64,000 nt of DNA, from the NCBI GenBank assembly GCA_027310565.1, contig DAIDAP010000037.1, positions 256,163 through 320,162 of the forward strand, read 5' to 3'. Positions 1 through 64,000 of the stretch are shown piece after piece. How positions within the stretch are numbered: the stretch's first letter is position 1; the number at the start of each line of letters is the position of its first letter. The position numbers were made by a program, and so were the translations under genes. Under the pieces are notes generated by a model. The model was not told the origin of the DNA. It ran no database searches and was given only the letters and a program-made list of their open reading frames with translations. Source of the stretch: Chloroflexota bacterium. Its GTDB lineage: Bacteria; Chloroflexota; Limnocylindria; P2-11E.

Positions 1-72
1 CTCGAGCTCGGGCTGGTCGAAGCTCGACCCCACCGCCGCGAAAGGCGTCTTCTCGTCCTGCGTCCTCGCCAT
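1..72 (-). CDS. 5' end of an unidentified gene running off the window start (24 aa visible: MARTQDEKTPFAAVGSSFDQPELE)
   Basis: ATG at 70-72 preceded by the strong RBS GGAGAGGAG. Only 24 aa are visible, so no product call is possible. Confidence 0.3.
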   Translation of the reverse strand, partial: MARTQDEKTPFAAVGSSFDQPELE

Positions 73-87
73 GCGCTCCTCTCCAAC

Positions 88-115
88 AAAAAAGCCGTCC
101 CGCTCTCGGGACGGC
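88..115 (-). terminator. Intrinsic-terminator-like hairpin plus U-tract in the 5' leader of the minus-strand gene at 1..72 (possible attenuator or riboswitch expression platform)
   Basis: On the minus strand: GCCGTCCCG-AGAG-CGGGACGGC (9-bp GC stem) followed by UUUUUU. The U-run ends 3 nt before the RBS. A run of A/T is highly unusual in this GC-rich DNA. Confidence 0.35.
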
Positions 116-341
116 AAAGCCGTGGTACCACCCGAGTTGCCCGCTCCCGCTCCGGACCGGGCCACTCCTCTTGGAGACGTCAAACAACGTCCGCCGCTTG
201 ACAACGGAGCGGCCGCTCCGGCCGGGTCTAGTCGCCCGTCGAGGGCTTTCTTCCGGCAGCTCGGGGTGGATGGCCCCTCGGCGCCTTTCGGGGCAAGTCT
301 ACAGCGGGGCGCGCCGCGGCCCCCGCCCCCGTCGCCCCGCC

Positions 342-929
342 GTGACAGCGGCGCTGCGGCGCGACCCGGTGGCGACCCTCCTCGACGTCGATCTCGACGG
401 GCTCATGGACCTGAACGAGGCGCACGGGCACGACGCGGGGGATCGCGCCATCGCCGCAACCACGGCCGCGCTCGGCGCGGTCGCCAGGAAGCAGGGCTGG
501 ACCCTCGGCCGCATCGGCGGCGACGAGTTCGCCCTGCTCGCTCCCGCGGTCGCCCTCGAGGCGGCCTTCCTCCGCGCCGACCAGATCCGCCGCGACACCG
601 ATGCCGCGCTCGCGAAGGCGCTCCCGCCGGGTCAACGCTGCACGGTGACGATCGGCGTCGCGAACACGCCGCGCGACACCAGGGCCCGCGGGCCGGAGGC
701 CGCGAGCGAGCTGCTGCGGCGGGCGGACCTGGCGCTCCACGCGGCGAAGGAGCAGGGCGGCGACACGGTCGGCCTGACGCCGGCGGACGACATGGTGCTC
801 AAGTCGTCCTACTACGGCGCCGCGCAGCTCGGCCGCCTCAAGGGGCTCGCCGAGCGCATGAAGAAGAAGGAGGCGGTGCTCCTGCGCGAGGCGCTCGACG
901 ACCTGCTGCGCAAGTACGAGCGCGCGTAG
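342..929 (+). CDS. GGDEF-domain protein (diguanylate cyclase-like) with a C-terminal coiled-coil tail
   Basis: Motifs LLDVDLDGLMDLNEAHGHDAGD and RIGGDEFALL (GGDEF signature). The GTG at 342 is the chosen start because the upstream part of the 171..929 ORF is Arg-rich junk; the start is uncertain. The N-terminal DPLTGL helix of canonical GGDEF domains is absent. Confidence 0.6.
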   Translation: MTAALRRDPVATLLDVDLDGLMDLNEAHGHDAGDRAIAATTAALGAVARKQGWTLGRIGGDEFALLAPAVALEAAFLRADQIRRDTDAALAKALPPGQRCTVTIGVANTPRDTRARGPEAASELLRRADLALHAAKEQGGDTVGLTPADDMVLKSSYYGAAQLGRLKGLAERMKKKEAVLLREALDDLLRKYERA

Positions 930-938
930 CCTGGACGG

Positions 939-1535
939 GTGGAGCTGCCCGCCGCCGTCACCGCCGAGCTCGACGACCTCGCGAGGCGCTATGGGGCGCC
1001 GCGGCGCGTCGAGGCGCCGATCGACGACTCGTTCAGGGATCCGATCTGGCGGCGCGACCGCTTCGGCGAGGTGTGCATGGTGATCCTCCGGCCGAACGGC
1101 AGGCTCCTGCTCTCGATCAAGACCTTCTATCCGCGCGGCGCGTATCGCCTGCCGACCGGCGGGATCAACCACGGCGAGGGCGTCTTCGACGCGCTCGTCC
1201 GCGAGACCGAGGAGGAGACGGGCCTGCGGACCGCGGTCCGCCGCTTCCTCGCGCGCATCGCCTACACGCCGAAGGCGCACCCGGGCGCCGCGCCCGTCTT
1301 CCACACGTTCGCGTTCCTTCTCGACGAGCTGGGCGGCGAGCTCGGCATCGATCCCGCCGAGCACATGGAGGCGTGGCACGAGGCGGATCCGGCCGAGCTG
1401 CCCACGGTCGCGGACTTCCTCGACGACCTGCGGACCTCCGGCACGCTGGACATCGGCGGCGACTGGCGCGCGTGGGGCCGCTTCCGCGCGGTGGTGCACC
1501 GCGTGGCGCACGCGGCGCTGACTACTCCAGCCTGA
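939..1535 (+). CDS. NUDIX hydrolase
   Basis: Nudix box GGINHGEGVFDALVRETEEETGL (GX5EX7REUXEEXGU). GTG start at 939; the true start may be internal (MVILRPNG). Confidence 0.65.
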   Translation: MELPAAVTAELDDLARRYGAPRRVEAPIDDSFRDPIWRRDRFGEVCMVILRPNGRLLLSIKTFYPRGAYRLPTGGINHGEGVFDALVRETEEETGLRTAVRRFLARIAYTPKAHPGAAPVFHTFAFLLDELGGELGIDPAEHMEAWHEADPAELPTVADFLDDLRTSGTLDIGGDWRAWGRFRAVVHRVAHAALTTPA

Positions 1536-2610
1536 AGAAGCGGACCGCGATCGCGAACGTGATCGCGGTCCACACGACGATGCCCACCAGGTCGCCGCGC
1601 ACGTCACCGAGCGAGGCGCCGGCGATCGCCACCTGCCGCAGCGCGTCGTTGAGGAACGTCAGCGGCAGGTAGTCGGAGATCGGCCTCAGGAACGCCGGCA
1701 CGACGTCGCGCGAGAAGAAGACCCCTGAGAGGAACAGCTGCGGCAGCGTGACGAGCTGCATCACGGCGGGTGCGGCGTTCTCGGTCGCGACGAAGGCGGT
1801 CACCGCGAAGCCGACGCAGAGGAAGAGGACGCTGCCGAGCAGGGCCAGCAGCAGCACCGCCGCCATGCTGCCGACGATCCGCACGTCGAAGGCGAGCACG
1901 GCGACGCCGATGAGGATGAGGACCTGCAGGATCGCGACGACGAGCCGGTGCAGGACGTGCGCGGCCATGTAGCTCCGGCGCGGGATGGGCGTCGCCATGA
2001 TCCGCCGGATGACGCCCCGCTGGCGGTCCACGACGAAGCCGAACATCACGCTGGAGACGCCGAGCTGCATGATCGTCATGCCGACGATCCCGGGCGTGAG
2101 GAAGTCCACGTACGAGAGCCTCCGGCCCTGCACCGCCTCGCGCCGCAGCGCGACGATCGGCTGGGTCCGCGAGACCGCGAAGGACATCTGGTCGACGGCC
2201 TGCGTGATGATCGCCGAGCCCACGTTCGCCTGCTCCGGCCGGGCCTCGCTCTCGTAGAGCGTGAGGACGGGCACGCTCGAACCCGCCGCGGCCGGCGCGA
2301 TGCGGAAGTCGCCGGGGATGACGACGACGAGGTCGCGCTCACCCTTCCCGAGGCTCGTGAGCTCGTCCGTGCGGCTGCCCTCGGTGAGCCGCAGGGTCTC
2401 TATCCTCCCCAGCGCGGCGCGAAAGGCCGCGCTGTCCGCGTTCCCCGCCTCGTCGACGATCCCCAGGCTCACCGTGCCGAACGCGCCGAGGTCCAGCACC
2501 CCGAAGAGCCCCATGAAGAGGAGCGGGAAGAAGAAGCCGAAGAAGAGCGCGGTGCGGTCGCGCAGGTACGCGCGGCTGAGGAAGAGCGTGTAGCGCAGCA
2601 CCCGACCCAC
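1522..2610 (-). CDS. ABC-2 type transporter permease
   Basis: The C-terminal 363 aa of the 677-aa ORF have six TM segments and ABC-2 permease topology. GTG start at 2610 overlaps the stop of the upstream ATPase gene (TAGTG). The rest of the 677-aa ORF is an antisense artefact across the ATPase gene. Confidence 0.7.
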   Translation of the reverse strand: MGRVLRYTLFLSRAYLRDRTALFFGFFFPLLFMGLFGVLDLGAFGTVSLGIVDEAGNADSAAFRAALGRIETLRLTEGSRTDELTSLGKGERDLVVVIPGDFRIAPAAAGSSVPVLTLYESEARPEQANVGSAIITQAVDQMSFAVSRTQPIVALRREAVQGRRLSYVDFLTPGIVGMTIMQLGVSSVMFGFVVDRQRGVIRRIMATPIPRRSYMAAHVLHRLVVAILQVLILIGVAVLAFDVRIVGSMAAVLLLALLGSVLFLCVGFAVTAFVATENAAPAVMQLVTLPQLFLSGVFFSRDVVPAFLRPISDYLPLTFLNDALRQVAIAGASLGDVRGDLVGIVVWTAITFAIAVRFFRLE

Positions 2611-3371
2611 TAGTCGTCCCGCAGCGCGTGGCCGGTCAGGTCGAGGAACACGTCCTCCAGGTCGGCCTGCTGCTGGACGACGGTCTTGGTGAACCCCCGC
2701 GCCAGCAGGCCGTCGACGAGCGCCCGGGGCGCGTCGAGGGCGACGACCCGGCCGCGGTCCACGATCGCGACGCGGTCGCAGAGCGCCTCCGCCTCGTCCA
2801 TGTAATGCGTCGTGAGGAGCACCGTCGTCCCGCGCGCGCGGATGCCGCGGACGAGGTCCCAGAGGTTGCGGCGCGCCTGCGGATCCAGCCCCGTCGTCGG
2901 CTCGTCGAGGAAGAGCACCTGCGGCTCGTTCACCATGGCGACGGCGATCGAGAGCCGCTGCCGCTGTCCTCCGGAGAGCTTCTCCGACCGCTGGCCGGCC
3001 TTCTCCTCGAGCCCGACGGACCGCAGCAGCTCCATCGCGTCGACCCGGCGCCCATAGAAGACGCCGAAGAGCTGCACGATCTCGCGCGCGAGGAAGTTCT
3101 CGGGGAACGCGCTCGACTGCAGCTGCACCCCGATGCGCTCCTTCACTCCGGAGGGGTCGCGCCGCACGTCGATCCCCGCGACGACGGCGCTGCCGGCGTC
3201 GGCCGTGCGCAGCCCCTCCAGGATCTCCACCGTCGTGGTCTTCCCCGCTCCGTTCGGGCCGAGCAGGGCAAAAATCTCCCCACGTGCGACGTCGAACGAG
3301 ACCCCGGCGAGGGCCTCGATCGCGCCGTAGCTCTTGCGCAGGTCGCGCACCGACACGATCGGTCCGCTCAC
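2610..3371 (-). CDS. ABC transporter ATP-binding protein (ABC-2/daunorubicin-type exporter)
   Basis: Walker A GPNGAGKTT, signature LSGGQRQRL, Walker B LFLDEPTTGLD, H-loop. GTG start overlaps the upstream membrane-protein stop (GTGA). Confidence 0.9.
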   Translation of the reverse strand: MSGPIVSVRDLRKSYGAIEALAGVSFDVARGEIFALLGPNGAGKTTTVEILEGLRTADAGSAVVAGIDVRRDPSGVKERIGVQLQSSAFPENFLAREIVQLFGVFYGRRVDAMELLRSVGLEEKAGQRSEKLSGGQRQRLSIAVAMVNEPQVLFLDEPTTGLDPQARRNLWDLVRGIRARGTTVLLTTHYMDEAEALCDRVAIVDRGRVVALDAPRALVDGLLARGFTKTVVQQQADLEDVFLDLTGHALRDD

Positions 3372-3871
3372 GGCTGCACGAGCGCGCGATACAGCTTGTC
3401 GTGGATGAAGAGGAGCGCGGGCAGGAGCAGCACGGCCGCGACCACGATCCGCAGGACGACCGGGTGCGGCCGCCGCAGACGCATGTAGGTGACGACGAGC
3501 GCGGCCGCGACCGCGCCGAGGAGCGGGACCTGCACGAACCAGTGGCTGGGGTCAACGCCGTCGAAGATGAGCGAGTAGATCGTCGCGGCGTCGAGGGTCC
3601 CGGCGGTGAGGCCGATGACGGCGAAGACGCCGGCGTTGCGGATCGGGTCGCGCACGACCAGCAGCAGCGCCAGCGCGAGCGCGCCGAGGACCGCCGCCAG
3701 CATCCGCTCGTAGACGCGGTGGTAGGGAGCGATGAGGAACGCGGTCGGGAACACGAAGGAGAGCAGCATGGGCATCAGCAGGAGCACCGCGCTCACGACG
3801 GCCACGAAGCGCGCCTCGCGCAGCGTCCCGGTGCTCACATGAGCTCCGCGCTCCATCGCTCGGAGTCTCAT
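3368..3871 (-). CDS. Small integral membrane protein (4-5 TM), first gene of the ABC-2 operon
   Basis: Hydrophobic TM-rich ORF translationally coupled to the ATPase gene. No recognisable family. Start ambiguous (M1 or M6). Confidence 0.45.
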   Translation of the reverse strand: MRLRAMERGAHVSTGTLREARFVAVVSAVLLLMPMLLSFVFPTAFLIAPYHRVYERMLAAVLGALALALLLVVRDPIRNAGVFAVIGLTAGTLDAATIYSLIFDGVDPSHWFVQVPLLGAVAAALVVTYMRLRRPHPVVLRIVVAAVLLLPALLFIHDKLYRALVQP

Positions 3872-3876
3872 ACGCT

Positions 3877-5478
3877 ATGAGGTCCATGTCGAATTCGCGG
3901 CCGACGTCCAGACCGCGCGGCCCGCAGGCCATCCCGCTCACGTCCGAGCAGGTCTCACCCGGCTTCGCCGCGCTGCTCTCCGGCCTGCTGCCGGGACTCG
4001 GACAGGCCTACGGCCATCGGTGGATCCGCGGCATCCTCATGCTCATCACCCCGGTGCTCGTCCTGACGCTTGGGACGGCGTTCATCGTGTGGGCGGACCC
4101 GCTCGCCGCGTTCGCGTTCCGCAACGCGCCGCTCGTCGCGTTCGTCGTCATCGGAGGCGCCTTCGCCTTCCACCTGTTCGTCGTCGGCGACGCGTTCGCG
4201 GGCCGCATGCACCGGCTGCGCGGCCGGCACGCCCTCGACTACGCGGCGCTCGCGCTGGTCACGGTCGCGCTCGTCGCCGGGTACGGCACGATCTACCGCG
4301 AGTCGGCGCCGTGGGCGGCGCTGGCGGCGCGCGTCTTCGCGCCGCTCTCGCGCGCTCCGGCGACGACCCCGGGCGATAGGCGCGAGCCGCCGCCGGCGTG
4401 GACCGGCGAGGAGCGCCTCAACGTCCTCCTCCTGGGGATCGACAGCCGCGACGGCGATCCGGTGGACCGCAACACCGATACGATGATCGTCCTGTCGCTC
4501 GATCCGTCGAACGGGACCGGCGCGATGCTGTCGATCCCGCGCGACATCTACGTCGACCGGCCCGGTCTCTTCCAGGGAAAGATCAACGCCGCATTCGCGG
4601 CCGGGGGCCCGCAGCTCGCGCGTCGGGTCGTCGACGACCTCCTCGGGATCCGCATCAACTCGTACGCGCTCATCAACTTCGCCGCGTTCACGCGCATCGT
4701 GGACGGGGTCGGCGGTCTGGTCGTCGACGCCCGCCGCCCGCTCCGTGACGAGGCATACCCGACGGAGAGCTACGGCGTCGAGCGCCTCGATATCCCGGCC
4801 GGCCCGCAGCTGATGCTCGGTGACGTCGCGCTGAAGTACGCGCGCTCGCGCCACGACTCGAACGACTTCAGCCGCGCCGCGCGGCAGCAGACCGTCATCG
4901 CCGCGCTGCGCACACGCCTCGCGCAGCCGGAGGCGTTCCGCGGCCTGCCGGCGCTCATCGGGAGCGTCGGTACGACCATCGAGACCGACTTCGACCCGGC
5001 GAACGTCCTTCCGCTCGCGCGCACCGCGACGGGCATCGACGGCTCGCGGATCGAAAGCGCCGTGCTCGTGCCGTGCGGCGCCGGCCTGAATCCCTGCCAG
5101 CTCACGGAGCGGACCGACGGCGGCTACTTCCTGATCCCGGACGACGCGAAGGTGCGGGCGCTCGTGGCGCGGCTGTTCTACGACCCGCGGATCCGGCGGG
5201 AGGCCGCGCGCGTCGACGTCGAGAACGCCGGCGCGCCGCCGGGTGCGGCACGCGAGGTGGCCGACCTCCTCGCCCAGCGCGCCTACGGTGTGGGCGAGGT
5301 CGGCGATGCCGAGCCCGCACCGTCGGCCGTCGTGCTGCGGAACCCCGCGAAACGCTACACCGCCGACCAGCTGAAGGAGCTCCTCGGGATCCCCGTGGAG
5401 ACCTCGACCGGGACGGGGCTGCCGGACGTGGTCGTCCGGCTCGGCTCCGACTACCGGGGCCCGGCGACCGCGAAGTGA
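3877..5478 (+). CDS. LytR-CpsA-Psr (LCP) family cell-envelope phosphotransferase
   Basis: N-terminal TM anchor, then LCP core motifs LLLGIDSRDG, DTMIVLSLDP, LSIPRDIYVD and GKINAAFAAGG. Confidence 0.8.
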   Translation: MRSMSNSRPTSRPRGPQAIPLTSEQVSPGFAALLSGLLPGLGQAYGHRWIRGILMLITPVLVLTLGTAFIVWADPLAAFAFRNAPLVAFVVIGGAFAFHLFVVGDAFAGRMHRLRGRHALDYAALALVTVALVAGYGTIYRESAPWAALAARVFAPLSRAPATTPGDRREPPPAWTGEERLNVLLLGIDSRDGDPVDRNTDTMIVLSLDPSNGTGAMLSIPRDIYVDRPGLFQGKINAAFAAGGPQLARRVVDDLLGIRINSYALINFAAFTRIVDGVGGLVVDARRPLRDEAYPTESYGVERLDIPAGPQLMLGDVALKYARSRHDSNDFSRAARQQTVIAALRTRLAQPEAFRGLPALIGSVGTTIETDFDPANVLPLARTATGIDGSRIESAVLVPCGAGLNPCQLTERTDGGYFLIPDDAKVRALVARLFYDPRIRREAARVDVENAGAPPGAAREVADLLAQRAYGVGEVGDAEPAPSAVVLRNPAKRYTADQLKELLGIPVETSTGTGLPDVVVRLGSDYRGPATAK

Positions 5479-5479
5479 C

Positions 5480-6448
5480 CTACTTCTTGTAGATCGCCGT
5501 CAGCCAGTCGCGGTACTTCGCGTTCTTCCCGCGGACCGAGTCGAAGTAGATCCTGGCGATCCGCCTCGCGATCGGCCCGACCTCGCCGGTGCCGACGGGC
5601 CGGTGGTCGATGGTCGTGACCGGAGCCACCTGGACCCCCGTGCCGCAGAGGAACGCCTCGTCGGCGAGGTACAGCTCGGTGCGGTCGATGCGCCGGATCT
5701 CGACGGGGATCTTCTCGTCGGCGGCGATGCGCAGGATGTTCGAGCGGACGATGCCCTCGAGGATGTTGTCGCTCGCGGGCGGCGTCACCAGCGCTCCGCC
5801 GCGGACGAGGAAGAGGTTCGCGGCGCTCCCCTCGGAAACGTGCCCGTCGTCGGTGAGGACGATCGCCTCGTTGAACCCGGCCTGCTCGGCCTCGGTCTTC
5901 GACAGCGCGGGGTTCACGTAGGAGCCGGTGATCTTGCCGCGAGCCGGGATGGCGTTGTCGTCGACGCGCCGCCAGGACGAGACGTGGCAGGAGATCCCAC
6001 CCTCGATCGGGACGTAGTTGCCGAACGGGACCGCGAACATGGTGAAGGCGTCCTCGAGGTCATGGAGTCGCACGCCGATGAGCTCGCTGGCCTTGTAGGC
6101 GATGGGCCGGAGGTAAGTGTCTTCGCGGTAGCCACACCGGCGAAGCAGCTCGATGGCGATGTCGATGAGGTCTTCGACGGAGTGCTGGAGGGAGATGCGC
6201 ATGATCCGGCAGGAGCCGTGGAGCCGGGTGAAATGCTCGCGGAAATGGAGGCCGTAGAGCTGCTGGTCGTCCGCGCTCCAGTACGCCCGGATGCCCTCGA
6301 AGACGCCCGTGCCGTAGTTGAAGGCGTGGGTCATGACGCTGATCTTCGCGTCGCGGATCGGCACGAACGCGCCGTTCAGGTACGCCCAGGCGGAATCGGG
6401 CGCGGCGCCCTTGGGCAGCTTCGCGGGCCGGCTCAGTTCCTGGACCAT
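5480..6448 (-). CDS. ilvE: Branched-chain amino acid aminotransferase
   Basis: Fold-type IV PLP enzyme with motifs typical of IlvE (FEGIRAY, KITGSYVN, LFLVRGGALVTP, EAFLCGTGVQVAPV). Start ATG at 6448 (MVQELS) has an upstream GGAG; the longer ORF start at 6535 is unlikely. Confidence 0.85.
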   Translation of the reverse strand: MVQELSRPAKLPKGAAPDSAWAYLNGAFVPIRDAKISVMTHAFNYGTGVFEGIRAYWSADDQQLYGLHFREHFTRLHGSCRIMRISLQHSVEDLIDIAIELLRRCGYREDTYLRPIAYKASELIGVRLHDLEDAFTMFAVPFGNYVPIEGGISCHVSSWRRVDDNAIPARGKITGSYVNPALSKTEAEQAGFNEAIVLTDDGHVSEGSAANLFLVRGGALVTPPASDNILEGIVRSNILRIAADEKIPVEIRRIDRTELYLADEAFLCGTGVQVAPVTTIDHRPVGTGEVGPIARRIARIYFDSVRGKNAKYRDWLTAIYKK

Positions 6449-6566
6449 GCTGCGTCTCCTCATCCGGTCGCCGTCGGCGAACCTGTCCGGCCGACTGCAC
6501 GTCCCCGCGCCGACCTCGTTCTCGCATTGTGACACGGCGCCGGCCGGGCCCGGGCTTGCCTGACGT

Positions 6567-6599
6567 GGTCAGACCGCTAGCATCCCGGCTGGTCAGACC
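6567..6599. promoter_or_regulatory. Two copies of the palindromic operator TGGTCAGACC (FadR-subfamily GntR type) between divergent ilvE and the CaCA gene
   Basis: gTGGTCAGACCg at 6567-6576 and cTGGTCAGACCg at 6590-6599. Palindrome GGTC-A-GACC. The same motif recurs at four other intergenic sites in this window (see findings). Confidence 0.6.
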
Positions 6600-6710
6600 G
6601 GCGTGCGTCCGTTCGCGAGCAAGGCAAAAGGAGTCCGTGGTGGTGTTGGCGATCAACTGGCTGCGCGCACGCTCCCGCAGGACCGGCTCCGCGCCCGCCG
6701 GCGACGGCGG

Positions 6711-7784
6711 GTGACCCCCCTCGACCTCGGCCTCATCGCCGGCGCGTTCGTCCTCATCCTCGTCGGAGCCGAGGTCTTCACCAACGGCGTCGAGTGGCTC
6801 GGGATCATGCTGAACATGACGGAGGGCGCGACCGGCAGCATCCTCGCCGCGTTCGGCACCGCGACGCCGGAGACGCTCATCCCGGTCGTCGCGATCCTGT
6901 TCACGCGGTCCGCAGACGCGGCCGAGATCGGCGTCGGCGCGATCCTCGGCGCGCCGTTCATGCTGGGCACGCTGGTCATGCTGCTCATCGGCGCGACTGC
7001 CTTCCTGCTGCGCGGGCGGCGCGGGCGCGACACGCTGCAGGTCGACGCCGCGCACGCGACGCGGGACATGGGCTTCTTCCTGGTCCTGTACACGCTCGCG
7101 CTCGCGCTCGCGCTGCTGCCGGCCGGGGTCCGGTCCGTGAAGGGGATCGTCGGCTGGGTCTTCCTGCCCGCGTACGTGCTGTACCTCTTCCTCGTGCTCC
7201 GGACACCGCGGAGGAGCCATGCGGACCTCGAGGAGCAGGCCGAGGAGCGCGCGGCGTTCAGCGCGCTGACGTTCGCGACGTATCTGCGCCGCATCGGGCT
7301 CGCCGTGGCCCCGGCGCGCCCGCCGCTCTGGCTGGTCCTGGCGCAGACGCTCATCTCGTTCGGCGCGATCGTGCTCGGCGCCAAGTTCTTCGCCTCGTTC
7401 GTCGAGGACTTCTCGAACGCGATGGGGTTCAACACGCTGCTCGTGGCGCTGGTGCTCGCGCCGCTCGCCACGGAGCTGCCCGAGGCGGCGAACAGCCTCA
7501 TCTGGACGAAGGACGGCAAGGACGTCATCGCGCTCGGCAACGTGGCCGGCGCGATGGTCTTCCAGTCCACGATCCCGGTGACGATCGGCGTCCTGCTCAC
7601 GCCCTGGGAGATCGGGCGGTTCGGGACCGTCGCCGCCGTCTTCGCCCTGCTCTCCGGCGGCCTGATCTGGCTGCAGCTGCGCCTCCGGGCCCGTGAGAAC
7701 GCCCTCCCGGTCAGTGCGCTGATGCTTGGCGGCAGCCTCTACGTGGTGTTCATCGGATACGTGCTCTGGAGCGTCCTGGTGTAG
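6711..7784 (+). CDS. CaCA-family cation/Ca2+ exchanger-like membrane protein
   Basis: Two alpha-repeat motifs (GSILAAFGTATPE and GNVAGAMVFQSTIP) separated by a hydrophilic loop; about 10 TM. GTG 6711 is chosen because the Arg-rich N-terminus of the 6603 ORF is probably not translated. Confidence 0.65.
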   Translation: MTPLDLGLIAGAFVLILVGAEVFTNGVEWLGIMLNMTEGATGSILAAFGTATPETLIPVVAILFTRSADAAEIGVGAILGAPFMLGTLVMLLIGATAFLLRGRRGRDTLQVDAAHATRDMGFFLVLYTLALALALLPAGVRSVKGIVGWVFLPAYVLYLFLVLRTPRRSHADLEEQAEERAAFSALTFATYLRRIGLAVAPARPPLWLVLAQTLISFGAIVLGAKFFASFVEDFSNAMGFNTLLVALVLAPLATELPEAANSLIWTKDGKDVIALGNVAGAMVFQSTIPVTIGVLLTPWEIGRFGTVAAVFALLSGGLIWLQLRLRARENALPVSALMLGGSLYVVFIGYVLWSVLV

Positions 7785-7877
7785 CGAGAGCGACCGCCCA
7801 GGCCTGAAGAATAGAATCACCTCGACGCGGGCGGATGCTTCCCGCCCGCTCGAAGAGAGGGAGGTCGCGAAGGCTGC

Positions 7878-8897
7878 ATGAAGCGTCTGAATCCGCTCGC
7901 GCTCATCTCGATCCTCGCGATCCTGAGCACGTCGTGCGGCACGCTTGGCATCGGCGGCGGCTTGAAGATCGGCATGGTCACCGACATCGGCCAGCTCGAG
8001 GACAAGTCCTTCAACGAGTTCTCGTGGAAGGGCGTCCAGGACGGCGCCAAGGCCGTCGGCGGCACGGCGCAGGTCATCGTCACGAAGGACATCGCGGACT
8101 ACAAGCAGAACATCCAGCAGTTCGTCGACCAGAAGTACGACGTCATCGTCACCGTCGGCTTCCTCATCGGCACCGACACGCTCGCGGCGGCCCAGGCCAA
8201 CCCGGGCATCCAGTTCTTCGGGATCGACCAGTTCATCTGCGTCCCGGCCGACGCGAACGACAAGGAGTGCAAGGGCAAGGTCCCCGACAACTACCAGGGC
8301 CTCGTGTTCAACGAGGCGCAGGCCGGGTACCTCGCGGGCATCGTCGCCGGGACGATCACCAAGAGCGGCAAGATCGGGGCGGTCGGCGGCCGCTCGGACG
8401 TCCCGCCCGTCGTGAACTACATCAAGGGCTACGAAAACGGCGCGAAATCCGTGAAGTCGAACGTCCAGGTCCTCGTGAACTACACGGAGGACTTCAACGC
8501 CCCCGACAAGGGCGAGGCGTCGGCGAAGACGATGATCTCGCAGGGCGCCGACGTCGTCTTCCAGGTCGCCGGCCTCACCGGCGCTGGCGTCCTCCGCGCC
8601 GCCTGCAACGCGAAGGTCTGGGGCATCGGCGTGGACGTCGACCAGTACCTCTCGCTCCCCGACCTGCAGAGCTGCATCGTCACCAGCGCCGAGAAGCGGC
8701 TGCAGAACGCGGCCGGCGAGGCGATCAAGCGGTTCAAGGACAAGGGCAAGCAGAGCGGCAACTACACCAACGACGCGACGAACGCCGGGATCGGCGCGTC
8801 GCCGATCCGCAACCTCAGCCCCGTCCCGGCGGGTCTCGAGGACAAGATCAAGCAGGCCACCGAAGACATGAAGTCCGGGAAGCTGAAGCCGGTCTAG
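7878..8897 (+). CDS. BMP-family (PnrA/Med-like) ABC substrate-binding lipoprotein
   Basis: Lipobox LSTSC after a signal peptide. BMP family sequence features and operon context with a tandem-ATPase ABC protein and two permeases. Confidence 0.8.
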   Translation: MKRLNPLALISILAILSTSCGTLGIGGGLKIGMVTDIGQLEDKSFNEFSWKGVQDGAKAVGGTAQVIVTKDIADYKQNIQQFVDQKYDVIVTVGFLIGTDTLAAAQANPGIQFFGIDQFICVPADANDKECKGKVPDNYQGLVFNEAQAGYLAGIVAGTITKSGKIGAVGGRSDVPPVVNYIKGYENGAKSVKSNVQVLVNYTEDFNAPDKGEASAKTMISQGADVVFQVAGLTGAGVLRAACNAKVWGIGVDVDQYLSLPDLQSCIVTSAEKRLQNAAGEAIKRFKDKGKQSGNYTNDATNAGIGASPIRNLSPVPAGLEDKIKQATEDMKSGKLKPV

Positions 8898-8923
8898 CCG
8901 ACTGGCCTGTGGTGGACCGCGAG

Positions 8924-10477
8924 ATGAAGGACGGGCCGACCGCTGGGTCGGCCCGTCCCGTCCTCGAGATGCGCGGCATCACCAAGCGATTCCCGACGGG
9001 GACGCTGGCGAACGACGGGATCGACCTCGACGTCCGGCGCGGCGAGATCCATGCGCTCCTCGGCGAGAACGGCGCCGGCAAGACGACGCTCATGAACATC
9101 CTCTACGGCCTCCTGGTGCCTGACGCGGGAGAGATCCGGATCGACGGCGCGGTGGCGACGATCCACGATCCCGCGGACGCGATCGCGCGCGGCATCGGCA
9201 TGGTGCACCAGCACTTCATGCTCGTACCCGTCCTCACCGTCGCCGAGAACGTCATCCTCGGACAGGAGATCACGCGGGCCGCGCAGATCCTCGACCTGGC
9301 CGAGGCGGGCAGACGCATCCGGGCCCTCGGCGCCCGTCTCGGGTTCGATATCGACCCCGGCGCGCGCGTCTCCGGGCTCTCCGTCGGGCAGCAGCAGCGC
9401 GTCGAGATCGCCAAGGCCGTGTACCGCGACGTGCGGATCCTCGTCCTCGACGAGCCGACGGCGGTCCTCACGCCACAGGAGACCCGCGAGATCTTCGGCG
9501 TGCTGCGCGCGCTCCGTCAGGACGGCGCGAGCATCGTCTTCATCAGCCACAAGCTCGACGAGGTGCTCGAGATCGCCGACCGCATCACCGTGATCCGCCG
9601 TGGCAGGGTCGTGGGCAGCCGGCGACCCGGCGAGACGAGCGAGCAGGAGCTCGCGGACCTCATGGTCGGTCGGAGCGTCTCCCTCCGTGTGGACCGCGGG
9701 ACCTCCCACGCGGGCGCGCCCGCGCTCGAGATCGTCGGGCTCCGCGCGAACGACGACCGCCGGCACGAGACCGTCCGCGGCGTCGACGTCACCGTGCGTG
9801 CGGGCGAGATCGTCGGGATCGCCGGCGTGGCCGGCAACGGGCAGGACGAGCTCATCGAGTGCCTCGTCGGCCTCCGGCGGCCGACCGCGGGCGCCGTCCG
9901 CCTCGCCGGGCGGGACGTCACCCGCGCCAGCGTCGACCGGCGGCGCGACGTCGGATTCGCGTTCGTCCCGGCGGACCGCCACCGCTACGGGCTGGTCCTT
10001 CCGTACACCGTCCGGGACAACCTCGTCCTGACTCGCTACGCGGAGCGGCCGTACGTCGGCGGCCTCGGCACGTTCATCCGGCAGGATGCGGCGATCGACG
10101 AGGCGGCGCGGCGCCTCATCGCGGAGTTCGACATCCGCACGCCCTCGGAGCGCGACCCGGTGAGCACGCTCTCCGGCGGCAACCAGCAGAAGGTGATCGT
10201 CGCGCGCGAGTTCCGCCAGGACCTGAAGGTCATGGTGCTCGACCAGCCCACGCGCGGTCTCGACGTCGGCAGCATCGAGTTCATCCACAGGCAGGTCATC
10301 GCACGGCGTGACGCCGGCGTCGGCGTGCTCCTCGTCTCGGCGGAGCTCGACGAGGTGCTCGAGCTGTCGGATCGCGTGCTGGTGATGCATCGCGGCCGCA
10401 TCGTCGGCGAGTTCGCCGCCTCCGAGGCCCAGCGCGACCGCATCGGCCTCCTCATGGCGAAGGGCGCGGCGGCGTGA
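8924..10477 (+). CDS. ABC transporter ATP-binding protein with two fused ATPase domains (sugar/nucleoside importer type)
   Basis: Two Walker A (GENGAGKTT, GVAGNGQDE), two signature and Walker B motifs; 517 aa. Start ATG 8924 (MKDGPTAG); the upstream part of the 880-aa ORF is read-through across the SBP gene in another frame. Confidence 0.85.
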   Translation: MKDGPTAGSARPVLEMRGITKRFPTGTLANDGIDLDVRRGEIHALLGENGAGKTTLMNILYGLLVPDAGEIRIDGAVATIHDPADAIARGIGMVHQHFMLVPVLTVAENVILGQEITRAAQILDLAEAGRRIRALGARLGFDIDPGARVSGLSVGQQQRVEIAKAVYRDVRILVLDEPTAVLTPQETREIFGVLRALRQDGASIVFISHKLDEVLEIADRITVIRRGRVVGSRRPGETSEQELADLMVGRSVSLRVDRGTSHAGAPALEIVGLRANDDRRHETVRGVDVTVRAGEIVGIAGVAGNGQDELIECLVGLRRPTAGAVRLAGRDVTRASVDRRRDVGFAFVPADRHRYGLVLPYTVRDNLVLTRYAERPYVGGLGTFIRQDAAIDEAARRLIAEFDIRTPSERDPVSTLSGGNQQKVIVAREFRQDLKVMVLDQPTRGLDVGSIEFIHRQVIARRDAGVGVLLVSAELDEVLELSDRVLVMHRGRIVGEFAASEAQRDRIGLLMAKGAAA

Positions 10478-11613
10478 CGCGCCTGCGGGCCGCCTGGCGG
10501 GTGGCCTCGATCCCCGTCTACAGCATCCTGCTCGCGCTCCTGGTCGCCGCGGTCGTCATCATCGTCTCCAGCACCTTCACCGCGACCGGCTTCGACCCGC
10601 TGCTCCCGCTCGCGGCGTACCTGCGCCTGCTCATCGGCGCGTTCGGCAGCCCGAGCGGCATCTCGAACACGCTCGTCGCGGCCGCGCCGCTCATGTTCGG
10701 GGGCCTCGCCGTCGGCCTCGGGCTGAAGGCCGGCCTGTTCAACATCGGCGTCGCGGGCCAGTTCCTCGTCGGGGCGTTCGCGTCGGCGGTCGTCGGAGCA
10801 AGCCTCGCGGGGGCACCGATGCTCGTCGGGATGCCCCTCGCGGTGCTCGCGGGCGCCCTCGCCGGCGCCGCCTACGGCTTCATCCCCGGGTTCCTCAAGG
10901 CGCGCACCGGGGCCCACGAGGTCGTGACCACGATCATGCTCAACAACGCCGCGACGCTCCTGCTCACCTGGGCCGTCAACGACCTGGTCCGCGCACCAGG
11001 CTTCACCTTCCCTCGCACCGCGGCCGTCGGAGAGAGCGCCCTCCCGGTGCTCATCGGCCGCAACCTCCACCTCGGCGTGGTGCTCGCGGTCGTCGCGATC
11101 TTCGTCGTGCGGTGGGTCCTCGACCGCACGACCCTCGGCTTCGAGATCCGCACGGTCGGCCTGAACCCCGAGGCCGCGCGGTACGCCGGCATGCGGCCGG
11201 TCTTCATCACCGCGCTCACCATGACGCTCTCGGGTCTTCTCGCCGGGCTCGCCGGATCCATCCAGATGCTCGGGGTCATCGGCTTCTACGCTCCGGGCAT
11301 CACCGCGTCGGTCGGGTTCGACTCGATCGCCGTCGCGCTCCTCGGCCGGTCCGATCCGATCGGCATCCTGTTCGCGGCGCTGCTCTTCGGCGCGTTCCGC
11401 GCCGGGGCGCCGCTCATGCAGATCGAGACGAGCGTGCCGATCGAGGTCATCGACATCATCCAGGCCCTGGTGATCCTCTTCCTGGCGGCCGACCTCATCG
11501 TCCGCAGGCTGTTCCGCGTCCGAGCCGCGAAGCCTGAGATCGCCGAGCTGCAGACCGTCACCAAGACCTGGGGCGGCACCACGCCGAGCACGACGCCGGG
11601 CGGCGGGGACTGA
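10474..11613 (+). CDS. ABC transporter permease (BMP/ribose-type, first of two)
   Basis: Polytopic membrane protein. Start overlaps the ATPase stop. Confidence 0.8.
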   Translation: MTRLRAAWRVASIPVYSILLALLVAAVVIIVSSTFTATGFDPLLPLAAYLRLLIGAFGSPSGISNTLVAAAPLMFGGLAVGLGLKAGLFNIGVAGQFLVGAFASAVVGASLAGAPMLVGMPLAVLAGALAGAAYGFIPGFLKARTGAHEVVTTIMLNNAATLLLTWAVNDLVRAPGFTFPRTAAVGESALPVLIGRNLHLGVVLAVVAIFVVRWVLDRTTLGFEIRTVGLNPEAARYAGMRPVFITALTMTLSGLLAGLAGSIQMLGVIGFYAPGITASVGFDSIAVALLGRSDPIGILFAALLFGAFRAGAPLMQIETSVPIEVIDIIQALVILFLAADLIVRRLFRVRAAKPEIAELQTVTKTWGGTTPSTTPGGGD

Positions 11614-12647
11614 TGGACCTCCTCGCGATCCCCCGCCTCGTCTTCGAGTTCGCGGTGTACCTCCTCACGGTCCTGCCCGACCTGCTGCCGATCATCCTGG
11701 CGCTCGCGACGCCGCTCGCGCTCGGCGCGCTCTGCGGCGTGCTCAACGAGCGCTCCGGGGTCGTCAACATCGGGATCGAGGGCATGATGCTCATGTCCGC
11801 CTTCTTCGGGTACCTCACCGGTTTCGCGCTCCACCAGACCGTCGGCAGCGCGGTCGCGATCTGGCTCGGCATCGCCGTCGCGGTCGGCGTCGGCGCGCTC
11901 CTCGGGCTGCTGCACGCCTGGCTCTCCGTATCGGTGCGCGCCGATCAGATCATCGCGGGGACGATGATGAACATCGCGGCCCTGGGGGTCACCGGCTACC
12001 TCAACCGGCTCATCATCACCCCCTCCGGCCGCGGCGGCGCCGGGGTCATCCCGCCGTTCCGGATCCCGCCGGAGCTCGCCGACCTGCCGGTCGTGGGGCC
12101 GATCCTGGCGATGTTCCTCGACCAGGGGCCCATCGCGATGAGCGTGATCGTGTTCGTGCTGGTCCTCCAGTTCGGGCTGTTCCGGACCCGGTGGGGCCTT
12201 CGGACGCGCGCGGTAGGCGAGCACCCCAAGGCGGCCGACACGCTGGGGATCGACGTCTTCCGCCAGCGCTACCTCAACGTCATCCTCGGCGGCGCGCTCG
12301 CCGGGCTCGCCGGCGCGTTCCTCACGCTGGAGTCCACCGGCTCGTTCCAGAACGGGATGACCGGCGGCCGTGGCTTCATCGCGCTCGCGGCGATGATCTT
12401 CGGCCGCTGGACGCCGGTGGGCTCCTTCCTCGGGGCGCTCCTCTTCGGGACGGCGACGGCTTTCGGCGTCGTCGTGAGCGTGCGGCCGGCCGAGGGCGAC
12501 CTGGGCGTGATCTTGCGCTCGATCCCGACGTTCTGGTATGCCGCGCTGCCGTACCTGCTCACCGTGGTCATCCTCGCCGGGGTGGTCGGCCGCTCGGTCC
12601 CGCCGGCCGCCGACGGCGTCCCCTACGCGAAGGAGGGCAAAGCCTAA
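11613..12647 (+). CDS. ABC transporter permease (second of two)
   Basis: Polytopic membrane protein, paralogous to the preceding gene; ATGA-type coupling. Confidence 0.8.
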   Translation: MDLLAIPRLVFEFAVYLLTVLPDLLPIILALATPLALGALCGVLNERSGVVNIGIEGMMLMSAFFGYLTGFALHQTVGSAVAIWLGIAVAVGVGALLGLLHAWLSVSVRADQIIAGTMMNIAALGVTGYLNRLIITPSGRGGAGVIPPFRIPPELADLPVVGPILAMFLDQGPIAMSVIVFVLVLQFGLFRTRWGLRTRAVGEHPKAADTLGIDVFRQRYLNVILGGALAGLAGAFLTLESTGSFQNGMTGGRGFIALAAMIFGRWTPVGSFLGALLFGTATAFGVVVSVRPAEGDLGVILRSIPTFWYAALPYLLTVVILAGVVGRSVPPAADGVPYAKEGKA

Positions 12648-12677
12648 GCGCCTGCGGGATCGACAGGACGCCTGCGT

Positions 12678-12858
12678 CCGGTCAGACCATCCGAGGCACG
12701 CCCTCGTGGCCTACGAACCCCGTACCGGCGAGGAGCACGACAGACCTCTGACCACCCTCGGCGCGTCGTCGCCCAGGCGACGAACGGGTGCTGCTGTCCC
12801 CGTCTTGCACGGCGATATACCATCCCGCAAGGTCTGACCACCAGTCAGTCTGACCAGG
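12678..12858. promoter_or_regulatory. Three TGGTCAGACCA-type operator copies upstream of tctC
   Basis: cGGTCAGACCA at 12678-12689; GGTCTGACCA at 12831-12840 and aGTCTGACCA at 12849-12857 (reverse orientation of the same palindrome). They lie 27-50 nt upstream of the tctC start. Confidence 0.55.
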
Positions 12859-12884
12859 CGCGTCTCTAAAGAGAACCGAGGTGG

Positions 12885-13946
12885 ATGAAAGCGATGAGTC
12901 GTTCTGTAGCCCGCTCCCTCGCGCTGCTCGTGACCGTCACGCTGCTTGCCACCGGCTGTGCCAGTCCGGCGGCGAGCTCCCCGACGCCGTCGGCGGCAGG
13001 GTCGTCCGCGCCACCGGCCCCAACGGCCTCGGCCGCGCCGATTCTCACGCGCCCGGTCGAGTTCGTGATCAGCACCGGCCCCGGCGGCGGCTCCGACCTC
13101 TACGCGCGGCTGTGGACCGGGATCATGACGTCCCAGAAACTCGTCAACGTGCCCGTCGTTCCGGTGAACAAGCCGGGCGGCGCCGGGGCGATCGCCTTCC
13201 AGTACACCATCTCCAAGATCGGCGATCCCCACTACCTCATGGTGACGCTGAACAGCTTCTTCACCACGATCCTCGTGCAGAACCTGCCGTTCAAGTCGAG
13301 CGACTTCACCCCGATCGCGGTCTTGGCCAAAGACCCGTTCTTCCTGTGGGTGAACGCCGATAGCACGTGGAAGACGGCGCAGGACTTCATCGCCGCGGCC
13401 AAGGAGAAATCCATCACCGTCGCCGGCACGGGCTCCAAGCAGGAGGACGAGGTGATGTTCCGGCGCATCGAGAAGCTCGCCGGCACCAAACCCTTCAACT
13501 ACATCCCGTACGACGAGGGCAGCACCGTCGCGGCGTCCCTGGCGGGGCACGCGGGGGGAACCGAGGTCACGGTGAACAACCCCAGCGAGGGCCTCGGGCT
13601 GTGGCAGGCGTCACCGCCCAAGGTGCGGCCCATCTGCGCGTTCCTGCCCGATCCGCCCGCGGGCGCCTTCCAGGGCGTGCCCACGTGCAAGTCGCAGGGC
13701 CTCGACATCACCGACTACTTCAACCTGCGTTCAGTGGTCGGCCCGCCGGGCCTCAACGACGCCCAGATCGCGTACTGGGGTGACGTGTTCAAGAAGGTGA
13801 ACGACGCGAAGGAGTGGAAGGACTTCGTGACCCAGAACGTCCTCGTCGCCGACTTCAGGACCGGCGCGGACGCGAAGAAGCTCTTCGACGAGTACACCAA
13901 GCTGCACACCGACATCGCCATTCAGAACGGCTGGTACAACCCGTAA
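12885..13946 (+). CDS. tctC: Tripartite tricarboxylate transporter substrate-binding protein (TctC/Bug family), lipoprotein
   Basis: Lipobox LATGC. TctC-family core (VPVVPVNKPGGAGAIAFQY). A second in-frame ATG at 12894 has better RBS spacing. Confidence 0.8.
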   Translation: MKAMSRSVARSLALLVTVTLLATGCASPAASSPTPSAAGSSAPPAPTASAAPILTRPVEFVISTGPGGGSDLYARLWTGIMTSQKLVNVPVVPVNKPGGAGAIAFQYTISKIGDPHYLMVTLNSFFTTILVQNLPFKSSDFTPIAVLAKDPFFLWVNADSTWKTAQDFIAAAKEKSITVAGTGSKQEDEVMFRRIEKLAGTKPFNYIPYDEGSTVAASLAGHAGGTEVTVNNPSEGLGLWQASPPKVRPICAFLPDPPAGAFQGVPTCKSQGLDITDYFNLRSVVGPPGLNDAQIAYWGDVFKKVNDAKEWKDFVTQNVLVADFRTGADAKKLFDEYTKLHTDIAIQNGWYNP

Positions 13947-13950
13947 CCTC

Positions 13951-14436
13951 ATGCGTCCGTACCAGACGGCGACGGCGGTGATCTTCGTCTTGATTGCCGC
14001 CGTCGCCATGTTCGACTCGCGTGCCGGCGCGCTGCCCGATCCGACGGGCCTCGTTCCCGGCGGCCTGCGGGCGGGCTGGTTCCCGTTCTGGGCGGCCACG
14101 ATCGTCGCCCTCGCGGGCCTCGTGGCGACGGTCCGCGCCCTCACGACCGCCCAGCCCGCGGAGGGCGCCTTCACGGACCGCCGCCAGATCGTGGACCTCG
14201 CCAAGTTCGTCGTCCCGATGGCCCTCGTCGGGTGGCTCATGTCGCCCGGGTTGCTCGGGTTCTACATCGCGAGCGGGCTCTATCTCGGCTACTACGCCGG
14301 CGTCGTCGCGCGCTACCGCTGGTACTACGCGCTCGCCTCCGGCATCGTGATCCCCGTCCTCATCTACCTGTCGTTCGAGCTCGCTTTCAGCGCCCTGCTC
14401 CCGAAGAGCTTCCTCTATCCCACGCTGCCATTCTGA
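13951..14436 (+). CDS. tctB: Tripartite tricarboxylate transporter small membrane subunit TctB
   Basis: About 160 aa with 4 TM, immediately between tctC and tctA. Confidence 0.7.
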   Translation: MRPYQTATAVIFVLIAAVAMFDSRAGALPDPTGLVPGGLRAGWFPFWAATIVALAGLVATVRALTTAQPAEGAFTDRRQIVDLAKFVVPMALVGWLMSPGLLGFYIASGLYLGYYAGVVARYRWYYALASGIVIPVLIYLSFELAFSALLPKSFLYPTLPF

Positions 14437-14540
14437 TCGGAGGTCTCGTCTAGTGCCGTTCCAACTCGATCCCGCGATGAGACGGAATCCGCTCGAGCCG
14501 GTGGCCGCTGATCCCGAGCTCGCGGTGTCGGAGCACTAGA

Positions 14541-16082
14541 TTGGACGCCTTCGGCTCGCTGCTCGGCGGGTTCGGCACCGCGCTGCAACCGACCAACCTC
14601 GTGTTCCTGCTCGCCGGAGTCCTGCTCGGGCTCATCATCGGGGTCCTCCCCGGGCTCGGTGGGACCAGCGGCGTCGCCATCCTCCTGCCGATCAGTGTCT
14701 TCATCGCGCGGGACAACAGCGCCACGACGGCGATCATCTTCCTCGCCGGGATCTACTGGGGCGCGCTCTTCGGCGGGGTCATCACCTCGATCCTGTTCAA
14801 CATCCCGGGCGAGCCGTGGGCTGTGGCGCTCCTGTTCGACGGTTACCCCCTCGCCAGGCGCAGGGGCAAACCCGGGGTGGCGCTGGCGAGCTCGTTCGTC
14901 GCGTCGTGGGTGGGCGCGTTCTTCGCGACCATCCTGCTCACGTTCCTGGCGAAGACCATCGCCGACATCGCCCTCCAGTTCGGTCCAGCCGACCTGTTCG
15001 CCATCTTCGTCCTCTCGTTCGCGACGCTCATCGGTCTCGGCGCCGAATCGCCGATCAAGGCCGTCATGATGGTCGCTTTCGGGCTCCTCCTCGCGGCGGT
15101 CGGCTTCGACAGGATCACGGGCGAGCCGCGGCTCACGTTCGGGCAGGTCGAGCTGCTCAACGGCATCGGGTTCGTCCCGGTCACCATCGGGCTTTTCGGG
15201 ATCGGCGAGGTCATCGCCGCGAACGAGGAGGCCGCGATCGGCGCCGCCGGAGCCATCGCCGCGAAGGTCGGCCTCAAGGACCTGCTCGAGACGCTCGCCG
15301 CGCTGAAGCAGCGCTTCCTGCTCGTGGCGGCGAACGGCATCATCGGCTTCTTCTTCGGCAGCCTTCCCGGGCACGGCGCCACGGCCGGGTCGTTCCTCGG
15401 CTACGGCCTCGCGCGGCAGTGGTCGAAGAACAAGGAGGAGTTCGGGAAGGGCGAGATCTCCGGGATCATGGCGCCGCAGGCTGCCGCGGACGCGTCGGCG
15501 GTCGGCGCGATGGTGCCGTTGCTGTCCCTCGGCGTGCCGGGGTCGCCGACGGGCGCGGTCCTCATGGCCGGTCTCTTCATCTGGGGCTTGGTACCGGGAC
15601 CGCTGCTGTTCATCCAGCACCCCGAGTTCGTGTGGGGGTTCATCGCGAGCATATACGTCGGCCACTTCCTGACGTTCCTCATCACCCTCACGGCCGTACC
15701 GCTCCTCGCGCTCATCATGCGGGTGCCGCACGGGGTCCTCACACCGCTCATCATCATCATCTCGGTGATCGGCTCGTACACGCTGAACAACAGCATGCTC
15801 GACGTCGCCATCACGATCGTCGCCGGAGTCGTGGGCTACTGGCTGCGCAAGATGAAGTACCCGCTCGCCCCGCTCGTCGTGGCCGTCGTGCTCGGCAATG
15901 CGACGGAGGTGGAGCTCCGTAGGGCGCTCATCGGCAGCAGCGGGCAGTGGACCGTCTTCTTCACGAGCCCGGCGTCGGCGGTGTTCCTCGCGATCGCCGC
16001 CCTGCTCCTCGCGTGGCCGTTCATCGGCAAGGCGCTCCAGGTCCGACGCGTGTCCGCGGCCCCGCCCGCCGCCGCAAAATGA
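14541..16082 (+). CDS. tctA: Tripartite tricarboxylate transporter permease TctA
   Basis: 513-aa polytopic TctA-family protein (GLLIGVLPGLGGTSGVAILLP motifs). TTG start. Confidence 0.85.
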   Translation: MDAFGSLLGGFGTALQPTNLVFLLAGVLLGLIIGVLPGLGGTSGVAILLPISVFIARDNSATTAIIFLAGIYWGALFGGVITSILFNIPGEPWAVALLFDGYPLARRRGKPGVALASSFVASWVGAFFATILLTFLAKTIADIALQFGPADLFAIFVLSFATLIGLGAESPIKAVMMVAFGLLLAAVGFDRITGEPRLTFGQVELLNGIGFVPVTIGLFGIGEVIAANEEAAIGAAGAIAAKVGLKDLLETLAALKQRFLLVAANGIIGFFFGSLPGHGATAGSFLGYGLARQWSKNKEEFGKGEISGIMAPQAAADASAVGAMVPLLSLGVPGSPTGAVLMAGLFIWGLVPGPLLFIQHPEFVWGFIASIYVGHFLTFLITLTAVPLLALIMRVPHGVLTPLIIIISVIGSYTLNNSMLDVAITIVAGVVGYWLRKMKYPLAPLVVAVVLGNATEVELRRALIGSSGQWTVFFTSPASAVFLAIAALLLAWPFIGKALQVRRVSAAPPAAAK

Positions 16083-16165
16083 ACCCGATCGGGGTCGTCC
16101 TCGTGCGGTCGTGGAGCTCGGCCTCCGGAACGGCCTGGCATTCAGGAACGCCCGAGCGCCCACGT

Positions 16166-16194
16166 TTGACAACGTTCGCCACCGCCGATAGCCT
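16166..16194 (+). promoter_or_regulatory. Sigma70-like promoter (TTGACA-N17-TAGCCT) for the GntR/oxidoreductase operon
   Basis: -35 TTGACA at 16166-16171, a 17-bp spacer, and the -10-like TAGCCT at 16189-16194, immediately followed by the palindromic operator at 16204-16222. Confidence 0.45.
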
Positions 16195-16203
16195 CCGATT
16201 GAT

Positions 16204-16222
16204 TGGTCAGGCCACCTGACCA
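16204..16222. promoter_or_regulatory. Palindromic operator TGGTCAGG-CCA-CCTGACCA overlapping the predicted TSS (probable autoregulatory site)
   Basis: Perfect 8-bp inverted repeat built from the same TGGTCAG half-site as the other operator copies. Positioned between the -10 and the RBS AGGAGG (16226-16231). Confidence 0.55.
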
Positions 16223-16944
16223 GAGCAGGAGGCACTGGGGCCACGATCGAGCCGATCCGGCGCAGCAAGCTCTACCAGGGCATCGTCGAGCAGATCGAGG
16301 CACTCCTCGAGAAGGGCGAGCTCAGGCCAGGCGATCAGCTCCCGGCGGAGCGAACGCTGGCCGAGCAGCTCCAGGTCTCGCGTGCCTCGGTGCGGGAGGC
16401 GTTGCGCACCCTCGAGCTCCTGGGCGTCGTCGAGACGCGCGCGGGTGGCGGCACGTTCGTGCGCCGCGTGGCGCCGGACGACCTCATGCGCCCGCTCACG
16501 AGCCTCATCGCCCGCGGGCACTCGATCCCCGACGTCATCGAGTTCCGCGGGATCGTCGAGCCGGCGATCGCCGCGCTCGCCGCGAGGCGCATCGACGTCG
16601 CGCAGCTCGCGGAGCTGCGCGACCTCCTCGCCGCCCAGGCGCGCAAGGTCGACCAGAGCCAGCCGTACGTCGACGAGGACACCCGCTTCCACGAGGTCAT
16701 CGGCGAAGCCGCGGGCAACGAGCTGCTCACCACGATGCTCGGCGTGATCTGGGACGTCCTGCGCGCGTCGCGCGAGCAGTGGCTGCAGACGCATAGCCGC
16801 GCGCAGGCGTCGCTCGAGGCGCATCGCCGCATCTACGACGCTCTCGCGCGGCACGACGCCGAGGCCGCGCGGGCCGCGAGCGCCGAGCACATCCGCGCGG
16901 TCGGCGAAGGGATCCTGAAGCTGTTGGGAGGTCGGAATGGCTGA
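16216..16944 (+). CDS. GntR-family transcriptional regulator, FadR subfamily (N-terminal wHTH plus C-terminal FCD domain)
   Basis: wHTH ...LPAERTLAEQLQVSRASVREALRTLELLG is encoded upstream of the annotated 16390 GTG in the same open frame. FCD-type C-terminal domain. No canonical ATG/GTG/TTG exists between the in-frame stop at 16189 and the HTH, so the true start is unresolved (CTG 16216, ATC 16246, or a frameshift). Confidence 0.7.
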   Translation: MTRAGGTGATIEPIRRSKLYQGIVEQIEALLEKGELRPGDQLPAERTLAEQLQVSRASVREALRTLELLGVVETRAGGGTFVRRVAPDDLMRPLTSLIARGHSIPDVIEFRGIVEPAIAALAARRIDVAQLAELRDLLAAQARKVDQSQPYVDEDTRFHEVIGEAAGNELLTTMLGVIWDVLRASREQWLQTHSRAQASLEAHRRIYDALARHDAEAARAASAEHIRAVGEGILKLLGGRNG

Positions 16945-18040
16945 CGAGAAGTCGATCTCGGTGGAGGTCGTCTACCGGGGCATCTTCCAGAAGACGCTGG
17001 CGCAGCGCATCTGCCGCTCGATCGTCCTCGCGTCGCGCAAGAAAGGGCACACCGGCACCGCGTTCTCCCGCTACGGTGACTCGCCGGAGCGCAACGGCGT
17101 CCCGGCGAAGCAGTTCGCGATCGTCGCGGTCGACGAGATCGAGCTGGAGGCGTCGATGGCGAAGTACGAGCCGGCCGTCGTCGATATCTCGGTCGCCGTC
17201 GACGACACGCTCGTGAAGGGCGTCGAGTCGTGGGCCTGGTACGGACGGCAGCCCATCTGGAAGCCGATCCGCGAGGGCGGGACCCTGCTCGTCACGAGCG
17301 AGAAGACCCCGGGCGAGATCGTCGCGCAGTCCGACCGGACGCCGAAGCCCTACACGCTCGGGATCGTGCCCGGCGGCGCGTCGTTCGCCGGCCTGTGGGT
17401 TTACAAGGACGACCACACCGATTACCGCGTCCTGGGCGCGCTCGCGAAGGTCGCGCCGCGGTGGCTCCCGCTCGAGGCGGCGAAGCAGGCCGCCCTCGAC
17501 CTCGCGAAGGGCGACCGGTCGGCGGCGGCCTCCGTGCAGTACGGCTACGACGCGACCGTCCTGCGCCAGGTCGGGGCCGGTGAGGGCACCGACGGCCACG
17601 AGAAGCTCCAGTTCACCAAGCCCGGCTGGACGACCATGCGGCCGGGCATCGTCGTCGACGCGCGCAAGCCCGGCCAGCGCAATCCCCAGTACAAGAAGTA
17701 CACGGCCCGCACGCAGCGGCCGGTCGTGAACTTCGACACGTGCATCAAGTGCACGATGTGCTGGCTGGACTGCCCCGACGAGTGTTTCGAGGTGACGCCC
17801 GAGGGCCACTACGAGGTCGTCTACGAGGCGTGCATCGGCTGCGGCATCTGCGCGCAGGTCTGCCCCGTGAAGGACTGCATCGTCATGGTCGACGAGCTCA
17901 AGTTCGCCGACAACCGGGACAGGTGGCAGGACTGGAAGAAGGATCGCGGCGCGTACAACACGTGGTTCGAGAAGGTGAGCGGCGTCCCGGCCGACCCCAA
18001 GGCGGCCGCGCCGGCGTCAGCGGCGGGAGGTGATGACTAG
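16937..18040 (+). CDS. 2-oxoacid:ferredoxin oxidoreductase, fused gamma-delta subunit (PorG/PorD-like)
   Basis: N-terminal gamma-subunit fold plus a C-terminal 2x[4Fe-4S] ferredoxin (CIKCTMCWLDCP and CIGCGICAQVCP). The start overlaps the regulator stop by 8 nt. Confidence 0.8.
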   Translation: MADEKSISVEVVYRGIFQKTLAQRICRSIVLASRKKGHTGTAFSRYGDSPERNGVPAKQFAIVAVDEIELEASMAKYEPAVVDISVAVDDTLVKGVESWAWYGRQPIWKPIREGGTLLVTSEKTPGEIVAQSDRTPKPYTLGIVPGGASFAGLWVYKDDHTDYRVLGALAKVAPRWLPLEAAKQAALDLAKGDRSAAASVQYGYDATVLRQVGAGEGTDGHEKLQFTKPGWTTMRPGIVVDARKPGQRNPQYKKYTARTQRPVVNFDTCIKCTMCWLDCPDECFEVTPEGHYEVVYEACIGCGICAQVCPVKDCIVMVDELKFADNRDRWQDWKKDRGAYNTWFEKVSGVPADPKAAAPASAAGGDD

Positions 18041-19273
18041 ATGGTCGTCGACGTCAAGACCAGGGAGACCAGCGAGGTCGAGACCGAGCAGCTCGCGACG
18101 GGCTGCGAGGCGATCGCCGAGGCCATCCGCCTCGCCGACGTCGATGTCATGGCCGCGTACCCCATCCGCCCCTACGACGGCGTCATGCAGGCGGCCGCGA
18201 AGCTCATCGCGAACGGCAAGATGGACGTCGAGTACATCGTCGCCGACGGCGAGCACAGCCAGTTCGAGATCGTGAAGCACGCGTGCGCGGTCGGGTCGCG
18301 CGTGTTCGTCGGCTCCTCCGGCGTCGGCTGGTTCTACGCGTTCGAGGCGATCGCGGTGACCGCGGGCCTCCGCCTGCCGGTCGTCGCGATCTGCGGCAAC
18401 CGCGCGCTCGACGACCCGGGCGCCTTCGGGACCGAGCACAACGACTCGCTCGCGGTGCGCGACCTCGGCTGGCTGCTGCCCTGGGCCGAGACGGCGCAGG
18501 AAGCGCTCGACCTCGCGCTCATGGCCTGGCGCGTCGGCGAGGACAGGCGCGTCAGCCTCCCGGTCGCGATCGGGCTGGACGGCGCGTTCCTCACGCACTC
18601 GCAGCACATCGTGAAGATCCCGACCCAGGCCGCGGTGCAGCGGTTCCTGCCGAAGTTCGACCTCGGCGACCGCCTGCTCCACCCGGACAACCCGATCACG
18701 ATCGCCCCGCAGGTCGACCAGGACTGGCTCATGGAGATCCGCCGCCAGAACGACCACGCGATGCGGCAGGCGCTCGGCGTCATCCGCGAGGCGCACGCCG
18801 ACTTCAAGACGATCTTCGGCCGCGGCGGCGACAGCCCGTTCCTCGACGAGTTCATGACCGAGGACGCCGAGGTCGTCGTCATCGGCCAGGGCACGCTCTC
18901 GCTCCCGATGAAGGTCGCCATCCGCCGTCTGCGCAAGGAGGGCCACAAGGTCGGCCTCGTCCGCCTCAAGTGGTTCCGCCCGTTCCCGACGGAGGAGGTC
19001 GTCCGGAGCCTCGGCCGATTCAAGGCCATCGGCGTCGTCGACCGCGACTACTCGTTCGGATCGCCGTTCTACGGCGGCGTCCTCTACAACGAGATCCGCT
19101 CCGCGCTGTACTCGCAGGCATCGCGCCCGGCCATCGTCGGCTTCATCGCCGGCCTGGGCGGCCGCGAGATCGAGCAGCCCATGGCGACCGAGATCTTCGA
19201 GAAGACCGAAGCCGCCGCCCGGACCGGACTCCCCGCCGGGGACGTCTGCCACTGGATCGGCGTACGCGAGTAA
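18041..19273 (+). CDS. 2-oxoacid:ferredoxin oxidoreductase alpha subunit
   Basis: PorA/VorA-like sequence throughout; ATG one nt after the upstream stop. Confidence 0.85.
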   Translation: MVVDVKTRETSEVETEQLATGCEAIAEAIRLADVDVMAAYPIRPYDGVMQAAAKLIANGKMDVEYIVADGEHSQFEIVKHACAVGSRVFVGSSGVGWFYAFEAIAVTAGLRLPVVAICGNRALDDPGAFGTEHNDSLAVRDLGWLLPWAETAQEALDLALMAWRVGEDRRVSLPVAIGLDGAFLTHSQHIVKIPTQAAVQRFLPKFDLGDRLLHPDNPITIAPQVDQDWLMEIRRQNDHAMRQALGVIREAHADFKTIFGRGGDSPFLDEFMTEDAEVVVIGQGTLSLPMKVAIRRLRKEGHKVGLVRLKWFRPFPTEEVVRSLGRFKAIGVVDRDYSFGSPFYGGVLYNEIRSALYSQASRPAIVGFIAGLGGREIEQPMATEIFEKTEAAARTGLPAGDVCHWIGVRE

Positions 19274-19284
19274 GGAGGGACGAC

Positions 19285-20331
19285 GTGGCAATCGACACCG
19301 CACTCCCCCAGATCAAAGGCGTCAAGGACGTCCCGTACGAGGAGCTCTTCGTGTCGGGGCACCGCACCTGCCAGGGCTGCGAGTCAGCCCTCGTGATGCG
19401 GCACATGGTGAAGGCCTCGGGGCCGCGCACGATCGTGCTCGGCTCGACCGGCTGCATGTACGTCGCGAACACCACGTATTACACGACCCCCTGGGTGGTC
19501 CCGTGGATGCACACGCAGCTCGGCGCGTCGGGCTCGGCCGCGCTGGGCACAGCCGCCGGCCTCAAGGTGCTCATGCGCAAGGGCAAGCTGAAGAACGAGA
19601 AGATCAACGTCATCGCCTTCTGCGGCGACGGCGGCGGCGCCGACATGGGCCTCGGCGCCATCTCCGCGACGCTCACGCACAAGGAGTACGACTGCCTCGT
19701 GCTCCTGTATGACAACGAGTCGTACGCGAACACGGACATCCAGCTCTCGAGCATGACGCCGTACGGCGCGGTCACCACGTTCTCGCCGTCCGGTGAGAAG
19801 AAGCGGCTCATGCATACGCGCTGGAAGAAGAACGTCCCGGGCATGCTCGCCGCGGGCCACCCCGAGTCGCGCTACATCGCGGCCGGCTGTGCCGCGTACG
19901 CCGTGGATCTCATGAACAAGATCCGCAGGGCTCTCGAGCTCGGCGGGCCCACCTTCGTCCACACCCTCGACCCGTGCCCGAAGGGCTGGGACTACCACCC
20001 GCAATACAGCCAGGAGCTCGGGCACCTCGCGGTCGAGTGCGGTATCTGGCCGCTCTACGAGGTCGTGGACGGCGTCTGCAACCTCACCGGCCCGACCCGG
20101 CAGATCGCCGAGGGCCGCAAGAAGCGCAAGCCGGTCATCGAGTACCTGCGCCGGCAGGGCCGCTTCGCGCACTTCGTCGACGAGGACGTGGAGCACTTCC
20201 AGGCCGAGGTCGACAAGATGTGGACCGACTGGCTCATCCCCGGCGTCATCCCCTTCACCGTCCCGGCGAAGGACCAGGCGCTCCTCAAGATCGACAGGAA
20301 GCCGCTGCACGAGCAGACCAAGAGCGCGTAG
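19285..20331 (+). CDS. 2-oxoacid:ferredoxin oxidoreductase beta subunit (TPP-binding)
   Basis: TPP-binding motif GDGGGADMGLG and Cys ligands (CQGC...C) of the proximal cluster. GTG at 19285 follows the RBS AAGGAGGG. Confidence 0.85.
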   Translation: MAIDTALPQIKGVKDVPYEELFVSGHRTCQGCESALVMRHMVKASGPRTIVLGSTGCMYVANTTYYTTPWVVPWMHTQLGASGSAALGTAAGLKVLMRKGKLKNEKINVIAFCGDGGGADMGLGAISATLTHKEYDCLVLLYDNESYANTDIQLSSMTPYGAVTTFSPSGEKKRLMHTRWKKNVPGMLAAGHPESRYIAAGCAAYAVDLMNKIRRALELGGPTFVHTLDPCPKGWDYHPQYSQELGHLAVECGIWPLYEVVDGVCNLTGPTRQIAEGRKKRKPVIEYLRRQGRFAHFVDEDVEHFQAEVDKMWTDWLIPGVIPFTVPAKDQALLKIDRKPLHEQTKSA

Positions 20332-20351
20332 GTCGCACGAAGCTGACCCGA

Positions 20352-20382
20352 GGGCCGGCCGCAACATGCGGCCGGCCCTCGT
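20352..20382. terminator. Bidirectional GC-rich hairpin between convergent oxidoreductase beta and collagen-like genes
   Basis: GAGGGCCGGCCGC-aacat-GCGGCCGGCCCTC, a perfect 13-bp stem. Confidence 0.55.
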
Positions 20383-20387
20383 CATCT

Positions 20388-21752
20388 CTACGGAGTGATA
20401 ACGATCGGGGACAACGACGTACCCGTCACCGCGGGCGTGAGCGTATCGGTGACGGTCACGGTGTGCGTCCCTGTCGTGAGGAACGTAACGACGAAGTCAT
20501 GCACTCCCGCGTCCAACCCCGTGAACGTGTAGTCGGCAGGCAAGGTCGCCACTGGATCCGAGCTCGTGAAGCGCACCGTGCCGCGGTAGTCGGTCACCAC
20601 GTTGCCGAACACGTCACGGACAAGCACGTTCAGACCAAGGGGCACGCCCCGGGCACCGCCGCTGCCGATAACCCTGAAGGCGGAAGCCGGACCGCTAGTC
20701 ACGGTGATCGTGTCCGAGGTCCCCGTGACCGCCGCATCGAACGTGTCAGTCGCGATGATCGTGCCCGGGCCAGCGCGCGAGATGCCGAACGCACTCGTGA
20801 AGGTGTGCCTACCGCCGTCGGCGGCGGTGAACGTGTAGTAGGGCGGCACAAAGCCATAGGGGCTCGAGAGGGTGAAGCCGATCGTGCCGCGGTAGTCGCT
20901 CACCGCGTTGCCGAGGCTGTCCAGCGCGGTCACCGTCACGCTGAACCTTTCGCCCGCTGCGACCGTGCTCGGGCTCGCGACCACGCTGAGGCTCGCCGGG
21001 CCCACGGTGATCGAGGCGGCGCCCGAGATGGAGGCATCCAGAACGTCCGTGGCGGAGACCGTCTGCGCGCCTACCGAAACGAGCGTCACGCCGTTCGGCG
21101 GAGCGAAGGTATGCGTGCCGGCGTCTTGCGGGGTGAATGTGTAATCGTGAGGAAGCGTCGCGCCCGGGTCGGTGCTCGTGAAACGGATCCTGCCGCGGTA
21201 CAGGTCCGCGACGTTTCCGAACTGGTCTAGCACGGTGACTGTCACAGTCGTCGCTACGCCTGATCTTGATGCATCCACGACGACCCTGAATCCGAAAGCG
21301 GCCGACGTCGCCGTACCGCTCGGACCGGTCGGTCCGGTTGCGCCGGTGGGACCCGTTGCTCCCGGAGCGCCGGTTGGACCGGTGGGGCCAGTCAGGCCGG
21401 CGGCTCCGGTTGGACCAGTCGCGCCGGCGGCGCCGGTGGGACCGGTCGATCCGGCGGCGCCGGTCGCACCCGTCGCGCCGGTGTCACCCTTTTGCCCGAC
21501 CTGATTCCACGTGATCGCCCGCTCGTTCTTGCCGCACTCCTCGGCCGAGGCGACCAGGCGCAGCTGGCCACTGCGCCCGCCGTCGTCCTTCGGCTTGGCT
21601 GAGCTGTCCTTCTCGTTCTGCTGGACCTGGAAGCATGCGGTGATGACGCCGCCCGGGCCGGGGATCGTGCCGGCGGCGAAGACGCCGCCCGCACCTCCCA
21701 GGACGAAGGCGATGACCCCCACCAGCAGGTAGTGCGCGAACGGATTGCGCAT
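20388..21752 (-). CDS. Secreted/membrane-anchored collagen-like (Gly-X-Thr triple-helix repeat) protein with three Ig-like repeat domains
   Basis: ATG at 21752 ([13 protein letters not shown]...) is preceded by GGGAGGGAG. It has an N-terminal TM/signal, 19 uninterrupted G-X-Y triplets ([13 protein letters not shown]...GPSG), then three ~95-aa repeats ([23 protein letters not shown]...). The first 138 codons of the 592-aa ORF are an artefact. Confidence 0.75.
21300..21480. repeat. Tandem 9-bp (GGNCCGGTN)n repeats encoding the collagen-like Gly-X-Thr tract
   Basis: Direct reading of near-identical 9-mers across ~170 bp. Confidence 0.8.
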
Positions 21753-21807
21753 GCGTTCTCCCTCCCACCCCGACGACTCGACAGGCCCCCGCCGGCGCGC
21801 CCGCGCG

Positions 21808-21950
21808 ATGCTACGCCAGACGCCGTACGGCGCGGTCACGACGTTCCCTCCGTCAGGCGAGAAGCGCCGGCTCAGGGCGCTCGAGCAGGGCGGGCCCACC
21901 AGTACCTGCGCCGGCAGGGCCGCTTCGCACACTTCATCGACGCGGCACAT
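21808..21950 (+). pseudogene. Degenerate, internally deleted partial copy of the 3' part of the oxidoreductase beta gene
   Basis: Three blocks match the beta gene at 19757-19808, 19925-19952 and 20139-20180 at about 85-90% identity, concatenated with the intervening ~120- and ~185-bp segments missing. There is no intact reading frame. Confidence 0.7.
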
Positions 21951-22215
21951 CCGCCTCGCCGCACTCGAATGAGAACGCGCCGGACTCCAGGTCGGCGAGG
22001 AAGACGTCCAGCGCCCGTGCCTTGAGACGGCCCTCGACGAGGTAGCCGATCTCCGCGAGCGTCCAGGCGGGGACGAGATACGGCCCTGCGTCTTCCACGA
22101 ACACCCTCCGCACGCGCTCGTGGTCCGGATCCCGGCGGTCCAGCAGCGCGAGTACCGCGCTCGCATCGAGCCTGATCAGGTGCGGCGCCGCCGGCGCGAC
22201 CAGCGCCGATCCCAC
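21934..22215 (-). pseudogene. C-terminally truncated PIN-domain (VapC-like) toxin gene
   Basis: [52 protein letters not shown]...[18 protein letters not shown] fits the first about two-thirds of a PIN domain (conserved D, E, D positions). The frame terminates exactly where it runs into the oxidoreductase-beta ghost fragment. The upstream partner is a possible decayed RHH/VapB-like ORF (...RLIREALTQYLAG...). Confidence 0.45.
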
Positions 22216-22625
22216 TCTCGGCGCAGCCACTTCTCTGAGCTCGCACCCGTGACCTTCCCATCCGCCGCGATCCCGACGGACCGCGGCAGCACCCGCGGAC
22301 GGCCCGCCAGGTACTGCGTGAGCGCCTCCCTGATGAGCCGGGTGCCGCGGTCCCGGCATCGGCCGCTCCGGGCTCCGCAGGCAGCGCCATGACACGAAGG
22401 CCGCGAGCGCGATGGCCGAGGCCGGCGTCCTGGGGACGCCCGCGAGCCACCCGAGGGAAACGCTTGAACGGCGCAGACGTCGCGACGACGTAGCCGGTGA
22501 GGATGCCCAGACTCATCTGCGTGGCGAACTCGAGGAGCACCCAGAAGCCTTGGCCCTCGGGCATCAACCGGGGCGGATCGCCGCGCCACACCGACCGTCG
22601 CGCCGCGAGGAGGACGCGCCCGCTC

Positions 22626-23210
22626 TTAGGAGCCCGTCTCCGGACGCGGCGCCTGCTGCGGTGCCGCGCCGTGGGGCGGCGTCGCCGGAGGGTTCGCGGC
22701 AGCCGCGGGCGCCGGCGGCGCCCCGTACGGGCGCGCCGGGCGGAACTCGCCGGCCGGCCGGAACGGCGGACGCTCCGGCTTCGGCGGCGGGGGCCCGCCG
22801 GCCATCGCGCGCGCCTGCGGTGACATGAGCGAGCGGACGTGCTCCGCGGTGTAGGGCAGCAGCGCCATGAACCGCGCCCGCTTCAGCGCGCTCGTGAGCA
22901 TGCGCTGGTGCTTCGCGCAGGTGCCGCTCTTGCGGCGCGGATCGATCTTGCCGCGATCGCTGATGTAGCGGCGGATGCGCCCGACGTCCTTGTAGTCGAT
23001 GCGCTGCACCTTGTCGACGCAGAACGAGCAGGCGCGCCTTCGCGGGCGACGGCCGCCGGGGCCGCCGCGCTCGCCACGGTCGCCGTAGGAGGGGCGCGCG
23101 CCGTAGGTGCGCGGACCGCGCGCGGCTCCCCCGCCAGGCGCCGGTCGCGCGGCGCCGGCCGGCGCGCCGGGCGGCTCCGGGGTCGTGCTCTGGGGTGTCT
23201 CGGACGTCAT
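22626..23210 (-). CDS. rpsR: 30S ribosomal protein S18 with long N- and C-terminal low-complexity extensions
   Basis: Core [60 protein letters not shown]. It is flanked by a ~60-aa Gly/Pro/Arg-rich N-extension and a ~65-aa Pro/Ala-rich C-tail. Confidence 0.8.
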
Positions 23211-23225
23211 CGCTCTCTCTCCTAC

Positions 23226-23654
23226 CTAGAACGGGATCTCGTCGGGGTCGAACCCCTTGTCGCCCGGGGCGCGCTCGGGGCGAGGCGCCCCGCCGGCGCC
23301 CATGCCCTCCTCGCGGTCGCGCCGCGAGTCGAGGACCTGGAAGTCGTTCGCGTTGATGTCGAGGCTGGTGCGCTCGCGGCCCTCCTTGTCGGTCCAGGTG
23401 CGCGGCGTGAAGCGGCCGTCCACGAACACGAGCCGGCCGCGCTGCACGATCTGCTGCGCTCGCTCGGCGAGGTTGCCCCAGCACGAGATGCGGTACCAGT
23501 CGGTCTGCTCCTGTCGCTCGCCGCTGTCGCTGCGGCCGCTGATGCGGTTCACCGCGACGCTGAACTCGCACACCGGGCGACCGTTGGAGGTCATCTTGAG
23601 CTCCGGGTCGCGCCCGACGTTGCCGACGATCATGATCTTGCTGAATGAGGCCAT
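23226..23654 (-). CDS. ssb: Single-stranded DNA-binding protein
   Basis: OB-fold SSB sequence with the acidic C-terminal tip DEIPF. Confidence 0.9.
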   Translation of the reverse strand: MASFSKIMIVGNVGRDPELKMTSNGRPVCEFSVAVNRISGRSDSGERQEQTDWYRISCWGNLAERAQQIVQRGRLVFVDGRFTPRTWTDKEGRERTSLDINANDFQVLDSRRDREEGMGAGGAPRPERAPGDKGFDPDEIPF

Positions 23655-23656
23655 CG

Positions 23657-23944
23657 CTATTCGTCCCTTCGCACCACGAGGTGGCGCAGGATGTCTTCGG
23701 TCAGCGAGATGGTGCGCTCGAGCTCGCGCGCCTGCTCGGGCGGGAGCGAGAACTCGAGGACGGCGTACTGACCGTCACGGTGGTGCGCGACCTCGTACGC
23801 GAGTCGCCGGCGCGTCGCCGGCGTGGCCTTGTCGATCTTGCCGCCGAGACCGGTGACGGCGGACTGAAGGCGCTCGCTCACGGCGGTCATGCGCTCTTCG
23901 TCCACGGTCGGGGGCATGAGGTACATGAGCTCGTAGGGCCGCAT
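23657..23944 (-). CDS. rpsF: 30S ribosomal protein S6
   Basis: S6 family sequence (MRPYELMYLM...). Start at M7 of the listed ORF. Order rpsF-ssb-rpsR is conserved. Confidence 0.85.
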   Translation of the reverse strand: MRPYELMYLMPPTVDEERMTAVSERLQSAVTGLGGKIDKATPATRRRLAYEVAHHRDGQYAVLEFSLPPEQARELERTISLTEDILRHLVVRRDE

Positions 23945-24099
23945 CGACACGTTCCTTTCCATGGGTTTGCCGCGGGCACGGGACCCGGGGCGAAAAGGCG
24001 CCGCGGATCGGGTCCGCGGCGGTCCGTTCCAGTGTACGCGACGCGGACGCGGATGACGCCACGATGGGACGATCGGCCGCGGCTTGCGGGAGCGTCCCG

Positions 24100-24333
24100 A
24101 TGACCCTGCGCCGGGACGCCACGGCCGACTGCCCCGAGTGCCACCTGCCGATGTTCCCGGTCGCCGCCGAGGCGACGACGGTCACGCTCGAGTGCGCCAA
24201 CCGCCACCGAACGGCCGCGGCGATGCCGGCCGACGCGGCGCTGCGCCGCCTCGTGCGCGGCTGGGTCTCGCGCAGGGGCGCGCAGCTCCACGTCCAGCAC
24301 GAGCGATGGGAGGACGACGCGGACGACGGCTGA
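24100..24333 (+). CDS. Hypothetical small zinc-ribbon-like protein
   Basis: Paired Cys/His motifs CPECH...CANRH. There is no family assignment; it is an intergenic ORF between rpsF and the MFS gene. Confidence 0.25.
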   Translation: MTLRRDATADCPECHLPMFPVAAEATTVTLECANRHRTAAAMPADAALRRLVRGWVSRRGAQLHVQHERWEDDADDG

Positions 24334-24338
24334 AGCGC

Positions 24339-25532
24339 TCACGCCCGGTCGGACGGTCCCGCCCCGGGCCGCGTGCCGCGCCAGAGCGCCAGCGCCGCGA
24401 CGACGAGCGCGGCGTCCACCGTCCAGAAGCCCGCGTCGTAGGAGCCGGTCCGGTCGTAGACGGCGCCGAGCCCGACCGGCGCGGCGGCCCAGGCGACCGT
24501 GATGAGGGACCCGAGCACCCCCTGGATGCTGGCGAACCGCCGCGGGCCGTACAGGCGGGCGACCGCGGTGCCGCGGATGAGCGTGTCCATCCCGCGGCCG
24601 GCGCCGAAGAGGACGACGAAGACGAGCGCTCCGGCCGTGCCGGGCACGAGGAGGAGCAGCGCGAGCGCCACGGGCTGCGTCGCGTAGACGAGCGCGACCG
24701 CGGTGTGCGGCGCGACGCGGCGCTCGAGCGGCCCGAGCAGGAGGCGGCCCCCCACCTGCATCGCGCCGACGAGACCGGCGAGCCATGCCGCGGTGGCGAG
24801 GTCGAAGCCCCGCCCGCCGAGGTACGGGACGAGGTTGACCTGGATCCCGAGCGTGAGCGCGTAGCAGACGAACCCGAGCGCGAGCCAGCGGAAGGACGGC
24901 TGGCGGACCGCCTCGCCGAGCGAGAGGCTCGGCTCGTGCTGGTGCGTCTCGCGCGGCGCGGCGCGCAGGAGGAGCGCGTGCGGCAGGACGGTGGCGAGGC
25001 CGAGGATCGCCGCGAGGGCCACGAGCGTGTCGCGCCAGCCGAGCCGCGACACGAGGAGCGCGGTGAGCGGGAGGAAGATCGTCGAGGCGAGCCCGGCCAT
25101 GAGCGTCACCACGGTGAGCGCCTCGGTCCGGCGCTCGCGGAAGTGCGCGATCACCGTCGCGAACGCCGGGCCGTAGAGCGTCGCCGACCAGGTGGCGCCG
25201 ATCGCGATCCAGATCGCGTAGTACGCCGCGAGGTCGCGCACGCCGGACCACGCCAGGACCAGCCCGACGCCGGCGATCGACCCCGCGGTCATGAGCAGCC
25301 GCGGGCCGCGACGGTCGAGCCACTGCCCCACCGCGACGCCGGAGACGCCGAGCATGAGGAGCGCGACCGAGAACGCGCCCGTGATCTCGGCGCGCGACCA
25401 GCCCAGCTCCGCCTCCGTCGGCTCGACGAGCACCCCGAACGCGTAGTAGAGGACGCCCCACGACACCGTCTCGGTGAAGCCGAGCGTGAGCACGAGCCGC
25501 CAGCGGTACGGGATCCGGCGCACGATGCCGAG
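24339..25532 (-). CDS. MFS transporter
   Basis: 12-TM MFS topology. Start set at GTG 25532 (VLGIVRR...) because the longer ORF runs across tRNA-Leu. Confidence 0.7.
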   Translation of the reverse strand, partial: LGIVRRIPYRWRLVLTLGFTETVSWGVLYYAFGVLVEPTEAELGWSRAEITGAFSVALLMLGVSGVAVGQWLDRRGPRLLMTAGSIAGVGLVLAWSGVRDLAAYYAIWIAIGATWSATLYGPAFATVIAHFRERRTEALTVVTLMAGLASTIFLPLTALLVSRLGWRDTLVALAAILGLATVLPHALLLRAAPRETHQHEPSLSLGEAVRQPSFRWLALGFVCYALTLGIQVNLVPYLGGRGFDLATAAWLAGLVGAMQVGGRLLLGPLERRVAPHTAVALVYATQPVALALLLLVPGTAGALVFVVLFGAGRGMDTLIRGTAVARLYGPRRFASIQGVLGSLITVAWAAAPVGLGAVYDRTGSYDAGFWTVDAALVVAALALWRGTRPGAGPSDRA

Positions 25533-25557
25533 GACGCTATCCGGTCGGTCGGCCCGG

Positions 25558-25642
25558 TGCCGGAGGAGGGAGTCGAACCCCCAGGTGGGCGTGAGCCCGA
25601 CCGATCTTAAGTCGGCAGCGTCTTCCGTTCCGCCACTCCGGC
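25558..25642 (-). tRNA. tRNA-Leu (anticodon UAA)
   Basis: Minus-strand sequence GCCGGAGUGGCGGAACGG...CGACUUAAGAUCGG...long variable arm...GGUUCGACUCCCUCCUCCGGCA. 7-bp acceptor stem, anticodon loop CUUAAGA, type-II variable arm. CCA is not encoded. Confidence 0.8.
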
Positions 25643-25737
25643 GCTGGGTCGATTCTAGAGACGGCGCCTCGGAGAACCCGGGGCACGGAGCGGTGCCATC
25701 GGCCAGACTACGGGCGAACAGCGACAAGGAGCAGGTC

Positions 25738-26997
25738 GTGATCTCCCACCCCACCCGGTTCGTGATCATCGGCAACGGCGCCGCCGGCACCTACGCGGCC
25801 GAGCAGCTGCGCAAGGACGACACGGCCTGCGAGATCGTCATGATCGACGACGAGAAGTACACGCTCTACAACCGCGTCTCCCTCCCCCGCTACCTCAAGG
25901 GCGTCCTCCTGGAGCAGCGCGTCTACGTGCGCGACATGGACTGGCACACGAAGAACCGCATCGACCTGCGGCTCGAGACGAAGGTCACGCGCGTGAGCTT
26001 CGAGGAGAAGACGGTCACGACCGACCCCGGCGGCGAGCTGCGCTACGACCGCCTGCTCATCGCGACCGGCGGCCGCCCGAACCCGCTGCGCGTCACCGGC
26101 GCCGAGGGCGCGCGGTACCTCTTCAACTTCCAGTACTTCGACGAGACGAAGGCGATGGTCGCGCGCATTCCCGAGTCGAAGGTCGCGGTGGTCATGGGCG
26201 GGTCGTTCATCGGGTACGAGCTCACCGAGGCGTTCGCGTTCCGCAAGCTCGAGACGCACTGGATCCAGCGCGGCCCCTGGTTCCTCCGCCGTGCGCTCGA
26301 CGAGCCGGGCGGCCGTGTCGTGTCACTCCTCGCGCAGGACGCCGGCGTGCACCTCCACTACGACGAGACGATCGAGCGGATCGAGCAGGCCGACGGACGG
26401 CTCAGGGTGCACGGCTCGAAGGGCTTCCGCGCGACGGCCGACCTCGTCGGGGTCGGGCTCGGCCTCACGATGAACATCGACGTCTTCAAGGGCACCGCCC
26501 TCGAGACGAAGGTGGGCATCGTCACGAACGAGTTCCTCGAGACGAGCGTCCCCGACGTGTGGGCCGCCGGTGACGTCGCGGAGTTCTACGACCTCGTCTC
26601 GCAGCGCCACCACCGCATGGGCACCTGGGACAACGCGCTCAACCACGGGCGGCACGTCGCGAAGAACATGCTCGGCGCGAAGCAGCCGTACGTGGAGGTG
26701 CCGACGTACGCCTCCGGCATGTTCAACTCGAACATCTCGGTCATGGGTGTCACGACCGAGGAGGAGCCCGATGCCGAGTCGCTCTTCGAGGTCGACGAGG
26801 AGGGCCGCAACTACAAGCGGCTCTTCTTCCTCGGCGACCGCCTCGTCGGCGCGATCCTCATCGGGAAGATGAGGGGCCGCAAGAAGGTCCTCGAGCTGAT
26901 CTCGTCGCGCACGCCCATCGCGGAGCGGGCGAAGGTGTTCGAGCTGCTCGCGATGCCGGAGGTCACCGCCCGGCCGGCACCGTCGCACGAAGGCTAG
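25738..26997 (+). CDS. FAD-dependent pyridine nucleotide-disulfide oxidoreductase (rubredoxin/ferredoxin reductase-like)
   Basis: Dinucleotide folds VIIGNGAAGTYAAEQL and VAVVMGGSFIGYELTEAF, plus AAGDVAEF. GTG 25738 follows the RBS AGGAGCAGG; the upstream part of the 507-aa ORF overlaps the tRNA. Confidence 0.75.
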   Translation: MISHPTRFVIIGNGAAGTYAAEQLRKDDTACEIVMIDDEKYTLYNRVSLPRYLKGVLLEQRVYVRDMDWHTKNRIDLRLETKVTRVSFEEKTVTTDPGGELRYDRLLIATGGRPNPLRVTGAEGARYLFNFQYFDETKAMVARIPESKVAVVMGGSFIGYELTEAFAFRKLETHWIQRGPWFLRRALDEPGGRVVSLLAQDAGVHLHYDETIERIEQADGRLRVHGSKGFRATADLVGVGLGLTMNIDVFKGTALETKVGIVTNEFLETSVPDVWAAGDVAEFYDLVSQRHHRMGTWDNALNHGRHVAKNMLGAKQPYVEVPTYASGMFNSNISVMGVTTEEEPDAESLFEVDEEGRNYKRLFFLGDRLVGAILIGKMRGRKKVLELISSRTPIAERAKVFELLAMPEVTARPAPSHEG

Positions 26998-27003
26998 CCA
27001 GGC

Positions 27004-27672
27004 GTGCTCCAGCGCGTCTCGTTCCTCGTCCCCGGCGGCGAGCTCGAGGGCGTTCTGCACCTCCCCGAGCGCGACGCCGTCGGCGGGTGCGCGGTCCTGC
27101 ACGGCTTCGGCGGGCACCCCGACCAGCCGCACGTCGTCGCGACGTGCGCCGCGCTCGCCGGCGCGGGGGTCGCCGCGCTCCGCTTCGCGTACCGCGACCA
27201 CGAGCCGCCGCGCATGACGCTCGACTCGGCGCTCGCGGACGCGGCGGGGGCGATCCGGCTGCTGAAGGCGCATCCGTCCATCCCCGAGCGACTCGGCGTC
27301 GTCGGATTCTCGTTCGGCGGCGCGGTCGCGGCGATCGCCGCCGGACGCGACTCCCGCATCCGGGCCGCGGTCCTGGCCGCGGCGCCGGCGATGGGGGCCG
27401 ACCATCCGCGCGCGGCCGGGGCGAAGTGGAAGCCCGTGGCCGAGCTCTCGCGCACCCGCGCGCGCGTGCTCCTCATCTGGGGCAGCCGCGACACCGTGGT
27501 CCCCATCGAGAACGCCGAGCGCTACCGCGCGGTCCTCTCGCAGGCGCGGGTCACGAACACGCTCGTGACGATCGAGGGCGGGGACCACGACTTCGAGCCC
27601 GCCGCCGCGCGGGAGCGGATGACGGCCGCCGTCGCGCAGTGGGTCGGCGAGAGCCTCGCGCGCGCCCGGTAG
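27004..27672 (+). CDS. Alpha/beta hydrolase (dienelactone-hydrolase-like)
   Basis: Nucleophile elbow GFSFGG and overall alpha/beta hydrolase pattern (HGFGGH...GFSFGG...WGSRDTVVP). Confidence 0.65.
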   Translation: MLQRVSFLVPGGELEGVLHLPERDAVGGCAVLHGFGGHPDQPHVVATCAALAGAGVAALRFAYRDHEPPRMTLDSALADAAGAIRLLKAHPSIPERLGVVGFSFGGAVAAIAAGRDSRIRAAVLAAAPAMGADHPRAAGAKWKPVAELSRTRARVLLIWGSRDTVVPIENAERYRAVLSQARVTNTLVTIEGGDHDFEPAAARERMTAAVAQWVGESLARAR

Positions 27673-27696
27673 GATCCGATCCCCTAGGGTCGAGAG

Positions 27697-28050
27697 ATGT
27701 TCGAGCGGCTCGCGTCAGAGGACTTCGCCTATCTCACCACGACCGGCCGCAGGACGGGCCGCGCCCATCGCATCGAGATCTGGTTCGCGATGGACCGCGG
27801 CCGGGTCTACCTGCTGTCCGGCGGAGGCGCGAGCGCCGACTGGGTGAGGAACATCCGCAAGGACGGCGCGGTGCGCATCCGGGTGGGATCGCGCGCGGTC
27901 GCCGCCAGCGCGCGGATCGTGCGCGGCGCCACGGAGGATCGCCGCGCGCGCGAGCTCCTCGACGCGAAGTACATGGGCTGGAAGCCCGGCCGGCGACTCT
28001 CGTCGTGGGCGCGCGGAGCGCTGCCCGTCGCGATCGATCTGCCCGCCTAA
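27697..28050 (+). CDS. Deazaflavin (F420)-dependent nitroreductase-family protein (DUF385/PNPOx-like)
   Basis: TGRRTGRAHRIEIWF...VYLLSGGGASADWVRNIRKDGAVRIRVG matches the Ddn/DUF385 family signature. Confidence 0.7.
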   Translation: MFERLASEDFAYLTTTGRRTGRAHRIEIWFAMDRGRVYLLSGGGASADWVRNIRKDGAVRIRVGSRAVAASARIVRGATEDRRARELLDAKYMGWKPGRRLSSWARGALPVAIDLPA

Positions 28051-28373
28051 CGAGGATCGGCGCGCTCATCCGCGCCGCGCGCGCGGCTCGTACGATGCCA
28101 CCTCGAGGACCACCTTCGCGACCGCGTCCGCGGCGCTTCGGCCGACCGCGACGAGCTGGCGGTCGGGCCGGGCGACCGCGCGGTGGCCGACCAGGTGCCG
28201 TCGTCGCGTATGGCGACGCTCACCTCGCGGATCCGCCGCTGCACCAGCCAGCTCAGCAGGGCCTCGAGCGTCGGGTCGGCACGTCTCCCGCACGATGGCC
28301 AGGGCTCGCCCACCGGATAGTCGGACACGGCGAGCCCGCGCATGACCTCGGCGCTGATCACGGCCGCGCGGGG

Positions 28374-31217
28374 TCAGCGCTTCCGGTACGCACGGAGCGC
28401 CGGCTTCACGGGACGCAGCATCCAGGAGGGTCGGCGCAGCCCACCGGGGCCGGGGCCGGGACGGGTCAGCGCGAGCCACTCGCGGTACACCGCGGTGCTC
28501 TTGGCCGTGTCGACGCTCACGTCGCCGTAGCGGTCGCCGGGATGGGCGGGCGTGATGGTCACGAGCTGGTGCCAGCAGTGGCTGCCGCTCACCGGGTCCG
28601 GGTGGACCGGGAAGGTGAGGTTCTGGTGCACGCCGGCCTCGTTCCACCACACCAGCGCCGAGTCCGGGTCGTCGCTCGGCCAGGGCGCGATGCCCTCGAT
28701 CTGCCGCAGCGTCCAGCCCTCGCCGTCGCGCTGCTCGAGCCGGACGAGCGCCGACGACCACCGGTCGCCGCCGGTCGTCGGCTGGAGCCGCCAGCGGCCC
28801 ATGTGGTGCGAGCACGCGACGATCCCCGGCCGGATCGCCTCCGTGATCCACACGCGGTTGACGAAATGGCCGATCTCGGTGCTCACGCGCAGCAGGTCGC
28901 CGAGCGCGACGCCGACCTGCGCCGCGTCGTCCGGATGCATCCAGACGGGGTTGCTGTGGCTGATCTCGTTGAGCCACTTCGCGTTCCCGCTCCGCGTGTG
29001 GATGAGCGTCGGGAGGCGGAACGTCGGCAGGAGCAGGAAGCGCCCCTTCGTCGGATCGACCGCCGTCATCGGCACGTGCCCCGGCGTGTACGAGGGCGTG
29101 TCGTACTCGGGCCACTTCCAGTCGCGCAGCGTCGGCGAGTAGAACTCGAGCTTCCCCGAGGGCGTCGGGAATCCCTGCCGCGCGACCCCGTCGACGACCG
29201 CGCCGACGACCTGCCGCGCGACGACGCCGTCCCCCTGCGGCTCGACGAGCACGCCGGGGCCGGGGAAGTACTCGACGGGCCTCGTCACCGGCGCCCCCTC
29301 ACGGACGTCCGCGCCGGCGAGCTCGTCCGGCCGCAGCTCCCGCTCGTGCGCGCGGTACACGGTCCGGTCGACCTCGACGACGCCGTAGCGCTGCATGTAG
29401 GCGAGCGGCTCGAGGCCCTGCGCCTTCGCCTTCTCGGGCAGACCGGGAACGCTGTTCTCGAAGATCCAGCGGTAGTACTCGAGCACGGTGAGCTTCTCCC
29501 CGGGGCGGTAGGGCGACTCGAACCAGCGACGGATGCCGAGCGCGCCGTCCGGGTCGATGCGCCAGGAGAGCTCGATCCAGAACTCGTCCTCCTCCCAGAC
29601 CTCGCCCGGGTTCGCCTCATAGGTGAAGCGCACCGGCTTGCCCATCCGCTCCATCGCGACGCGGCGCACCGGCTGGCGGAACCCGAGCCAGCGGCCGGCG
29701 TGCGTCTCGTAGCTGAGGGTGTCGTGGCGCTCGGGGCCCAGGCCCATCGGGAGCACGTAGTCGGCGAGCCAGGTCGTCTCGTTCCAGACCGGCGTGAGCG
29801 CCGCGTGCAGGCCGATCAGCGACTCGTCGCGGAGCACCTCGATCCAGGAGAACCCGTCGGGGTTCGTCCACACCGGGTTGTAGACCCGGGTGAAGTACGT
29901 ATCGAGCTTGCCGCGGCCCTCCTTGAGGAAGTGCGGCAGCAGGAAGCTCATCTCGTTGTGCGCGAGCGGGTACTCGTCGGGCCAGAGGAGCTCGTTCCAC
30001 ACGTCGCTCGGCTTCGGACGGATGTACGGAGCCGGGACGAGCTTGTCCCAGAGGCTCGGCGACGTGCCGCCCGGCGTGCCGACGCTGCCGGTGAGCACGT
30101 TCAGCAGGAAGAGCGCCCGCGCCACGTGCCACCCGCCGAGGTTGCCGGCGCCGGCGGCGCGCCAGTTGTGCGCGCTGAAGGCCGACCCGGCGCGCCCGAT
30201 CTCGCGCGCGATCCGCACGATCGTCGCCGCGTCGAGCCCGCTCTCGCGCTCGGCGTGCTCCGGCGTGTACTCCTTGTAGAGATCGAGGAACGCGCCGCGG
30301 AACGAGCTGAACGAGGGCTCCAGGTCCGGCCGGCGCTCGCGCAGGTACTCCTCCCAGTTCGTCCAGCGGCGGACGAACTCGGCGTCGTGGAGCTCCTCCT
30401 CGACGATCACGCGGGCCATCGCGAGCAGCACCGCGGCCTCGCTCCCGGGCCAGGTCGGCAGCCACTCGTCGGCCATCGAGGCGGTGTTCGAAAGGCGCGG
30501 GTCCATCACCGCGACGCGGCAGCCCTTGAGCTTCGCGTCGATGATCCGCTGCGCGTGCGGGTTGAAGTAGTGCCCGGCCTCCAGGTGCGCGCTGATGAGC
30601 AGGATGAAGCGCGCGTTCGCGTAGTCGGGGGACGGCCGGTCGAAGCCCATCCAGGCCGCGTACCCGGTGCGCGCGCCGGCCGAGCAGATGTTGGTGTGGC
30701 TGTTGTGCGCGTCGATGCCCCAGGCCCAGAGCACCCGGTCGACGTAGCCGTCCTCGCCCGGCCGGCCGACGTGGTACATGATCTCGTCCTTCCGGCCCTC
30801 GACGATCGCCCTGCGCATCCGGCCGGCGATGTCGTCGAGCACCGCGTCCCACGAGACGCGCTCCCACCTGCCCTCTCCGCGCTTGCCGACCCGCCGCTGC
30901 GGATGGAGCACGCGCTCCGGGTCGGTGATCTGGTTGAGCGTCGCCGGCCCCTTCGCGCACAGCCGCCCGCGCGAGGCGGGGTGCTCGGGGTTGCCCTCGA
31001 TCTTGCGGATCTCGAGCGACTCGCGGTCCACGTACGCGAGCTGCCCGCACCCGGCCTCGCAGTTGAAGCAGATGGTCGGGACGAGCATGTAGTGGTGCTC
31101 GATCTTGCGCGGCCAGGCGCGCCCCTCGTACTCGACCCAGTCGTCCCAGCGCTCCCTGGGGGGCGTCGTCGGGAACTCGCCGTGCGGTCCGGGCAGTGGC
31201 ATCTGTCGCTCCTCCAT
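28374..31217 (-). CDS. Molybdopterin (bis-MGD) oxidoreductase catalytic subunit, PsrA/PhsA/TtrA/SoeA-like, without Tat signal
   Basis: 947 aa; N-terminal cluster motif CFNCEAGCGQ...C. MopB domains throughout. ATG 31217 (MEERQMPLPGP...) overlaps the stop of the upstream FeS-NrfD gene (TGATG). No RRxFLK twin-arginine motif. The 1437-aa ORF is an artefact fusing this gene with antisense sequence. Confidence 0.85.
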   Translation of the reverse strand: MEERQMPLPGPHGEFPTTPPRERWDDWVEYEGRAWPRKIEHHYMLVPTICFNCEAGCGQLAYVDRESLEIRKIEGNPEHPASRGRLCAKGPATLNQITDPERVLHPQRRVGKRGEGRWERVSWDAVLDDIAGRMRRAIVEGRKDEIMYHVGRPGEDGYVDRVLWAWGIDAHNSHTNICSAGARTGYAAWMGFDRPSPDYANARFILLISAHLEAGHYFNPHAQRIIDAKLKGCRVAVMDPRLSNTASMADEWLPTWPGSEAAVLLAMARVIVEEELHDAEFVRRWTNWEEYLRERRPDLEPSFSSFRGAFLDLYKEYTPEHAERESGLDAATIVRIAREIGRAGSAFSAHNWRAAGAGNLGGWHVARALFLLNVLTGSVGTPGGTSPSLWDKLVPAPYIRPKPSDVWNELLWPDEYPLAHNEMSFLLPHFLKEGRGKLDTYFTRVYNPVWTNPDGFSWIEVLRDESLIGLHAALTPVWNETTWLADYVLPMGLGPERHDTLSYETHAGRWLGFRQPVRRVAMERMGKPVRFTYEANPGEVWEEDEFWIELSWRIDPDGALGIRRWFESPYRPGEKLTVLEYYRWIFENSVPGLPEKAKAQGLEPLAYMQRYGVVEVDRTVYRAHERELRPDELAGADVREGAPVTRPVEYFPGPGVLVEPQGDGVVARQVVGAVVDGVARQGFPTPSGKLEFYSPTLRDWKWPEYDTPSYTPGHVPMTAVDPTKGRFLLLPTFRLPTLIHTRSGNAKWLNEISHSNPVWMHPDDAAQVGVALGDLLRVSTEIGHFVNRVWITEAIRPGIVACSHHMGRWRLQPTTGGDRWSSALVRLEQRDGEGWTLRQIEGIAPWPSDDPDSALVWWNEAGVHQNLTFPVHPDPVSGSHCWHQLVTITPAHPGDRYGDVSVDTAKSTAVYREWLALTRPGPGPGGLRRPSWMLRPVKPALRAYRKR

Positions 31218-32749
31218 CAGCTGAGCGGGACCGCCTGGCCCGCGCGGATCCACGAATCCTCGTACGCGAGGAGGCCGAGCAGCGCGGCGAGCGCGGCGGC
31301 GACGGCGAGCCCGGACGTGATCCCGGCACCGAGCGAGGCGAGCGCGAGGGCGACCGGCAGCGCGACGCCGAGGGCGACCGCGCCGACCCAGAAGCGCGCC
31401 GCGGTCGCGCCGTGCGTCATGGCGCGGGCGGCGAGACGCACGTCGTTGCTCGCGTGGGGCGTGACGAGCTCGGCCGCGACGAAGAGCGCGTGGAGCGCGG
31501 CGCCCGCGACGATGGCCACGAAGAGCGGCGGGAGCGCGTCGGTCGCGCCCATGGCCGCGGCGGCGACGACGAGGACGGCCGCGCCGGCGAGGGCCGCCTG
31601 GACCACGAGGTGCAGCGGCAGGAGCGGCGACTGCCAGAAGTCCCGTCCCTCGGCCTGACCGAAGAGGAAGCCGCTGTAGCCGGCGGCCGCGGCCGCGAAC
31701 GCGATGCCCGCCAGCCCCAGCGGCGCCACGAAGCCGGCCAGCCCGAGGACGATCGCGGCGCCCCAGAGGAACGCGAGGCCGCTGAAGACCATGAGGATGT
31801 AGGCGCCCCAGACCAGCCAGGAGCGCGGATTCGGCCTGAACACCAGGTAGAGGAAGCGCTCGGGCCGCTTGAGGTCCCACACGAGCAGCGCCACGGTCGC
31901 CAGCGCGAAGAGGAGCGCGATGGCCGCCGCGACGACGCCGAACGGCTCGCGCGCCGTCCCGCCGAGCGCGAGCACCGCGGCGACGCCGAAGGCGCCGGAC
32001 GAGATCGACTTCGTCCAGAGGTAGCTCGAGACGCGCCACCCCCACGGCGCCGGATGCGCGACGTCGTACACGTCGCGCGCGGTGCCCTCGGCCATCGAGA
32101 TGCGCTGGGGGGACGGGACGGCCGGCGCCGCCCCACCGTGTCCGTCGGGGAGCTGGCCCCACATCGTGACCCCGTCGCGCCGCGAGAGGTTCGGCGTGAG
32201 CGTGAGGGCGTCGGCGGCGATGTAGAAGAGCTTCGGCTGCGTCCCCTGCTCGGGCTTGCGCACGTGCACCGGCTCGCGCGCGATGAGCCGGCTGATCGAG
32301 CTCTCGGGGTCGTCGAGGTCGCCGGAGACGATGGCCGTCTCCGGGCACACGATCTCGCACGCCGGCTTCAGCCCGACGTCCACGCGGTGCGCGCAGAAGT
32401 TGCACTTCATCGCGGTGTGCTCGCGCGGGTCGATGTACAGCGCGTCGTACGGGCAGGCCTGCATGCAGGACTTGCAGCCGATGCAGCGGCTCGTGTCGAA
32501 GTCGACGATGCCGTCGGGCCGCCGGAAGAGCGCCTTCGTCGGGCAGATCGCGACGCACGGCGCGTCCTCGCAGTGGTTGCAGCGCAGGACGGTGAAGTGC
32601 CGGCGGGTGTTGGGGAACTCCCCCTTCTCGATGTACTTCACCCACGTGCGGAAGACCCCGAGCGGGACGTCCTGCTCCTGCTTGCACGCGACCGTGCAGG
32701 CGTGGCAGCCGATGCAGCGCCGCTGGTCGATGAGGAAGCCGAAGCGCAC
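31217..32749 (-). CDS. Fused 4x[4Fe-4S] ferredoxin (PsrB/DmsB-like) and NrfD/PsrC-like polytopic membrane subunit
   Basis: N-terminal MRFGFLIDQRRCIGCHACTVAC... with four Cys clusters. The C-terminal half has about 8 TM helices of NrfD type. GTG start. Confidence 0.85.
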   Translation of the reverse strand: MRFGFLIDQRRCIGCHACTVACKQEQDVPLGVFRTWVKYIEKGEFPNTRRHFTVLRCNHCEDAPCVAICPTKALFRRPDGIVDFDTSRCIGCKSCMQACPYDALYIDPREHTAMKCNFCAHRVDVGLKPACEIVCPETAIVSGDLDDPESSISRLIAREPVHVRKPEQGTQPKLFYIAADALTLTPNLSRRDGVTMWGQLPDGHGGAAPAVPSPQRISMAEGTARDVYDVAHPAPWGWRVSSYLWTKSISSGAFGVAAVLALGGTAREPFGVVAAAIALLFALATVALLVWDLKRPERFLYLVFRPNPRSWLVWGAYILMVFSGLAFLWGAAIVLGLAGFVAPLGLAGIAFAAAAAGYSGFLFGQAEGRDFWQSPLLPLHLVVQAALAGAAVLVVAAAAMGATDALPPLFVAIVAGAALHALFVAAELVTPHASNDVRLAARAMTHGATAARFWVGAVALGVALPVALALASLGAGITSGLAVAAALAALLGLLAYEDSWIRAGQAVPLS

Positions 32750-32902
32750 CGCCTAATCAGCCAGGCGGACGCGCACGGCGGCGAGACGGAGCCGGGCCGC
32801 ACGCCAGCGGGTGCGCGCGAGCGCGACGGCCCGGTCGACCATCCCCCACCCGAGCGGCGCGACGAGCGCGTACGGCACCGGGCAGCGCGTCATCACGACC
32901 TC

Positions 32903-33157
32903 CTAGAATGCCAGGGTGATGTCGGCGTCGCTCGCGTAGGACAGGAACGCCGCCGCGCCGCAGATGTCCTGGCTGCCCTCGATGAAATCGTCGGCCTCGT
33001 AGCCGAAGACCTTCATCGTCATCGCGCAGGGGAACAGCTTCACGCCGGCCTCGACCGCGAAGTCCGTGAGCTCGCCGATCGGCGCTACCTCGAGCGACCC
33101 GTCTGCGCACTCCTTGATACGGATACGCGTACGTGCGCAGATGGTCAGACCGCACAT
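32903..33157 (-). CDS. DsrE/DsrF-like (COG2210) sulfur-relay family protein, apparently N-terminally truncated
   Basis: C-terminal signature KLFPCAMTMKVFGYEADDFIEGSQDICGAAAFLSYASDADITLAF. Only 84 aa are present; the N-terminal Rossmann-like half is absent. Confidence 0.45.
   Translation of the reverse strand: MCGLTICARTRIRIKECADGSLEVAPIGELTDFAVEAGVKLFPCAMTMKVFGYEADDFIEGSQDICGAAAFLSYASDADITLAF
33142..33151. promoter_or_regulatory. TGGTCAGACC operator copy 30 nt upstream of the TauE/SafE gene, within the 5' end of the divergent DsrE-like gene
   Basis: aTGGTCAGACCg; same palindrome as at 6.5, 12.7-12.8 and 16.2 kb. Confidence 0.5.
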
Positions 33158-33180
33158 GCCATGATGTCGAGTATGTCCGC

Positions 33181-33948
33181 ATGACCGAGGCGCTGGTCGT
33201 CCTGGCCGCGCTGGTGGCGTCGTTCCTATCCGGCCTCCTGGGGATCGGCGGCGGGATCGTCCTGGCCCCGCTGCTCCTCTACGGCCCCGGCCTGGTGGGC
33301 GAGCCCGACCTCGCCGTGAAGACCGTCACCGGGCTCACCGTGGTCCAGGCCCTCGCCGGCAGCCTCCTGGGCTCCTGGCGGCACCGCTCGTACGGGCACG
33401 TGTCGCGCGAGCTCGTGGTCGCGATGGGGCCGGCGAGCGCGCTCGGCGCCCTCGCGGGCGCGCTCGTCTCGGGCGGCAGCTCGGACCGCGTCCTGCTGGC
33501 GGTCTTCGCGGCCATCTCGTTCGCCGGCGCCCTGCTCCTGCTGCTCCCGCCACCGCAGCCACCGCCGACCGGCGACGGCCACAACGTCCCGCTGGCCGTG
33601 GCGATCGCGAGCGGCCTCGGCGTGCTGGGCGGCATGGTGGGAGTGGCCGGCATCGCGTCCATCATCGCCGCTCTCGTGTACGTGCTGCGCGTCCCGGCCC
33701 GCGTCGCGATCGGCACGAGCCTGGGCGTGGGCCTGTTCGGCGCCGTCGCCGCGCTCGTGGGGAAGGCGGCGACCGCGCAGCTCGACCTCGGGCTCGGGCT
33801 CCTCGTTCTCGTCGCCGCGGTGGCCGGCTCCCCCGCCGGCGCCTGGCTGAGCATGCGCTCGCGCCCGCGGATCCTGCTCGTGACGCTCGCGGTCATCGTG
33901 GCCGCGAGCGGAGCGCGCATCGGCTGGAGCGCGGCGTTCGGGGTCTGA
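33181..33948 (+). CDS. TauE/SafE (TSUP, DUF81) family sulfite/anion exporter
   Basis: Characteristic paired glycine-rich TM motifs (LSGLLGIGGGIVLAPLL...; GVLGGMVGVAG). ATG 33181. Confidence 0.7.
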   Translation: MTEALVVLAALVASFLSGLLGIGGGIVLAPLLLYGPGLVGEPDLAVKTVTGLTVVQALAGSLLGSWRHRSYGHVSRELVVAMGPASALGALAGALVSGGSSDRVLLAVFAAISFAGALLLLLPPPQPPPTGDGHNVPLAVAIASGLGVLGGMVGVAGIASIIAALVYVLRVPARVAIGTSLGVGLFGAVAALVGKAATAQLDLGLGLLVLVAAVAGSPAGAWLSMRSRPRILLVTLAVIVAASGARIGWSAAFGV

Positions 33949-33970
33949 TGCGCGTCGACGAAGCTCGCTC

Positions 33971-35539
33971 TTACGGGCCCTCGTGGTCGTCGTCGGGGAC
34001 GAGCGCGACCGAGTTCGAGAGCGGGTTCAGCGTGCAGTCCGAGCACTCGAGGACGTCGCCGTATTGCCCGCCCCAGAAGCCGCGGATCTCGCTTCCGCTC
34101 ACGAGGCCTTCGTAGAAGGTGAACGGCGCCACGGTGAAGAGATGGACCCGGTCGATCTTTTCGTTCCCGTTCGGGTCGACGTTCGAGCAGTCCGACCCGT
34201 CGCCGATGAGGCTCCACTCCTCGCCGGGCTGACCGGGCGAGTAGGTCTCGGCGCAGTCCCACAGGAACACGATGACGACGAGCCCCTTCCCGTACGGCTT
34301 CCCGGACTTGGTGAACCGGTCCGAGAACGGCGCGTTCGGGTCGCCTTCGCGCTGGATGAGCGAGCGCATGTTGTCCGCGATGTTGTCGCCGAGGTTCCCC
34401 GACGCGAGCGACGTCTCGACCCAGTCGCCCGTCAGCGCGTTGCCCTCGCCGCACGAGGGCGCGAGGTCCGGCCGGCTCTCGTCGTCGCACACGGCACGCT
34501 CGGTGAGCGGCGACGGCTGTTCCTGACCCTCCGGCAGGCTCGCGGAGTCCCACGCCTCGGTCAGCGAAAGCTCGCCGAGGAACGAGTAGTAGAACCAGTT
34601 CGGGATGTCGCACGTCTTGTCGTACTGCTGCGGGTCGTGGCTGCCGGCGGTGTCCCACGGGCCACCGCAGTTGCCCTGGTCGGGCTTGTCCGGCCCATTG
34701 CTGTAGTCCGTCTTCGCCTCCGCGCCGGTGCCGCTCTGATCCCATGACGCGGTCAATTGCGGGACTTCGCCACCCAAGCGCGTCGAGTACCGGGACGGGT
34801 CGATGAGGCCCTTGAAGCTCCCGTAGACGACGTCGTCCTCCCGCGATGACCAAAAGACGGTGGGCTCGACCTCCGTCGGGTCGCAGTCGCCCGGCACGCA
34901 CGGGTTGTCGAAGTCGGCCGGGTCGTAATGGCGCACCATCGGCCAGATCGGGCCCGCGAAGGACGGGACGTTCCCCGAGATTTGTGCCCGGGCGGAGGCG
35001 GCCGCGTCGATCGCCGGCCGCCCGATCACCGACGCCACGAGCGACCGGTACGTCGTGGAGACCGCCACGCGGACGTACACGGTGTCGCCCGGGACGATCT
35101 GGCTACCCGCAGGATCGTCGCAGACGCCGAGCGCCGAGGCGGCCGAGGTCCACACGATCGGATCGGTGTCGCTGCCGAACTGTAGGGTGAACTCCGTCGT
35201 GCTCTCGCGGATCTGGAACGCGTCGTTCGCGTCCACGAAGCGCTTCGCCTCGCACCAGACGTCCTCGCCGTGGACGGCGAACGCGATCCGGTCGTCGACC
35301 AGGATCACCGATGTCGCCAGCTGCCGCGCCGCCCCGAGGGCCGCTGCGTCGGCGGCGGTCTGCAGGACGCGGCGCTGGGTCAGGCCGTAGCCCCAGTCGA
35401 CCGCGAGGGCGAGCGCCCCCAGCAGGACGACGATCGACAGGGCGACGACGACCATCGACTGCCCGGCCTCGGACCCTGTGAGCCGCTTCGTGAGCGATCG
35501 CACGACAGCGATCCTTTCGCCGGGCGGGGCGCGTGCCAA
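33971..35539 (-). CDS. TadG/TadE-like pilus-assembly protein, large pseudopilin-type with extended C-terminal domain
   Basis: N-terminus GQSMVVVALSIVVLLGALALAVDWGYGL...LQTAADAAALGAARQ is the Tad TadE/TadG signature. The protein is about 520 aa. The overlapping 540-aa ORF in another frame is rejected. Confidence 0.65.
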   Translation of the reverse strand: MARAPPGERIAVVRSLTKRLTGSEAGQSMVVVALSIVVLLGALALAVDWGYGLTQRRVLQTAADAAALGAARQLATSVILVDDRIAFAVHGEDVWCEAKRFVDANDAFQIRESTTEFTLQFGSDTDPIVWTSAASALGVCDDPAGSQIVPGDTVYVRVAVSTTYRSLVASVIGRPAIDAAASARAQISGNVPSFAGPIWPMVRHYDPADFDNPCVPGDCDPTEVEPTVFWSSREDDVVYGSFKGLIDPSRYSTRLGGEVPQLTASWDQSGTGAEAKTDYSNGPDKPDQGNCGGPWDTAGSHDPQQYDKTCDIPNWFYYSFLGELSLTEAWDSASLPEGQEQPSPLTERAVCDDESRPDLAPSCGEGNALTGDWVETSLASGNLGDNIADNMRSLIQREGDPNAPFSDRFTKSGKPYGKGLVVIVFLWDCAETYSPGQPGEEWSLIGDGSDCSNVDPNGNEKIDRVHLFTVAPFTFYEGLVSGSEIRGFWGGQYGDVLECSDCTLNPLSNSVALVPDDDHEGP

Positions 35540-35778
35540 TACCGTGAACTGCGGATGCCGAGATGCCCGACCGCATCACGGTTCAGCGCGACGAATACGT
35601 GCGACACACGAAAGATCAGTGCGACGATACGTCGCGAGCGGGCACTCGACTTTCGCGCTCGCCCTACTGATTCTCCCGTACGAATTCGCGGCGACGAGGT
35701 CGTGGGGCAAAGACGTGCGCGACTTCACGACGTTCGGCACTCGTCGCGGCCGGTCGCACCGCGGCAACGTTCACGATC

Positions 35779-36441
35779 ATGATCCTGGTCTTCGATCGTG
35801 AGGGCTCCATCTTCCAGCAGCTGCGCGACCTCGACCTGAATCTCCCGCTCTGGCGCGTGAGCGATCCCTCGCGCCTGGACCGCACCAACGACATCGACCT
35901 CGCGATCGTGGCCACGCGGGACCAGCTGCCCTGGGACCTGATGACGAACGCGGACCGGCCCTTCGACACCGTCGTGCTCACGGACCGGTACGACGCCGAC
36001 GAGGCTCTCGAGGCCGCGCTCCACGGGGTCGTCGGCTACCTCGACGCGAGGGCGCCGGCGCCGCTCCTCCGGCGCTCGATCCAGGCGATCCTGCGCGGCG
36101 AGCCCGGATTCACCCGCGCGACGCTCGGTCAATGGGTCCGGCGCCAGCGCTCCTGCTCTCGCGCGCGCCTCAGCTACCGCGGTCTCACCGAGCGCCAGCG
36201 CGAGGTCCTCCGCCTCGTCGCGGATGGTCTCGCCGACAAGGAGATCGCGCAGCGGCTGGGCATCGCGACCGCGACCGCGCAGAAGCACGTGACCAACATC
36301 CTCGAGCGCCTCGGTGTCTCGAATCGCGCGGCCGCGGCGGCGGCGATCTGCTGGCAGGGGCTGGAGGCGCTGTGCTCCACCTGCGAGCGGCCCGCGAGCG
36401 CGTCGGATGCGCGGCCTCGTCTCATGCCCAGCATCGCGTAG
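35779..36441 (+). CDS. LuxR-family response regulator (degenerate receiver plus LuxR HTH)
   Basis: C-terminal LTERQREVLRLVADGLADKEIAQRLGIATATAQKHVTNILERLGV; N-terminal receiver-like domain (MILVFD...). Confidence 0.75.
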   Translation: MILVFDREGSIFQQLRDLDLNLPLWRVSDPSRLDRTNDIDLAIVATRDQLPWDLMTNADRPFDTVVLTDRYDADEALEAALHGVVGYLDARAPAPLLRRSIQAILRGEPGFTRATLGQWVRRQRSCSRARLSYRGLTERQREVLRLVADGLADKEIAQRLGIATATAQKHVTNILERLGVSNRAAAAAAICWQGLEALCSTCERPASASDARPRLMPSIA

Positions 36442-36492
36442 CGGCCAGATTTCGGTATTTACCCCGACACGCGCGATGACGACGCTCATCGC

Positions 36493-37131
36493 ATGTATCG
36501 CGCGCTCGTCGCGTGCCTCGCCGTCGCGGCGGGTCTCGCGCTGAGCATCCAGTCGAGCCCCGGCGCGCCGGCGGCCGTGCCGCCGGTGCCGATCGTGTCA
36601 CCCATGCCGACGATCGCGTCACCGACGCCGCAGGCGATGGCCACGACACCGTTCGGCGCCGCATCGGCGCCTGCGACCCCGTCGGCGACGCCGGAGCCGC
36701 GGAGCATCGAGGGCGTCCACATCGTCATCGAGCGTCTCGCGATCGATCTCCCGCTCGTGTGGGGCGACGTCCAGCGCGATGTACCCCGCGAGGGCTATCC
36801 GGGAGCGACCCCCGAGCGGGTCGCGCTCGTCTTCCCGGGCAGCGCGCTGCCGGGGACCGGCGGGAACACGTACGTCTACTCCCATGCCCGCACCGGCATG
36901 TTCCTGTCGCTGTGGCAGGCGAGGTTCGGCGATCAGGTCGTGCTCCGCTGGCCGGACGGATGGCAGCTGGGCTACGTCGTGACCGAGATCGTCCCCCGCG
37001 TGGATCCGAGCGACACGCGCTGGCTTGACGCGGCAGGCCCGGAGCGCCTCACGCTCCAGACGTCGACCGGTCCCTACCCATGGAATCCGCGCTTCATCGT
37101 GGTCGCCGTCCCACTCGGGAGATCGTCGTGA
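36493..37131 (+). CDS. Sortase-fold protein with Ser replacing the catalytic Cys (TLQTS instead of TLxTC); signal/TM anchor plus Pro/Ala linker
   Basis: Matches the sortase pattern motif by motif: PGTGGNTYVYSHAR (GN..GHR His motif), FGDQVVL, YVVTEI, LTLQTSTGP (Cys-to-Ser position), NPRFIVVA (Arg motif). Paralogue at 46351..47136. Confidence 0.6.
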   Translation: MYRALVACLAVAAGLALSIQSSPGAPAAVPPVPIVSPMPTIASPTPQAMATTPFGAASAPATPSATPEPRSIEGVHIVIERLAIDLPLVWGDVQRDVPREGYPGATPERVALVFPGSALPGTGGNTYVYSHARTGMFLSLWQARFGDQVVLRWPDGWQLGYVVTEIVPRVDPSDTRWLDAAGPERLTLQTSTGPYPWNPRFIVVAVPLGRSS

Positions 37132-37556
37132 CACGACGCCGTATCCGCGTCTGCGTCGTCGACGCGGGTCCGGGTGTCGCCGCCTACCCGCGTCTCGACG
37201 AGTGCGACCTCGAAGTCGTCGGCGCGCTCCCGGGGATCGCGGACGCGCTCCGCGCGCCGATCAGCGACCTCGATCTCGTCATCGTCGGCGCGTTTCCGAG
37301 GGACCTGCGGGACGCCCGCTTCCAGTCGCGGATCACCCGCCTCGCCCGGCGGCTGCCGACGGCGCTCGTCGTGCCGAAAGTCACGCGGCGCGCCGCCATC
37401 GTCGCGGCGAATGCGCGCGTGAGCGCGCTCGTGGTCCGCGACGCGCCGCCGACGACGTTCGTGCACGCGATGCGGGCGGCATTTCGCGGCGAGGTCGCCT
37501 ACCCGCACGAGGCCGTCACGCGCCTCCTCCGGCTCGTCCCAACGCAACCCGTCTGA
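37128..37556 (+). CDS. Hypothetical receiver-like (CheY-fold?) protein
   Basis: VTRRRIRVCVVDAGPG...DLVIVGAF resembles a degenerate REC domain. The GTGA overlap with the upstream gene supports translation. Confidence 0.35.
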   Translation: MTRRRIRVCVVDAGPGVAAYPRLDECDLEVVGALPGIADALRAPISDLDLVIVGAFPRDLRDARFQSRITRLARRLPTALVVPKVTRRAAIVAANARVSALVVRDAPPTTFVHAMRAAFRGEVAYPHEAVTRLLRLVPTQPV

Positions 37557-37640
37557 CCCCCGGTGACTTACCGACTTCACGGAGGGTGGCGGCATTCTTC
37601 GGTATGGCCGTCACCGCCGGCGCTCCATACCGTCGGATGC

Positions 37641-38033
37641 GTGAGCGAACGAGGTCAGAGTCTCGTCGAGGTCGCGATCGCCCTGCCCTTCCTGCTCATC
37701 GTGCTGGTCGGGCTCGTCGATCTCGGGCGCGTCTTCCACTACACGATCGCGGTGGAGACGGGCGTGCGCGAGGGCGCCGCGTACGCGGCGCGGCTGGTGG
37801 CACCCGACGACGACGCGATCCGCCAGCGCATCTGCGAGGCGAGCGGCATCGCCACCGAGGGCGGCCCGTGCGACGGGCTCACCCTCACGGAGGCGCGCGT
37901 CGGCGGCGAGGGCGGGGGCTTCGTCGACGTCATGTACGACCTCGACCTGCTCTTCGGCCACATCCTCCGCTTCGCCGACCCCGGCCCCGTGCACCTGCGC
38001 GCGACCGCGACCTTCCCGAGTCTCGTGAGATGA
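37641..38033 (+). CDS. tadE: TadE-like pseudopilin
   Basis: GQSLVEVAIALPFLLIVLVGLVDLGRVFHYTIAVE (TadE N-terminal motif). GTG 37641. Confidence 0.75.
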   Translation: MSERGQSLVEVAIALPFLLIVLVGLVDLGRVFHYTIAVETGVREGAAYAARLVAPDDDAIRQRICEASGIATEGGPCDGLTLTEARVGGEGGGFVDVMYDLDLLFGHILRFADPGPVHLRATATFPSLVR

Positions 38034-38503
38034 GACGTCCCGTGTCGACCCGCGCGAATGGTTTCGCGAAGGACGTGCGCGGCGTGGCGATCGTCGAGTT
38101 CGCGATCGTCATGCCGATCCTCCTTCTCCTGCTCGTCGGCATTTTCGAGCTGGGACGCGCGTACAACGCGTACGCCACCGTGCGCAGCGCGAGCGCCGAG
38201 GGCGCCCATTGGGCCGCGCTGCACCCCGGCGCGGCGATGTCGGAGATCGAGGCCGCCGTTCTGCGGCGCGTGGTCCCGCTCGACACGCGGCGCGTGTCGG
38301 TCGAGGCCTGGTACGACGACGGCACCGCGTACGTCCGGTGGGATGAGGGCGGCATCCCGGCCTCCGGCCCCAGCAAGCGCATCGTGCCGATCCGTGTCCA
38401 GGTCAGCTATCCCTGGTCCGCCGTGACCTTCCTCTTCAGCAGCGTCCTGCCAGAGCGTTCCGCGACCTTCACCGCGACAACGACCGCCGACGCGATGCGA
38501 TGA
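38030..38503 (+). CDS. TadE-like pseudopilin (second copy)
   Basis: RGVAIVEFAIVMPILLLLLVGIFELGRAYNAYATV. ATGA overlap with the preceding tadE. Confidence 0.75.
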   Translation: MRRPVSTRANGFAKDVRGVAIVEFAIVMPILLLLLVGIFELGRAYNAYATVRSASAEGAHWAALHPGAAMSEIEAAVLRRVVPLDTRRVSVEAWYDDGTAYVRWDEGGIPASGPSKRIVPIRVQVSYPWSAVTFLFSSVLPERSATFTATTTADAMR

Positions 38504-38527
38504 CGGCGGCGAGAAAAGGAGCCTGAC

Positions 38528-39250
38528 GTGCGCGCCTCGAGATCCTGGATCTTCCTCGTCATCGGTGTCGTCCTCGCCGTCGCGACCGGCATCGTCCTCT
38601 ACCAGATCGCGGCGTCGCCGCCCACCGCCCAGGCGACGGTGAACGGGGCGACGGTCAGCATCGTCGTCGCGACGGCGGATATCGCCCCGCGGACCGTGAT
38701 CGCCGCGGACGTGGTGACCATGAAGGCCTACCCGACCGACCTCGTGCCGCCGGGCGCGCTCACCGGCCAGACCGACGCGGTGGGCGCCACCACGAGCATC
38801 CGCATCTCGAAAGGCCAGCCGGTCCTGCGCGACGCGCTCTCGGCGGCGAGCCCGAGCGCGGTGAGCAGCAGCGTGATCCCAGCCGGCAAGGTCATGGTCG
38901 CGTTCCCGACGAACGATCCGCTCACCACCGCCGGCCTCGTGAGCGTCGGCGACCGCGTCGACCTGCTCGCCACCGTCGTCGTCGGCACGGGCGAGGGCAC
39001 GCGGACGACACAGACCACGCTCCAGAACCTCGATGTCGCGGAGGTCATCCTGCCCACGAAGGAACAGCCGCAGCGGGTCCGCTCGCTCGTCTTCGTCGTG
39101 GACCACCAGGTCGCCCTCGTCCTCAAGTACCTGCGCGACGCCGAGACCACCGTCGACCTCACGATCCGATCCCGCGCCGAGACGGCGCTCGTGAAGACGA
39201 CGAAGGTCGATCTCGAGTACCTCGTCAACACGTACGAGATGAAGAAGTGA
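38528..39250 (+). CDS. cpaB: Flp pilus assembly protein CpaB (RcpC-like)
   Basis: N-terminal TM, SAF-like domain (GATVSIVVATADIAPRTVIAADVV) and C-terminal domain typical of CpaB. Confidence 0.75.
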   Translation: MRASRSWIFLVIGVVLAVATGIVLYQIAASPPTAQATVNGATVSIVVATADIAPRTVIAADVVTMKAYPTDLVPPGALTGQTDAVGATTSIRISKGQPVLRDALSAASPSAVSSSVIPAGKVMVAFPTNDPLTTAGLVSVGDRVDLLATVVVGTGEGTRTTQTTLQNLDVAEVILPTKEQPQRVRSLVFVVDHQVALVLKYLRDAETTVDLTIRSRAETALVKTTKVDLEYLVNTYEMKK

Positions 39251-40410
39251 CACGCGAGCGTCTGGTCCACCTCATCGACACGGACACCGGGCTCGCGGTG
39301 CAGCTGCGGGACCCGCTCGCGACGGCGCGGCTGCCCCTCGCGGGCACCCACGCCAACGTCGAGGCGCTCCTCGCGTCGGAGCGGGCCGTGCCGGACGTGG
39401 TGGTCCTCGACTGCGCGGCCACGGGCGGTGAGCCCGCTTCCGCGGTCCGCGCCGTCCTGTCACGGTGGCCGGACATCTGTGTCGTGGTCACCGGCGGCAC
39501 GCCCTCGATGCTGTCGCACGCGGTCACCGCCGGCGCGCGCGGCTTCCTCCTCAAGCCGTACGCGCCCGACGAGCTCGTCGACGTGATCAGCGAGGCGACG
39601 GCCGGGGCCCGAGCGGTACCCCACGTCGAACGGACCGACGGGAAGATCGTCGCGATGTACGGACCGAAGGGCGGATCCGGCTCCTCGACCGTCGCCGTCA
39701 GCCTCGCCGCGCTGCTCGCCGGGCGGCCCGGCCTGTCCGTCGGGCTCGTCGACCTGGATCTGCAGTTCGGCGACGTCGGCGTGCTCCTCGACGTGCGGAC
39801 GCCGAACAGCATCCGGGACCTCGTCCAGCACGAGATCGATGGCGCCCTGGTGGACGACACGTTCGTGCGCCACGGCTGCGGAGCGCGCGTCCTGCCGGCG
39901 CCCGACACGCTCCTCACGAACGGCGCGATCGAGGCCGCCGGCATCGAGCACGCGCTCGAAGGTCTGCGCCCGCACTTCGACGTGATCATCTGCGACCTTG
40001 CGCAGGCGGTCGACGACCTCACGACGCGCGTCCTGCGCCTCGCGGACCTCGTCGTGCTCGTCACGAAGCCGGAGCTCACCGCCCTCAAGAGCCTGAGCCG
40101 TCTCCTCAAAGCGAAGGAGCTCTCGCTCCGGCTCGACGACCACGTCCTCGTCGCGGTGAATCGCCTCCCCTCCCGCGGCGCGCTGAGGCCGAGCGAGGTG
40201 GAGCGCTCCATCGGCCGACCGATCACCGTCGGGATCCCGAGCGATGGCGCGGCCATCGTCGACGCCGCGAACCGCGGCGTCCCCGTGGCCGATCCGCGCG
40301 TCCACTCACGCGCGCACAAGGCGTTCGTCGACCTCGCCTCCGCGGTCGCGCGCGAGCTCGAGCTCGAGCCACCGCAGGCCGGAGGCCCGCGACTGGTGGA
40401 GGTGGCCTAG
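39247..40410 (+). CDS. cpaE: Pilus assembly protein CpaE/TadZ (N-terminal receiver-like domain plus ParA/MinD-type ATPase)
   Basis: Deviant Walker A YGPKGGSGSSTVAVSLA. REC-like N-domain. Confidence 0.8.
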   Translation: MTRERLVHLIDTDTGLAVQLRDPLATARLPLAGTHANVEALLASERAVPDVVVLDCAATGGEPASAVRAVLSRWPDICVVVTGGTPSMLSHAVTAGARGFLLKPYAPDELVDVISEATAGARAVPHVERTDGKIVAMYGPKGGSGSSTVAVSLAALLAGRPGLSVGLVDLDLQFGDVGVLLDVRTPNSIRDLVQHEIDGALVDDTFVRHGCGARVLPAPDTLLTNGAIEAAGIEHALEGLRPHFDVIICDLAQAVDDLTTRVLRLADLVVLVTKPELTALKSLSRLLKAKELSLRLDDHVLVAVNRLPSRGALRPSEVERSIGRPITVGIPSDGAAIVDAANRGVPVADPRVHSRAHKAFVDLASAVARELELEPPQAGGPRLVEVA

Positions 40411-41747
<1,337 letters not shown>

Positions 41748-41751
<4 letters not shown>

Positions 41752-42695
41752 CGCAGGCCGAGATGCTGGCCGTCCTGGGGGCGGCCACCGTCCTCGCGTT
41801 CGTGATCGCGATCTGGGTCCCGACGTTCGCGCGCGCGCGCTCGATGCAGCGACGCCTCGCCGGGTTCGTCGAGAACGGCGAGGTCGCCGTCGACCTCGGC
41901 GGGCAGCGCCGCGAACGTGGCGTCTTCGTCGCCGAGCGTGGCCGCGGCGGCGCGTTCGGGTGGCTGCGCGACCTCATCGGACAGGCCGACGCGGATCTGA
42001 CGCTCGCCGACGTTCTCGTCGCGACCATGGTGCTCGGCGTCTCGGCGGCCGCGGCGGTGGCGATCGTCTGGCTCAACCCGATCGTCGCGGTCGGTGCGGG
42101 GATCGTCGCGGCGGCCGCGCCGCTGCTGTGGCTACGCTGGCGCGCCGGACAGCGCCGTGCGCGGTTCGTGTCGCAGCTGCCCGAGACGATCGAGCTCCTG
42201 GCGACGATGGTCCGCTCGGGCAACACCTTCCTCCAGGCGATGGAGCACGTGGCGTCCGAGTCGCAGGACCCGATGCGCTCCGCGCTGCACGTCGTCGTGC
42301 GCGAGATCGGGCTCGGCGCGTCGCAGGAGGAGGCCCTCGAGCGGCTCCTCGAGCGCTTCCCGTCGGACGACCTCGCGCTCGTCGTCGCGTCGGTGAACGT
42401 CCACCAGCAGACCGGCGGCTCGCTCGCCACCGTCCTCGACCGGATCTCGGAGACCCTGCGCGAACGCATCCGGCTCCAGGGTGACATCCGCGCGTTTACG
42501 GCGATGCAGCGCTACAGCGCCTACGTGCTCGCGGCGCTGCCCGTCGCGGTGGCGGGGATCCTCATGCTCGTCAGCCCTGAGTACATCACCCTGCTCGTCG
42601 CGCCCGGCGCGCTGCGCGTCTTCGCGGCGATCGCCGGGATCGAGATCGTCCTCGGATTCCTGGTGCTTCGGCGGATGGCGGAGATCGATGTTTGA
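41748..42695 (+). CDS. tadB: Tad inner-membrane platform protein TadB
   Basis: T2SSF-like domain. ATGA overlap with cpaF; RBS GGGAGG. Confidence 0.8.
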
Positions 42696-43641
42696 GACGT
42701 TCGGGCTGCAGCTCGCTTCCGAGACCCAGGCCGCGATAGGCGTCGCGCTGCTCGGCGCGCTCGCGATGCTCGCGCTCGCGCTGTGGTGGGCGTTCCGCGG
42801 CGGCGAACGCGAGGCGCGCGCACGCGAGCGCCGACTCGCGATCGTCGTCGGCGAAGCGGAGCAGACCACGGCGGGCGGCGCTCCGACGGCGAAGGGCATC
42901 CCGGCGCTGCAGCGGCTCGCGTCGCTGGTCGGCGCGCTCATGCCCGCCGCGATCGCCGCGCGCACGACCGAGCGCCTCGCGCGGGCGGGCCGTCCCTTCG
43001 GCCTCGAGGCCGCGGACTACCTCGCGCTGCGCGCGCTCAGCACGGTGATCTTCGCCGTCCTCGCCGGTGGCGTCGCCTGGGCCGCCGGGCTCGAACCCGC
43101 GGCGATCGGCCTCGTCGCCCTCGCCGGCGCGCTCCTGGGCTACGCGGTCCCCGGCATCCTGCTCGACCGCGCGATCCGCGGACGCAAGCGCAACATCGTC
43201 CGCGCGATGCCCGCGGCGCTGGACATGCTCGCCCTCTCGACCGCCGCCGGGCTCACGCTCGATGGCGCCATGGCGCAGGTCATCCAGCGGTGGGACACGC
43301 CGCTCGCCGGGGAGCTGCGCCGCTACCTCGCCGAGGTGCAGATGGGGCGCGACCGGCGCGCGTCGCTGCGCGCGATGTCGCGCCGGGTCGGCGTCCAGGA
43401 GGTCACGCGGCTCAATGCGGCGATCATCCAGGCCGACTCGCTCGGACTGCCGATCGCGCAGGTCCTCCGCGAGCAGGCGAACGAGATGCGGCGCATCCGC
43501 CGCCAGCGCGCCGAGGAGGCCGCACGGTCAGCGCCGGTGAAGATGGTGTTCCCGCTCGTGCTGCTCATCTTCCCGGCGCTGTTCGTCGTCGTGCTCGGGC
43601 CAGCGATCCCGCGGATCATGGATCTCTTCACCTCCTACTGA
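42688..43641 (+). CDS. tadC: Tad inner-membrane platform protein TadC
   Basis: T2SSF-like domain, paralogous to tadB. 8-nt overlap with tadB. Confidence 0.8.
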   Translation: MFETFGLQLASETQAAIGVALLGALAMLALALWWAFRGGEREARARERRLAIVVGEAEQTTAGGAPTAKGIPALQRLASLVGALMPAAIAARTTERLARAGRPFGLEAADYLALRALSTVIFAVLAGGVAWAAGLEPAAIGLVALAGALLGYAVPGILLDRAIRGRKRNIVRAMPAALDMLALSTAAGLTLDGAMAQVIQRWDTPLAGELRRYLAEVQMGRDRRASLRAMSRRVGVQEVTRLNAAIIQADSLGLPIAQVLREQANEMRRIRRQRAEEAARSAPVKMVFPLVLLIFPALFVVVLGPAIPRIMDLFTSY

Positions 43642-43794
43642 AGCGACGTACCGAATTCCGCGTACGTCCGCGCCGCCTACCGACTCTCACGAATGGGCGG
43701 CGCATGCGTGCGTGCCTAGCGTCCGAAGGGAATGACGAGAACGCAGGAACGCATCGACACGTGGTCCGCGCCTGCGCGGACAGGGAGAATCCAC

Positions 43795-46290
43795 ATGCGC
43801 AAGGGCCCGCCGCCCCTCCTCATCCTCATGCTCTCGCTGATCCTGGCGATCAGCAGCGCCGCAGCCTCCTTCGCGGTCGCCGCTCCGGACGGAGCGGGTG
43901 TGAACCTCGACCAGTGGGCCAACACAGACGGGGCGTGGCAGAACGGGGACCTGAACAAGAACAACTCGGTCTACGCCGAAGGTGAGGTCGTCCCGTTCCG
44001 CCTCGCGATCGAAGGCCTCACGCCCGGCGTACACACCATCCACCTCAACTGGGACGTGACCGCGAGCGGGCACGCCGCGTACGACTTCCTCGCGAGCTAC
44101 GACGCGACCGAGTCACCGGACCTCTGCGCGGCCGGCGGAGGCGGCGTGTCGTCGCTCTGCCCATCGCTTCCGACCGCATTCCCGCTCGCGATGTTCACCG
44201 ACACGTTCTCCATCGACGGAAAGCCGATCGCGGGCGCGTACGGCTCGACGCCGCGCGTCATGACGCTCTACGGCGTGAGCGCGGCGTCCTTCGGGCCGCC
44301 GACCTACACGGACGGCGCGCACTCCTCCGGTGACGTCGAGCTGACGTTCACCGCGAGCGGGACCGCTGTCCTCCTCGCCTGGGGCGGCCACATCGCCGCG
44401 ACGTCGTACTGGGGCCCCGACGTACCGCAGGGCGCGGGCATGGTCTCGGGCGCTCCGTGGCACATGCGCACGCAGTCGCTGGACGGCGGCGGCCAGAGCA
44501 ATCAGGACCGCAGCATCCAGACGAGCGCGCTGCCCGACCCGGTCATCCGGATCGTGAAGTACCAGGACACGAACGGTGACGGCGACCGCGACGCCGGCGA
44601 GCCCGGCCTCGCGGGATGGAGCTTCACGATCTACGACTCCGCGCAGCACGATGAAGGCACATACAGCACCGGCACGGACGGCACGGACGGCACGGTGACC
44701 GTCACCATGCGTGACGCCGACACCTACACCGTCGTGGAGGACCTCCAGACCGGGTGGACGAACACGGATCCGGGCACCGGCTCGGAGACGGCCGTCGCGC
44801 CGCGCGGCACGACGACGGAGCTCGTCTTCGGCAACAGGTTCACCGAGGTGCCCGAGAACGGCACCGTCCAGGTCTACAAGTACAACGACGAGAACGGCGA
44901 CGGCGATGACGAGGACGGGGCGGACCCGGCCATCGCGGGCTGGGACTTCACGGTCCAGGCCGTCGTCGAGGGCACGCCCACCGGACCGACCTACGATCTC
45001 ATCACGGGGTCCGATGGCTACACCGACGTGCTCGAGCTCGCACCGGGCACGTACGGTGTCTGCGAAACGCTCGGCGAAGGCTGGACGAATACCTACCCGG
45101 GCTCGCAGGACGCCACCGTCTGCTGGGAGACACTCGTCGAGCCGGACCAGGACGCCATCCTCACGTTCGGCAACCACTACACCGCGCCGCCCGAGAACGG
45201 CACCCTCCGCGTCTTCAAGTACGACGACATCGACAACGACGGGTCGCGTGCCGAAGGCGAGCCGGGCCTCTCCGGCTGGCGCTTCACCGTCGAGCCGATG
45301 GTCGAGATCAGCACGCTCGAGAGCCTCATCCTGACGACCGGCTCCAGCCCGCTCGGACGCGGCACGCTGTCGCTGCCCGAAGGCTGGTACGAGGTCTGCG
45401 AGCAGAGCCCGCTCCCGACGGGCTGGAGCAACACCGACCCCGGCGACGGACTGTGCAACAGCGTGTACGTCCCTGAGGGCCAGGACAGCGACGTCCTCTA
45501 CTTCGGCAACCACTACACGCCGACGCCGACTCCGACGCCGCAGGACGGGACGCTCCAGGTCACGAAGTACAACGACACCGACCGCAACGGCACGCGCGGC
45601 ACCTCTGAACCCGGGCTTGCCGGCTGGGCCTTCCGGGTCTACAGCGGCACGACCCTCCTGACGACGCTCACGACCGACGCGAACGGTGTGGCAGCCATCG
45701 GGCTCGTCGCCGGTACCTACACGGTGACCGAGGTCACCCAGACCGGGTGGACGAACACCGAACCCGGTGGAACGACACCGACGAAGACGGCGACCGTGGT
45801 CGCCGGACAGGTCACCGGGGTCATCTTCGGCAACGCCGTGGTGATCATCCCGCCGACGACTCAGACGCAGCTCGTGATCACGAAGTACGCCGACGGCAAC
45901 CGCAACGGCGCGCGCGACACGGGTGAGGGCGTCCTCGCCGGCTTCACCTTCACCATCCGTGACAGCGCGGGCACCGTGGTCCGGACGGTCGTCAGCGGTG
46001 CTGACGGCACGGCGACGGTCACCGGACTCGCGCTCGGCGCGTACAGCATCACCGAGGAGGCGACAACGGGCTGGGTGAACACCGACCCCGGTGCCGCCGC
46101 GGGCGCGCGCAAGTTCGTGACGTTCACGAGCACCGCCACCTCGGCGACGGTCATCTTCGGCAACGCGCAGGTCCAGCTGCCCTCGACGTCGACGTCCGAG
46201 GACGGGATGGTGCTTCTGCTCCTCGCGCTCCTCGCGGGCGTCGGGCTGGCCCTGCCCTTCGCCGCACGGCGGGGGCCGCGCATGGCATAG
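43795..46290 (+). CDS. Large surface adhesin: signal peptide, ~250-aa N-domain, five SdrD-B/CnaB-like repeats, C-terminal sorting-signal-like tail
   Basis: ATG 43795 follows the RBS GGGAGA. Signal MRKGPPPLLILMLSLILAISSAAA. Repeats: VKYQDTNGDGDRDAGEPGLAGWSFTIYDS, VYKYNDENGDGDDEDG...AGWDFTV, VFKYDDIDNDGSRAEGEPGLSGWRFTV, VTKYNDTDRNGTRGTSEPGLAGWAFRV, ITKYADGNRNGARDTGEGVLAGFTFTI. C-terminus: QLPSTSTSEDG-MVLLLLALLAGVGLALPFAA-RRGPRMA. Confidence 0.8.
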   Translation: MRKGPPPLLILMLSLILAISSAAASFAVAAPDGAGVNLDQWANTDGAWQNGDLNKNNSVYAEGEVVPFRLAIEGLTPGVHTIHLNWDVTASGHAAYDFLASYDATESPDLCAAGGGGVSSLCPSLPTAFPLAMFTDTFSIDGKPIAGAYGSTPRVMTLYGVSAASFGPPTYTDGAHSSGDVELTFTASGTAVLLAWGGHIAATSYWGPDVPQGAGMVSGAPWHMRTQSLDGGGQSNQDRSIQTSALPDPVIRIVKYQDTNGDGDRDAGEPGLAGWSFTIYDSAQHDEGTYSTGTDGTDGTVTVTMRDADTYTVVEDLQTGWTNTDPGTGSETAVAPRGTTTELVFGNRFTEVPENGTVQVYKYNDENGDGDDEDGADPAIAGWDFTVQAVVEGTPTGPTYDLITGSDGYTDVLELAPGTYGVCETLGEGWTNTYPGSQDATVCWETLVEPDQDAILTFGNHYTAPPENGTLRVFKYDDIDNDGSRAEGEPGLSGWRFTVEPMVEISTLESLILTTGSSPLGRGTLSLPEGWYEVCEQSPLPTGWSNTDPGDGLCNSVYVPEGQDSDVLYFGNHYTPTPTPTPQDGTLQVTKYNDTDRNGTRGTSEPGLAGWAFRVYSGTTLLTTLTTDANGVAAIGLVAGTYTVTEVTQTGWTNTEPGGTTPTKTATVVAGQVTGVIFGNAVVIIPPTTQTQLVITKYADGNRNGARDTGEGVLAGFTFTIRDSAGTVVRTVVSGADGTATVTGLALGAYSITEEATTGWVNTDPGAAAGARKFVTFTSTATSATVIFGNAQVQLPSTSTSEDGMVLLLLALLAGVGLALPFAARRGPRMA

Positions 46291-46306
46291 CGAACACACT
46301 CCCTCC

Positions 46307-46336
46307 CACCCACGCGTCACGACGCCCCGGCCAGAG
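46307..46336. terminator. Bidirectional hairpin between the convergent adhesin and sortase-like genes
   Basis: GACGCCCCGGCC-agag-GCCGGGGCGTC (11-bp stem). Confidence 0.55.
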
Positions 46337-46350
46337 GCCGGGGCGTCGGC

Positions 46351-47136
46351 CTATCGCGTCGGAGCTGCCTGCACGATGAGCACCGGCCCGCACGCGTCCG
46401 GGCTGAGGCTCGTCTGCATCGAGAGCGGCGCGAGGGGAAGCGGCGGCGGCTCGCAGCTGCGCACGATGAGCGCGCCTGTGATCACGTACCTCGTCCCGTA
46501 CGCCCACACCGCGTCGCCGGCCCGCCACCCGGCGATCCGCCCGAACTGGGTGTAGGCGTGCCCCATCAGGTACTGCGGAGAGAGGCACAGGAAAGAGCGG
46601 ATCGCCGTGCCGATGTCCGTGCCACCCGCGCAGTCGTTGTACGGGACGATCGCCCCGCGCACATCGACGCGCGGATAGCAGAACCAGTCCGGCGGACACG
46701 TCTCGGCCGCCGCCGGTGCTGCCGCGGTCGGCGCGGCAGTGGGGGCCGGGCTCGGTGCGAGCGTCGGCACGGTGGTCGGCACTACGGCCGCGATCGACGG
46801 GCTGGGCACGGGATTCGCGCTCGACGCCGCGGCGCTCGGGGCGGGCGCGCCCGACGGCGCCGCCGACGGTGCAGCGCGCAGGGCGATCCCATCGTCGCCC
46901 GCGAATCGCACGGCGTCTTCGAGATCCACCGAGCTGTCCGGCAATTGCCGGAGGGTCGGCACCAGCGCCGCCGTCCCGGCGCCGGCCGTGTCGTCGACGA
47001 GGGCGGCCGAGGCGGGCGGGGCGTCGTTGCCGGCGAGGATGACGGCGATGAGGAGGCCGAGCACGGTCAGGGCGCCGCCGGCGTGACGACGTGCGGCTCG
47101 TCGCCGCGCCGCGGGCAAGTGCATGTGACCGCACAT
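46351..47136 (-). CDS. Sortase-fold protein paralogue, also with Ser at the catalytic Cys position (SMQTS)
   Basis: LMGHAYTQF (His motif), AGDAVWAYG, RYVITGALIV, PLSMQTSLSP, GPVLIVQA. N-terminal TM anchor and Pro/Ala-rich linker like the 36493 paralogue. Start ambiguous among M1, M12 and M16. Confidence 0.55.
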   Translation of the reverse strand: MCGHMHLPAARRRAARRHAGGALTVLGLLIAVILAGNDAPPASAALVDDTAGAGTAALVPTLRQLPDSSVDLEDAVRFAGDDGIALRAAPSAAPSGAPAPSAAASSANPVPSPSIAAVVPTTVPTLAPSPAPTAAPTAAAPAAAETCPPDWFCYPRVDVRGAIVPYNDCAGGTDIGTAIRSFLCLSPQYLMGHAYTQFGRIAGWRAGDAVWAYGTRYVITGALIVRSCEPPPLPLAPLSMQTSLSPDACGPVLIVQAAPTR

Positions 47137-47212
47137 GTAAGCAGCAAGGCACGCCTTTGTCAGCCCCAAACGGGGAGTCGCAACGGGTCAGCGACCGCTG
47201 TGCGGCAATCCC

Positions 47213-47706
47213 CTACAGGCCGACGCGCGGGAAGTCACCATGTTCCCGCAGAAAGGCGATGACGCCACCGGCGTCGAGGATCTCCTTTGCGAACGGCGGA
47301 AGGGGACGGAGGCGGATGTCCCCGCCCGGCGCGCCCAGGACACCGGCGGTCGCGTCGAGCGACACCTCGTCGCCGTCCTTCACGAGGTCGACCGCGTCGG
47401 CAGACTCGAGCACGGGGATGCCGAGGTTGATGCAGTTTCGGAAGAAGATGCGCGCGAAGCTCTTCGCGACGATGCCGCCGACGCCGAGCCGCTTCAGCGC
47501 GAGCACCGCGTACTCGCGGGACGACCCGCAGCCGAGGTTCTCGCCGCCGACGAGGATGTCGCCCGGCCGGACCTCCTTCGCGAAGCCCGGGCGCGCGTCG
47601 CAGAACGCGTAGGTGTGGAAGCGGTCCTGACCGACCATGAACGGCGCGTAGCGGCCGGGGACCATCTGGTCGGTGTCGAGGTCGTCGCCGAAGACCCAGG
47701 CGCGGC

Positions 47707-47710
<4 letters not shown>
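47213..47710 (-). CDS. leuD: 3-isopropylmalate dehydratase small subunit (aconitase-family small subunit)
   Basis: SRAWVFGDDLDTDQMVPGRY...GSSREYA. TTG start overlapping the leuC stop. Confidence 0.85.
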
Positions 47711-50696
<2,986 letters not shown>

Positions 50697-51329
50697 GTGA
50701 AGCAGGGCGGCGACGCCAAGGCGGTCCCGGTCGGCACGCGCGCCCTGGTCACCGAAGGAGGTGCGCACGGGAACGATGCGGCGCTCGTCCTGGCCGCCAA
50801 GGCGGGCGACCCGAGCGCGTTCGGAGAGCTCTACGAGCGCTACCGGGACGCGATCTACCGCTACTGCCTGGCGCGGACCGGCTCGGCGCACGACGCCGAG
50901 GACCTCGCCGCGGACGTCTTCGTGAAGGCCCTCCAGTCGCTCGACCGCTACCAGGACCGCGGGCTGCCGTTCGCGGCGTTCCTCTACCGCATCGCGCGGA
51001 ACGCCGCGATCGACCGCGTGCGCGTCCTGAAGCAGCCCCTGTCGGTCGACACGCTGGTCTCCGAGCCGCCATCCGGCCAGAACGTGGAGGCCGAGGCGTC
51101 CCTCGGCGTGGAGCGCTCGATCCTGCTCGCGGCGCTCACGCGGCTCAAGGCCGAGCATCGTGAGGTCATCGTCCTGCGCTTCATCGAGGGCTACGGCGCG
51201 GTCGAGGTGGCGCGGATGCTCGGGCGCACCGAGGGCGCGATCCGGACCATGCAGCACCGCGCGCTGGAGCGCCTGCGCCGGGAATTCGACGACGCCGAGC
51301 GGCTCGCGGCGAAGCGGGTGGCGAAGTGA
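50697..51329 (+). CDS. ECF (sigma-70 family, group IV) RNA polymerase sigma factor
   Basis: Region 2 (DLAADVFVKALQSLDRY...FLYRIARNAAIDRVR) and region 4 (VIVLRFIEGYGAVEVARMLGRTEGAIRTMQHRALERLR). GTG start. Confidence 0.85.
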   Translation: MKQGGDAKAVPVGTRALVTEGGAHGNDAALVLAAKAGDPSAFGELYERYRDAIYRYCLARTGSAHDAEDLAADVFVKALQSLDRYQDRGLPFAAFLYRIARNAAIDRVRVLKQPLSVDTLVSEPPSGQNVEAEASLGVERSILLAALTRLKAEHREVIVLRFIEGYGAVEVARMLGRTEGAIRTMQHRALERLRREFDDAERLAAKRVAK

Positions 51330-52255
51330 ACGACGATCGCCTCGTCGGGCTGCTCGGCGCGCTCCGTCACGAGCGCATGGAGCGCGACGCGGACGAGCGC
51401 ACCCGGCGCCGCCTCGAGGAGGCCTGGGCCCGCCGGGCGCGGCGCGGCGGCCGCCGCTGGGCCGCGCGCTGGCTCGTCCCGTTCCTGGCGACGCTGGTCC
51501 TCGTCGGCGCGCTCGGCAGCACGGTCGCGAACGCCTCGGGCGACAGCCCGCTCTACGCGATCCGCGTCCTCGTCGAGGACGCGCGCGCCGTCCTCTACGC
51601 CGATCCCGCGGACCGCGCGGTTTACCTGCAGGCGCTGCTCGACCAGCGACAGGCCGAGGCCGCGCGCCTGGAGGCCGCCGGCAACGCGCTCGCGGCCGAG
51701 CGGGTGCGGCGCGTCGAGCGGCAGACGCTCGCCCAGCTCCGCGCGCTGGTGCCGCAGGAGCCCGAGCCCGAGCCGAGCGCGCCGCCGCCGCCGCCGACCG
51801 ACACGCCGACGCCGACGCCCGCTCCGACCCCCGCCGCGACGCCCGCGCCCTCCGCCCCGCCGACGGCGACGGCCGGTGCCGGCGTCCCGACCGCGACGCC
51901 GCGCCCCTCGCTCTTCACCGCGCGGCCGACCCTCTTCACAGCGCGGCCGACGCCGACGCCCACGCCGAAGCCGACCTCGACCGCGTCCATCGTGCTCGTG
52001 AAGGGCACCGTGAAGAACCCCGATGGGACGCTGAACACCGGCGCGTGCGTGTCGCTCACCGCCGGCGTCGGATGCCTGGCGACGGTGCGCGACGGGGCCT
52101 ACTCGTTCGCCATGTCCGCGCGGCCGGGCCAGACCGTGACCGTGTACGCGTTCACCACCGACGCGACCGGCAAGCTCACCGCGAAGGCGGTCGCGAGCGG
52201 CACCGTGAAGGCCACGACGCTCGAGCTGGCCCCCGTCAAGCTCACCCCGCTGTAG
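51326..52255 (+). CDS. Anti-sigma factor: single-pass TM, periplasmic helical domain, Pro/Thr-rich linker, C-terminal beta-sandwich
   Basis: GTGA overlap with the sigma gene. The N-terminal cytoplasmic segment is followed by a TM (WLVPFLATLVLVGALG). The C-terminal sequence VLVKGTVKNPDGTLNTGACVSL...TVTVYAFTT resembles a carboxypeptidase-regulatory-like domain. Confidence 0.7.
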   Translation: MNDDRLVGLLGALRHERMERDADERTRRRLEEAWARRARRGGRRWAARWLVPFLATLVLVGALGSTVANASGDSPLYAIRVLVEDARAVLYADPADRAVYLQALLDQRQAEAARLEAAGNALAAERVRRVERQTLAQLRALVPQEPEPEPSAPPPPPTDTPTPTPAPTPAATPAPSAPPTATAGAGVPTATPRPSLFTARPTLFTARPTPTPTPKPTSTASIVLVKGTVKNPDGTLNTGACVSLTAGVGCLATVRDGAYSFAMSARPGQTVTVYAFTTDATGKLTAKAVASGTVKATTLELAPVKLTPL

Positions 52256-52313
52256 CCCGGCCCGCTACCGGGTTGCTACCCGGCCGTCGCTACGGCCGGC
52301 CCGCCCGCCGTCG

Positions 52314-53297
52314 TTGTGGGGACCGATGCTGCTCCGCTGGGTCCTCACCACGGTCCTCGTCGCCGGAGGGGCGACCGCGGTCATCGCGCCGGCCGCAGAG
52401 ATGGCCCGCCAGCGCACCACCGTCGCCACGCAGCGCAGCGAGACGACCCCGTCGCCCGAGCCGACGCCGAGCTTCGAGGACCTGCTCATCGCGTGCATCG
52501 AGTCGGGCAACCCCGACGGCGCCGCGTGCGCCCGCGCGCAGGCGGTGAGCGGTTTCCCGGCCGACGAGTTCCGCGCGCGCGTCGTCGAGATCATCGGCAC
52601 CGTGTCGAAGCCCGCGCCGACGCCCGCGCCGACCGCGAAGCCCGAGCCCACCAAGGAGCCGGCGAAGACGCAGGCGCCCGTCGCCAAGGCGCCCGTGAAG
52701 GCTCCGGCGAAGACGCCGGCCGGCGAGGACTTCTGGACCGTCTTCGACAAGTGCCTCGGCACGCGCGACGTGACGAGCGACGTCTGCCGCCGCGCGCAGC
52801 AGCTCATCGGCTTCGGCGACGCGGACTTCCGCGCGAAGTTCGACCGCTACCTCGCGCAGAAGGACGCCGCCGACTTCGCGACGTACTTCTCCAAGTGCCT
52901 CGAGACGCGCGACCTTCTGAGCGACACGTGCCGCACGGCCTTCCGGCTCTCGGGCCTGAGCGAGGCCGACTTCAAGGCGAAGTTCGAGGCCAAGCTCGAC
53001 GGCGACTTCTCGGCCTGGTTCGCCAAATGCCTCGGCACGCGCGACGTGACGAGCGACGCGTGCGCCCGGGCCCAGCAGCTCATCGGCTTCAGCGACGCGG
53101 ACTTCCGCGCGAAGTTCGAGCGCTACCTCGCGCAGCGCGACGCGGCCGCCAAGACCGACGAATACGCGAAGTGGCTCGAGGCGTGCGTCCTGACGCGCGA
53201 CCTGGGCAGCGACGCCTGCGCGAAGGCGTGGCAGCTCTCCGGGCTCGCCTACGAGACCTTCCGCGACAAGGTCCTCGCGAAGATCAGCGGCGGCTAG
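52314..53297 (+). CDS. Secreted/anchored protein composed of five ~35-45-aa two-cysteine repeats (uncharacterised repeat family)
   Basis: N-terminal TM/signal; Pro-rich linker (PAPTPAPTAKPEPTKEPAKTQAP). Repeats of the form F..KCL.TRD..SD.C..A..L.G....DF.AKF. TTG 52314 or ATG 52326 as start. Confidence 0.65.
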   Translation: MWGPMLLRWVLTTVLVAGGATAVIAPAAEMARQRTTVATQRSETTPSPEPTPSFEDLLIACIESGNPDGAACARAQAVSGFPADEFRARVVEIIGTVSKPAPTPAPTAKPEPTKEPAKTQAPVAKAPVKAPAKTPAGEDFWTVFDKCLGTRDVTSDVCRRAQQLIGFGDADFRAKFDRYLAQKDAADFATYFSKCLETRDLLSDTCRTAFRLSGLSEADFKAKFEAKLDGDFSAWFAKCLGTRDVTSDACARAQQLIGFSDADFRAKFERYLAQRDAAAKTDEYAKWLEACVLTRDLGSDACAKAWQLSGLAYETFRDKVLAKISGG

Positions 53298-53316
53298 ACC
53301 AGCTCCTCACTTCCCC

Positions 53317-53358
53317 TCCTCGCGCCGAACGGCGCGCCTCCGCGGCGCGCCGTTCATT
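53317..53358 (+). terminator. Perfect 12-bp GC hairpin downstream of the Cys-repeat gene
   Basis: GAACGGCGCGCC-tccgc-GGCGCGCCGTTC; weak T content after the stem. Confidence 0.5.
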
Positions 53359-53443
53359 CGTACGAGGCGATGCCGTCCGGCGCGGCCACCTGGTGACGTT
53401 CGGCCCTCACGTTGCGCTCCGGCGTCCGGGACGCTTGACTTCC

Positions 53444-56149
53444 ATGGCCATCGCCACGACACCGGCGGCCTATCCCTCGCATCGCGCGGCGGACGTCGTC
53501 CTGCGCGACGGCCGCGTCGTCCACATCCGCCCGGTGCGCGCGGACGACGAGGCCGGGGTGCTCGCCCTGCTCCGCTCGCTCTCCGCCGACGCCCGCGGGT
53601 TCCGCTTCTTCTCGCAGGCCACCGACCTGGGCGGCGAGGCGCGCCGCGCCGTCGACGTCGACTACCGCGACCGCTACGGCCTCGTCGCCCTTTCGGGCGG
53701 GGACCGGCGGGTCGTGGCGCAGGCCGCGTACTTCGCCGACGCGGGCGGGCGCGCCGAGGTCGCGTGGGTCGTCGCCGACGAGTACCGGGGCCGCGGCCTC
53801 GGGACGCTCCTGCTGGCTCACCTCGCCGAGCGCGCCGAGGAGGTCGGCGTCGGGCCGTTCGTGGCCTACGTCCTCCCGGAGAACCAACTCATGATCGAGG
53901 TGCTCCGCGAGAGCGGCCTCCCGCTGCGCAGCGCACGCGCCGACGGGCAGATCGTCTTCGAGTTCCCCACCTCGCTCTCGACCGCCGCGCGCGAGCGCTT
54001 CGAGGCACGCGAGCAGGTGGCCACGGCCGCGAGCCTCGCGTCGCTGCTGGCGCCGCGCTCGATCGCGGTCATCGGCGCGTCGCGCTCGCGCGGGACGATC
54101 GGCGGCGAGATCTTCCACAACCTGCTGGAGACCGGCTTCCGCGGCCCGGTCTATCCGGTGAACCCGCGCGCCCCGGTGATCCAGTCGGTGCGGGCGTACC
54201 CCGGCGTCGCCGAGATCCCCGACAGCGTGGACCTCGCGGTCGTCGTGGTCCCCGCGGCCGACGTCCTCGACGCGGCCCGCGACTGCGCGCGCGCGGGCGC
54301 CCGCGCGCTGGTCGTCATCTCCGCCGGGTTCGGCGAGACCGGCCCCGAGGGGCTCGCGCGGCAGCGCGAGCTCGTCGAGATCTGCCGCGCGTCGGGCATG
54401 CGCCTGGTCGGCCCCAACTGCATGGGGATCGTCAACACGGCCGCCGACGTGCGGATGAACGCGACGTTCGCGCCGACGTTCCCGCCCGCCGGGCGCGTCG
54501 GCCTCATGTCGCAGAGCGGCGCGCTCGGGCTCGCGATCATCGACCAGTGCGCGGAGCGCGGCATCGGCCTGTCGACGTTCGTCTCCGTCGGCAACAAGGC
54601 GGACGTCTCGGGCAACGACCTCCTCCAGTACTGGGAGACCGACCCGGCGACCGACGTCGCGCTGCTCTACCTCGAGTCGTTCGGCAACCCGCGCAAGTTC
54701 GCGCGCATCGCGCGCCGCGTCGCCCGGCGCAAGCCGGTCCTCGCGGTGAAGAGCGGCCGCTCCGTCGCCGGCGCGCGCGCCACCTCGTCGCACACCGGCG
54801 CGCTCGTGGCGGCGTCCGACGTCACCGTGGACGCGCTGTTCGCGCAGACCGGCGTGGTCCGCACCGACACGCTCTCCGAGCTGCTCGACGCGGCGGCGCT
54901 GTTCGCGTCGCAGCCGCTCCCGGCGGGTGACCGCGTCGGCATCGTGACCAACGCCGGCGGCCCGGCCATCCTCTGCGCGGACGCCTGCGAGGCGCGCGGC
55001 CTGCGCGTCCCGCCGCTGCCCGAGGCCGTCCGCGGCGCGCTGCGCGCGGCGCTCCCGCCCGAGGCCTCGGTCGCGAACCCCGTCGACATGATCGCGTCGG
55101 CGACGCCCGAGCAGTACGCCCAGGCCATCCACGCGCTCGCCGCGTCCGACGCGGTGGACGCGATCGTCGCGATCTTCATCCCCCCGCTCGTGACGCGGCT
55201 CGAGGAGGTGGCGCGGGCGATCGCGGCCGAGGCAGGCCGGCTCCCCCGGCCGGTCCCGCTCCTCGCGGTGCTCATGGCCGAGGACCGCGCGCAGTCGGTC
55301 ATGGCCGCGGCGCGCGTGCCGGTGTACCCCTACCCCGAGGACGCCGCGCGCGCGCTCGCCCACGCGGTGAAGCACGCCGCCTGGCGCGCGAGGCCGGAGT
55401 CCGCGCCGCCGGTCTTCGCCGACATCCGCCCGGACGCCGCGGACGCGGTCATCCGGGGGGCGCTGGAGGCTGAGCCCGGCTGGCTCGATCCGGCGGAGGT
55501 CGCGGCGCTGCTGGGGGCCTACGGGCTGCCGCTCGCGCCCTTCCGAGTCGCCGCGGATCCGGCCGCGGCGGGCGCGGCGGCGGAGGCGCTCGGCGGCGCG
55601 GTCGCGCTGAAGGCGATCGCGCCGGGCCTGGTGCACAAGACCGAGGCCGGCGCGGTGCGCCTCGGCCTCGCCGGGCGCGAGGCGGCCGCGCGCGCGGCGG
55701 CGGAGCTCGTGGCGTCGCTCGGGCCTTCGACACGTTTCCTCGTGCAGACGATGGCCGAGCCCGGCGTGGAGATGCTCGTGGGCATGGTCCACGACGCGTC
55801 GTTCGGCCCGGTGGTCGCCTGCGGCGCGGGCGGCACGTCGGTCGAGCTGCTGCGGGACGTGAGCGTCCGCGTCGCGCCACTCGCCGCCGCCGACGCGGGC
55901 GAGATGGTCCGCGCGCTCCGGACGTTCCCGCTGCTGGACGGCTACCGCGGACGGCCAAAGGCCGACGTCGCGGCGCTCGAGGACGTCGTCCTGCGCGTGT
56001 CGGCGCTGGTCGAGGCGCACCCCGAGATCGCCGAGCTGGACTGCAACCCGGTGATCGTGGGACCGAACGGCGCGGTCATCGTGGACGCCCGCGTCCGCGT
56101 CGCGCCGGTCGCGCCGCGGCCGCCGCTGTCGTCGCTGGTCGCGCCGTAG
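53444..56149 (+). CDS. Bifunctional GNAT acetyltransferase / NDP-forming acyl-CoA synthetase (Pat-like protein acetyltransferase family, GNAT N-terminal)
   Basis: N-terminal GNAT (VVADEYRGRGLGTLLLAHL), then CoA-binding domain, succinyl-CoA-synthetase-like ligase domain and ATP-grasp. 901 aa. The overlapping 954-aa antisense ORF is rejected. Confidence 0.8.
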   Translation: MAIATTPAAYPSHRAADVVLRDGRVVHIRPVRADDEAGVLALLRSLSADARGFRFFSQATDLGGEARRAVDVDYRDRYGLVALSGGDRRVVAQAAYFADAGGRAEVAWVVADEYRGRGLGTLLLAHLAERAEEVGVGPFVAYVLPENQLMIEVLRESGLPLRSARADGQIVFEFPTSLSTAARERFEAREQVATAASLASLLAPRSIAVIGASRSRGTIGGEIFHNLLETGFRGPVYPVNPRAPVIQSVRAYPGVAEIPDSVDLAVVVVPAADVLDAARDCARAGARALVVISAGFGETGPEGLARQRELVEICRASGMRLVGPNCMGIVNTAADVRMNATFAPTFPPAGRVGLMSQSGALGLAIIDQCAERGIGLSTFVSVGNKADVSGNDLLQYWETDPATDVALLYLESFGNPRKFARIARRVARRKPVLAVKSGRSVAGARATSSHTGALVAASDVTVDALFAQTGVVRTDTLSELLDAAALFASQPLPAGDRVGIVTNAGGPAILCADACEARGLRVPPLPEAVRGALRAALPPEASVANPVDMIASATPEQYAQAIHALAASDAVDAIVAIFIPPLVTRLEEVARAIAAEAGRLPRPVPLLAVLMAEDRAQSVMAAARVPVYPYPEDAARALAHAVKHAAWRARPESAPPVFADIRPDAADAVIRGALEAEPGWLDPAEVAALLGAYGLPLAPFRVAADPAAAGAAAEALGGAVALKAIAPGLVHKTEAGAVRLGLAGREAAARAAAELVASLGPSTRFLVQTMAEPGVEMLVGMVHDASFGPVVACGAGGTSVELLRDVSVRVAPLAAADAGEMVRALRTFPLLDGYRGRPKADVAALEDVVLRVSALVEAHPEIAELDCNPVIVGPNGAVIVDARVRVAPVAPRPPLSSLVAP

Positions 56150-56159
56150 CATCGGCGGC

Positions 56160-57329
56160 ATGCGCATCGGGATCCTGACCGGCGGCGGCGACGTCCCCGG
56201 CCTGAACCCGGTCATCAAGAGCGTCGTCTACCGCTCGACCGAGCTCGGGTACGAGGTCGTCGGCATCCGCCGCGGCTGGGAAGGGCTCACGCACATGCGG
56301 CCCGGCCCCGCGCTCGATCCCGACTACGCGCGCCCGCTCGACCGCGCCAACACGCGGACGATCGACCGCACCGGCGGGACGATGCTGCACACCTCGCGTA
56401 CGAACCCGGCGCGGATGAGCGCGCGGCGCCTGCCGGAGACGCTCGACGCCGCCGACCGCTCACGGCTCGCGATCGCCGGGGACCTGTACGACCTCACGCC
56501 GGTGGTGCTGCGCAACATCGGACGGCTCGGCCTCGACTGCCTCGTCACGATCGGCGGCGACGACACGCTCTCCTTCTCGGAGGTGCTCGTGCGCGAGGGC
56601 GTCCGCCTCGTCGCGATCCCGAAGACGATGGACAACGACGTCCAGGGCACCGAGTACTGCATCGGCTTCTCGACGGCGATCACACGCGCGAAGGAGCTCG
56701 TCGACCGCCAGCGCACCACGCTCGGCTCGCACGAGCGCATCGGCATCTTCCGCATCTTCGGCCGCGACGCGGGCTTCAGCGCGCTCCAGGCCGCGTACAT
56801 CACCTCGGCGCGCTGCCTCATCCCCGAGGCGCCGTTCGACCTCGACCGGCTGGTGGCGCTCATGGTGGAGGACAAACGCTCCAACCCCTCCCGCTACGCC
56901 CTCGTCATCGCGGCCGAGGGCGCCATGTGGCGGGGCGGATCGCTCGCCGAGTACGGGCCACCCGACGCGTACGGGCACCGGCGCAAGGCGAACGTCGCGG
57001 AGACCCTCGCCGCGGAGATCCGCGCGCGCACCGGCGAGGACACCATCGCGATGGAGCTCACCTACGACCTGCGCAGCGGCCAGGCCGACGCGCTCGACCA
57101 GACCGTCGCGATCACCTTCGCGAACATCGCGACGGACCTCATCCGCGACGGGGTGTTCGGGCGGATGGTGGCGATCCAGGGCGGGAACTTCGTCCACACG
57201 ACGCTGCCCGACCCCGCGCTCGGGCCGCGTCGTGTGGACGTCGCGCGTCAGTACAACCTCGAGCGTCTGCGCCCGCAGTACGCCGACCGGCTCGGCGCCT
57301 CGATCTTCCTCTCGGCGCCGCCGGCCTAG
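56160..57329 (+). CDS. pfk: 6-phosphofructokinase, PPi-dependent-type signatures
   Basis: MRIGILTGGGDVPGLN; GGDD (not GGDG) and PKTMDNDV with Lys (PPi-PFK discriminators); 389 aa. Confidence 0.8.
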   Translation: MRIGILTGGGDVPGLNPVIKSVVYRSTELGYEVVGIRRGWEGLTHMRPGPALDPDYARPLDRANTRTIDRTGGTMLHTSRTNPARMSARRLPETLDAADRSRLAIAGDLYDLTPVVLRNIGRLGLDCLVTIGGDDTLSFSEVLVREGVRLVAIPKTMDNDVQGTEYCIGFSTAITRAKELVDRQRTTLGSHERIGIFRIFGRDAGFSALQAAYITSARCLIPEAPFDLDRLVALMVEDKRSNPSRYALVIAAEGAMWRGGSLAEYGPPDAYGHRRKANVAETLAAEIRARTGEDTIAMELTYDLRSGQADALDQTVAITFANIATDLIRDGVFGRMVAIQGGNFVHTTLPDPALGPRRVDVARQYNLERLRPQYADRLGASIFLSAPPA

Positions 57330-58370
57330 GCCGGCACGGCCTCCCGGGCGGGCGTCGCCGAGCGCTTGGCGGACGCCGCGCCGCAGACGGTCTCGATGAT
57401 GAGACGGCTCGACACGTACGGGTCGACGTTCGCGTTCGGACGACGGTCCTCGATGTAGCCCTTGCGCTCCTTCGCGACCTGCCACGGGATGCGGATCGAG
57501 GCGCCTCGGTCGGACACGCCGTAGCGGAACTCCCTGTACGAGCAGGTCTCGTGGAGACCGGTGAGCCGCTCCTCGATGCCGAAGCCGTAGTTCTCGATGT
57601 GGAGCGCGTGGCGGGTGCCCAGCGCCTCCGCGGCGGCGACGCACGCGTCGTACGACTCGCGCATCTCGTTGGTTGAGAAGTTGTGGTGCGCGCCCGCGCC
57701 GTTCCAGTCGCCGCGGACCGGCTTCGGGTAGAGCGTCGCGCTCACGCCGAAGTTCTCGCCGACGCGGTACAGGAGCCAGCGCGCGAGCCAGAGCTGGTCG
57801 CCGATCTCCGGTGCGGTGAGCGGGCCGACCTGGAACTCCCACTGTCCGGGCATGACCTCGGCATTGATGCCCGAGATCTTGATCCCGGCCTTCAGGCAGG
57901 CGTCGAGGTGCGCCTCGACGACGTCACGACCGAACACCTCGTCGGCGCCGACGCCGCAGTAGTAGCCGCCCTGCGGCGCCGGGAAGCCGTTGTCCGGGAA
58001 CCCGAGCGGGCGCGCGCCCTTGAAGAACGTGTACTCCTGCTCGATCCCGAACCACGGATCGAACGAGGCGTACTTCTTCCCCATCTCCGCGCTCGCACGC
58101 CGGGTGTTCGACGGATGCGGCTGCCCGCTCACGAGCATGACCTCGCAGAGCACGAGCTTGTCGTCGCCGCCGCGGATCGGATCCGGGATGACCGTCACCG
58201 GCTCGAGGACGCAGTCGGACTTGTCGCCGGTCGCCTGCTGGGTGCTCGATCCGTCGAAGGCCCAGATCGGAGGGTTCTCGCCCCTCGGGACGATCTTCGT
58301 CTTCGAGCGCAGCTTCTGCGTCGGCTGCGTGCCGTCGATCCAGATGTACTCCGCGCGGTAGACACCCATT
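57326..58370 (-). CDS. glnII: Glutamine synthetase, type II
   Basis: About 348 aa with GS catalytic motifs (EYIWIDG, DPWFGIEQEY, GINAEVMPGQWEFQVGP, NGAGAHHNFS). ATG 58370 follows GGAGAG. Confidence 0.8.
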
Positions 58371-58640
58371 CGCACTCTCCCTACTCCGTGTCGGTACGCG
58401 GGCACCCGCCGAATGAGGCCCGCTCCGACGAGTCTCCCGGAGCGGGCCGCCGCCCGTCAGTGGCCGAGGTGGTGCCGGAGGGTTGCGGAAGGGTGGCGGC
58501 GCGCTGGGGACGTGACGTCAAGGGGGGTCGAACGTCACCTCGGCACGAGCCACGCGGACCGTGGACGACGCCGGAAGGGTGCCCCAAGAGACGACCTCCG
58601 TCTCTCGGCACGGCCTCGCGGCCGCGGGAGCATCCGCGCA

Positions 58641-58942
58641 TGGACGAGGGTCCGGTCTGGCGCGAGCACGTCATGGGAGAGCTCGCATGCCCGGCCTGTG
58701 GCACCCCGTTCGGGCAGGGTGACCTCGACTTCGCACCGCTTGGCGAGGGCGGCTGGATCTTCGACTGCCTGTGCCGAGCCTGCCGCCGGCGCAGCTTCTG
58801 CATCGTGACGCTCCGCGAGGCGCGGGCGCCGGGCGGTCACCGCGAGCCGACGATCACGATGGACGACGTGCTCGATGCCCACCGCGTCCTGAGCCGCTAC
58901 CGCGGCGACGCGAACGGGCTGTTCGTGCGTCCGGCCGTCTGA
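58641..58942 (+). CDS. Hypothetical small zinc-ribbon protein
   Basis: CPACG...C..CRAC motif pair. It lies at the C-terminal end of a long artefactual ORF. Confidence 0.25.
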
Positions 58943-58972
58943 GCGGCGCCCCGGCACGTCGATAGATCCGGG

Positions 58973-59386
58973 CTACCGAACGACGAACGAGGTCCTCGCC
59001 GACTCCCCGGCGCACCGGACCACGATCGGCCAGTCCCCGGGCGTCGTGGCCGCGCCGACCGTCCAGGACCAGACGGCGATGCCGTCCGGACCGGCGACGC
59101 GCGGCTCGAGGCCGTCCGCCACGCTCTGCCCGCTCCGGTACAGCACGGTGATGGAGCACGCCGCTCCGGGAGCGGTCGCGACGGCCACCCGCCCGGTGCC
59201 ACCGCGAACGACCGGACTGCGTACCGACGTGAAGCGAACGGCGCCGAGCGCCGGTGTGGTCGCGCTGGCCGGCGCGCTCGGGCTCGGCTGCCCGCCGCTC
59301 CGGAGATCGCGCGGCACCGCCCGCGGCGGTGCGCAGGACATCGCGAGCGCCGCGACGACGAGCACAGGGGTCACGCCGCGCATCAC
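58973..59386 (-). CDS. Hypothetical lipoprotein
   Basis: Signal peptide with lipobox LAMSC; ~115-aa mature domain, no family call. Confidence 0.4.
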   Translation of the reverse strand: MMRGVTPVLVVAALAMSCAPPRAVPRDLRSGGQPSPSAPASATTPALGAVRFTSVRSPVVRGGTGRVAVATAPGAACSITVLYRSGQSVADGLEPRVAGPDGIAVWSWTVGAATTPGDWPIVVRCAGESARTSFVVR

Positions 59387-59435
59387 TCGATACGACGGAC
59401 GGTCCTTGCTCGCTACGATGCCCGCCGGAGGGGTG

Positions 59436-60065
59436 ATGCCGCGTCACCGCGTCGCGTGGGTCGCCATGGTCGCGCTCATGGCCGCGTGCGCACCGGGAGC
59501 ACTGCCGCAGGAGCCGGTCGGCTCGGGGCGCGCGGCCTCGGCCTCGCCTGAGCCGCCGGCCGCATCGGCGCCGCCGGAGGCGACCGCGCCGGCCGACGTC
59601 GCGGCGAGCTCCGCCCGGCGTGAGCGTGCGCGGGTGGTCTCGGTGACCGACGGCGACACGATCCGCGTCAGCATCGACGGGCGCGGCGTCTCGGTCCGCT
59701 ACATCGGCATCGACGCCCCGGAGACGGTGGATCCCCGCCGGCCCGTCGGGTGCTTCGGGAAAGAGGCGTCGGACGCGAACACCCGGCTCGTCGCGGGCAG
59801 GACCGTCGAGCTCGAGAAGGACGTGAGCGAGACCGACCGCTACGGGCGGCTGCTGCGGTACGTGTACGTCGAGGTCGAGGGGCGCGGGATGGTGATGGTC
59901 AACGAGGAGCTCGTCCGAGCGGGCTACGCGCGAGCCTCGACGTACCCGCCCGACGTCAAGTACGAGGATCGCTTCAGGGCGCTCGAGGCCCAGGCGCGGG
60001 CCGGCGGCGCCGGCCTCTGGGGACCCGCGTGCGCGCCAGAACCGCACCGGAGTACGTCAGCTTGA
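59436..60065 (+). CDS. Thermonuclease (SNase/micrococcal-nuclease-like) lipoprotein
   Basis: Lipobox LMAAC. SNase motifs VVSVTDGDTIRV, RYIGIDAPE, RYGRLLRYVYV. ATG 59436 follows GGAGGGG. Confidence 0.75.
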   Translation: MPRHRVAWVAMVALMAACAPGALPQEPVGSGRAASASPEPPAASAPPEATAPADVAASSARRERARVVSVTDGDTIRVSIDGRGVSVRYIGIDAPETVDPRRPVGCFGKEASDANTRLVAGRTVELEKDVSETDRYGRLLRYVYVEVEGRGMVMVNEELVRAGYARASTYPPDVKYEDRFRALEAQARAGGAGLWGPACAPEPHRSTSA

Positions 60066-60081
60066 AGTTCCCAGAGCGCGC

Positions 60082-60420
60082 ATGGACATCCTCGCCGCCT
60101 TCCGTGAGCTCGGCAGCTACCGCGCCGCGGCCGACCTCTGCGGCACCACGCACAAGACCGTTCGGCGCAGCCTCGAGCGACAGCAGCAGAGTCCGCCGCC
60201 GCGCCCACCCGCCGGCACGACACCGCCGTCGCCGCCGACGTCGCGCGCCAGAAGGTCGCGTCGACCGACGGGCGCATCTCGGCCCAAGCGGCTGCTGCCG
60301 TTGGCGCGAGCGGTCGGGTACAGCGGATCGGCGCGCAACCTCCGGCGCCTGGTGCGCGCCGAGAGGGAGGCGTGGCGAATCGCCCTGTCGAGCCAAGCGC
60401 GCGGCCGCGTCGGGTCGGCT
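60082..60420 (+). mobile_element. IS21-family (IstA-like) transposase N-terminal HTH fragment (IS remnant)
   Basis: MDILAAFRELGSYRAAADLCGTTHKTVRRSLERQ matches the IstA N-terminal HTH. The reading frame degenerates after ~110 aa, and there are no catalytic DDE domain, IstB or inverted repeats. Confidence 0.55.
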
Positions 60421-60458
60421 GTACAGCGCGCGGACCATCTCCTTGGACCCTGTGCTGA

Positions 60459-61319
60459 TCAGCCCGTCGCGCGCGCTGCGGCCGCAAGGCTGCGCCGCAC
60501 GAGCACTATGACCAGCACGATGATGACCGCGACGGGGAGGGCCGCCCACGCGCCGAGCTGCTCTGTGATCCCGGCGGTGCCGCCGCGCAGCCACGCGTAC
60601 AGGCCCATGAGGAACTCGGGGCTGTAGCTCGTCGCGCCCGTCAGAGCGACCCACAGCACCAGCACGCCCATCGACCACAGCAGCAGCGCCGACGCGATCC
60701 CAGTGCTCGTCGTGTGGACCTCGCGTCCGGCGAGGCGGAGCGTGACGACTCGTGTGCGCAGCGCCGGGTGCGACAAGATGTCCAGACGCTGCCCGAACAG
60801 CGCGATGACGAGCAGCGGGAACACCATCCCGACCACGTATAGCAGCCCGATCGCGACGGCCATCCACCAGGTCGGCGCGGTGATACCGAGAGCGAGCACG
60901 CCGGCGAGCACCGGCGCGCAGCAGGAGCTCGCCACACCCGAGAAGGCGCCGAGCGCGAAGGCCGAGGCGCCGCCGGGGCGCCCGAGCTTCGGGCTCCACG
61001 GCACGGGAAGCGACCACCCGCCGCGGAGGGCGAGCACGCCGAGGAGAAGCAGCAGCACGCCTCCGAGGACGAACAGCTGCTCGTGCAATTGGGGCACGAG
61101 TTGCGCGAGCCCAGCGATCCCCCAGGCGATGGGAAGGAGCACGACGGCGAGGCCAGCCGCGAAGATGAGCGTCATGCGCACGAGCTGCCAGCGTCCGTGC
61201 TGGACGCCTGCGGCGAGGTAGCTCGGCAGGAGGAAGGTGAGGCAGCACGGCGCGATGAGCGCAAGCATCCCGCCGAAGAAGGCGGCCGCGAGCGAGACCG
61301 GGCCGAGGAACGGATCCAT
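60459..61319 (-). CDS. ccdA: Cytochrome c-type biogenesis / thiol-disulfide transporter CcdA (DsbD TM-domain family)
   Basis: Polytopic; paired Cys in TM1 (LIAPCCLTFL) plus a second Cys pair (SSCCAPVLA). Confidence 0.7.
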   Translation of the reverse strand: MDPFLGPVSLAAAFFGGMLALIAPCCLTFLLPSYLAAGVQHGRWQLVRMTLIFAAGLAVVLLPIAWGIAGLAQLVPQLHEQLFVLGGVLLLLLGVLALRGGWSLPVPWSPKLGRPGGASAFALGAFSGVASSCCAPVLAGVLALGITAPTWWMAVAIGLLYVVGMVFPLLVIALFGQRLDILSHPALRTRVVTLRLAGREVHTTSTGIASALLLWSMGVLVLWVALTGATSYSPEFLMGLYAWLRGGTAGITEQLGAWAALPVAVIIVLVIVLVRRSLAAAARATG

Positions 61320-61323
61320 GACC

Positions 61324-61593
61324 TCAGCTCTTGTTCAGCGTCTTCTGCGGTGCCTCGAGCGCGGCGCGGATGCGCTTCTCCGACGGGCGTCCGTACTGCA
61401 CGAACGTGCCGTCGACGAAGATCGCCGGCGGGAAGAGCGCGCCGTTGTCGAGCATGAGCGCTCGGTCCGCCTCGCTGTCAACGATGCGAACCGTCGTGCG
61501 CAGGTCGAACTCACCCGACAGCCGCTCGAGCAGCTTCCGCGCGTCCTCGCACCAGTGGCACCCGGGGGCGGTGAGCACGAGGACCTCGGTCAC
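61324..61593 (-). CDS. Glutaredoxin/thioredoxin-like CxxC protein
   Basis: TAPGCHWCEDARKLL. GTGA overlap with the upstream TlpA-like gene. Confidence 0.6.
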   Translation of the reverse strand: MTEVLVLTAPGCHWCEDARKLLERLSGEFDLRTTVRIVDSEADRALMLDNGALFPPAIFVDGTFVQYGRPSEKRIRAALEAPQKTLNKS

Positions 61594-62249
61594 TTGCCGA
61601 GCGCCTTCGCCACGTCGTCGAGGAGCTGCGGGACCGGCACGTACATCTCGACCGCGTCCTGTCGCCAAAGGACCTTGCCGCTCTGGTCAAGGAGGACGAA
61701 CGCGTGTCCGGGCGTCTGCTCCGGGTGCATGCTCACGAAGACCGTCCCGTACTGTCGAGAGACGCTGAGCGTCTCATCGGAAAGCAGAGGCATGCCGAGG
61801 ACGTTCTCCTGACGCGCTCCCTCCTTCAGTTGGCCTAGCGGGTTGGGCGCGATGCTGACGAGCTTCACATTCAACTCTCCGAGGCGCGCCTCCTCACGCC
61901 GGATGTCGCGCATCTCCTGGAAGCACGGCGGGCAACCCAGCCCCTCCTGGAAGAACAGCAGGACGTTCGACGACTTCTGCGCATCCGCGAGGCGGAACGT
62001 CGTGCCGTTCACGTCGGGAAGGCTGAAGTCCGGCGCGGTCTTGCCGACGACGAGCACGATGCGCGGATCGGTGCCGGCGGTTGCGGTGGTGCCGGCGGTG
62101 TTGCCGGCCGGCTGGGGGGTATCGAACGCGCCCGTGGCGCGGGCGACTCCAATGAGCGCGACGACCGCGACCCCGAGGACGAGCGGCGCGAGCCATGGCC
62201 GCGCCCTACGTGCTCGTCGCCGCTGCCGGTCCGGCTGACCCATGTGCAC
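61590..62249 (-). CDS. TlpA/ResA-like membrane-anchored thiol-disulfide oxidoreductase (redoxin)
   Basis: TM anchor; GKTAPDFSLPD...FFQEGLGCPPCFQE (AhpC/TSA-redoxin fold with CPPC). Confidence 0.7.
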   Translation of the reverse strand: MHMGQPDRQRRRARRARPWLAPLVLGVAVVALIGVARATGAFDTPQPAGNTAGTTATAGTDPRIVLVVGKTAPDFSLPDVNGTTFRLADAQKSSNVLLFFQEGLGCPPCFQEMRDIRREEARLGELNVKLVSIAPNPLGQLKEGARQENVLGMPLLSDETLSVSRQYGTVFVSMHPEQTPGHAFVLLDQSGKVLWRQDAVEMYVPVPQLLDDVAKALGK

Positions 62250-62955
62250 CTCCGCGGAACGCCTTGTCCCGCACCCGCTTGTCCGTCGTCACGCGAGGGA
62301 ACGCGCGAGGCGACCGCGAAGGCCGATGTCCCGGCTATCGCCCCCGGACGAGCCCGTCGTCGCCTTCGTAGGCCATCTCGTCTGATACGCCGGAGAGCGC
62401 CTCGTCCGCCCCCGCTGCACCTGCCGCAGGAGGTCACGCTGACTCCGGTACGACAGATCGAGCGTCGCGCCTGGATCCTCGGCGAGGAGCGCACGAATGC
62501 TGCCGTCCCGGTCGGTACGCGTCATCGGCACGATGATGGGGAAGGAGGATTAGCCGGGGCTGTGAGAGCGCTTAGCGCCGCATGAGAGGACGCACGTGTC
62601 CTGTTCGAGCGAGATCCCCGGCGGAGCGCTGCTCCGTCCGGTGCGCAACGTCGTCCCGCGCCATCAGCTGCGACTGCCGCGCGACCTCGCCCTTGCGGCC
62701 GCTCTGTTCGCCCCCTCCGTGGCTCGCGAGATGCGTCGACGCCCGTCCGGCGCCGAGCAGGCGCCGAGCCCGACCCGCCCGGGCCTTTCCGCTCTCAGAC
62801 CCTGCCAAGCCAAGATGCGGCCTCGTCTCAGCGGCGCTGCGTAGCGTGCAGGCCGGAAGCCACGCCCGGGAGGCAGGGATCGACATGGTGCGCACGATCG
62901 AGCGCGTGAGCGTGCGGCTGCACGACGCGCTCGAGGCGACCGTGGCCGCGAGCGC

Positions 62956-63909
62956 GTGAACGGCGCCGGGCGGACGTTCCCGCTGGTCGGCACGGTGCCG
63001 CGGCCTGCGGCCGTTCGCGCGCGTGGCGGTTCGCGCGAGGTCGTACATCGGGCCGGGCCGATCGCCTGCACCGAGATGGGCACGGGAACGCCGACGCTGG
63101 TGTTCCTCCCCGGCCTCGGCGCCACCTCGCGGTACTGGGAGCGGCGTGTGGCGCCGCTCGCCGGATCGCACCGTCTGGTCCTGGTGGACCTGCTGGGCTT
63201 CGGTCGTTCGCCAAAGCCGTGGACCCGCTACACCGTCGAGCGACACGTGGAGGAGCTGCACCGGATCCTCGATGGCCGCGGACCGGTGACGATCGTCGGT
63301 CACTCGTTCGGCTGCACGGTCAGCATGGCCTACGCGTCTCGCCATCCCGAGCAGGTGAGCGGCCTCGTGCTGCTGAGCCCGCCGTACTTCGGGAGCGAGC
63401 GGCAGGCGATCGAGCACGTGCGGGGTGCCTACGCGCCCATCGGGTGGATCCTCACGAACATCGCGCTCGCGAGCGTGGCCTGCGTCGTCACCCGGCGCGT
63501 GCTGGGGCGCCTGCTGCCCTACCTCATCCGCGATCAGCCGCGCGAGCTGGTCGAGGACCTGGTGCGCCACACCTGGCGCTCGTTCACCTCCACCCTATGG
63601 GAGGGCATCTACCGCTACGACCCCGGTGCGGACGCGGTGCACCTGCCGCCGCGGCTGCCCGTGCTCATCCTGCACGGGGACCAGGACCGGACCGCGCCGC
63701 TCGACGGCGCCAGGTCGCTCGCCGCAATGATCCCGGGTGCCACGCTGCGCGTGCTCCGCGGCGTCGACCACGACCCGCTCGCGCGACGCACCGCCTGGTG
63801 CGTCGATGTGCTCCACGAGTTCGTCGCCGAGAGGTCGCGTCGACCTCGCGCGCATCGTCGCGACCAACACCCACACGCCTCGTACCCCGCGCTCGAAACG
63901 CACGCCTGA
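62956..63909 (+). CDS. Alpha/beta hydrolase
   Basis: LVFLPGLG, nucleophile elbow GHSFG, late His (VDHDPL). The start may be internal (~63040). Confidence 0.7.
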   Translation: MNGAGRTFPLVGTVPRPAAVRARGGSREVVHRAGPIACTEMGTGTPTLVFLPGLGATSRYWERRVAPLAGSHRLVLVDLLGFGRSPKPWTRYTVERHVEELHRILDGRGPVTIVGHSFGCTVSMAYASRHPEQVSGLVLLSPPYFGSERQAIEHVRGAYAPIGWILTNIALASVACVVTRRVLGRLLPYLIRDQPRELVEDLVRHTWRSFTSTLWEGIYRYDPGADAVHLPPRLPVLILHGDQDRTAPLDGARSLAAMIPGATLRVLRGVDHDPLARRTAWCVDVLHEFVAERSRRPRAHRRDQHPHASYPALETHA

Positions 63910-63944
63910 TCGCCCCGACCGCTCGATGCGTCAGACGTCACACT

Positions 63945-64000
63945 GAGGCGACGGTGGGAATCGAACCCACGGTCGGGGTTTTGCAGACCCCTGCCTTAAC
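63945..64000 (-). tRNA. tRNA-Cys (GCA), 3' portion; 5' part lies beyond the window
   Basis: Minus-strand sequence ...GGGGU-CUGCAAA-ACCCC (anticodon GCA), T-arm GUGGG-UUCGAUU-CCCAC, acceptor CGUCGCC plus discriminator U, typical of tRNA-Cys. Confidence 0.55.

What the first reader, a model, noticed from the sequence alone, without database searches (positions are those of the whole stretch)
16204..16222. FadR-type palindrome TGGTCAGACCA defines a predicted regulon across the window
The palindrome, or its variant TGGTCAGG-CCA-CCTGACCA, occurs five times, all intergenic and promoter-proximal:
- 6567-6599 (two copies), between divergent ilvE and the CaCA exchanger
- 12678-12858 (three copies), upstream of tctCBA
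- 16204-16222, overlapping the TSS of the GntR gene itself
- 33142-33151, upstream of the TauE/SafE exporter
TGGTCnGACCA is the classic E. coli FadR box, and the local regulator has a FadR C-terminal (FCD) domain. Predicted targets:
- a BCAA aminotransferase
- a 2-oxoacid:ferredoxin oxidoreductase
- a tricarboxylate transporter
- a Ca2+/cation exchanger
- a sulfite exporter
This would be a coherent 2-oxoacid/amino-acid catabolic module plus some unexpected members.
Basis: partly seen in the sequence, partly recalled or inferred. Interest (0 to 1): 0.7.

Follow-up and report, generated by a model that had tools for sequence, protein, structure and literature searches.

The report
LldR/PdhR-type repressor operators, local regulon
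The repeated palindrome is the binding site of the neighbouring GntR/FadR-family repressor, an ordinary and well-known kind of switch, here controlling its own operon (an oxalate-oxidoreductase-like enzyme) and carboxylate/cation transporters in an uncultured soil Chloroflexota bacterium.

Summary
The exact palindrome TGGTCAGACCA is absent from the window. Six one-mismatch copies occur (0.55 expected) and the core GGTCWGACC occurs five times (0.70 expected). All lie in 5' non-coding DNA at the stated places.

In all 30 orthologous loci from Candidatus Limnocylindria MAGs, the GntR+FCD gene is preceded by a 19-bp element, TGGTCWGACCACCTGACCA, just downstream of a -10 box. It is always followed by the same three-subunit 2-oxoacid:ferredoxin oxidoreductase genes. 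The box equals the proven Corynebacterium LldR operator (TGGTCTGACCA), and the FadR DNA-contact residues are present.

Target status:
- Conserved: the regulator-oxidoreductase operon and tctCBA-CaCA. CaCA is the fourth gene of the tct operon in relatives.
- Ambiguous: ilvE.
- Not conserved: the TauE site is missing in the nearest relative.

Extras:
- The oxidoreductase carries the oxalate-oxidoreductase-specific YPIRP motif.
- The regulator gene uses a conserved CTG start in 24 of the 30 relatives (25 counting L002).
- In this strain that codon is GGG, so the regulator may be poorly made or dead.

The parts
16204..16222 (.). Composite autoregulatory operator TGGTCAGGCCACCTGACCA. It combines the short dyad TGGTC-W-GACCA, here with one A>G mismatch, and an extra CTGACCA half-site.
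   Evidence: Read. The same 19-mer family is found 43-128 nt upstream of the regulator match in 30 of 30 orthologous loci. The window's exact variant is also in L019 and L021.
16166..16194 (+). Predicted promoter of the regulator operon: TTGACA (16166-16171), 17 nt, TAGCCT (16189-16194). The operator starts 10 nt after the -10 box.
   Evidence: Coordinates checked. The same TTGAC-17-TAnnnT-operator layout is visible in the relatives. The promoter itself is inferred; the strict consensus scan found none.
16237..16944 (+). GntR wHTH + FCD regulator (LldR/PdhR/NanR-like). The codon at the orthologous start position is GGG, and there is no in-frame ATG/GTG/TTG before 16390.
   Evidence: Pfam, NCBIfam, homologues, start-codon analysis. 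Two independent contigs are identical.
16937..20331 (+). Three-subunit 2-oxoacid:ferredoxin oxidoreductase: gamma-delta fusion 16937-18040, alpha 18041-19273, beta 19285-20331. It is co-transcribed with the regulator.
   Evidence: Pfam. The best NCBIfam model for all three subunits is oxalate oxidoreductase, below cut-off. The best PDB match is 5c4i. Synteny holds in all loci.
6566..6576 (.). Operator O1 (TGGTCAGACCG), inside the spacer of the predicted promoter TTGCCT (6556-6561), 16 nt, TAGCAT (6578-6583).
   Evidence: A homologous site is present in L003.
6590..6600 (.). Operator O2 (TGGTCAGACCG), 7 nt after the -10 box, at the predicted transcription start.
   Evidence: This TSS-proximal site is the one kept in L002, L003, L005, L009, L012, L017, L025 and L029 upstream of tctC.
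6637..6714 (+). 25-codon relic ORF, the tail of an ancestral tctA. It has an AAGGAG Shine-Dalgarno, and its stop overlaps the CaCA start (GTGA).
   Evidence: It resembles TctA C-termini of relatives, and L001 shows the same GTGA junction.
6711..7784 (+). CaCA (Na/Ca-exchanger family) gene. Its start at GTG 6711 was set by comparison with relatives.
   Evidence: Pfam, N-terminus. In relatives it follows tctA with a 0-12 nt gap.
12830..12856 (.). tctC-proximal operator AGGTCTGACCA (12830-12840) plus a degenerate copy or half-site CAGTCTGACCA (12846-12856). They start 7 nt after the -10-like TACCAT (12818-12823).
12679..12689 (.). Distal box CGGTCAGACCA, 32 nt after the ABC permease stop and about 200 nt upstream of tctC. 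Its role is uncertain.
   Evidence: Similar GGTCWGACCATCC boxes in relatives overlap the start codon of a Na+/H+ exchanger gene that is absent here.
12885..16082 (+). tctCBA tripartite tricarboxylate-type transporter genes.
   Evidence: Pfam.
33142..33152 (.). Box TGGTCAGACCG between TauE (+) and a DsrE-fragment / molybdo-oxidoreductase operon (-). It is specific to this lineage.
   Evidence: It is absent at the aligned place in the closest TauE locus, L083.
33181..33948 (+). TauE/SafE family exporter, a possible target.
   Evidence: Pfam.
32903..33157 (-). 84-codon ORF matching only positions 97-155 of the 156-position DrsE_2 profile. It is the first ORF of the minus-strand operon with NrfD/Fe-S (31217-32749) and the molybdopterin oxidoreductase (28374-31202).
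5480..6535 (-). ilvE (class IV aminotransferase), divergent from the O1/O2 promoter. Its regulation is undecided.
   Evidence: Pfam. The divergent ilvE/box arrangement is conserved.

Best explanation
The boxes are operators of the GntR/FCD repressor encoded at 16237-16944, a FadR-subfamily protein of the LldR/PdhR/NanR type.

Proposed mechanism:
- A repressor dimer recognises the short dyad TGGTC-W-GACCA.
- At its own promoter a third half-site (CCTGACCA) probably recruits a second dimer.
- The boxes sit in the -35/-10 spacer or from about +1 to +25, so the bound repressor blocks initiation.
- A small carboxylate that binds the metal-containing FCD domain releases the repressor.
- Release turns on (i) the regulator's own operon with an oxalate-oxidoreductase-like 2-oxoacid:ferredoxin oxidoreductase and (ii) the TctCBA carboxylate transporter and its operon partner, the CaCA cation exchanger.

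Shown here: motif enrichment, position, and strict co-conservation with the regulator.

Inferred: binding itself, repression, and the effector. Pyruvate, lactate or oxalate-like acids are candidates.
For: Motif statistics:
- 6 one-mismatch boxes against 0.55 expected, and 5 cores against 0.70 expected, all in 5' non-coding DNA.
- In the 369 kb of orthologous loci the core occurs 47 times against 4.3 expected. Apart from the autoregulatory sites, 17 of 18 lie in 5' regions.

Link to the regulator:
- All 30 orthologous regulator genes (59-86% identity, different species-level MAGs) carry the 19-bp element while the flanks diverge.
- Regulators 39-44% identical in Dehalococcoidia have GGTCTGACC 28-67 nt upstream and the same oxidoreductase operon.
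- An actinobacterial homologue next to lutB has two boxes.
- This is the only GntR-family gene in the window.

Match to known regulators:
- The box equals the footprinted, ITC-measured LldR operator.
- The recognition-helix region VSRASVREAL matches LldR VSRSSLREAL and PdhR VSRPSLREAI.
- Equivalents of FadR Arg35, Arg45, Arg49 and Gly66 are present (residue list from PMC2602784).
- Asp/His/His/His positions in the FCD domain are invariant among 12 orthologues.

Dyad evidence:
- The central W varies A/T without any change elsewhere. This preserves the short dyad but breaks the long one.
- At Na+/H+ exchanger start codons in relatives, the same A/T swap causes a Gln/Leu change. The constraint is therefore on the DNA, not on the protein.
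Against: - No binding or expression data exist.
- The perfect consensus box is absent from this window.
- The window's own operator carries an A>G change in the short dyad.
- The regulator gene in this strain lacks any usable canonical or CTG start at the orthologous position, so repression may be weak or lost here.
- The TauE site is not conserved.
- The effector is unknown.
- The protein scores below the curated cut-offs of LldR, PdhR and NanR.
Confidence: 0.8

Rival explanations
1. The boxes are real operators, but in this particular strain the system is vestigial or leaky. The regulator gene has lost its start codon (GGG where relatives have CTG/TTG/GTG), so little or no DNA-binding protein is made and the targets are constitutively expressed.
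For: - The codon at the orthologous start is GGG, and the next in-frame canonical start (16390) would delete the whole wHTH.
- JGI's gene caller produced only the 184-aa FCD product, P0035.
- The sequence is identical in two further independent assemblies.
Against: - The reading frame is intact for 234 codons and 86% identical to the closest relative.
- A strong AGGAGG precedes in-frame near-cognate ACG (16243) and ATC (16246). L004 has ACG at the start position.
- The operators are still intact.
Confidence: 0.2
2. The boxes are bound by a different FadR/LldR-type paralogue encoded elsewhere in the genome, and the adjacent regulator recognises something else.
For: TGGTN3ACCA-type boxes are shared by several FadR-subfamily regulators. 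The rest of the genome could not be searched.
Against: - Box and regulator gene travel together in 30 of 30 loci, and in distant Dehalococcoidia homologues.
- The box sits at the regulator's own promoter, as expected for autoregulation.
- No other GntR gene is in the window.
Confidence: 0.07
3. The 19-nt element upstream of the regulator acts as an RNA hairpin in the 5' leader (stability or attenuation element) rather than as a protein operator.
For: The window's version folds as an 8-bp stem of -12.6 kcal/mol (z = -3.9), and the A-variant as -13.1 kcal/mol.
Against: - Nine loci have T at position 6 with no compensating change, which weakens the stem (-9.4 kcal/mol, z = -1.5).
- The other sites are 11-bp palindromes that cannot form a hairpin.
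- The box matches a proven protein operator.
Confidence: 0.03
4. The copies are chance palindromes of a GC-rich genome, or parts of a short dispersed repeat with no regulatory role.
For: At two mismatches or fewer the count (8) equals the chance expectation (8.3).
Against: - At one mismatch or fewer the count is 6 against 0.55 expected, and no shuffle reaches it.
- No similarity extends beyond the box.
- All copies are in 5' regions.
- Positions are conserved across species.
Confidence: 0.01

Closest known systems
LldR of Corynebacterium glutamicum (FadR-subfamily GntR repressor of the cgl2917-lldD operon)
   Same: - Identical core operator TGGTCTGACCA, placed across the transcription start (-4 to +13).
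- An adjacent weaker second site, so that two dimers bind.
- Same wHTH recognition sequence, and an FCD domain with a metal site.
   Different: - Only about 62 bits in a whole-protein comparison with 2di3, and below the NCBIfam LldR cut-off (125 against 311).
- No lactate permease or dehydrogenase genes at the locus. It controls an oxidoreductase of the oxalate-oxidoreductase type and transporters.
PdhR of Escherichia coli (pyruvate-sensing repressor, first gene of pdhR-aceEF-lpdA)
   Same: - The regulator is the first gene of, and autoregulates, an operon for a 2-oxoacid-oxidising enzyme (PMC10572922).
- The best PDB match for the DNA-binding domain is PdhR 5kvr.
- Many database entries for the orthologues are auto-named PdhR.
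   Different: - Below the PdhR equivalog cut-off (116 against 330).
- The enzyme is a ferredoxin-dependent three-subunit oxidoreductase, not the pyruvate dehydrogenase complex.
- From my own memory, not checked here: the E. coli PdhR box is ATTGGTnnnACCAAT, which has different flanks and centre.
FadR of Escherichia coli
   Same: Consensus TGGTN3ACCA. The DNA-contact residues Arg35, Arg45, Arg49 and Gly66 have equivalents.
   Different: - 24% identity, and 30 bits against a cut-off of 189.
- The C-terminal domain is FCD (PF07729), not the acyl-CoA-binding FadR_C.
- No fatty-acid genes are among the targets.
Oxalate oxidoreductase of Moorella thermoacetica (for the regulated enzyme)
   Same: - Three-subunit (abc)2-type layout with a fused gamma-delta subunit.
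- It is the best NCBIfam and PDB match for the subunits.
- The alpha subunit has the YPIRP motif (Arg31), described as unique to this enzyme, plus Arg109 and Phe117 (PMC5020499).
   Different: - Asp116 of the 'bait and switch' loop is Ala in the window, in all 22 Limnocylindria loci whose alpha-subunit region is held, and in 5 loci of more distant Chloroflexota homologues, 4 of them Dehalococcoidia.
- All three subunits score below the equivalog cut-offs.
- The substrate is untested.

Membership tests
GntR family, FadR subfamily (FCD type) | N-terminal GntR winged helix-turn-helix (PF00392) | tested here: met
   76 bits against a cut-off of 27, residues 11-74.
GntR family, FadR subfamily (FCD type) | All-helical C-terminal FCD effector domain (PF07729) with Asp/His metal ligands | tested here: met
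   106 bits against a cut-off of 24.3. D163, H167, H211 and H233 (alignment numbering) are invariant in 12 orthologues. Metal binding itself was not tested.
GntR family, FadR subfamily (FCD type) | DNA-contact residues equivalent to FadR Arg35, Arg45, Arg49 and Gly66 | tested here: met
The residue list comes from PMC2602784.
GntR family, FadR subfamily (FCD type) | Operator of the form TNGTNNNACNA / TGGTN3ACCA near the regulator's own promoter | tested here: met
   TGGTCWGACCA is present in 30 of 30 orthologous loci, with a one-mismatch version in the window. Consensus.
GntR family, FadR subfamily (FCD type) | Ligand-dependent release from DNA | not testable with these tools
   Needs EMSA or ITC with purified protein.
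LldR (NCBIfam NF007741 equivalog) | Score above the curated cut-off | tested here: not met
   125 bits against a cut-off of 311.
LldR (NCBIfam NF007741 equivalog) | Association with lactate utilisation genes | tested here: not met
   No lld or lut genes are in the window or in the 30 loci. Only the distant Planobispora homologue sits next to lutB.
PdhR (NCBIfam NF007001 equivalog) | Score above the curated cut-off | tested here: not met
   116 bits against a cut-off of 330.
PdhR (NCBIfam NF007001 equivalog) | First gene of an autoregulated operon for a pyruvate-oxidising enzyme | tested here: inconclusive
   The operon layout is met: the regulator comes first, the stop and start overlap, and the operator is at the promoter. 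The enzyme's substrate is unknown and looks more oxalate-like.
FadR sensu stricto (NF003444) | Score above the curated cut-off; acyl-CoA-binding C-terminal domain | tested here: not met
   30 bits against a cut-off of 189. The C-terminal domain is FCD.
Oxalate oxidoreductase (for the regulated enzyme) | Three subunits with a fused gamma-delta subunit; YPIRP (Arg31) replacing the YPITP of pyruvate enzymes | tested here: met
   The delta-like subunit aligns over profile positions 15-316 of 316. YPIRP is in the window and in all 27 related loci whose alpha-subunit region is held. The motif's meaning comes from PMC5020499.
Oxalate oxidoreductase (for the regulated enzyme) | Asp116 of the plug/switch loop | tested here: not met
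   The loop reads PGAF instead of PGDF, strictly conserved.
Oxalate oxidoreductase (for the regulated enzyme) | NCBIfam equivalog cut-offs for alpha, beta and delta | tested here: not met
   392 against 500, 349 against 590 and 105 against 230 bits.

The most novel reading that the evidence does not exclude
The regulon is a dedicated module for using oxalate, or a closely related small dicarboxylate or 2-oxoacid, in soil Chloroflexota.

Its proposed components:
- A carboxylate-sensing LldR-like repressor.
- A new YPIRP-type, Asp116-less relative of oxalate oxidoreductase.
- A TctCBA transporter.
- A Ca2+/cation exchanger, which would dispose of the cation imported with, or liberated from, calcium oxalate.

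The repressor's level would be held low by a conserved CUG start codon. This would be the first regulator tied to an oxalate-oxidoreductase-type enzyme, and a clue to what Limnocylindria eat.
Probability: 0.2. Interest if true: 0.6.

Novelty: new member of a known kind. Interest (0 to 1): 0.35.

Why it matters
- It gives a well-supported regulon for Candidatus Limnocylindria, a widespread soil and freshwater Chloroflexota class with no cultured model. The regulon comes with operator, regulator and promoter layout.
- It links an uncharacterised, strictly conserved relative of oxalate oxidoreductase to carboxylate uptake and cation export.
- The operator and repressor could be tested directly in vitro and used to find the enzyme's substrate.
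- As a type of system it is textbook: an autoregulated FadR-subfamily repressor with a TGGTN3ACCA box.

Tried and rejected
- The exact palindrome was searched and is absent.
- The strict sigma-70 consensus scan found no promoters in 6400-16400. The promoters are therefore read by eye and by conservation only.
- TauE site conservation, two attempts:
  - The metagenome scan returned only two 60%-identical loci with no box and no synteny.
  - The protein search plus contig look-ups gave one informative relative, L083, which lacks the box.
- The 141-codon ORF 32757-33182 (-) was rejected as Arg-rich junk. The 84-codon frame is a DsrE fragment.
- A mobile-element or dispersed-repeat reading was rejected because no similarity extends beyond the 11 bp.
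- The RNA hairpin reading was rejected for lack of compensation.
- The idea that box 12679 is a relic of a Na+/H+ exchanger start rests only on the shared GGTCAGACCATCC and is not claimed.
- Papers on the oxalate oxidoreductase active site (PMC4720323, PMC4498597) are not held.
- No paper links this enzyme to a GntR regulator, or Limnocylindria to ferredoxin oxidoreductases.

Full report
**Observation**

What occurs is six copies with one mismatch, against 0.55 expected from dinucleotide shuffles, with none of 100 shuffles reaching six:

| Position | Sequence |
|---|---|
| 6566 | TGGTCAGACCG |
| 6590 | TGGTCAGACCG |
| 12679 | CGGTCAGACCA |
| 12830 | AGGTCTGACCA |
| 16204 | TGGTCAGGCCA |
| 33142 | TGGTCAGACCG |

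- The invariant 9-bp core GGTCWGACC occurs five times against 0.70 expected.
- Allowing two mismatches adds only 12846 (next to 12830) and one probable chance hit inside a gene at 20627.
- My own gene calls cover about 88% of the window. None of the sites lies in a confidently called gene.

**Genes**

| Coordinates | Gene |
|---|---|
| 5480-6535 (-) | Class IV aminotransferase (ilvE) |
| start corrected to GTG 6711, to 7784 | CaCA exchanger |
| 7878-12647 | BMP-family ABC transporter, with its own TAGAAT box and no site |
| 12885-16082 | tctCBA |
| ends 16944 | GntR wHTH + FCD regulator |
| 16937-20331 | Three oxidoreductase genes, overlapping the regulator's stop |
| 33181-33948 | TauE |

The ORF opposite TauE is only the C-terminal third of a DsrE-like protein. 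It heads a minus-strand operon with an NrfD/Fe-S protein and a molybdopterin oxidoreductase.

**Comparative test**

The regulator's closest relatives come from uncultured Chloroflexota, Candidatus Limnocylindria. A scan of one genome per species returned 30 orthologous loci with 59-86% protein identity.

- In every one of them a 19-bp element lies 43-128 nt upstream of the regulator match. The variants are:

| Variant | Loci |
|---|---|
| TGGTCAGACCACCTGACCA | 16 |
| TGGTCTGACCACCTGACCA | 9 |
| ...CCG ending | 2 |
| The window's A>G variant | 2 |
| Other | 1 |

- The surrounding sequence is not conserved.
- The element always follows a TTGAC-17-TAnnnT promoter-like pair by 1-11 nt. In the window this is TTGACA 16166, TAGCCT 16189, operator from 16204.
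- Every locus that extends far enough has the same ferredoxin-domain, alpha and beta oxidoreductase genes after the regulator.
- In the 369 kb of these loci the core occurs 47 times against 4.3 expected.
- Of the 18 copies that are not the autoregulatory site, 17 are in 5' regions.
- Homologues only 39-44% identical, in Dehalococcoidia, also have GGTCTGACC 28-67 nt upstream and the same oxidoreductase operon. An actinobacterial homologue next to lutB has two copies.
- The window holds no other GntR-family gene.

This is about as strong a link between a box and a regulator as sequence alone can give.

**Which dyad matters**

The 19-mer contains two overlapping dyads: a short one, TGGTC-W-GACCA, and a long one, TGGTCAG-N5-CTGACCA.

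- Position 6 is A in 21 loci and T in 9, with no change at its long-dyad partner. The short dyad is therefore the constrained unit, and the extra CTGACCA is a third half-site.
- Folded as RNA, the T variant loses most of its advantage over shuffles (z = -1.5 against -3.9 to -4.6). That argues against a leader hairpin.
- In four relatives a box overlaps codons 3-5 of a Na+/H+ exchanger gene (ATG GAT GGT CWG ACC). There the same A/T swap changes Gln to Leu. This again shows a constraint on DNA rather than on protein.

**Regulon**

tctCBA and CaCA:
- In relatives the divergent ilvE / tctC intergenic region carries one or two boxes (L002, L003, L005, L009, L012, L017, L025, L029).
- The window's ilvE-CaCA spacer is homologous to it. 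It shares the conserved CGCATTGTGACAC near ilvE, a TTGCnn-16-TAG(C/G)AT promoter-like pair, a box in the spacer and a box just after the -10.
- In relatives CaCA follows tctA with a gap of 0-12 nt, so it is the fourth gene of the tct operon.
- In the window a 25-codon ORF (6637-6714) resembles TctA C-termini and keeps the GTGA overlap with the CaCA start. The ancestral tctCBA was apparently deleted here, which fused the regulated promoter to CaCA.
- A more divergent tctCBA set sits at 12885-16082, 53-78% identical to the relatives' genes. It has its own box or boxes 7 nt after a TACCAT.
- CaCA is therefore not an odd member but a conserved partner.

ilvE:
- It shares the spacer, but the box positions fit the + strand promoter. 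I cannot decide its status.

TauE:
- The TauE box could not be confirmed.
- The closest TauE locus (76% protein identity, about 77% DNA identity across the junction) has GCATAGACC at the aligned position. It also has a divergent ArsR-TusA-DsrE operon that has been deleted in the window.
- More distant TauE loci have no box.
- Given about 0.7 chance cores per 64 kb and about 12% non-coding DNA, a chance core in non-coding DNA is expected about 0.08 times. The site is probably functional but is specific to this lineage, and its target strand is open.

**Family placement**

- The regulator has the GntR wHTH and the FCD domain.
- Its best curated models are NanR, LldR and PdhR, all far below their cut-offs. 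FadR proper scores 30 bits.
- The best solved structures are NanR 6on4, PdhR 9jpj/5kvr and LldR 2di3.
- The recognition region VSRASVREAL matches LldR and PdhR.
- The four FadR DNA-contact residues have equivalents.
- The literature gives TGGTN3ACCA for FadR and TNGTNNNACNA for the subfamily.
- For C. glutamicum LldR it gives the footprinted site TtgTGGTCTGACCAtgA at -4 to +13, with a weaker adjacent site so that two dimers bind.
- The same box was predicted for M. smegmatis MSMEG_0596.
- PdhR is the first gene of the operon it represses and is released by pyruvate. The operon design here is the same.

The system works like LldR/PdhR but is not an orthologue of either.

**The regulated enzyme**

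- All three subunits hit the oxalate oxidoreductase models best, below cut-off.
- The alpha subunit scores 353 bits to M. thermoacetica oxalate oxidoreductase 5c4i, against 219 bits to a pyruvate enzyme.
- It has YPIRP, described as unique to oxalate oxidoreductase, where Arg31 binds the second carboxylate (PMC5020499). It also has Arg109 and Phe117.
- Asp116 of the switch loop is Ala.
- YPIRP and NRALDDPGAFG are strictly conserved in the window and in all 27 related loci that include the region, 4 of them Dehalococcoidia.
- The substrate is therefore likely a small anionic 2-oxoacid or dicarboxylate, not necessarily oxalate.
- This makes an oxalate-type module (enzyme, carboxylate transporter, Ca2+ exchanger) a possible reading, which I rate at about 0.2.

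**Start codon**

- In 24 of the 30 relatives the codon 5-9 nt after a GGAGG, immediately before the conserved (A/T)(V/T)IEPIRR, is CTG. L002 has a CTG one codon earlier, three have TTG, one GTG and one ACG.
- In at least 17 loci no canonical start exists in frame upstream.
- Some database orthologues have Met at exactly this place.
- This looks like a conserved CUG initiation codon for an autoregulated repressor at the head of an operon.
- In the window the codon is GGG, and the next canonical in-frame start would remove the DNA-binding domain. The public annotation is the 184-aa FCD-only product.
- Two independent assemblies are identical over this region.
- In this strain the regulator is either started at a near-cognate codon (ACG 16243 or ATC 16246) or is non-functional.

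**Verdict**

It is undecided for ilvE and unsupported by conservation for TauE.

The system is a new member of a well-known kind. Its interest is modest. It is raised somewhat by the oxalate-oxidoreductase-like enzyme and the conserved CUG start.

Noticed in passing
window 16227-16246; L001-L030 just upstream of the regulator match: The regulator gene appears to use a conserved CTG start codon in 24 of the 30 relatives (25 counting L002), 5-9 nt after GGAGG, often with no canonical in-frame alternative. In the window that codon is GGG, identical in two other assemblies, which leaves only near-cognate ACG/ATC or a truncated FCD-only product.
   Followed up: partly
window 6637-6714: A 25-codon ORF with a strong Shine-Dalgarno resembles the C-terminus of TctA of relatives. 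Its stop overlaps the CaCA start (GTGA). This looks like the scar of a deletion that removed the ancestral tctCBA and fused the regulated promoter to CaCA.
   Followed up: partly
window 18041-19273 (alpha subunit; YPIRP from 18158): The oxidoreductase alpha subunit has the YPIRP motif reported as unique to oxalate oxidoreductase, but Ala in place of Asp116 (PGAF). Both features are strictly conserved in the window and 27 Limnocylindria and other Chloroflexota (mostly Dehalococcoidia) loci. This is a distinct, uncharacterised subfamily.
   Followed up: partly
window 32903-33157 (-) and 33100-33181: Only the C-terminal third of a DsrE-like gene is present. The closest relative (L083) has ArsR-TusA-DsrE divergent from TauE, with a different palindrome-rich spacer. 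The window seems to have lost that regulator and carries a GntR-type box instead.
   Followed up: partly
L014 3760, L019 5006, L020 3982, L027 921: In relatives a box overlaps codons 3-5 of a Na+/H+ exchanger gene (ATG GAT GGTCWGACC) that is divergent from a second BMP-type ABC transporter. The A/T swap at the box centre changes Gln to Leu. The window's 33142 box has the same ATG-NNN-GGTCTGACC layout on the minus strand.
   Followed up: partly
window 6523-6535: CGCATTGTGACAC at the 5' end of ilvE is conserved at the DNA level in the window and in L002, L003, L005 and L009 (minus its last base in L009), while neighbouring sequence varies. Its function is unknown; it could be a promoter element or the start of ilvE.
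   Followed up: no
window 7812-7849: Upstream of the BMP-family ABC operon there is a TAGAAT -10-like box and a perfect 8-bp G+C stem-loop (GCGGGCGG-N7-CCGCCCGC) without a T tract. No GntR-type box is present, so this operon probably has separate control.
   Followed up: no
window 20388-22166 (-): An ORF with collagen-like Gly-X-Y repeats (Pfam Collagen) explains a run of GGTNNNACC strings at 21345-21488 that are unrelated to the operator.
   Followed up: no

Follow-up and report, generated by a model that had tools for sequence, protein, structure and literature searches.

A decayed partial copy of an oxidoreductase beta-subunit gene as the probable relic of duplicative recombination between two conserved operons of Candidatus Limnocylindria

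In the 64,000-nucleotide stretch of Chloroflexota DNA analysed here (the window), an intact gene for the beta subunit of a 2-oxoacid:ferredoxin oxidoreductase is followed, on the far side of a gene for a collagen-like protein (Col), by a decayed partial copy of itself. This copy, which we call the ghost, is a non-functional relic that runs directly into the middle of a truncated vapC toxin gene (Table 1). We consider it probable that the ghost was left behind by a duplicative recombination in the space that separates the oxidoreductase operon from the convergent rpsF-ssb-rpsR operon, along the lines proposed below. This would make the locus a natural example of gene gain in an uncultured and little-studied class, Candidatus Limnocylindria (Chloroflexota).

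Table 1. Features of the region between the oxidoreductase beta-subunit gene and rpsF, in coordinates of the window.
Feature	Position	Strand	Remarks
2-oxoacid:ferredoxin oxidoreductase beta-subunit gene, intact, PorB/oxalate-oxidoreductase-beta type	19285-20331	+	profile matches; stop codon 20329-20331
Hairpin, 13-bp GC-rich stem, GAGGGCCGGCCGC-aacat-GCGGCCGGCCCTC	20350-20381	.	read from the sequence; between the convergent beta gene and Col
Collagen-like gene (Col), 454 aa	20388-21752	-	Pfam Collagen 33.6 bits (cut-off 27.2)
Ghost, 5'-truncated and internally deleted beta-gene copy, ~130 bases	21815-21945	+	three blocks similar to the beta gene
Ghost block 1	21815-21874	+	source 19751-19810 in the beta gene
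Ghost block 2	21873-21900	+	source 19926-19953 in the beta gene
Ghost block 3	21901-21945	+	source 20141-20185 in the beta gene
Ghost/vapC fusion junction	21940-21945	.	beta homology ends at 21942-21945; vapC homology starts at 21940 (minus strand)
Truncated vapC (PIN) relic	21934-22230	-	full-length VapC homology over 21940-22221
vapB (RHH antitoxin) relic	22185-22385	-	residues ~17-80 retained
Short-chain fatty acid transporter relic, 38 residues, AtoE/TIGR00366 type	22442-22555	-	two profile matches
rpsR	22626-23210	-	Pfam Ribosomal_S18
ssb	23226-23654	-	called gene with Pfam SSB on L002
rpsF	23657-23962	-	called gene with Pfam S6 on L002

A BLASTN search with positions 21700-22100 against the whole window returned three non-self matches, all on the plus strand: 21901-21942 to 20141-20182 (95.2% identity, E 1e-13), 21819-21874 to 19755-19810 (85.7%, E 2e-11) and 21873-21900 to 19926-19953 (89.3%, E 3e-4), with scores of 67.6, 60.2 and 36.2 bits against 32.5 bits for the next best match in the window. 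The third is weak by itself, yet it is collinear with the other two and abuts both exactly, and a repeat search of the window found the same three pairs independently. Ungapped inspection stretches the similarity leftward to 21815 and rightward to 21945, giving three blocks of 86–95% identity to the beta gene that lie collinear, on the same strand and in seamless abutment. The offsets between ghost and beta gene are 2064, 1947 and 1760, and the ghost has therefore lost 117 nt at ~21873/21874, in frame, and 187 nt at ~21900/21901, shifting the frame. It spans positions -581 to -147 before the beta-gene stop codon, has neither start nor stop, and its reading frame is broken by the 187-nt deletion. 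An earlier note, made from the sequence by eye, had placed three beta-gene blocks at 21808-21950, separated by deletions of about 120 and 185 bp; both claims are borne out and the boundaries refined. No further decayed beta or alpha blocks were found to the left of 21815, and the window has no second beta paralog that could have served as source: the beta gene is the parent sequence of the ghost.

Could a similarity this short reflect chance in a genome of ~70% GC, or a faulty assembly, two JGI contigs ending within the ghost at 21883? We assign this next to no probability. The two stronger matches were significant against the whole window, the blocks keep their order and contact, and the ghost follows lineage-specific codon states of the beta gene. 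Moreover, two Logan assemblies from different runs cross both junctions at 100% identity (L002, equal to window 19974-26256; L085, equal to 21224-22918), which excludes an assembly chimera.

The parent gene is highly conserved. Its product matches the NCBIfam models OxalOxredbeta (E 2e-104) and PorB (E 1e-81) as well as Pfam TPP_enzyme_C (E 3e-13) and shows 88–96% amino-acid identity to the proteins of ~54 Limnocylindria loci; an exact look-up of the protein returned no record. Among 128 ghost sites, 11 have derived states in common with the beta gene of the window; one of these is a CGC codon present in only 3–6 of 56 relatives. Nine changes are private to the ghost and six to the beta gene, and in two of these six cases the ghost keeps a Gln codon found in 52 of 54 relatives. 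These shared and private changes place the origin of the ghost in this lineage or one very close to it, both copies having diverged since. The ghost substitutions at 21847 and 21887 fall on first or second codon positions at which all 53–54 aligned relatives agree; judged from the sequences, such ghost-only changes at invariant positions indicate relaxed selection. At ~85%, the ghost is as close to the beta gene of the window as it is to those of three relatives (L005, L007 and L055), a figure that therefore does not separate a foreign from a native origin of either copy. Likewise, a mosaic breakpoint sought near -581 in the beta and alpha genes gave no signal, identities to relatives being 87–93% in all four segments, within noise. 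With its significant, collinear, same-strand similarity, its lost frame and its altered conserved sites, the ghost is a gene remnant.

What did the duplicate fuse to? The ghost/vapC junction is sharp, the two homologies overlapping by 3–6 nt. The minus-strand PIN frame is homologous to full-length relatives up to the codon at 21940-21942 and meets a stop at 21934-21936, within the ghost, where beta-gene similarity ends. Full-length VapC homologs have 131–150 aa; the window's version (72% identical to residues 3-93 of the VapC of L086 by tblastn) retains the first conserved acidic residues and lacks the C-terminal ~50 residues that bear the remaining catalytic Asp residues. It matches positions 3-64 only of the 120 in the Pfam PIN profile, and is at present called as a gene for a 98-aa 'PIN protein'. 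Measured against L086, the junction lacks ~388 nt: the beta copy is short of its final 149 nt, vapC of its final 160 nt, and the ~80 nt that separate the two are gone. Upstream, the vapB relic is 66–73% identical to the VapB proteins of four relatives (L086, L088, L092 and L093; tblastn, E 1e-27 to 5e-31), and frame comparison shows its N-terminal beta-strand region and start codon to be gone. Searched alone in Pfam, the relic had no match; homologs in L089 and L092 are annotated RHH_1. With the PIN domain incomplete and the RHH antitoxin gene not intact, these relics do not amount to a VapBC type II toxin-antitoxin module. The earlier note's statements that the PIN frame stops on entering the ghost and that a decayed RHH/VapB-like frame lies upstream thus stand. 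Its description of a further ~450 bp as being without a convincing gene does not, as this interval holds the transporter relic, which matches Pfam SCFA_trans (positions 51-88 of 453, E 2e-5) and, with the same residues, TIGR00366 (positions 48-85 of 438, E 6e-6). The piece is so short that neither match reaches its family cut-off, and the assignment comes from these two profiles only, since neither the related loci nor a word-indexed protein search yielded a homolog.

On the other flank of the ghost, the Col protein combines an N-terminal hydrophobic anchor with ~20 G-X-Y triplets and four Ig-like repeats. At the nucleotide level the gene contains 9-nt repeats and three 306-nt units, consistent with the four Ig-like repeats in the translation, and it is preceded by a strong Shine-Dalgarno sequence, GGGAGGGAG, at ~21757-21767. 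Independent contigs encode an identical protein. Its anchor, its non-collagen domains and a G-X-Y tract above the Pfam threshold characterise it as a bacterial collagen-like surface protein; partial matches to SclA, SclB and Lcl cover the collagen tract only, and membership in the Scl family was rejected, the LPXTG motif being absent. GC content along the gene (0.65–0.73) resembles that of the neighbours, with no compositional anomaly, and therefore speaks neither for nor against foreign origin. The hairpin between the convergent beta gene and Col is likely a bidirectional terminator. The same stem separates the beta gene from the Col ortholog in a relative (L017). A terminator scan based on T-runs did not call the hairpin, and promoter and terminator scans and an Rfam search of the region found nothing.

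The position of the ghost, 63–193 nt upstream of the Col start codon, raises the question of whether it might serve Col as part of its 5' leader or promoter region. The minus-strand genes from rpsF through to Col all read in one direction, and ~126 nt of such a transcript would be ~88% complementary to the beta-subunit mRNA, with which an antisense segment could pair. We regard such a function as very improbable: the ghost is absent from the Col-bearing relatives L017 and L090, no promoter-like site or Rfam family match was found, and the pattern of substitutions and deletions looks neutral.

Comparison with contigs of related Candidatus Limnocylindria revealed both gene orders that the window joins. 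In two relatives (L086, GCA_009772625.1, and L088), the beta gene is followed after 80 and 54 bp, respectively, by an intact convergent vapC-vapB pair, with VapC of 145 and 150 aa and with neither Col nor ghost. In others, a convergent Col ortholog comes directly after the beta gene (L017, 45% identity; L090/L091, 50% identity over 98% coverage); the arrangement in L090 is compact, with the beta gene, convergent Col, 218 bp and then rpsR. Two more loci have close VapC homologs: L092 has no beta gene beside it, and L093 ends at the vapC stop, with an upstream part that resembles L088. The informative vapC-vapB comparators came only from a protein-homolog search with contig look-ups; none of vapC, vapB or the transporter relic was found in 54 GTDB Limnocylindria loci. 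A scan of metagenomes for the collagen-like protein brought up one locus with Ig repeats, L084, which is unrelated, and no closer relatives. The window and its relatives together show the arrangement expected of a homology-anchored duplicative insertion: a cargo between direct repeats, of which the upstream copy is intact and the downstream copy 5'-truncated, relatives with the empty site, in which the downstream flank comes directly after the anchor gene, and donor-type relatives, in which the cargo does. The comparison of synteny suggested in the earlier note thus yields the gene orders expected, and Col does lie between the real beta-gene end and the ghost. That note's wider account, of an old insertion or duplication that cost the genome a vapBC module and was followed by deletional decay, is in essence supported by the synteny and the relics; Col as the piece delivered is not shown.

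We infer the order of events, the recombination mechanism and the identity of the incoming module as follows. The ancestor would have had the beta gene followed within ~50–80 bp by the convergent vapC-vapB pair. DNA from a related Limnocylindria genome, a module of ~2,064 bp with at least the last 580 nt of the beta gene, the terminator and the convergent Col, would then have integrated via homology in the beta gene, either through one Campbell-type crossover with a circularised fragment or through homology-facilitated illegitimate recombination. The offset of block 1, 2,064 nt, equals the beta 3' part, the terminator, Col and 62 nt. Such an event would regenerate an intact beta gene, place Col next to it and push a 5'-truncated second beta 3' copy, still joined to vapC, beyond the cargo. 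Under no selection, the displaced copy may have decayed through deletions of 117, 187 and ~388 nt together with point substitutions, the ~388-nt deletion fusing the ghost to the middle of vapC and killing the toxin; vapB would have lost its 5' end. No donor and no intermediate, such as Col with a complete ghost and an intact vapC, was found, and at the left junction, between the Col upstream region and the ghost start, the sequences that precede Col in the window, L017 and L090 align only within shuffle range.

The same structure would result if Col had been there before. In that case the original order would have been beta gene, Col and rpsR, and a relative of the vapC type would have supplied the ghost and vapBC together. 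The incoming block, settling between Col and rpsR, would have carried a portion of the beta 3' part as well as vapC and vapB, possibly along with the transporter fragment. Recombination might, for example, have been anchored in rpsR with an illegitimate left join, making the ghost a hitch-hiking piece of the donor's beta gene, and the data do not show Col as the incomer. The compact state of L090 provides a suitable starting point, vapC abuts the beta gene in L086 and L088 such that a donor fragment could begin inside that gene, and at six sites the ghost has the majority state rather than that of the window. We nevertheless think this order of arrival unlikely. It needs the illegitimate left join, as a simple single crossover cannot produce the structure; a circle recombining in the beta gene would set vapC beside the functional gene, which is not seen; the 11 derived states shared by the ghost and the window's own beta gene run counter to it; and no relative has vapB beside the transporter relic and rpsR.

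Bacteria commonly undergo tandem duplication with subsequent decay by deletion, and lineage-specific states shared by the ghost and the adjacent beta gene would also be expected if a ~2-kb segment, comprising the beta 3' part and Col, had been duplicated within the genome. A large deletion would then have taken the second Col, the remainder of the duplicated beta part and the vapC 3' end. We hold this course to be improbable, since Col must already have separated the beta gene from vapC, a second Col has left no trace, and the spacing of ghost and vapC would fit the arrangement in L086 and L088 only by coincidence, whereas a simple ~388-nt deletion makes it fit exactly.

Import of a Col-bearing module through homology in the beta gene, which we favour, also accords with the locus in other lineages. 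The rpsF-ssb-rpsR operon is conserved in synteny across ~40 loci and forms the far border of a hypervariable gap, the distance from the beta gene to rpsR ranging from 0.2 to 8.5 kb with differing content. In three other lineages (L009, L041 and L044), the final 82–132 nt of the lineage's own beta gene recur 0.5–3.4 kb downstream, behind different cargo that encodes LuxR-type or cyclase-type regulators. Direct repeats of a gene 3' end around a cargo are the classic signature of a site-specific integrative element, and their recurrence at the same gene could be read accordingly, with the beta 3' end as attB, the ghost and the real 3' end as attR and attL, and the integrase since lost. This, too, we judge very improbable. 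The window's cargo is Col alone, with no recombinase domain by Pfam, and no recombinase-like ORF is evident in the ORF translations of the regulator-type cargoes of the other three loci. The left ends of the repeats differ in all four lineages (-80, -104, -125 and -581), their right ends agree only in lying where coding homology stops, and the repeats are long and diverged; this fits homology-driven recombination and not a short, identical, fixed core. A dedicated capture of cargo at the beta 3' end, for instance by a recombinase acting in trans on integrase-less modules, or else a ghost acting as antisense regulator, is together still highly improbable. If either were true, it would replace the view of such duplicates as passive, homology-driven scars, and an antisense ghost would couple expression of the surface protein to that of the oxidoreductase.

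Relatives still preserve the two parental gene orders, and the diagnostic partial duplicate persists in the recombinant. The gap between two conserved convergent operons thereby emerges as a hotspot of gene exchange, in which a conserved housekeeping gene can act as recombination anchor and unselected leftovers are removed mainly by deletions. For annotation, three or four relics (the beta ghost, vapC, vapB and the transporter fragment) merit the label of pseudogenes.

How does this scar compare with known ones? Pseudogene decay in bacteria is said, after the work of Mira, Ochman and Moran in 2001, to proceed with a deletional bias. The ghost displays internal deletions, a frameshift and substitutions at conserved sites, with the vapC, vapB and transporter relics in the same state, and it does not differ in substance from such decay, of which it is a textbook-like example. 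As with the attL and attR sites of integrative elements, direct repeats of a gene 3' end bracket the acquired DNA; unlike these, the window's cargo lacks an integrase, the repeat boundaries vary by lineage, and the repeats are long and diverged.

The closer parallel is with insertion-duplication of the Campbell type, which likewise has two direct partial copies of the anchor gene flanking a cargo, the upstream one intact and the downstream one 5'-truncated and followed by the native downstream flank. In conjugation experiments with E. coli, single-crossover integration of circular molecules at the end of lacZ produced anchor-gene duplications of 109–950 bp (PMC3240628), and the duplications described here, at 82–581 nt, are in or near that experimental range. 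In contrast to the E. coli case, ours is a reconstruction from natural genomes, its cargo would be a relative's chromosomal DNA and not a plasmid, and the duplicate has lost ~70% of its length through three deletions. The displacement is also akin to homology-facilitated illegitimate recombination (de Vries & Wackernagel 2002; Prudhomme et al. 2002; both cited after PMC5361080 and PMC3240628); displacement by a mechanism of this sort has been proposed for T6SS and Rhs loci, where orphan 3' ends are left behind (PMC5361080). As in the C-terminal displacement arrays of Rhs, CDI and T6SS effector loci, a conserved anchor gene is involved, a new 3' end is brought in with the adjacent gene or genes, the former 3' end moves downstream together with its partner gene, both as orphans, and the process recurs at the locus across lineages. 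Here, however, the anchor is a housekeeping metabolic gene without a polymorphic 3' end, and the displaced 3' piece is neither a functional alternative module nor part of an array; moreover, homology-facilitated illegitimate recombination classically deletes recipient DNA, whereas the present locus exhibits a duplication. Taken together, this is ordinary genome evolution and no new kind of system: a scar of a known kind, unusually well documented.

What is the stretch to the right of the collagen-like gene (Col) made of? With 21700-22100 as query in a BLASTN search of the entire window, three separated blocks of the oxidoreductase beta gene were recovered, bearing out the reading of the earlier note, and nothing comparable was found elsewhere; a separate repeat search returned the identical block pairs. 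When inspected without gaps and set against 54 related beta genes, the match widened to 21815-21945 (hereafter, the ghost). The blocks abut directly, without spacer, and their offsets to the beta gene (2064, 1947 and 1760) imply that two stretches of the parent, of 117 nt (in frame) and 187 nt (frameshifting), are missing from the ghost.

An assembly chimera was rejected, as two Logan assemblies from different sequencing runs (L002, window 19974-26256; L085, 21224-22918) reproduce the window sequence on both sides of the ghost at 100% identity. Short-read assemblers tend to break inside repeats. Independent short-read assemblies are indeed broken in or beside the repeated blocks: two JGI contigs (L001, L003) terminate at 21883, within the repeat, and L002 begins at 19974. 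With its 28-nt exact run, the ghost is long and similar enough to fragment de Bruijn assemblies of the population.

Pfam assigns POR_N, PFOR_II, TPP_enzyme_C and Fer4 domains to the operon to the left of Col. The Col protein combines a hydrophobic N-terminus, a G-X-Y tract that scores above the Pfam cut-off for Collagen, and Ig-like repeats that correspond to 306-nt units in the gene. On its other side, full-length homologs of the PIN protein (vapC) comprise 131-150 aa, and the window frame is alignable with them as far as codon 21940-21942, after which it reads Arg and stop, while the homologs go on with 'IRELV...' for ~50 residues more; the Pfam PIN profile is covered at positions 3-64 of 120 only. 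Since beta-gene similarity stops at 21942-21945, the ghost passes sharply into the vapC relic, the two overlapping by 3-6 nt at their fusion point, and the vapC frame is cut off at the ghost as originally proposed. The neighboring vapB relic (22185-22385), to which VapB proteins of four loci (L086, L088, L092, L093) align at 66-73% identity, is likewise decayed: the alignment begins at about residue 17, and N-terminal strand and start codon are gone. Public annotation (NCBI and Logan sources) lists the truncated PIN relic, 21934-22230 (-), as a gene for a 98-aa protein (P0001), which is better treated as a pseudogene.

Features of the beta-to-rpsR region, and beta-gene 3' duplicates in three other loci
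Feature	Position	Strand	Remark
2-oxoacid:ferredoxin oxidoreductase gamma/delta	16937-18040	+	same operon as alpha, beta
2-oxoacid:ferredoxin oxidoreductase alpha	18041-19273	+	
2-oxoacid:ferredoxin oxidoreductase beta	19285-20331	+	best NCBIfam matches: oxalate oxidoreductase beta, PorB
GC-rich hairpin	20350-20381		between beta and Col
Col, 454-aa collagen-like protein	20388-21752	-	Pfam Collagen threshold passed
Ghost block	21819-21874	+	beta 19755-19810; 85.7% identity, E 2e-11
Ghost block	21873-21900	+	beta 19926-19953; 89.3% identity, E 3e-4
Ghost block	21901-21942	+	beta 20141-20182; 95.2% identity, E 1e-13
Short PIN ORF	stop 21934-21936	-	
RHH-like frame	right of PIN ORF	-	
rpsR, ssb, rpsF	22626-23962	-	
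L009 beta 3' duplicate	12105-12186		
L041 beta 3' duplicate	14422-14528		
L044 beta 3' duplicate	4938-5064		

Right of the RHH-like frame lie ~230 nt of apparently non-coding DNA, then rpsR. The stretch that the earlier note had described as devoid of a convincing gene is not empty: 38 residues at 22442-22555 (-), between the vapB relic and rpsR, hit two independent profiles for transporters in the same portion: Pfam SCFA_trans at positions 51-88 of 453 (E 2e-5), TIGR00366 at 48-85 of 438 (E 6e-6). Judged from these profile hits, it is a putative further gene fragment, of a short-chain fatty acid transporter (AtoE/TIGR00366 type), with no counterpart in any related locus examined. The product of rpsR itself (22626-23210, -), ribosomal protein S18, has 194 aa, of which only residues 68-118 form the Pfam S18 core; its extensions at both termini are long, Pro/Ala/Gly-rich and strongly variable among relatives.

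Scanning one genome per species, we found ~54 contigs with the beta gene (87-96% amino-acid identity), mostly MAGs that carry the label Candidatus Limnocylindria or Chloroflexota. As in the window, the operon and rpsR-ssb-rpsF are convergent in ~40 of these, and the gap between the two spans 0.2-8.5 kb with widely different content, marking it as a hotspot of gene turnover. The most frequent content, a lipoprotein gene and two membrane-protein genes, is absent from the window; others include metH or metF (L004, L017), large LuxR-type regulators (L021, L056, L009) and an IS-type transposase (L005). The latter, in one of the closest relatives, is a 444-aa DDE-type (IS-like) ORF directly after the beta gene (11256-12590), as judged from its translation. 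In one MAG (DASSPF01; L004 and L034), the whole beta-to-rpsR locus is present twice, in different versions, and Limnocylindria-type beta genes (92-96% identity) occur in bins of other phyla (L028, Saccharimonadales; L049, Actinomycetota); these oddities probably reflect mixed populations or mis-binned contigs.

Synteny comparison with relatives recovered both empty-site and cargo-site states. Tracing the closest full-length VapC proteins to their contigs led to L086 (GCA_009772625.1) and L088, in which the beta gene is followed, after 80 and 54 bp, respectively, by an intact convergent vapC (145 aa in L086) and vapB, without a ghost; further right, L088 carries small secreted-protein genes, a membrane-protein gene and rpsR-ssb-rpsF. 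Col orthologs, in turn, lie convergent and directly after the beta gene in L017 (45% identity; hairpin stem sequence shared with the window) and occupy the entire beta-rpsR gap in L090 and L091 (50% identity, 98% coverage). Anchor, collagen tract and four Ig-like repeats form a rare architecture. Among the protein searches and loci examined, L017 and P0030 (coordinates L017 1801-3273; L090 427-1884) were the only other full-length orthologs, both immediately following this oxidoreductase beta gene; remaining matches have the collagen or the Ig-like part only. The window order combines both states—beta gene and convergent Col, then ghost and convergent vapC and vapB relics—and relative to L086 the ghost/vapC fusion amounts to one ~388-nt deletion, which took 149 nt from the end of the beta copy, the spacer of 80 nt and the 3'-terminal 160 nt of vapC.

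These data are best explained by a homology-anchored duplicative insertion that subsequently underwent deletional decay, and with empty-site and cargo-site relatives at hand, the interpretation of the earlier note proves essentially correct. A fragment from a relative, consisting of the beta 3' part, terminator and Col (together 2,064 bp), would have circularised and integrated through a single crossover, or else entered by homology-facilitated illegitimate recombination. In both cases the outcome would be an intact beta gene, the cargo and, attached to the native flank downstream (vapC), a second copy truncated at its 5' end. The mirror scenario, import of ghost and vapBC into an L090-like genome, gives the same map and is possible; a tandem duplication with later deletion would be a less parsimonious history.

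Which lineage supplied the second copy? Comparing ghost, window beta gene and the majority of 56 relatives over 128 aligned sites, 102 were invariant, 11 had derived states common to ghost and window beta gene (one CGC (Arg) codon occurs in only 3-6 relatives), nine had changed in the ghost only and six in the functional gene only, with the ghost retaining the majority state; for example, the ghost encodes Gln (CAG), as do 52 of 54 relatives, where the window beta gene encodes Met. By this pattern, the ghost stems from the same or a very close lineage, through an event that lies far enough back for changes to have accumulated in both copies. It resembles L005, L007 and L055 at least as much as the window beta gene (~85-88% identity), and segment-wise comparison with relatives revealed no mosaic breakpoint in the alpha and beta genes; either copy, or neither, may therefore be foreign. 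The ghost is changed at first and second codon positions invariant in the other copies. A regulatory antisense role is unsupported, with neither conservation nor promoter scan nor Rfam speaking for it.

Self-comparison of every locus uncovered three further cases (L009, L041, L044), each a duplicate of the final 82-132 nt of the genome's own beta gene, its closest match, at 84-88% identity. These duplicates end with the stop codon, followed by a hairpin, and lie 0.5-3.4 kb downstream with differing cargo between the copies: a LuxR-type regulator or its 3' fragment (L009, L044) or a cyclase/ATPase-type regulator (L041). Their left ends vary (-80, -104 and -125 relative to the beta-gene stop, -581 in the window) and on the right they all stop where conserved coding sequence ends, which fits recombination anchored in the conserved gene rather than at a fixed attachment site. 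On inspection of their ORF translations, these three cargos showed no recombinase-like ORF. An integrase-driven island is unsupported for the window, whose single cargo gene encodes no recombinase domain according to Pfam. That L009 and L044 share a cargo type requires independent events or concerted evolution.

Together, gene gain and pseudogene decay have left a scar here that is well resolved yet ordinary, of known type, and the recurrence of anchor-gene duplications in an uncultured class is its only mildly unusual aspect. Experimental single-crossover events in E. coli produced anchor-gene duplications of 109-950 bp (PMC3240628), and for T6SS and Rhs loci a similar displacement, with 3' ends left behind as orphans, has been proposed (PMC5361080).

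Follow-up and report, generated by a model that had tools for sequence, protein, structure and literature searches.

A two-gene molybdoenzyme in a Chloroflexota genome, predicted to face the cytoplasm and likely to oxidize sulfite

A 64,000-nucleotide stretch of a Chloroflexota genome (the window) carries two adjacent genes, BC and A, for an iron-sulfur protein fused to its own membrane anchor and for a molybdenum-type catalytic subunit. By sequence comparison, the pair is an intact Chloroflexota copy, probably from Limnocylindria, of a two-gene family that goes under the name PSRLC3 in green sulfur bacteria. The product is probably a membrane-bound, cytoplasm-facing molybdoenzyme, most likely oxidizing toxic sulfite to sulfate. 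The locus adds one member to a known family; no biochemically characterized member of the fused BC-A family was found in the literature. Architecture, topology, family membership, and context statistics were obtained here; from them we infer substrate, direction of electron flow, and quinone. The locus and its surroundings comprise the following features:

28047..28361, minus strand: 104-aa ORF directly 3′ of A, without known domain; the closest relative has a conserved 101-aa counterpart
28374..31217, minus strand: A, the catalytic Mo/W-bisPGD subunit, 947 aa, with Pfam domains
31217..32179, minus strand: linker (residues ~191-235), eight-helix NrfD/PsrC-type anchor (~236-510; Pfam NrfD at 232-496), and stop codon of BC
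32180..32749, minus strand: ferredoxin domain of BC (residues 1-190; Fer4_11), four [4Fe-4S] motifs directly from the N-terminus
32753..32893, minus strand: 46-aa ORF with a single hydrophobic stretch, lying between BC and the DsrE remnant; status uncertain
32903..33157, minus strand: truncated DsrE/DrsE_2-like ORF, 84 aa, matching only positions 97-155 of the 156-position Pfam DrsE_2 profile
33064..33090: synteny breakpoint, the end of DNA homology to the dsrE-BC-A locus of the closest relative
33181..33948, plus strand: TauE/SafE-family anion exporter, 255 aa, divergently transcribed (Pfam TauE, 1.5e-36)

The A start codon overlaps the stop codon of the upstream BC gene (TGATG). Pfam recognizes Molybdop_Fe4S4, Molybdopterin, and Molydop_binding domains in A; together with the reading frame, this bears out the preliminary description of a 947-aa catalytic subunit with the motif CFNCEAGCGQ (residues 50-59). 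Two features are invariant across the 24 homologues compared: the FS0 cluster cysteines (Cys50, Cys53, Cys57, and Cys87); and the motif HNSHTNxCS, which includes the putative Mo ligand, Cys178. This residue aligns with Cys173 of PsrA and the equivalent cysteine of ArrA. Its context is C-S-A-G, and the aligned T. kivui FdhF has C-H. Among curated models, the best scores come from sulfur, selenium, and DMSO reductases rather than from formate or nitrate enzymes, all far below their cut-offs: PhsA, 199 bits (cut-off 694); DmsA/YnfE, 184 (778); Fdh-alpha, 144 (666), below both PhsA and DmsA; TtrA, 117 (1750); and ArrA, 99 (1600). Thus, none of the curated Psr/Phs, Ttr, Arr, Dms, or Fdh equivalog cut-offs is reached.

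The BC gene (31217-32749, minus strand) encodes one 510-aa polypeptide, with Fer4_11 followed by NrfD. Its ferredoxin domain has sixteen invariant cysteines for four clusters, also matches TtrB/DsrO/NrfC-like profiles, and finds its nearest solved structure in PsrB (2VPW_B, 5.6e-54). Hydropathy and an AlphaFold2 model agree on eight transmembrane helices in the anchor (in the model, residues 237-262, 272-292, 311-335, 338-364, 377-400, 403-429, 450-475, and 479-505), and Foldseek matches the anchor to PsrC (2vpw_C) with a TM-score of 0.75. The expected single polypeptide, a four-cluster ferredoxin joined to an NrfD/PsrC-type anchor of about eight helices, is therefore present, and the ORF coordinates confirm the order BC then A.

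Neither A nor BC carries a Tat signal, and no alternative start yields one, so the preliminary description of a Tat-less catalytic subunit stands, as does the predicted topology. A hydrophobic h-region is found at the A N-terminus in 0 of 86 family members, and the first CxxCxxC of BC begins 11 residues after its N-terminus. Loops on the ferredoxin side of the anchor are long, rich in lysine and arginine, and the most conserved; they hold 10.4 K+R residues versus 0.7 on the opposite side, a bias seen in all 74 homologues. Absence of a Tat signal and the positive-inside rule together predict that A and the ferredoxin part face the cytoplasm. Tat signals and separate B and C genes occur in the nearest relatives that lack the fusion (46% and 35-36% identity), which indicates that the Tat-less state is real and a derived trait. 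In BC the ferredoxin is attached at the N-terminal end of a membrane protein, an end that would stay inside the cell; together, fusion and Tat loss would lock the entire module the other way round from the Psr, Phs, and Ttr enzymes.

The family is large. Among species-representative genomes, 592 stretches were confirmed to carry close relatives (58-66% identity), and the 80 of these inspected span about a dozen phyla. Relatives include Chlorobium (~61%), Rhodococcus jostii RHA1 (60%), and haloarchaea (54%); the closest relative of the window locus is 87% identical. Of 74 loci, 72 have B fused to C, and all 74 keep the order B-C-A. Fusion and gene order, previously thought uncommon, instead define this large family and are near-universal in it. 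The window A and BC have intact reading frames and carry every family-invariant residue. Database names (IMG and NCBI) are generic COG-type terms or "formate dehydrogenase."

Sulfur metabolism is indicated mainly by context in other genomes. Of the 64 loci whose flanks reach 6 kb or more, 30 have sulfur genes beside BC-A: MBL-fold/rhodanese fusions (persulfide-dioxygenase-like) at 19, TauE at 12, SQR-like genes at nine, TusA at six, YeeE at five, and DsrE at four. TauE is thus the second most frequent sulfur neighbour, and its 12 loci, the window not included, fall in several phyla. The remaining 34 have no recognizable sulfur neighbour; one is Thermomicrobium roseum, with only a CsoR-family regulator nearby. 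R. jostii RHA1 has DsrE-TusA-BC-A-Mrp, with genes for MBL-fold/rhodanese, ArsR, and TrxA proteins in the flanks; Chlorobium has BC-A-TauE-DsrE-Rhd-TusA; a Myxococcota member (43% identity) has a sigma54 activator, MBL/rhodanese, two YedE genes, BC, and A. In the closest relative, BC-A terminates a type II shdr-etfAB-emo-lbpA-lplA-dsrE cluster. Systems of the sHdr-LbpA type convert sulfane sulfur to sulfite in the cytoplasm (PMC11094781). These neighbours point to sulfite produced in the cytoplasm; the MBL/rhodanese, YeeE, and TusA genes would also fit thiosulfate or protein-bound sulfur as substrate.

Sulfite oxidation would proceed as follows. At the Mo-bisPGD site of A, where Cys178 would ligate Mo, intracellular sulfite would be converted to sulfate; electrons would then travel from FS0 of A along the four [4Fe-4S] clusters in the ferredoxin part of BC. 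The preliminary description of a Tat-less, cytoplasm-facing, sulfur-linked complex iron-sulfur molybdoenzyme is supported in these terms, with a SoeABC-like sulfite dehydrogenase role as the best reading; the support comes chiefly from other genomes rather than from the window.

A distinctly less probable reading gives the enzyme another cytoplasmic sulfur substrate, either as a quinol-dependent thiosulfate, polysulfide, tetrathionate, or sulfur reductase or as an enzyme acting on persulfide or thiosulfonate bound to DsrE or TusA. The top curated and solved relatives, PhsA and Thermus PsrA, favour it, but the PhsA score of 199 bits is far under the cut-off of 694. DsrE and TusA genes immediately precede BC-A in Rhodococcus, Acidimicrobiia, and the closest relative and follow it in Chlorobium, and YeeE/YedE-type (Sulf_transp) transporter and rhodanese genes often adjoin BC-A. 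Against this, sulfite is the shared product of the persulfide-dioxygenase-like and sHdr systems, judged by adjacency, and of rDsr, which the literature describes in green sulfur bacteria; TauE, the second commonest neighbour, belongs to a sulfite/sulfonate exporter family. Quinol-driven reduction of thiosulfate or sulfur is also endergonic and serves anaerobic respiration. The cultured family hosts encountered in the searches (T. roseum, Ktedonosporobacter, R. jostii, and Natrinema) are aerobes, which would fit an electron-donating role rather than that of a respiratory reductase. One precedent for the reductase reading is Aquifex SoeABC, originally described as a sulfur reductase (PMC10100899, PMC8076601).

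The window itself offers fewer clues. Homology to the closest relative stops at 33064 by blastn and at 33088 by tblastn. Past this point come TauE and a Tad pilus locus in the window, and the type II shdr-lbpA cluster in the closest relative (gene content of loci L096 and L104). The DsrE-like fragment noted previously is present (Pfam DrsE_2), but as a truncated remnant at this breakpoint it loses value as a local clue. Its homologous part (32906-33088) corresponds to residues 129-189, the last 61, of a 189-aa full-length protein and is 85% identical to the C-terminus of the L096 DrsE_2 protein; the initial ~23 residues are junction sequence, and the N-terminal part of DsrE is absent throughout the 64-kb window. 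In sum, the sHdr-LbpA cluster is gone from the window and dsrE is truncated, while neither BC nor A is disrupted. The 64 kb contain no system that would produce sulfite (sHdr, persulfide dioxygenase, or SQR). The TauE/SafE gene next door was correctly recognized. A proposed FadR-type operator did not hold up: its sole candidate, GGTCAGACC at 33143-33151, belongs to a pattern with five occurrences in the window versus 3.07 expected, a count reached by 22 of 100 shuffles, and no FadR/GntR family member appears in precomputed Pfam results for genes called on a 15-kb contig containing the locus. With a DsrE remnant, a chance-level operator, and no sulfite producer in 64 kb, the local sulfur clues had been overstated. 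The 46-aa ORF occupies the same position in the closest relative and is 70% identical to a 48-aa ORF in L096, with a dN/dS of 0.41 and 10, 7, and 13 differences at the three codon positions; it has no Pfam match, and tblastn rejected it as TusA.

These observations bear on the improbable view that a rearrangement removed the pathway of the window enzyme and orphaned it, with no physiological role left and decay under way. The break at 33064-33090 cuts dsrE and exchanges shdr-lbpA for TauE and the Tad pilus locus; no sulfite-producing genes remain in the window; and the 104-aa ORF matches its L096 counterpart in two tblastn segments in different reading frames (the 101-aa counterpart itself has no Pfam match). 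However, BC and A retain intact frames and all family-invariant residues, with dN/dS values against the closest relative of 0.22 and 0.14, respectively. Many family members likewise lack sulfur neighbours, a TauE gene adjoins, and the absence covers 64 kb of a 448-kb source contig.

A formate:quinone oxidoreductase is very improbable: UniRef and NCBI call the T. roseum and Ktedonosporobacter orthologues "formate dehydrogenase," a CsoR/FrmR-family regulator lies upstream in T. roseum, and formate oxidation is tentatively assigned ("FqoABC") to the uncharacterized NrfD group FqoC2, in 48% of Chloroflexi species (PMC8076601), but the Mo-ligand Cys of A is followed by Ser rather than by the His that follows Cys or Sec in formate dehydrogenases, the Fdh-alpha score (144 bits, cut-off 666) is under those of PhsA and DmsA, sulfur genes recur as neighbours and formate-related genes do not, and "Fqo" (C. 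tepidum CT0494, within a three-gene psrABC) is not established as belonging to the BC-A family.

Returning to sulfite oxidation, a broader proposal is offered tentatively: outside the Proteobacteria, fused BC-A may serve as the chief cytoplasmic sulfite:quinone oxidoreductase, completing sulfur oxidation by SQR/persulfide dioxygenase and type II sHdr, missed by annotation, and derived from a Tat-exported B-C-A-TorD ancestor. If so, sulfur oxidation would be completed in Chloroflexota, Acidobacteriota, Actinobacteria, Bacteroidota, Gemmatimonadota, haloarchaea, and others. Generic and "formate dehydrogenase" names would have largely hidden the family from routine annotation, and it could account for surveys that record active sulfite oxidation but no SoeABC (e.g., PMC12345210). 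Its origin would lie in signal-peptide loss and B-C fusion, with the quinone module inverted in the membrane.

Several known systems share parts of this design. QrcABCD and alternative complex III contain the same two-part, haem-free, quinone-interacting Fe-S/NrfD module (PMC6303296), and the BC anchor fold matches ActC. Their anchors, however, have 10 helices and face the periplasm, whereas the window anchor has eight; ActB joins a cofactor-less Mo-like domain to an Fe-S domain, whereas BC joins an Fe-S domain to the anchor. Alternative complex III (ActB/ActC) was rejected on this fusion and helix count, and because FS0 and the Cys ligand are both retained in A. Among non-fused proteins, those nearest to A (31-46% identity) belong to uncharacterized, Tat-dependent B-C-A-TorD complexes (P0248, P0280, Azoarcus sp. 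KH32C pAZKH, and a Sulfurovum mangrovi plasmid), which have the B-C-A order of the window family. P0248, P0280, and P0304 share with the window A an N-terminal "YPP-E-W" motif before FS0 but have twin-arginine signals. These complexes have B and C as separate proteins and usually include a TorD/NarJ chaperone plus an additional Fe-S protein, though the P0280 locus does not; the few loci inspected had no recurrent sulfur neighbours.

Thermus thermophilus PsrABC (2VPW) provides the best solved relatives: A at 2e-40, B at 5.6e-54, and C by fold. The Mo-ligand Cys aligns, and the anchor N-terminus lies on the Fe-S subunit side in both. PsrABC differs in being Tat-exported and periplasm-facing, with three separate subunits and a 765-aa A; the window A is ~180 aa longer and aligns well only at residues 46-385 and 680-807. 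Absence of a Tat signal and the PhsA score (199 bits versus 694) led to rejection of a Psr/Phs polysulfide or thiosulfate reductase.

The Chlorobium loci are presumably PSRLC3, given the two-gene description in the literature. The likeness is close: two genes, for a fused PsrB/PsrC-like protein and then a Tat-less PsrA-like protein; A 60-61% identical over residues 6-944 to that of Chlorobium sp. N1 and two Chlorobium MAGs; and the same BC-A synteny, identity and synteny together suggesting orthology. Chlorobium loci have DsrE, Rhd, TusA, and TauE nearby. The window differs in its truncated sulfur-relay partner and in its host, a heterotroph-type Chloroflexota genome rather than a phototroph with rDsr. 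The literature speaks of "two genes encoding PSRLC3" as an inferred sulfite oxidase (PMC5473276, PMC9324843, PMC6338057) and treats it as the green sulfur bacterial equivalent of SoeABC, which is described as universal among purple and green sulfur bacteria (PMC8232776).

SoeABC of Allochromatium vinosum and Aquifex aeolicus is, by description, similarly built: a Tat-less cytoplasmic Mo-bisPGD subunit that carries an N-terminal Fe-S site; an Fe-S protein with four clusters; and an NrfD/PsrC-type anchor of eight helices whose membrane orientation is predicted to be inverted (PMC8076601, PMC5114278). BC has the same type of anchor, and A is predicted to have both the N-terminal Fe-S site and a Cys-ligated Mo-bisPGD. 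SoeABC comprises three polypeptides in the order soeA-soeB-soeC, whereas the window has B and C fused in the order BC-A, and IMG gives BC-A proteins generic COG-type names rather than SoeA, SoeB, or SoeC. The two enzymes likely catalyze the same reaction.

The window, at 68-77% G+C throughout, carries at this locus four open reading frames (ORFs) on the minus strand, of 84, 46, 510 (BC, the ferredoxin-NrfD fusion), and 947 (A, the catalytic subunit) codons, next to a divergent TauE gene.

Features of the BC-A locus
28374-31217, minus strand: A, 947 aa; Pfam Molybdop_Fe4S4, Molybdopterin, and Molydop_binding
31217-32749, minus strand: BC, 510 aa; Pfam Fer4_11, then NrfD
32753-32893, minus strand: ORF of 46 aa, upstream of BC
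32903-33157, minus strand: ORF of 84 aa; Pfam DrsE_2, last third only (profile 97-155 of 156)
33181-33948, divergent: TauE, 255 aa; Pfam TauE

The BC stop codon shares bases with the ATG of A (TGATG). Because this ORF layout and the Pfam domains agree with it, the gene-level observation of the preliminary description was correct. The 46-aa ORF (MTRCPVPYALV..., with one hydrophobic stretch) occupies the same position as a 48-aa ORF in the closest relative, with a 70% sequence match; its dN/dS is 0.41, and it is an unclear candidate for a small membrane protein. (Its start, MTRCPVP, includes a CPxP motif, but a TusA remnant was rejected: tblastn gave no similarity to the RHA1 or Chlorobium TusA at E <= 1.) Immediately 3' of A lies a minus-strand ORF of unknown function (28047-28361), whose match to its 101-aa counterpart in the closest relative (L096) is split over two different frames; this points to a frameshift in one genome or the other. 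A scan of 28000-34200 found no sigma-70 promoters or terminators, and is uninformative in a genome of 72% G+C.

Relatives are abundant. A large protein database searched with A gave at least 8000 candidates, none weaker than E = 1e-10. The best 120 of these share 64-100% identity and are mostly from Chloroflexota, including Candidatus Limnocylindria, and the best 120 BC relatives are all fusions (120/120). A one-genome-per-species scan confirmed at least 592 relatives. The 80 best of these share 58-66% identity and are spread over Chloroflexota, Acidobacteriota, Gemmatimonadota, Chlorobium, Methylomirabilota/Rokubacteria, Binatia, Planctomycetota, Bacteroidota (e.g. Flavilitoribacter nigricans), Calditrichota, Actinobacteria, and 'delta-proteobacterial' MAGs. 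Plasmids contributed further relatives, on the Thermomicrobium roseum megaplasmid (65%), on pRHL3 of Rhodococcus jostii RHA1 (60%), and in haloarchaea (about 54%). Among 50%-identity representatives, the whole family falls largely onto one, at 60% identity. Every locus has the order B-C-A, and 72 of 74 have B and C in a single frame; the features once called uncommon are therefore the family signature.

The window enzyme was observed correctly, but it is an unremarkable representative of a family that is large, conserved, and already noticed. What is interesting lies in the family, not in this locus: how many phyla it spans; its repeated linkage to sulfite-producing systems; its generic or misleading annotation; and its apparent origin. 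IMG calls the A proteins 'anaerobic selenocysteine-containing dehydrogenase' and gives the BC proteins generic COG names; UniRef and NCBI label some A proteins 'formate dehydrogenase'. The database names of A and BC relatives listed do not include SoeA, SoeB, or SoeC, and the literature searched yielded no biochemical characterisation of the BC-A family.

The predicted architecture and topology are shown by sequence comparison and a structural model. The leader of A is hydrophilic and 49 residues long, and the first CxxCxxC of BC lies only 11 residues from its N-terminus. None of 86 family A sequences has a hydrophobic h-region, which bears out the earlier claim that A lacks a Tat signal. (RR dipeptides, found in 14 of the 86 A N-termini, were rejected as Tat signals: they lie 9 residues before FS0, the N-terminal Fe-S cluster, without a hydrophobic region.) Hydropathy and an AlphaFold2 model (pLDDT > 90 for the membrane part, lower for the ferredoxin part) agree on an anchor of eight helices, which can be superposed on PsrC (TM-score 0.75). 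All 74 homologues examined have their Lys and Arg residues concentrated in loops on the ferredoxin side (mean 10.4, versus 0.7 on the opposite side), so the positive-inside rule places the ferredoxin side in the cytoplasm. Most of the anchor's invariant polar residues lie in these loops, which is where one would look for a quinone site beside the last Fe-S cluster.

The next full-length relatives among the 50%-identity representatives are the Myxococcota protein P0243 (43% identity to A), which has a fused BC, and P0248 (46%), P0304 (36%), and P0280 (35%), which have clear twin-arginine signals; B and C are separate at P0248 and P0280. The Tat-bearing proteins share with the window family a 'YPP-E-W' motif before FS0, and the two neighbourhoods examined (P0248 and P0280) keep the B-C-A order. 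On plasmids of Azoarcus and Sulfurovum, relatives at 31-38% identity likewise have unfused B and C genes in B-C-A order, together with a TorD chaperone gene. Since the nearest non-fused relatives combine a Tat signal with separate B and C, Tat loss and B-C fusion appear coupled and derived in the BC-A family. By these sequence comparisons the family looks like a Tat-less, fused derivative of such relatives, and seems to have originated by loss of the Tat signal together with a fusion, inverting the module. A TorD-like chaperone gene is also present at the P0248 locus; at four BC-A loci (L006, L044, L074, L081) a TorD/NarJ-like (Nitrate_red_del) chaperone gene follows A, though the enzyme is not exported.

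Sulfite is a common toxic product of cytoplasmic sulfur oxidation, whether by rDsr, sHdr, or persulfide dioxygenase. In a context survey, ORFs within 6 kb of BC-A at 86 loci were clustered, and recurrent clusters were named by Pfam. At least one sulfur-type neighbour occurs in 30 of the 64 loci flanked by 6 kb or more: persulfide-dioxygenase-like fusions of MBL-fold and rhodanese domains in 19 loci, TauE in 12, SQR-like flavoproteins in 9, TusA in 6, YeeE/Sulf_transp in 5, and DrsE_2 in 4. At Chlorobium loci, BC-A precedes TauE, full-length DrsE_2, rhodanese, and TusA. The R. jostii RHA1 order is DsrE-TusA-BC-A-Mrp/NBP35, with MBL-fold/rhodanese proteins, ArsR regulators, and thioredoxin around it; that of Natrinema is BC-A-Mrp/NBP35. 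The gene for this Mrp/NBP35-family ATPase, which may be a dedicated Fe-S maturation factor, shares bases with the 3' end of A in both the actinobacterium (L086, 11826-12995) and the haloarchaeon (L090, 10897-12057). On the T. roseum megaplasmid, a CsoR/RcnR/FrmR/CstR-family regulator gene (PF02583; L001/L091, 6078-6437) lies 12-16 nt upstream of BC-A; persulfide, formaldehyde, and metal sensors are among the members of this family.

In the closest relative (87% identity), the order is sHdrB3-like, etfB, etfA, emo, MarR-like, two lbpA, lipoate ligase, a full-length 189-aa DrsE_2, the 48-aa ORF, BC, and A. This is a type II shdr-lbpA arrangement; such systems make sulfite by oxidising sulfane sulfur in the cytoplasm, and occur chiefly in Chloroflexota, Actinobacteriota, and Bacillota (PMC11094781).

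The nearest solved structures are Thermus PsrA for A (2e-40) and PsrB for the ferredoxin part (5.6e-54). A reaches the cut-off of no NCBIfam equivalog; its best scores are 199 bits for PhsA (cut-off 694), 184 for DmsA/YnfE, 144 for Fdh-alpha, 117 for TtrA, 99 for ArrA, and 36 for NarG. The product common to the linked systems is sulfite: persulfide-dioxygenase-like proteins and sHdr are linked through adjacency, and rDsr in green sulfur bacteria through the literature. The best reading, which we consider reasonably probable, is that BC-A is a cytoplasm-facing sulfite:quinone oxidoreductase, its substrate and direction of electron flow being suggested by genomic context and the PSRLC3 and SoeABC literature. 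Electrons would leave Mo via FS0 and the four clusters and reach a quinone site at the cytoplasmic face of the fused anchor. An inverted NrfD module might be neutral or coupled to the membrane potential (compare PMC6303296, PMC8076601). That BC-A acts on a different sulfur substrate is unlikely.

The window has itself been rearranged. Downstream of A, synteny with the closest relative extends through the 101-aa ORF, an alpha/beta hydrolase, a Pyr_redox_2 protein, S6, and SSB. (At 25762-27672 and 27697-28050, the Pyr_redox_2 plus Rubredoxin_C flavoprotein and the hydrolase match the relative in synteny, and an F420H2-dependent quinone-reductase-like gene takes the place of the relative's Rieske protein.) Upstream, homology to the relative's locus (L096/L104) ends at a breakpoint, 33064-33090, past which the window has TauE and a Tad pilus locus whereas the relative has type II shdr-etfAB-emo-lbpA-lplA. 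The DsrE remnant comprises residues 129-189 only (the last 61 codons, 85% identity), and the 84-aa ORF opens with ~23 codons of junction sequence. Given the breakpoint and the dsrE truncation, the local sulfur clues are a gene remnant and a TauE brought alongside by rearrangement. Of the sulfur context read from these neighbours, TauE stands, being present here and a recurrent neighbour in other phyla, but DsrE is only a remnant. The proposed FadR-type operator falls away: GGTCAGACC at 33143-33151, the only palindrome in the TauE/DsrE junction, occurs at chance level (5 found versus 3.07 expected; 22 of 100 shuffles reach 5), and precomputed Pfam matches of called genes nearby include no FadR/GntR family. 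The Tad/Flp-type pilus locus (~33971-41000) adjoins TauE and encodes a Tad-domain protein, two TadE, an RcpC/CpaB-like protein, a ParA/CpaE-like ATPase, a sortase, and a GerE/LuxR-type regulator.

Within the 64 kb, queries for persulfide-dioxygenase/rhodanese, SQR, YeeE, TusA, Mrp, Etf, sHdrB3/Emo, LbpA, and LplA found no match. An enzyme orphaned in this genome is nonetheless quite improbable; BC and A are both intact, with dN/dS of 0.22 and 0.14. A formate dehydrogenase is very improbable indeed: Cys178 of A, part of HNSHTNxCS (a motif invariant in the family), aligns with the PsrA Mo ligand Cys173 and the equivalent Cys of ArrA, and is followed by Ser where the aligned formate dehydrogenase has His after the ligand position.

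If the family removes sulfite, many soil and sediment heterotrophs would have a complete sulfide-to-sulfate route delivering electrons to the quinone pool, and gene-based surveys of the sulfur cycle may undercount sulfite oxidation. The family would also be a natural case of a respiratory module inverted by Tat loss plus gene fusion, in which the disputed question of how NrfD-type anchors couple energy could be tested with the orientation reversed. For the window itself, the gain is mostly better annotation, and a record of a rearrangement that parted the enzyme from its sHdr partner cluster.

SoeABC, a sulfite:quinone oxidoreductase, has three separate subunits. In purple and green sulfur bacteria its genes are 'universally present', according to a review that quotes Dahl et al. 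2013 (PMC8232776). No identifiable SoeA came from the 1.84-billion representative search, the cluster names, the literature searched, or the plasmid matches inspected (Azoarcus, Sulfurovum, Rhizobium, Pseudohalocynthiibacter, Thioclava, Ralstonia, and Agrobacterium). Calisto and Pereira define a tentative 'FqoABC' group, whose model is CT0494 in a three-gene psrABC (PMC8076601). The BC-A family may or may not be 'FqoABC' or C. tepidum CT0494-0496; we do not adopt this equation, because the CT0494-0496 complex, said to be encoded by three genes, may be another PSRLC. PSRLC3 (polysulfide-reductase-like complex 3) of green sulfur bacteria, in turn, is encoded by two genes (PMC5473276), and the literature infers it to be a sulfite-oxidising system (PMC6338057, PMC9324843). 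On the Chlorobium layout and this two-gene literature, the window enzyme is filed with the PSRLC3 type.

Follow-up and report, generated by a model that had tools for sequence, protein, structure and literature searches.

We describe a sortase-fold protein that carries a serine at the position of the sortase catalytic cysteine. Its gene, at 36493..37131 on the + strand, was found in the window (the whole stretch of 64,000 nucleotides that was analysed). The reading that we prefer, with slightly better than even confidence, is that its product, here called Ser-sortase, would be an active, membrane-anchored and extracytoplasmic sortase using Ser191 as nucleophile in place of Cys, with His131 and Arg200 kept. 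A broader proposal, held tentatively and a little short of even confidence, is that there may be a natural serine-sortase lineage in which Ser exchanges freely with Cys, which would recognise a new signal, LP[SN]T[SA]T, and provide the main surface anchoring of Limnocylindria; one paralogue, together with a second Ser sortase-fold protein, would be dedicated to a Tad adhesion island.

A sortase domain outside the named classes

The gene and its putative active-site codons are the following.

36493..37131, + strand: Ser-sortase gene, 212 aa (ORF call with GC3, Pfam Sortase, AlphaFold2, Foldseek)
36883..36885, + strand: His131 codon CAT, putative general base where predicted strand beta4 ends (Y-V-Y-S-H)
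37063..37065, + strand: Ser191 codon TCG; takes the place of the catalytic Cys in alignments to solved sortases (TLQT-S for TLxT-C)
37090..37092, + strand: Arg200 codon CGC; aligns with the catalytic Arg of sortases (R197 in SrtA)

The gene has a GC3 of 0.88 (window GC, 71%), and a protein identical to its product is called on three public contigs. The sequence strings that the earlier note had quoted for this ORF (PGTGGNTYVYSHAR, LTLQTS and NPRFIVVA) are all present. The protein consists of a hydrophobic N-terminal helix (residues 2-20), a Pro/Ala-rich linker (about 21-70) and a sortase domain (about 73-208). Residues 77-206 match Pfam Sortase (PF04203; E=1.2e-13), and the score of 51.3 bits is above the gathering score of 26.6. 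An AlphaFold2 model built with 48 homologues has a mean pLDDT of 84, with most of the domain above 90, and when this model is compared with the PDB by Foldseek, the best 50 matches are without exception sortases (classes A, C, D and E; probability 1.0, E ~2e-8). The sortase-like fold read from the letters by the earlier note was thus borne out, and source annotations name the proteins of this family just "sortase".

The assignment to class E/F made in the same note was not. The Ser-sortase scores 20.5 bits against the NCBIfam class E model NF033747 (cutoff 160) and 14.8 bits against the class F model NF033748 (cutoff 166), and it falls far under every NCBIfam class A-F and GN model; it is therefore a member of the sortase superfamily but not of class E or F. 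Judged by its sequence, it also fails the defining feature of a Cys nucleophile, and is in no named sortase class.

The pairing of LTLQT-S191 with the (I/L)TLxT-Cys of known sortases was obtained in three independent ways: by phmmer and by the family profile, both against the PDB, and by hhalign with S. aureus SrtA as the partner. In the same three comparisons P-R200-F pairs with the catalytic Arg, and Arg200 stands opposite the Arg of the Listeria, S. aureus and class C sortases. For example, RITLITC...KRFVAV of Listeria SrtA is found opposite rltLqtS...PRFivvA of the Ser-sortase family. The tools disagree on the His segment, where the HMM alignments place His131 2 or 6 residues off. However, His131 is invariant in the family, comes right after the strand predicted at 125-130 in the AlphaFold2 model, and is separated from N125 (G-N-T-Y-V-Y-S-H) by the same spacing as H120 from N114 in SrtA (Q-N-I-S-I-A-G-H; compared by eye). 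On these grounds His131 is likely the counterpart of SrtA His120. The substitution of Ser for Cys with retention of Arg, as first noticed, is thus found in alignments to solved sortases, and the His is probably retained as well.

The serine is conserved and under selection

Homologues of the Ser-sortase form 870 clusters at E<=1e-3, and TLQTS is present in 120/120 of the homologues among the matches listed. In an alignment of 48 sequences, whose members are about 50-60% identical to the query, the residues H131-A-R133, T187-L-Q-T-S-T-G193 and P199-R-F201 are invariant, and no conserved Cys was found anywhere in the protein. The Ser191 codon is TCG in 68, TCC in 18 and TCA in 1 of 87 genes, a variation that, from the sequences, is synonymous drift under amino-acid constraint. 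Close pairs, in which dS is not saturated (0.3-0.8), have a Nei-Gojobori dN/dS of 0.05-0.1; the median over 971 pairs is 0.20. These data agree with the earlier suggestion of selection on Ser rather than decay, and an isolated decaying pseudogene is ruled out by the number of homologues, the invariant motifs and the low omega. The signs of a pseudoenzyme, relaxation of the catalytic residues or of selection, were not seen.

The family is found in at least 568 loci in species-representative genomes, frequently in several copies per genome, and nearly all of these belong to "Candidatus Limnocylindria" or other Chloroflexota MAGs, as assigned from the MAG titles. A few titles (Bathyarchaeia, Saccharimonadales, Acidiferrales) are hardly credible and are probably due to mis-binning. 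The Ser-sortases thus make up a family of uncultured Chloroflexota that is large, under strong selection and apparently undescribed.

A conserved protein of this kind could also have lost catalysis and act as a non-covalent receptor, chaperone or scaffold. Such a pseudo-sortase might hold LPxTS-tailed adhesins or assist the Tad system, structurally or as a regulator. We regard this as unlikely, but it has experimental background in its favour, since the engineered C184S variant of S. aureus SrtA loses most of its activity and is nearly inactive (PMC4827206). In a Ser sortase, other features would therefore have to compensate, and we identified none in the Ser-sortase. It is also consistent with loss of catalysis that Arg is replaced by K or E in some Ser subclades. 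However, pseudoenzymes usually relax their catalytic residues, while here His, Ser, Thr190, Gln189 and, in the protein's own clade, Arg are invariant. The comparative evidence, taken as sequence evidence, favours an active enzyme over a pseudo-sortase.

Cysteine and serine alternate in the wider branch

Cluster representatives (50% identity) were searched exhaustively for relatives, which gave 563 proteins at E<=1e-3. Among the best 150 of the 563, the nearest are all LQTST, while from E ~1e-22 downward LQTC[TNL] is mixed with LQTS[TEQL]. The homologue survey proposed in the earlier note, QTS versus TC at this position, thus finds only Ser close by and Cys forms mixed in further out. When 115 domains (59 Cys, 52 Ser) were placed on a neighbour-joining tree, the Ser forms fell into at least 5 separate positions, several of which lie within groups of Cys forms; the tree is built on short domains and is crude, so that the exact number of Cys/Ser transitions is uncertain. 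The His is kept in 54/55 of the Ser-type and 57/57 of the Cys-type relatives, and Thr190 in all relatives of both types. The Arg is kept in 55/57 of the Cys-type relatives, while the Ser-type ones (n=55) have R in 29, K in 16 and E in 8 cases.

The closest view of an exchange is given by two proteins that are 59% identical, P0165 (Ser, LQTSL) and P0180 (Cys, LQTCL). Their loci are alike in order, with an NMT1-like gene, a Big_1+sortase fusion and DUF4012, and the neighbouring genes are 44-56% identical. A change between Cys and Ser in orthologues, with all else kept, is what is expected where either residue is the nucleophile, and such alternation in the same synteny is hard to explain for a pseudo-sortase, in which the Cys form would be active and the Ser form dead. 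From these sequences, Cys and Ser look interchangeable in the HAR...LQT[CS] branch.

The Cys-bearing sisters (P0180, P0150, P0175), with the signature Y-x-Y-A-H-A-R...LQTC, share the HAR and LQT-x motifs and the domain length with the Ser family. Synteny is equal between L090 and L091, and Big_1 fusions with the same LPxTS motif are found on both sides. They differ from the Ser forms in having the Cys and, nearly always, the Arg. These sisters are also under all class-specific NCBIfam cutoffs, which makes the branch as a whole an unclassified lineage of sortases.

The Tad island and other contexts

In the window, the Ser-sortase gene is part of a Tad island with the following genes.

33971..35539, - strand: TadG-like pseudopilin gene (Pfam PF13400), divergent; synteny kept in L004 and L006-L009
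35779..36441, + strand: LuxR/GerE-type regulator (Pfam GerE), just upstream of the Ser-sortase gene; synteny kept
37128..37556, + strand: orf142, 142 aa, conserved by tblastn; resembles the N-terminal part of LuxR-type regulators
37641..43641, + strand: Tad machinery block (Pfam TadE, RcpC, AAA_31/ParA + Response_reg, T2SSE, T2SSF x2), consisting, by Pfam and gene calls, of the next seven genes
37641-38033, + strand: TadE
38030-38503, + strand: TadE (second)
38528-39250, + strand: RcpC/CpaB
39247-40410, + strand: TadZ/CpaE
40411-41751, + strand: TadA/CpaF ATPase
41748-42695, + strand: TadB
42688-43641, + strand: TadC
43732..46290, + strand: SdrD_B/SpaA-repeat adhesin, 852 aa, candidate substrate (Pfam)
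46351..47064, - strand: second Ser sortase-fold gene (predicted fold; LSMQTS), highly divergent, 237 aa, transcribed towards the adhesin gene

The Ser-sortase gene starts 51 bp 3' of the GerE regulator gene, and its stop codon overlaps the GTG start of orf142 (GTGA, 37128-37131). No Pfam family matched orf142, but it is conserved by tblastn in all Tad-linked loci, including a match within the GerE gene of L006. The position of the Ser-sortase gene between two regulator-like genes is a point in favour of a pseudo-sortase. No Flp pilin was found in the window by regex or tblastn, and no prepilin peptidase domain was detected among the Tad-locus proteins scanned with Pfam.

The order of the island, from the TadG-like gene (-) through GerE, Ser-sortase, orf142, two TadE genes, RcpC, TadZ, TadA, TadB, TadC and the adhesin to the second sortase-fold gene (-), is repeated in L004, L006-L009, L019 and L026 (synteny in about 10 loci). 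The Tad-linked copies are one clade on a neighbour-joining tree of 85 genomic copies, built on short domains, and about 70 of 80 genomic Ser-sortase loci are not linked to Tad genes. The Tad locus recognised in the earlier note was confirmed by Pfam and has a conserved gene order, but the linkage is restricted to one monophyletic subclade. The association is real and old; it characterises one paralogue lineage, not the whole family. The copy studied here belongs to this lineage, which travels with the Tad island in "Ca. Limnocylindria"-type Chloroflexota.

In a survey of neighbours, for which ORFs were selected with a custom GC3-based filter, the commonest non-Tad neighbourhood combines nuoM/N-like genes with genes for two small membrane proteins, followed by an M24 peptidase gene in the opposite orientation, the Ser-sortase gene and an RlpA-like gene. 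The gene 3' of most non-Tad Ser-sortases encodes this secreted RlpA-like DPBB_1 protein, with M23 and SpoIID genes near. The RlpA-adjacent copy looks like a housekeeping one.

These cell-wall neighbours, and the location of the Tad-linked copy among pseudopilin genes, suit a reading in which the family would act on the cell wall or on Tad parts, for example in the remodelling of peptidoglycan peptides for pilus passage. We consider this very improbable. The Flp pilins of related loci have no Lys and no sorting signal or pilin motif, and Tad proteins were rejected as substrates, as none of them (TadE, TadG or the others) has an LPxT[SAG] motif. The direct pairing in operons with genes for LP[SN]T[SA]T proteins, described below, indicates protein substrates, and housekeeping sortases are, as general knowledge has it, typically without adjacent substrates.

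A second predicted sortase-fold protein at the end of the island

The gene at 46351..47064 reaches 47169 with an upstream start (46351..47169, - strand). Two of its codons are of interest here.

46558-46560, - strand: His169 codon of the second gene
46408-46410, - strand: Ser219 codon AGC of the second gene

This ORF had been taken for a paralogue sharing the QTS change. Its product has a predicted sortase fold and does carry QTS, but a relationship at the sequence level was not found: similarity to the Ser-sortase is not significant (BLASTP E=4.4; hhalign probability 3%), the gene has no Pfam match, and the two are linked by fold searches with predicted structures alone. It is the head of a separate conserved family (102 clusters), with H169-A-Y-T, G-D, Q-T-S219-L and six Cys as invariants and with no Arg at the canonical position. 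The gene is always convergent with an adhesin or Flp pilin gene at the end of a Tad locus. The Ser codon is AGC in 5/5 of the genes examined in this family and TCN in the first, and either is one step from TGC, which points to independent origins of the Ser. An ordinary paralogue is thus ruled out by the absence of significant similarity and by the different Ser codon families. The simplest reading of the shared QTS, as far as codons can tell, is two independent Cys-to-Ser changes, so that common inheritance of the change probably does not hold. The complete lack of the Arg in this second protein is a further point on the side of a pseudo-sortase.

Candidate substrates and the LP[SN]T[SA]T signal

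The only ORF in the window with an LPxT-type motif, a C-terminal transmembrane (TM) helix and a basic tail is that of the 852-aa adhesin.

46177..46290, + strand: C-terminal sorting signal of the adhesin (QLPSTSTSEDG, hydrophobic helix, ARRGPRMA)

Its C-terminus reads ...FGNAQVQLPSTSTSEDG-MVLLLLALLAGVGLALPFA-ARRGPRMA. With the C-terminal 181 residues as query, 5/5 database homologues end in LPSTST, a spacer, a TM helix and a basic tail. The adhesins of other Tad islands have LPSTST (L009, L087) or LPNTST (L089); that of L087, as called, ends ahead of any TM helix. The signal is also found next to Ser-sortase genes at non-Tad loci, where secreted proteins that bear it are encoded immediately 5' of the Ser-sortase gene on the same strand. 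These are an Ice_binding protein with LPSTAT in L074 (20 nt overlap), an Ice_binding protein with LPSTST in L085 and a Big_1 protein with LPNTST in L083. Altogether, LP[SN]T[SA]T followed by a TM helix and a basic tail was found in twelve independent proteins, including the window adhesin.

Enzyme-substrate gene pairs are the classical signature of dedicated sortases. In 1.3 Mb of loci, a sample biased by the fact that each locus was picked for carrying a family member, 88 of the sortase-domain ORFs are of the Ser type, and the sole Cys-type one had been deliberately retrieved. Such dedicated pairs, with no Cys sortase near, also weigh against the pseudo-sortase.

Of the two neighbours earlier named as possible substrates, the adhesin is therefore plausible. 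The collagen-like protein (20388..22166, - strand) was rejected: it has an N-terminal anchor, lacks a C-terminal sorting signal and is encoded 15 kb from the Ser-sortase gene. The LPSTST adhesin closing the island is the most likely client of the Tad-linked Ser-sortase. However, the adhesin gene directly adjoins 46351..47064 and not 36493..37131, which makes the pairing of this Ser-sortase copy with the adhesin uncertain; that it, rather than the other Ser sortase-fold protein of the island, would handle the adhesin is inferred.

A different kind of motif was found in Big_1-sortase fusions, in both their Ser and Cys versions, which have GGLP[AK]TSV between the two domains with no TM helix after it. 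This internal motif suggests self-processing, and it fits an enzyme that would be a serine endopeptidase only, cleaving LP[SN]T[SA]T (or the Big_1-sortase linker) and releasing the protein with no transfer to the wall. The ready hydrolysis of an oxy-ester intermediate would favour the same outcome. We judge it improbable: the signals keep the full tripartite architecture of motif, TM helix and basic tail, which retains substrates for transpeptidation, and it is general knowledge that the Ser acyl-enzymes of penicillin-binding proteins do support transpeptidation.

Proposed mechanism

For an active serine sortase, the following steps would apply. The enzyme would recognise the C-terminal LP[SN]T[SA]T with its spacer, transmembrane helix and basic tail. 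His131 would activate Ser191, which would attack the signal of the membrane-retained precursor, probably after the Thr, while Arg200 would position the substrate. In place of the thio-ester of sortases an oxy-ester acyl-enzyme, as in penicillin-binding proteins, would be formed, and either a cell-envelope amine (transpeptidation) or water may then resolve it. The role of Ser191 as nucleophile, as well as the cleavage site and the acceptor, is inferred.

Relation to known systems

By definition, in classification (MEROPS C60) and as drug targets, sortases are treated as cysteine transpeptidases, and they are a standard tool of protein ligation. The Ser-sortases share with this family (PF04203), especially with class E (Thermobifida fusca, Streptomyces SrtE) and classes D and C, the eight-stranded beta-barrel, the N-terminal membrane anchor and linker, a putative catalytic His ending beta4, the TLxT-X strand and the Arg on beta8, as well as genes paired with those of proteins having an LPxT-type motif, TM helix and basic tail. 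They differ in the putative nucleophile, Ser instead of Cys, and in their host, an uncultured class of Chloroflexota. The signal differs from LPXTG and LAXTG in having Ser/Ala-Thr at the Gly position.

The arrangement in the island resembles that of class C pilus sortases, where a dedicated paralogue is likewise found within a pilus/adhesin island with an adhesin as substrate. However, a Tad (type IVc) pilus is assembled by an ATPase machine and not by sortase polymerisation, and the Flp pilins, as noted above, differ from the pilins of sortase islands in lacking the sorting signal and pilin motif. Penicillin-binding proteins carry out DD-transpeptidation through a Ser oxy-ester acyl-enzyme, and natural Ser/Cys nucleophile swaps on one fold are known from clan PA proteases. 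Both are mechanistic analogies only; their folds are unrelated to that of sortases and no homology is claimed.

As the earlier note had supposed, we found no description of natural Ser sortases or of a link between sortases and Tad systems in the full-text literature that can be searched without subscription. In that literature, the combination of a Tad island, an LPSTST adhesin and two sortase-fold genes is likewise undescribed for Tad systems.

If the Ser-sortases are active, the sortase fold would support oxy-ester chemistry, a reading made plausible by the Cys/Ser swaps between orthologues. Moreover, such enzymes would be ligases insensitive to oxidation and thiol reagents, with a new recognition motif. 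The recurring genetic link of a Tad pilus island with an LPSTST-tailed adhesin and two sortase-fold genes is in itself an observation on these loci, and an active serine sortase would give a hint of how an abundant uncultured class of soil and freshwater Chloroflexota anchors its surface proteins.

Genomic settings of the Ser-sortase family

The majority of family members of the Ser-sortase, the sortase-fold protein with Ser in place of the catalytic Cys, are found in one conserved neighbourhood (L005:6860-8226 and about 46 of the compared loci L010-L086). There, nuoM/N-like genes come first, then a pair of small membrane proteins and an M24 peptidase (-); next are the Ser-sortase (+) and a secreted DPBB_1 protein of RlpA-like type (+), with M23 peptidase and SpoIID genes close by in some of these loci. 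We refer to this nuoM/N-M24-RlpA-like neighbourhood as the 'housekeeping' setting. For a few members (L017, L019, L030, L033, L039, L054, L073 and L078), the contig has been binned as Bathyarchaeia, Saccharimonadales, Dormiibacterota, Acidiferrales or Solirubrobacteraceae. With about 50% identity to their Limnocylindria counterparts and the same synteny, these copies seem better explained by mis-binning than by wide transfer.

Tad islands

Within the Tad island of the window, the Ser-sortase gene is translationally coupled to orf142, which is kept in every Tad-linked locus:

37128-37556, +, orf142, GTGA overlap with the sortase gene

No Pfam match was found for orf142. In tblastn, its match in L006 is to the receiver-like, N-terminal portion of a LuxR/GerE regulator, and it may be a stand-alone pseudo-receiver. 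T2SSF is the sole domain shown for the TadC ORF of the window (42688-43641), unlike the TadC of several related islands, which is fused to VWA domains (~635-650 aa):

L004:14219-16129, TadC-VWA fusion
L006:15527-, TadC-VWA fusion
L087:9829-11733, TadC-VWA fusion

Neither a Flp pilin gene, in or near the window island (33971-47169), nor a prepilin peptidase domain, among its scanned proteins, was detected. A highly conserved Flp (…GQGLVEYALIIAIIAIAVIVAMIFLRDQ…NIGNNLT) is encoded in the related loci L040, L044, L088 and L089, adjoining the second sortase-fold gene in the last two, and the pilin gene serving the window island must be located elsewhere.

Two contigs of the MAG SMAG_U440 overlap at their ends inside the adhesin gene (L007:14761-16175 and L009:2-328); this genome therefore seems to have two tandem Tad islands, with one Ser-sortase in each. 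Between them would lie three genes: that of the adhesin, one encoding 390 aa, and the second sortase-fold gene.

Sorting signals and candidate substrates

The earlier note had proposed a collagen-like protein as a candidate substrate:

20388-22166, -, collagen-like protein, GXY repeats at 21309-21497

It has a hydrophobic anchor at the N-terminus and contains 21 Gly-X-Y triplets as well as repeated Ig-like segments. Its C-terminus (...SPIVITP) lacks a sorting signal, which rules it out as a sortase-type substrate. The string LPGTG occurs in the Ser-sortase itself (residues 119-123, window 36847-36861), in the loop preceding beta4; it looks like chance, since homologues read PG.G there and do not conserve LPXTG.

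In two loci, a Big_1 Ig-like domain and a sortase domain share one ORF, with an NMT1-like gene on one side of it and a DUF4012 gene on the other:

L090:2208-3095, Big_1-sortase fusion, Ser version
L091:4657-5550, Big_1-sortase fusion, Cys version

The two are orthologues (59% identical), and in both an internal GGLP[AK]TSV motif separates Big_1 from the sortase domain. In L083 (8287-11544), the Big_1 domain is its own gene, with a C-terminal LPNTST sorting signal. Taken together, these sequence arrangements suggest self-processing, or a substrate fused to its own enzyme.
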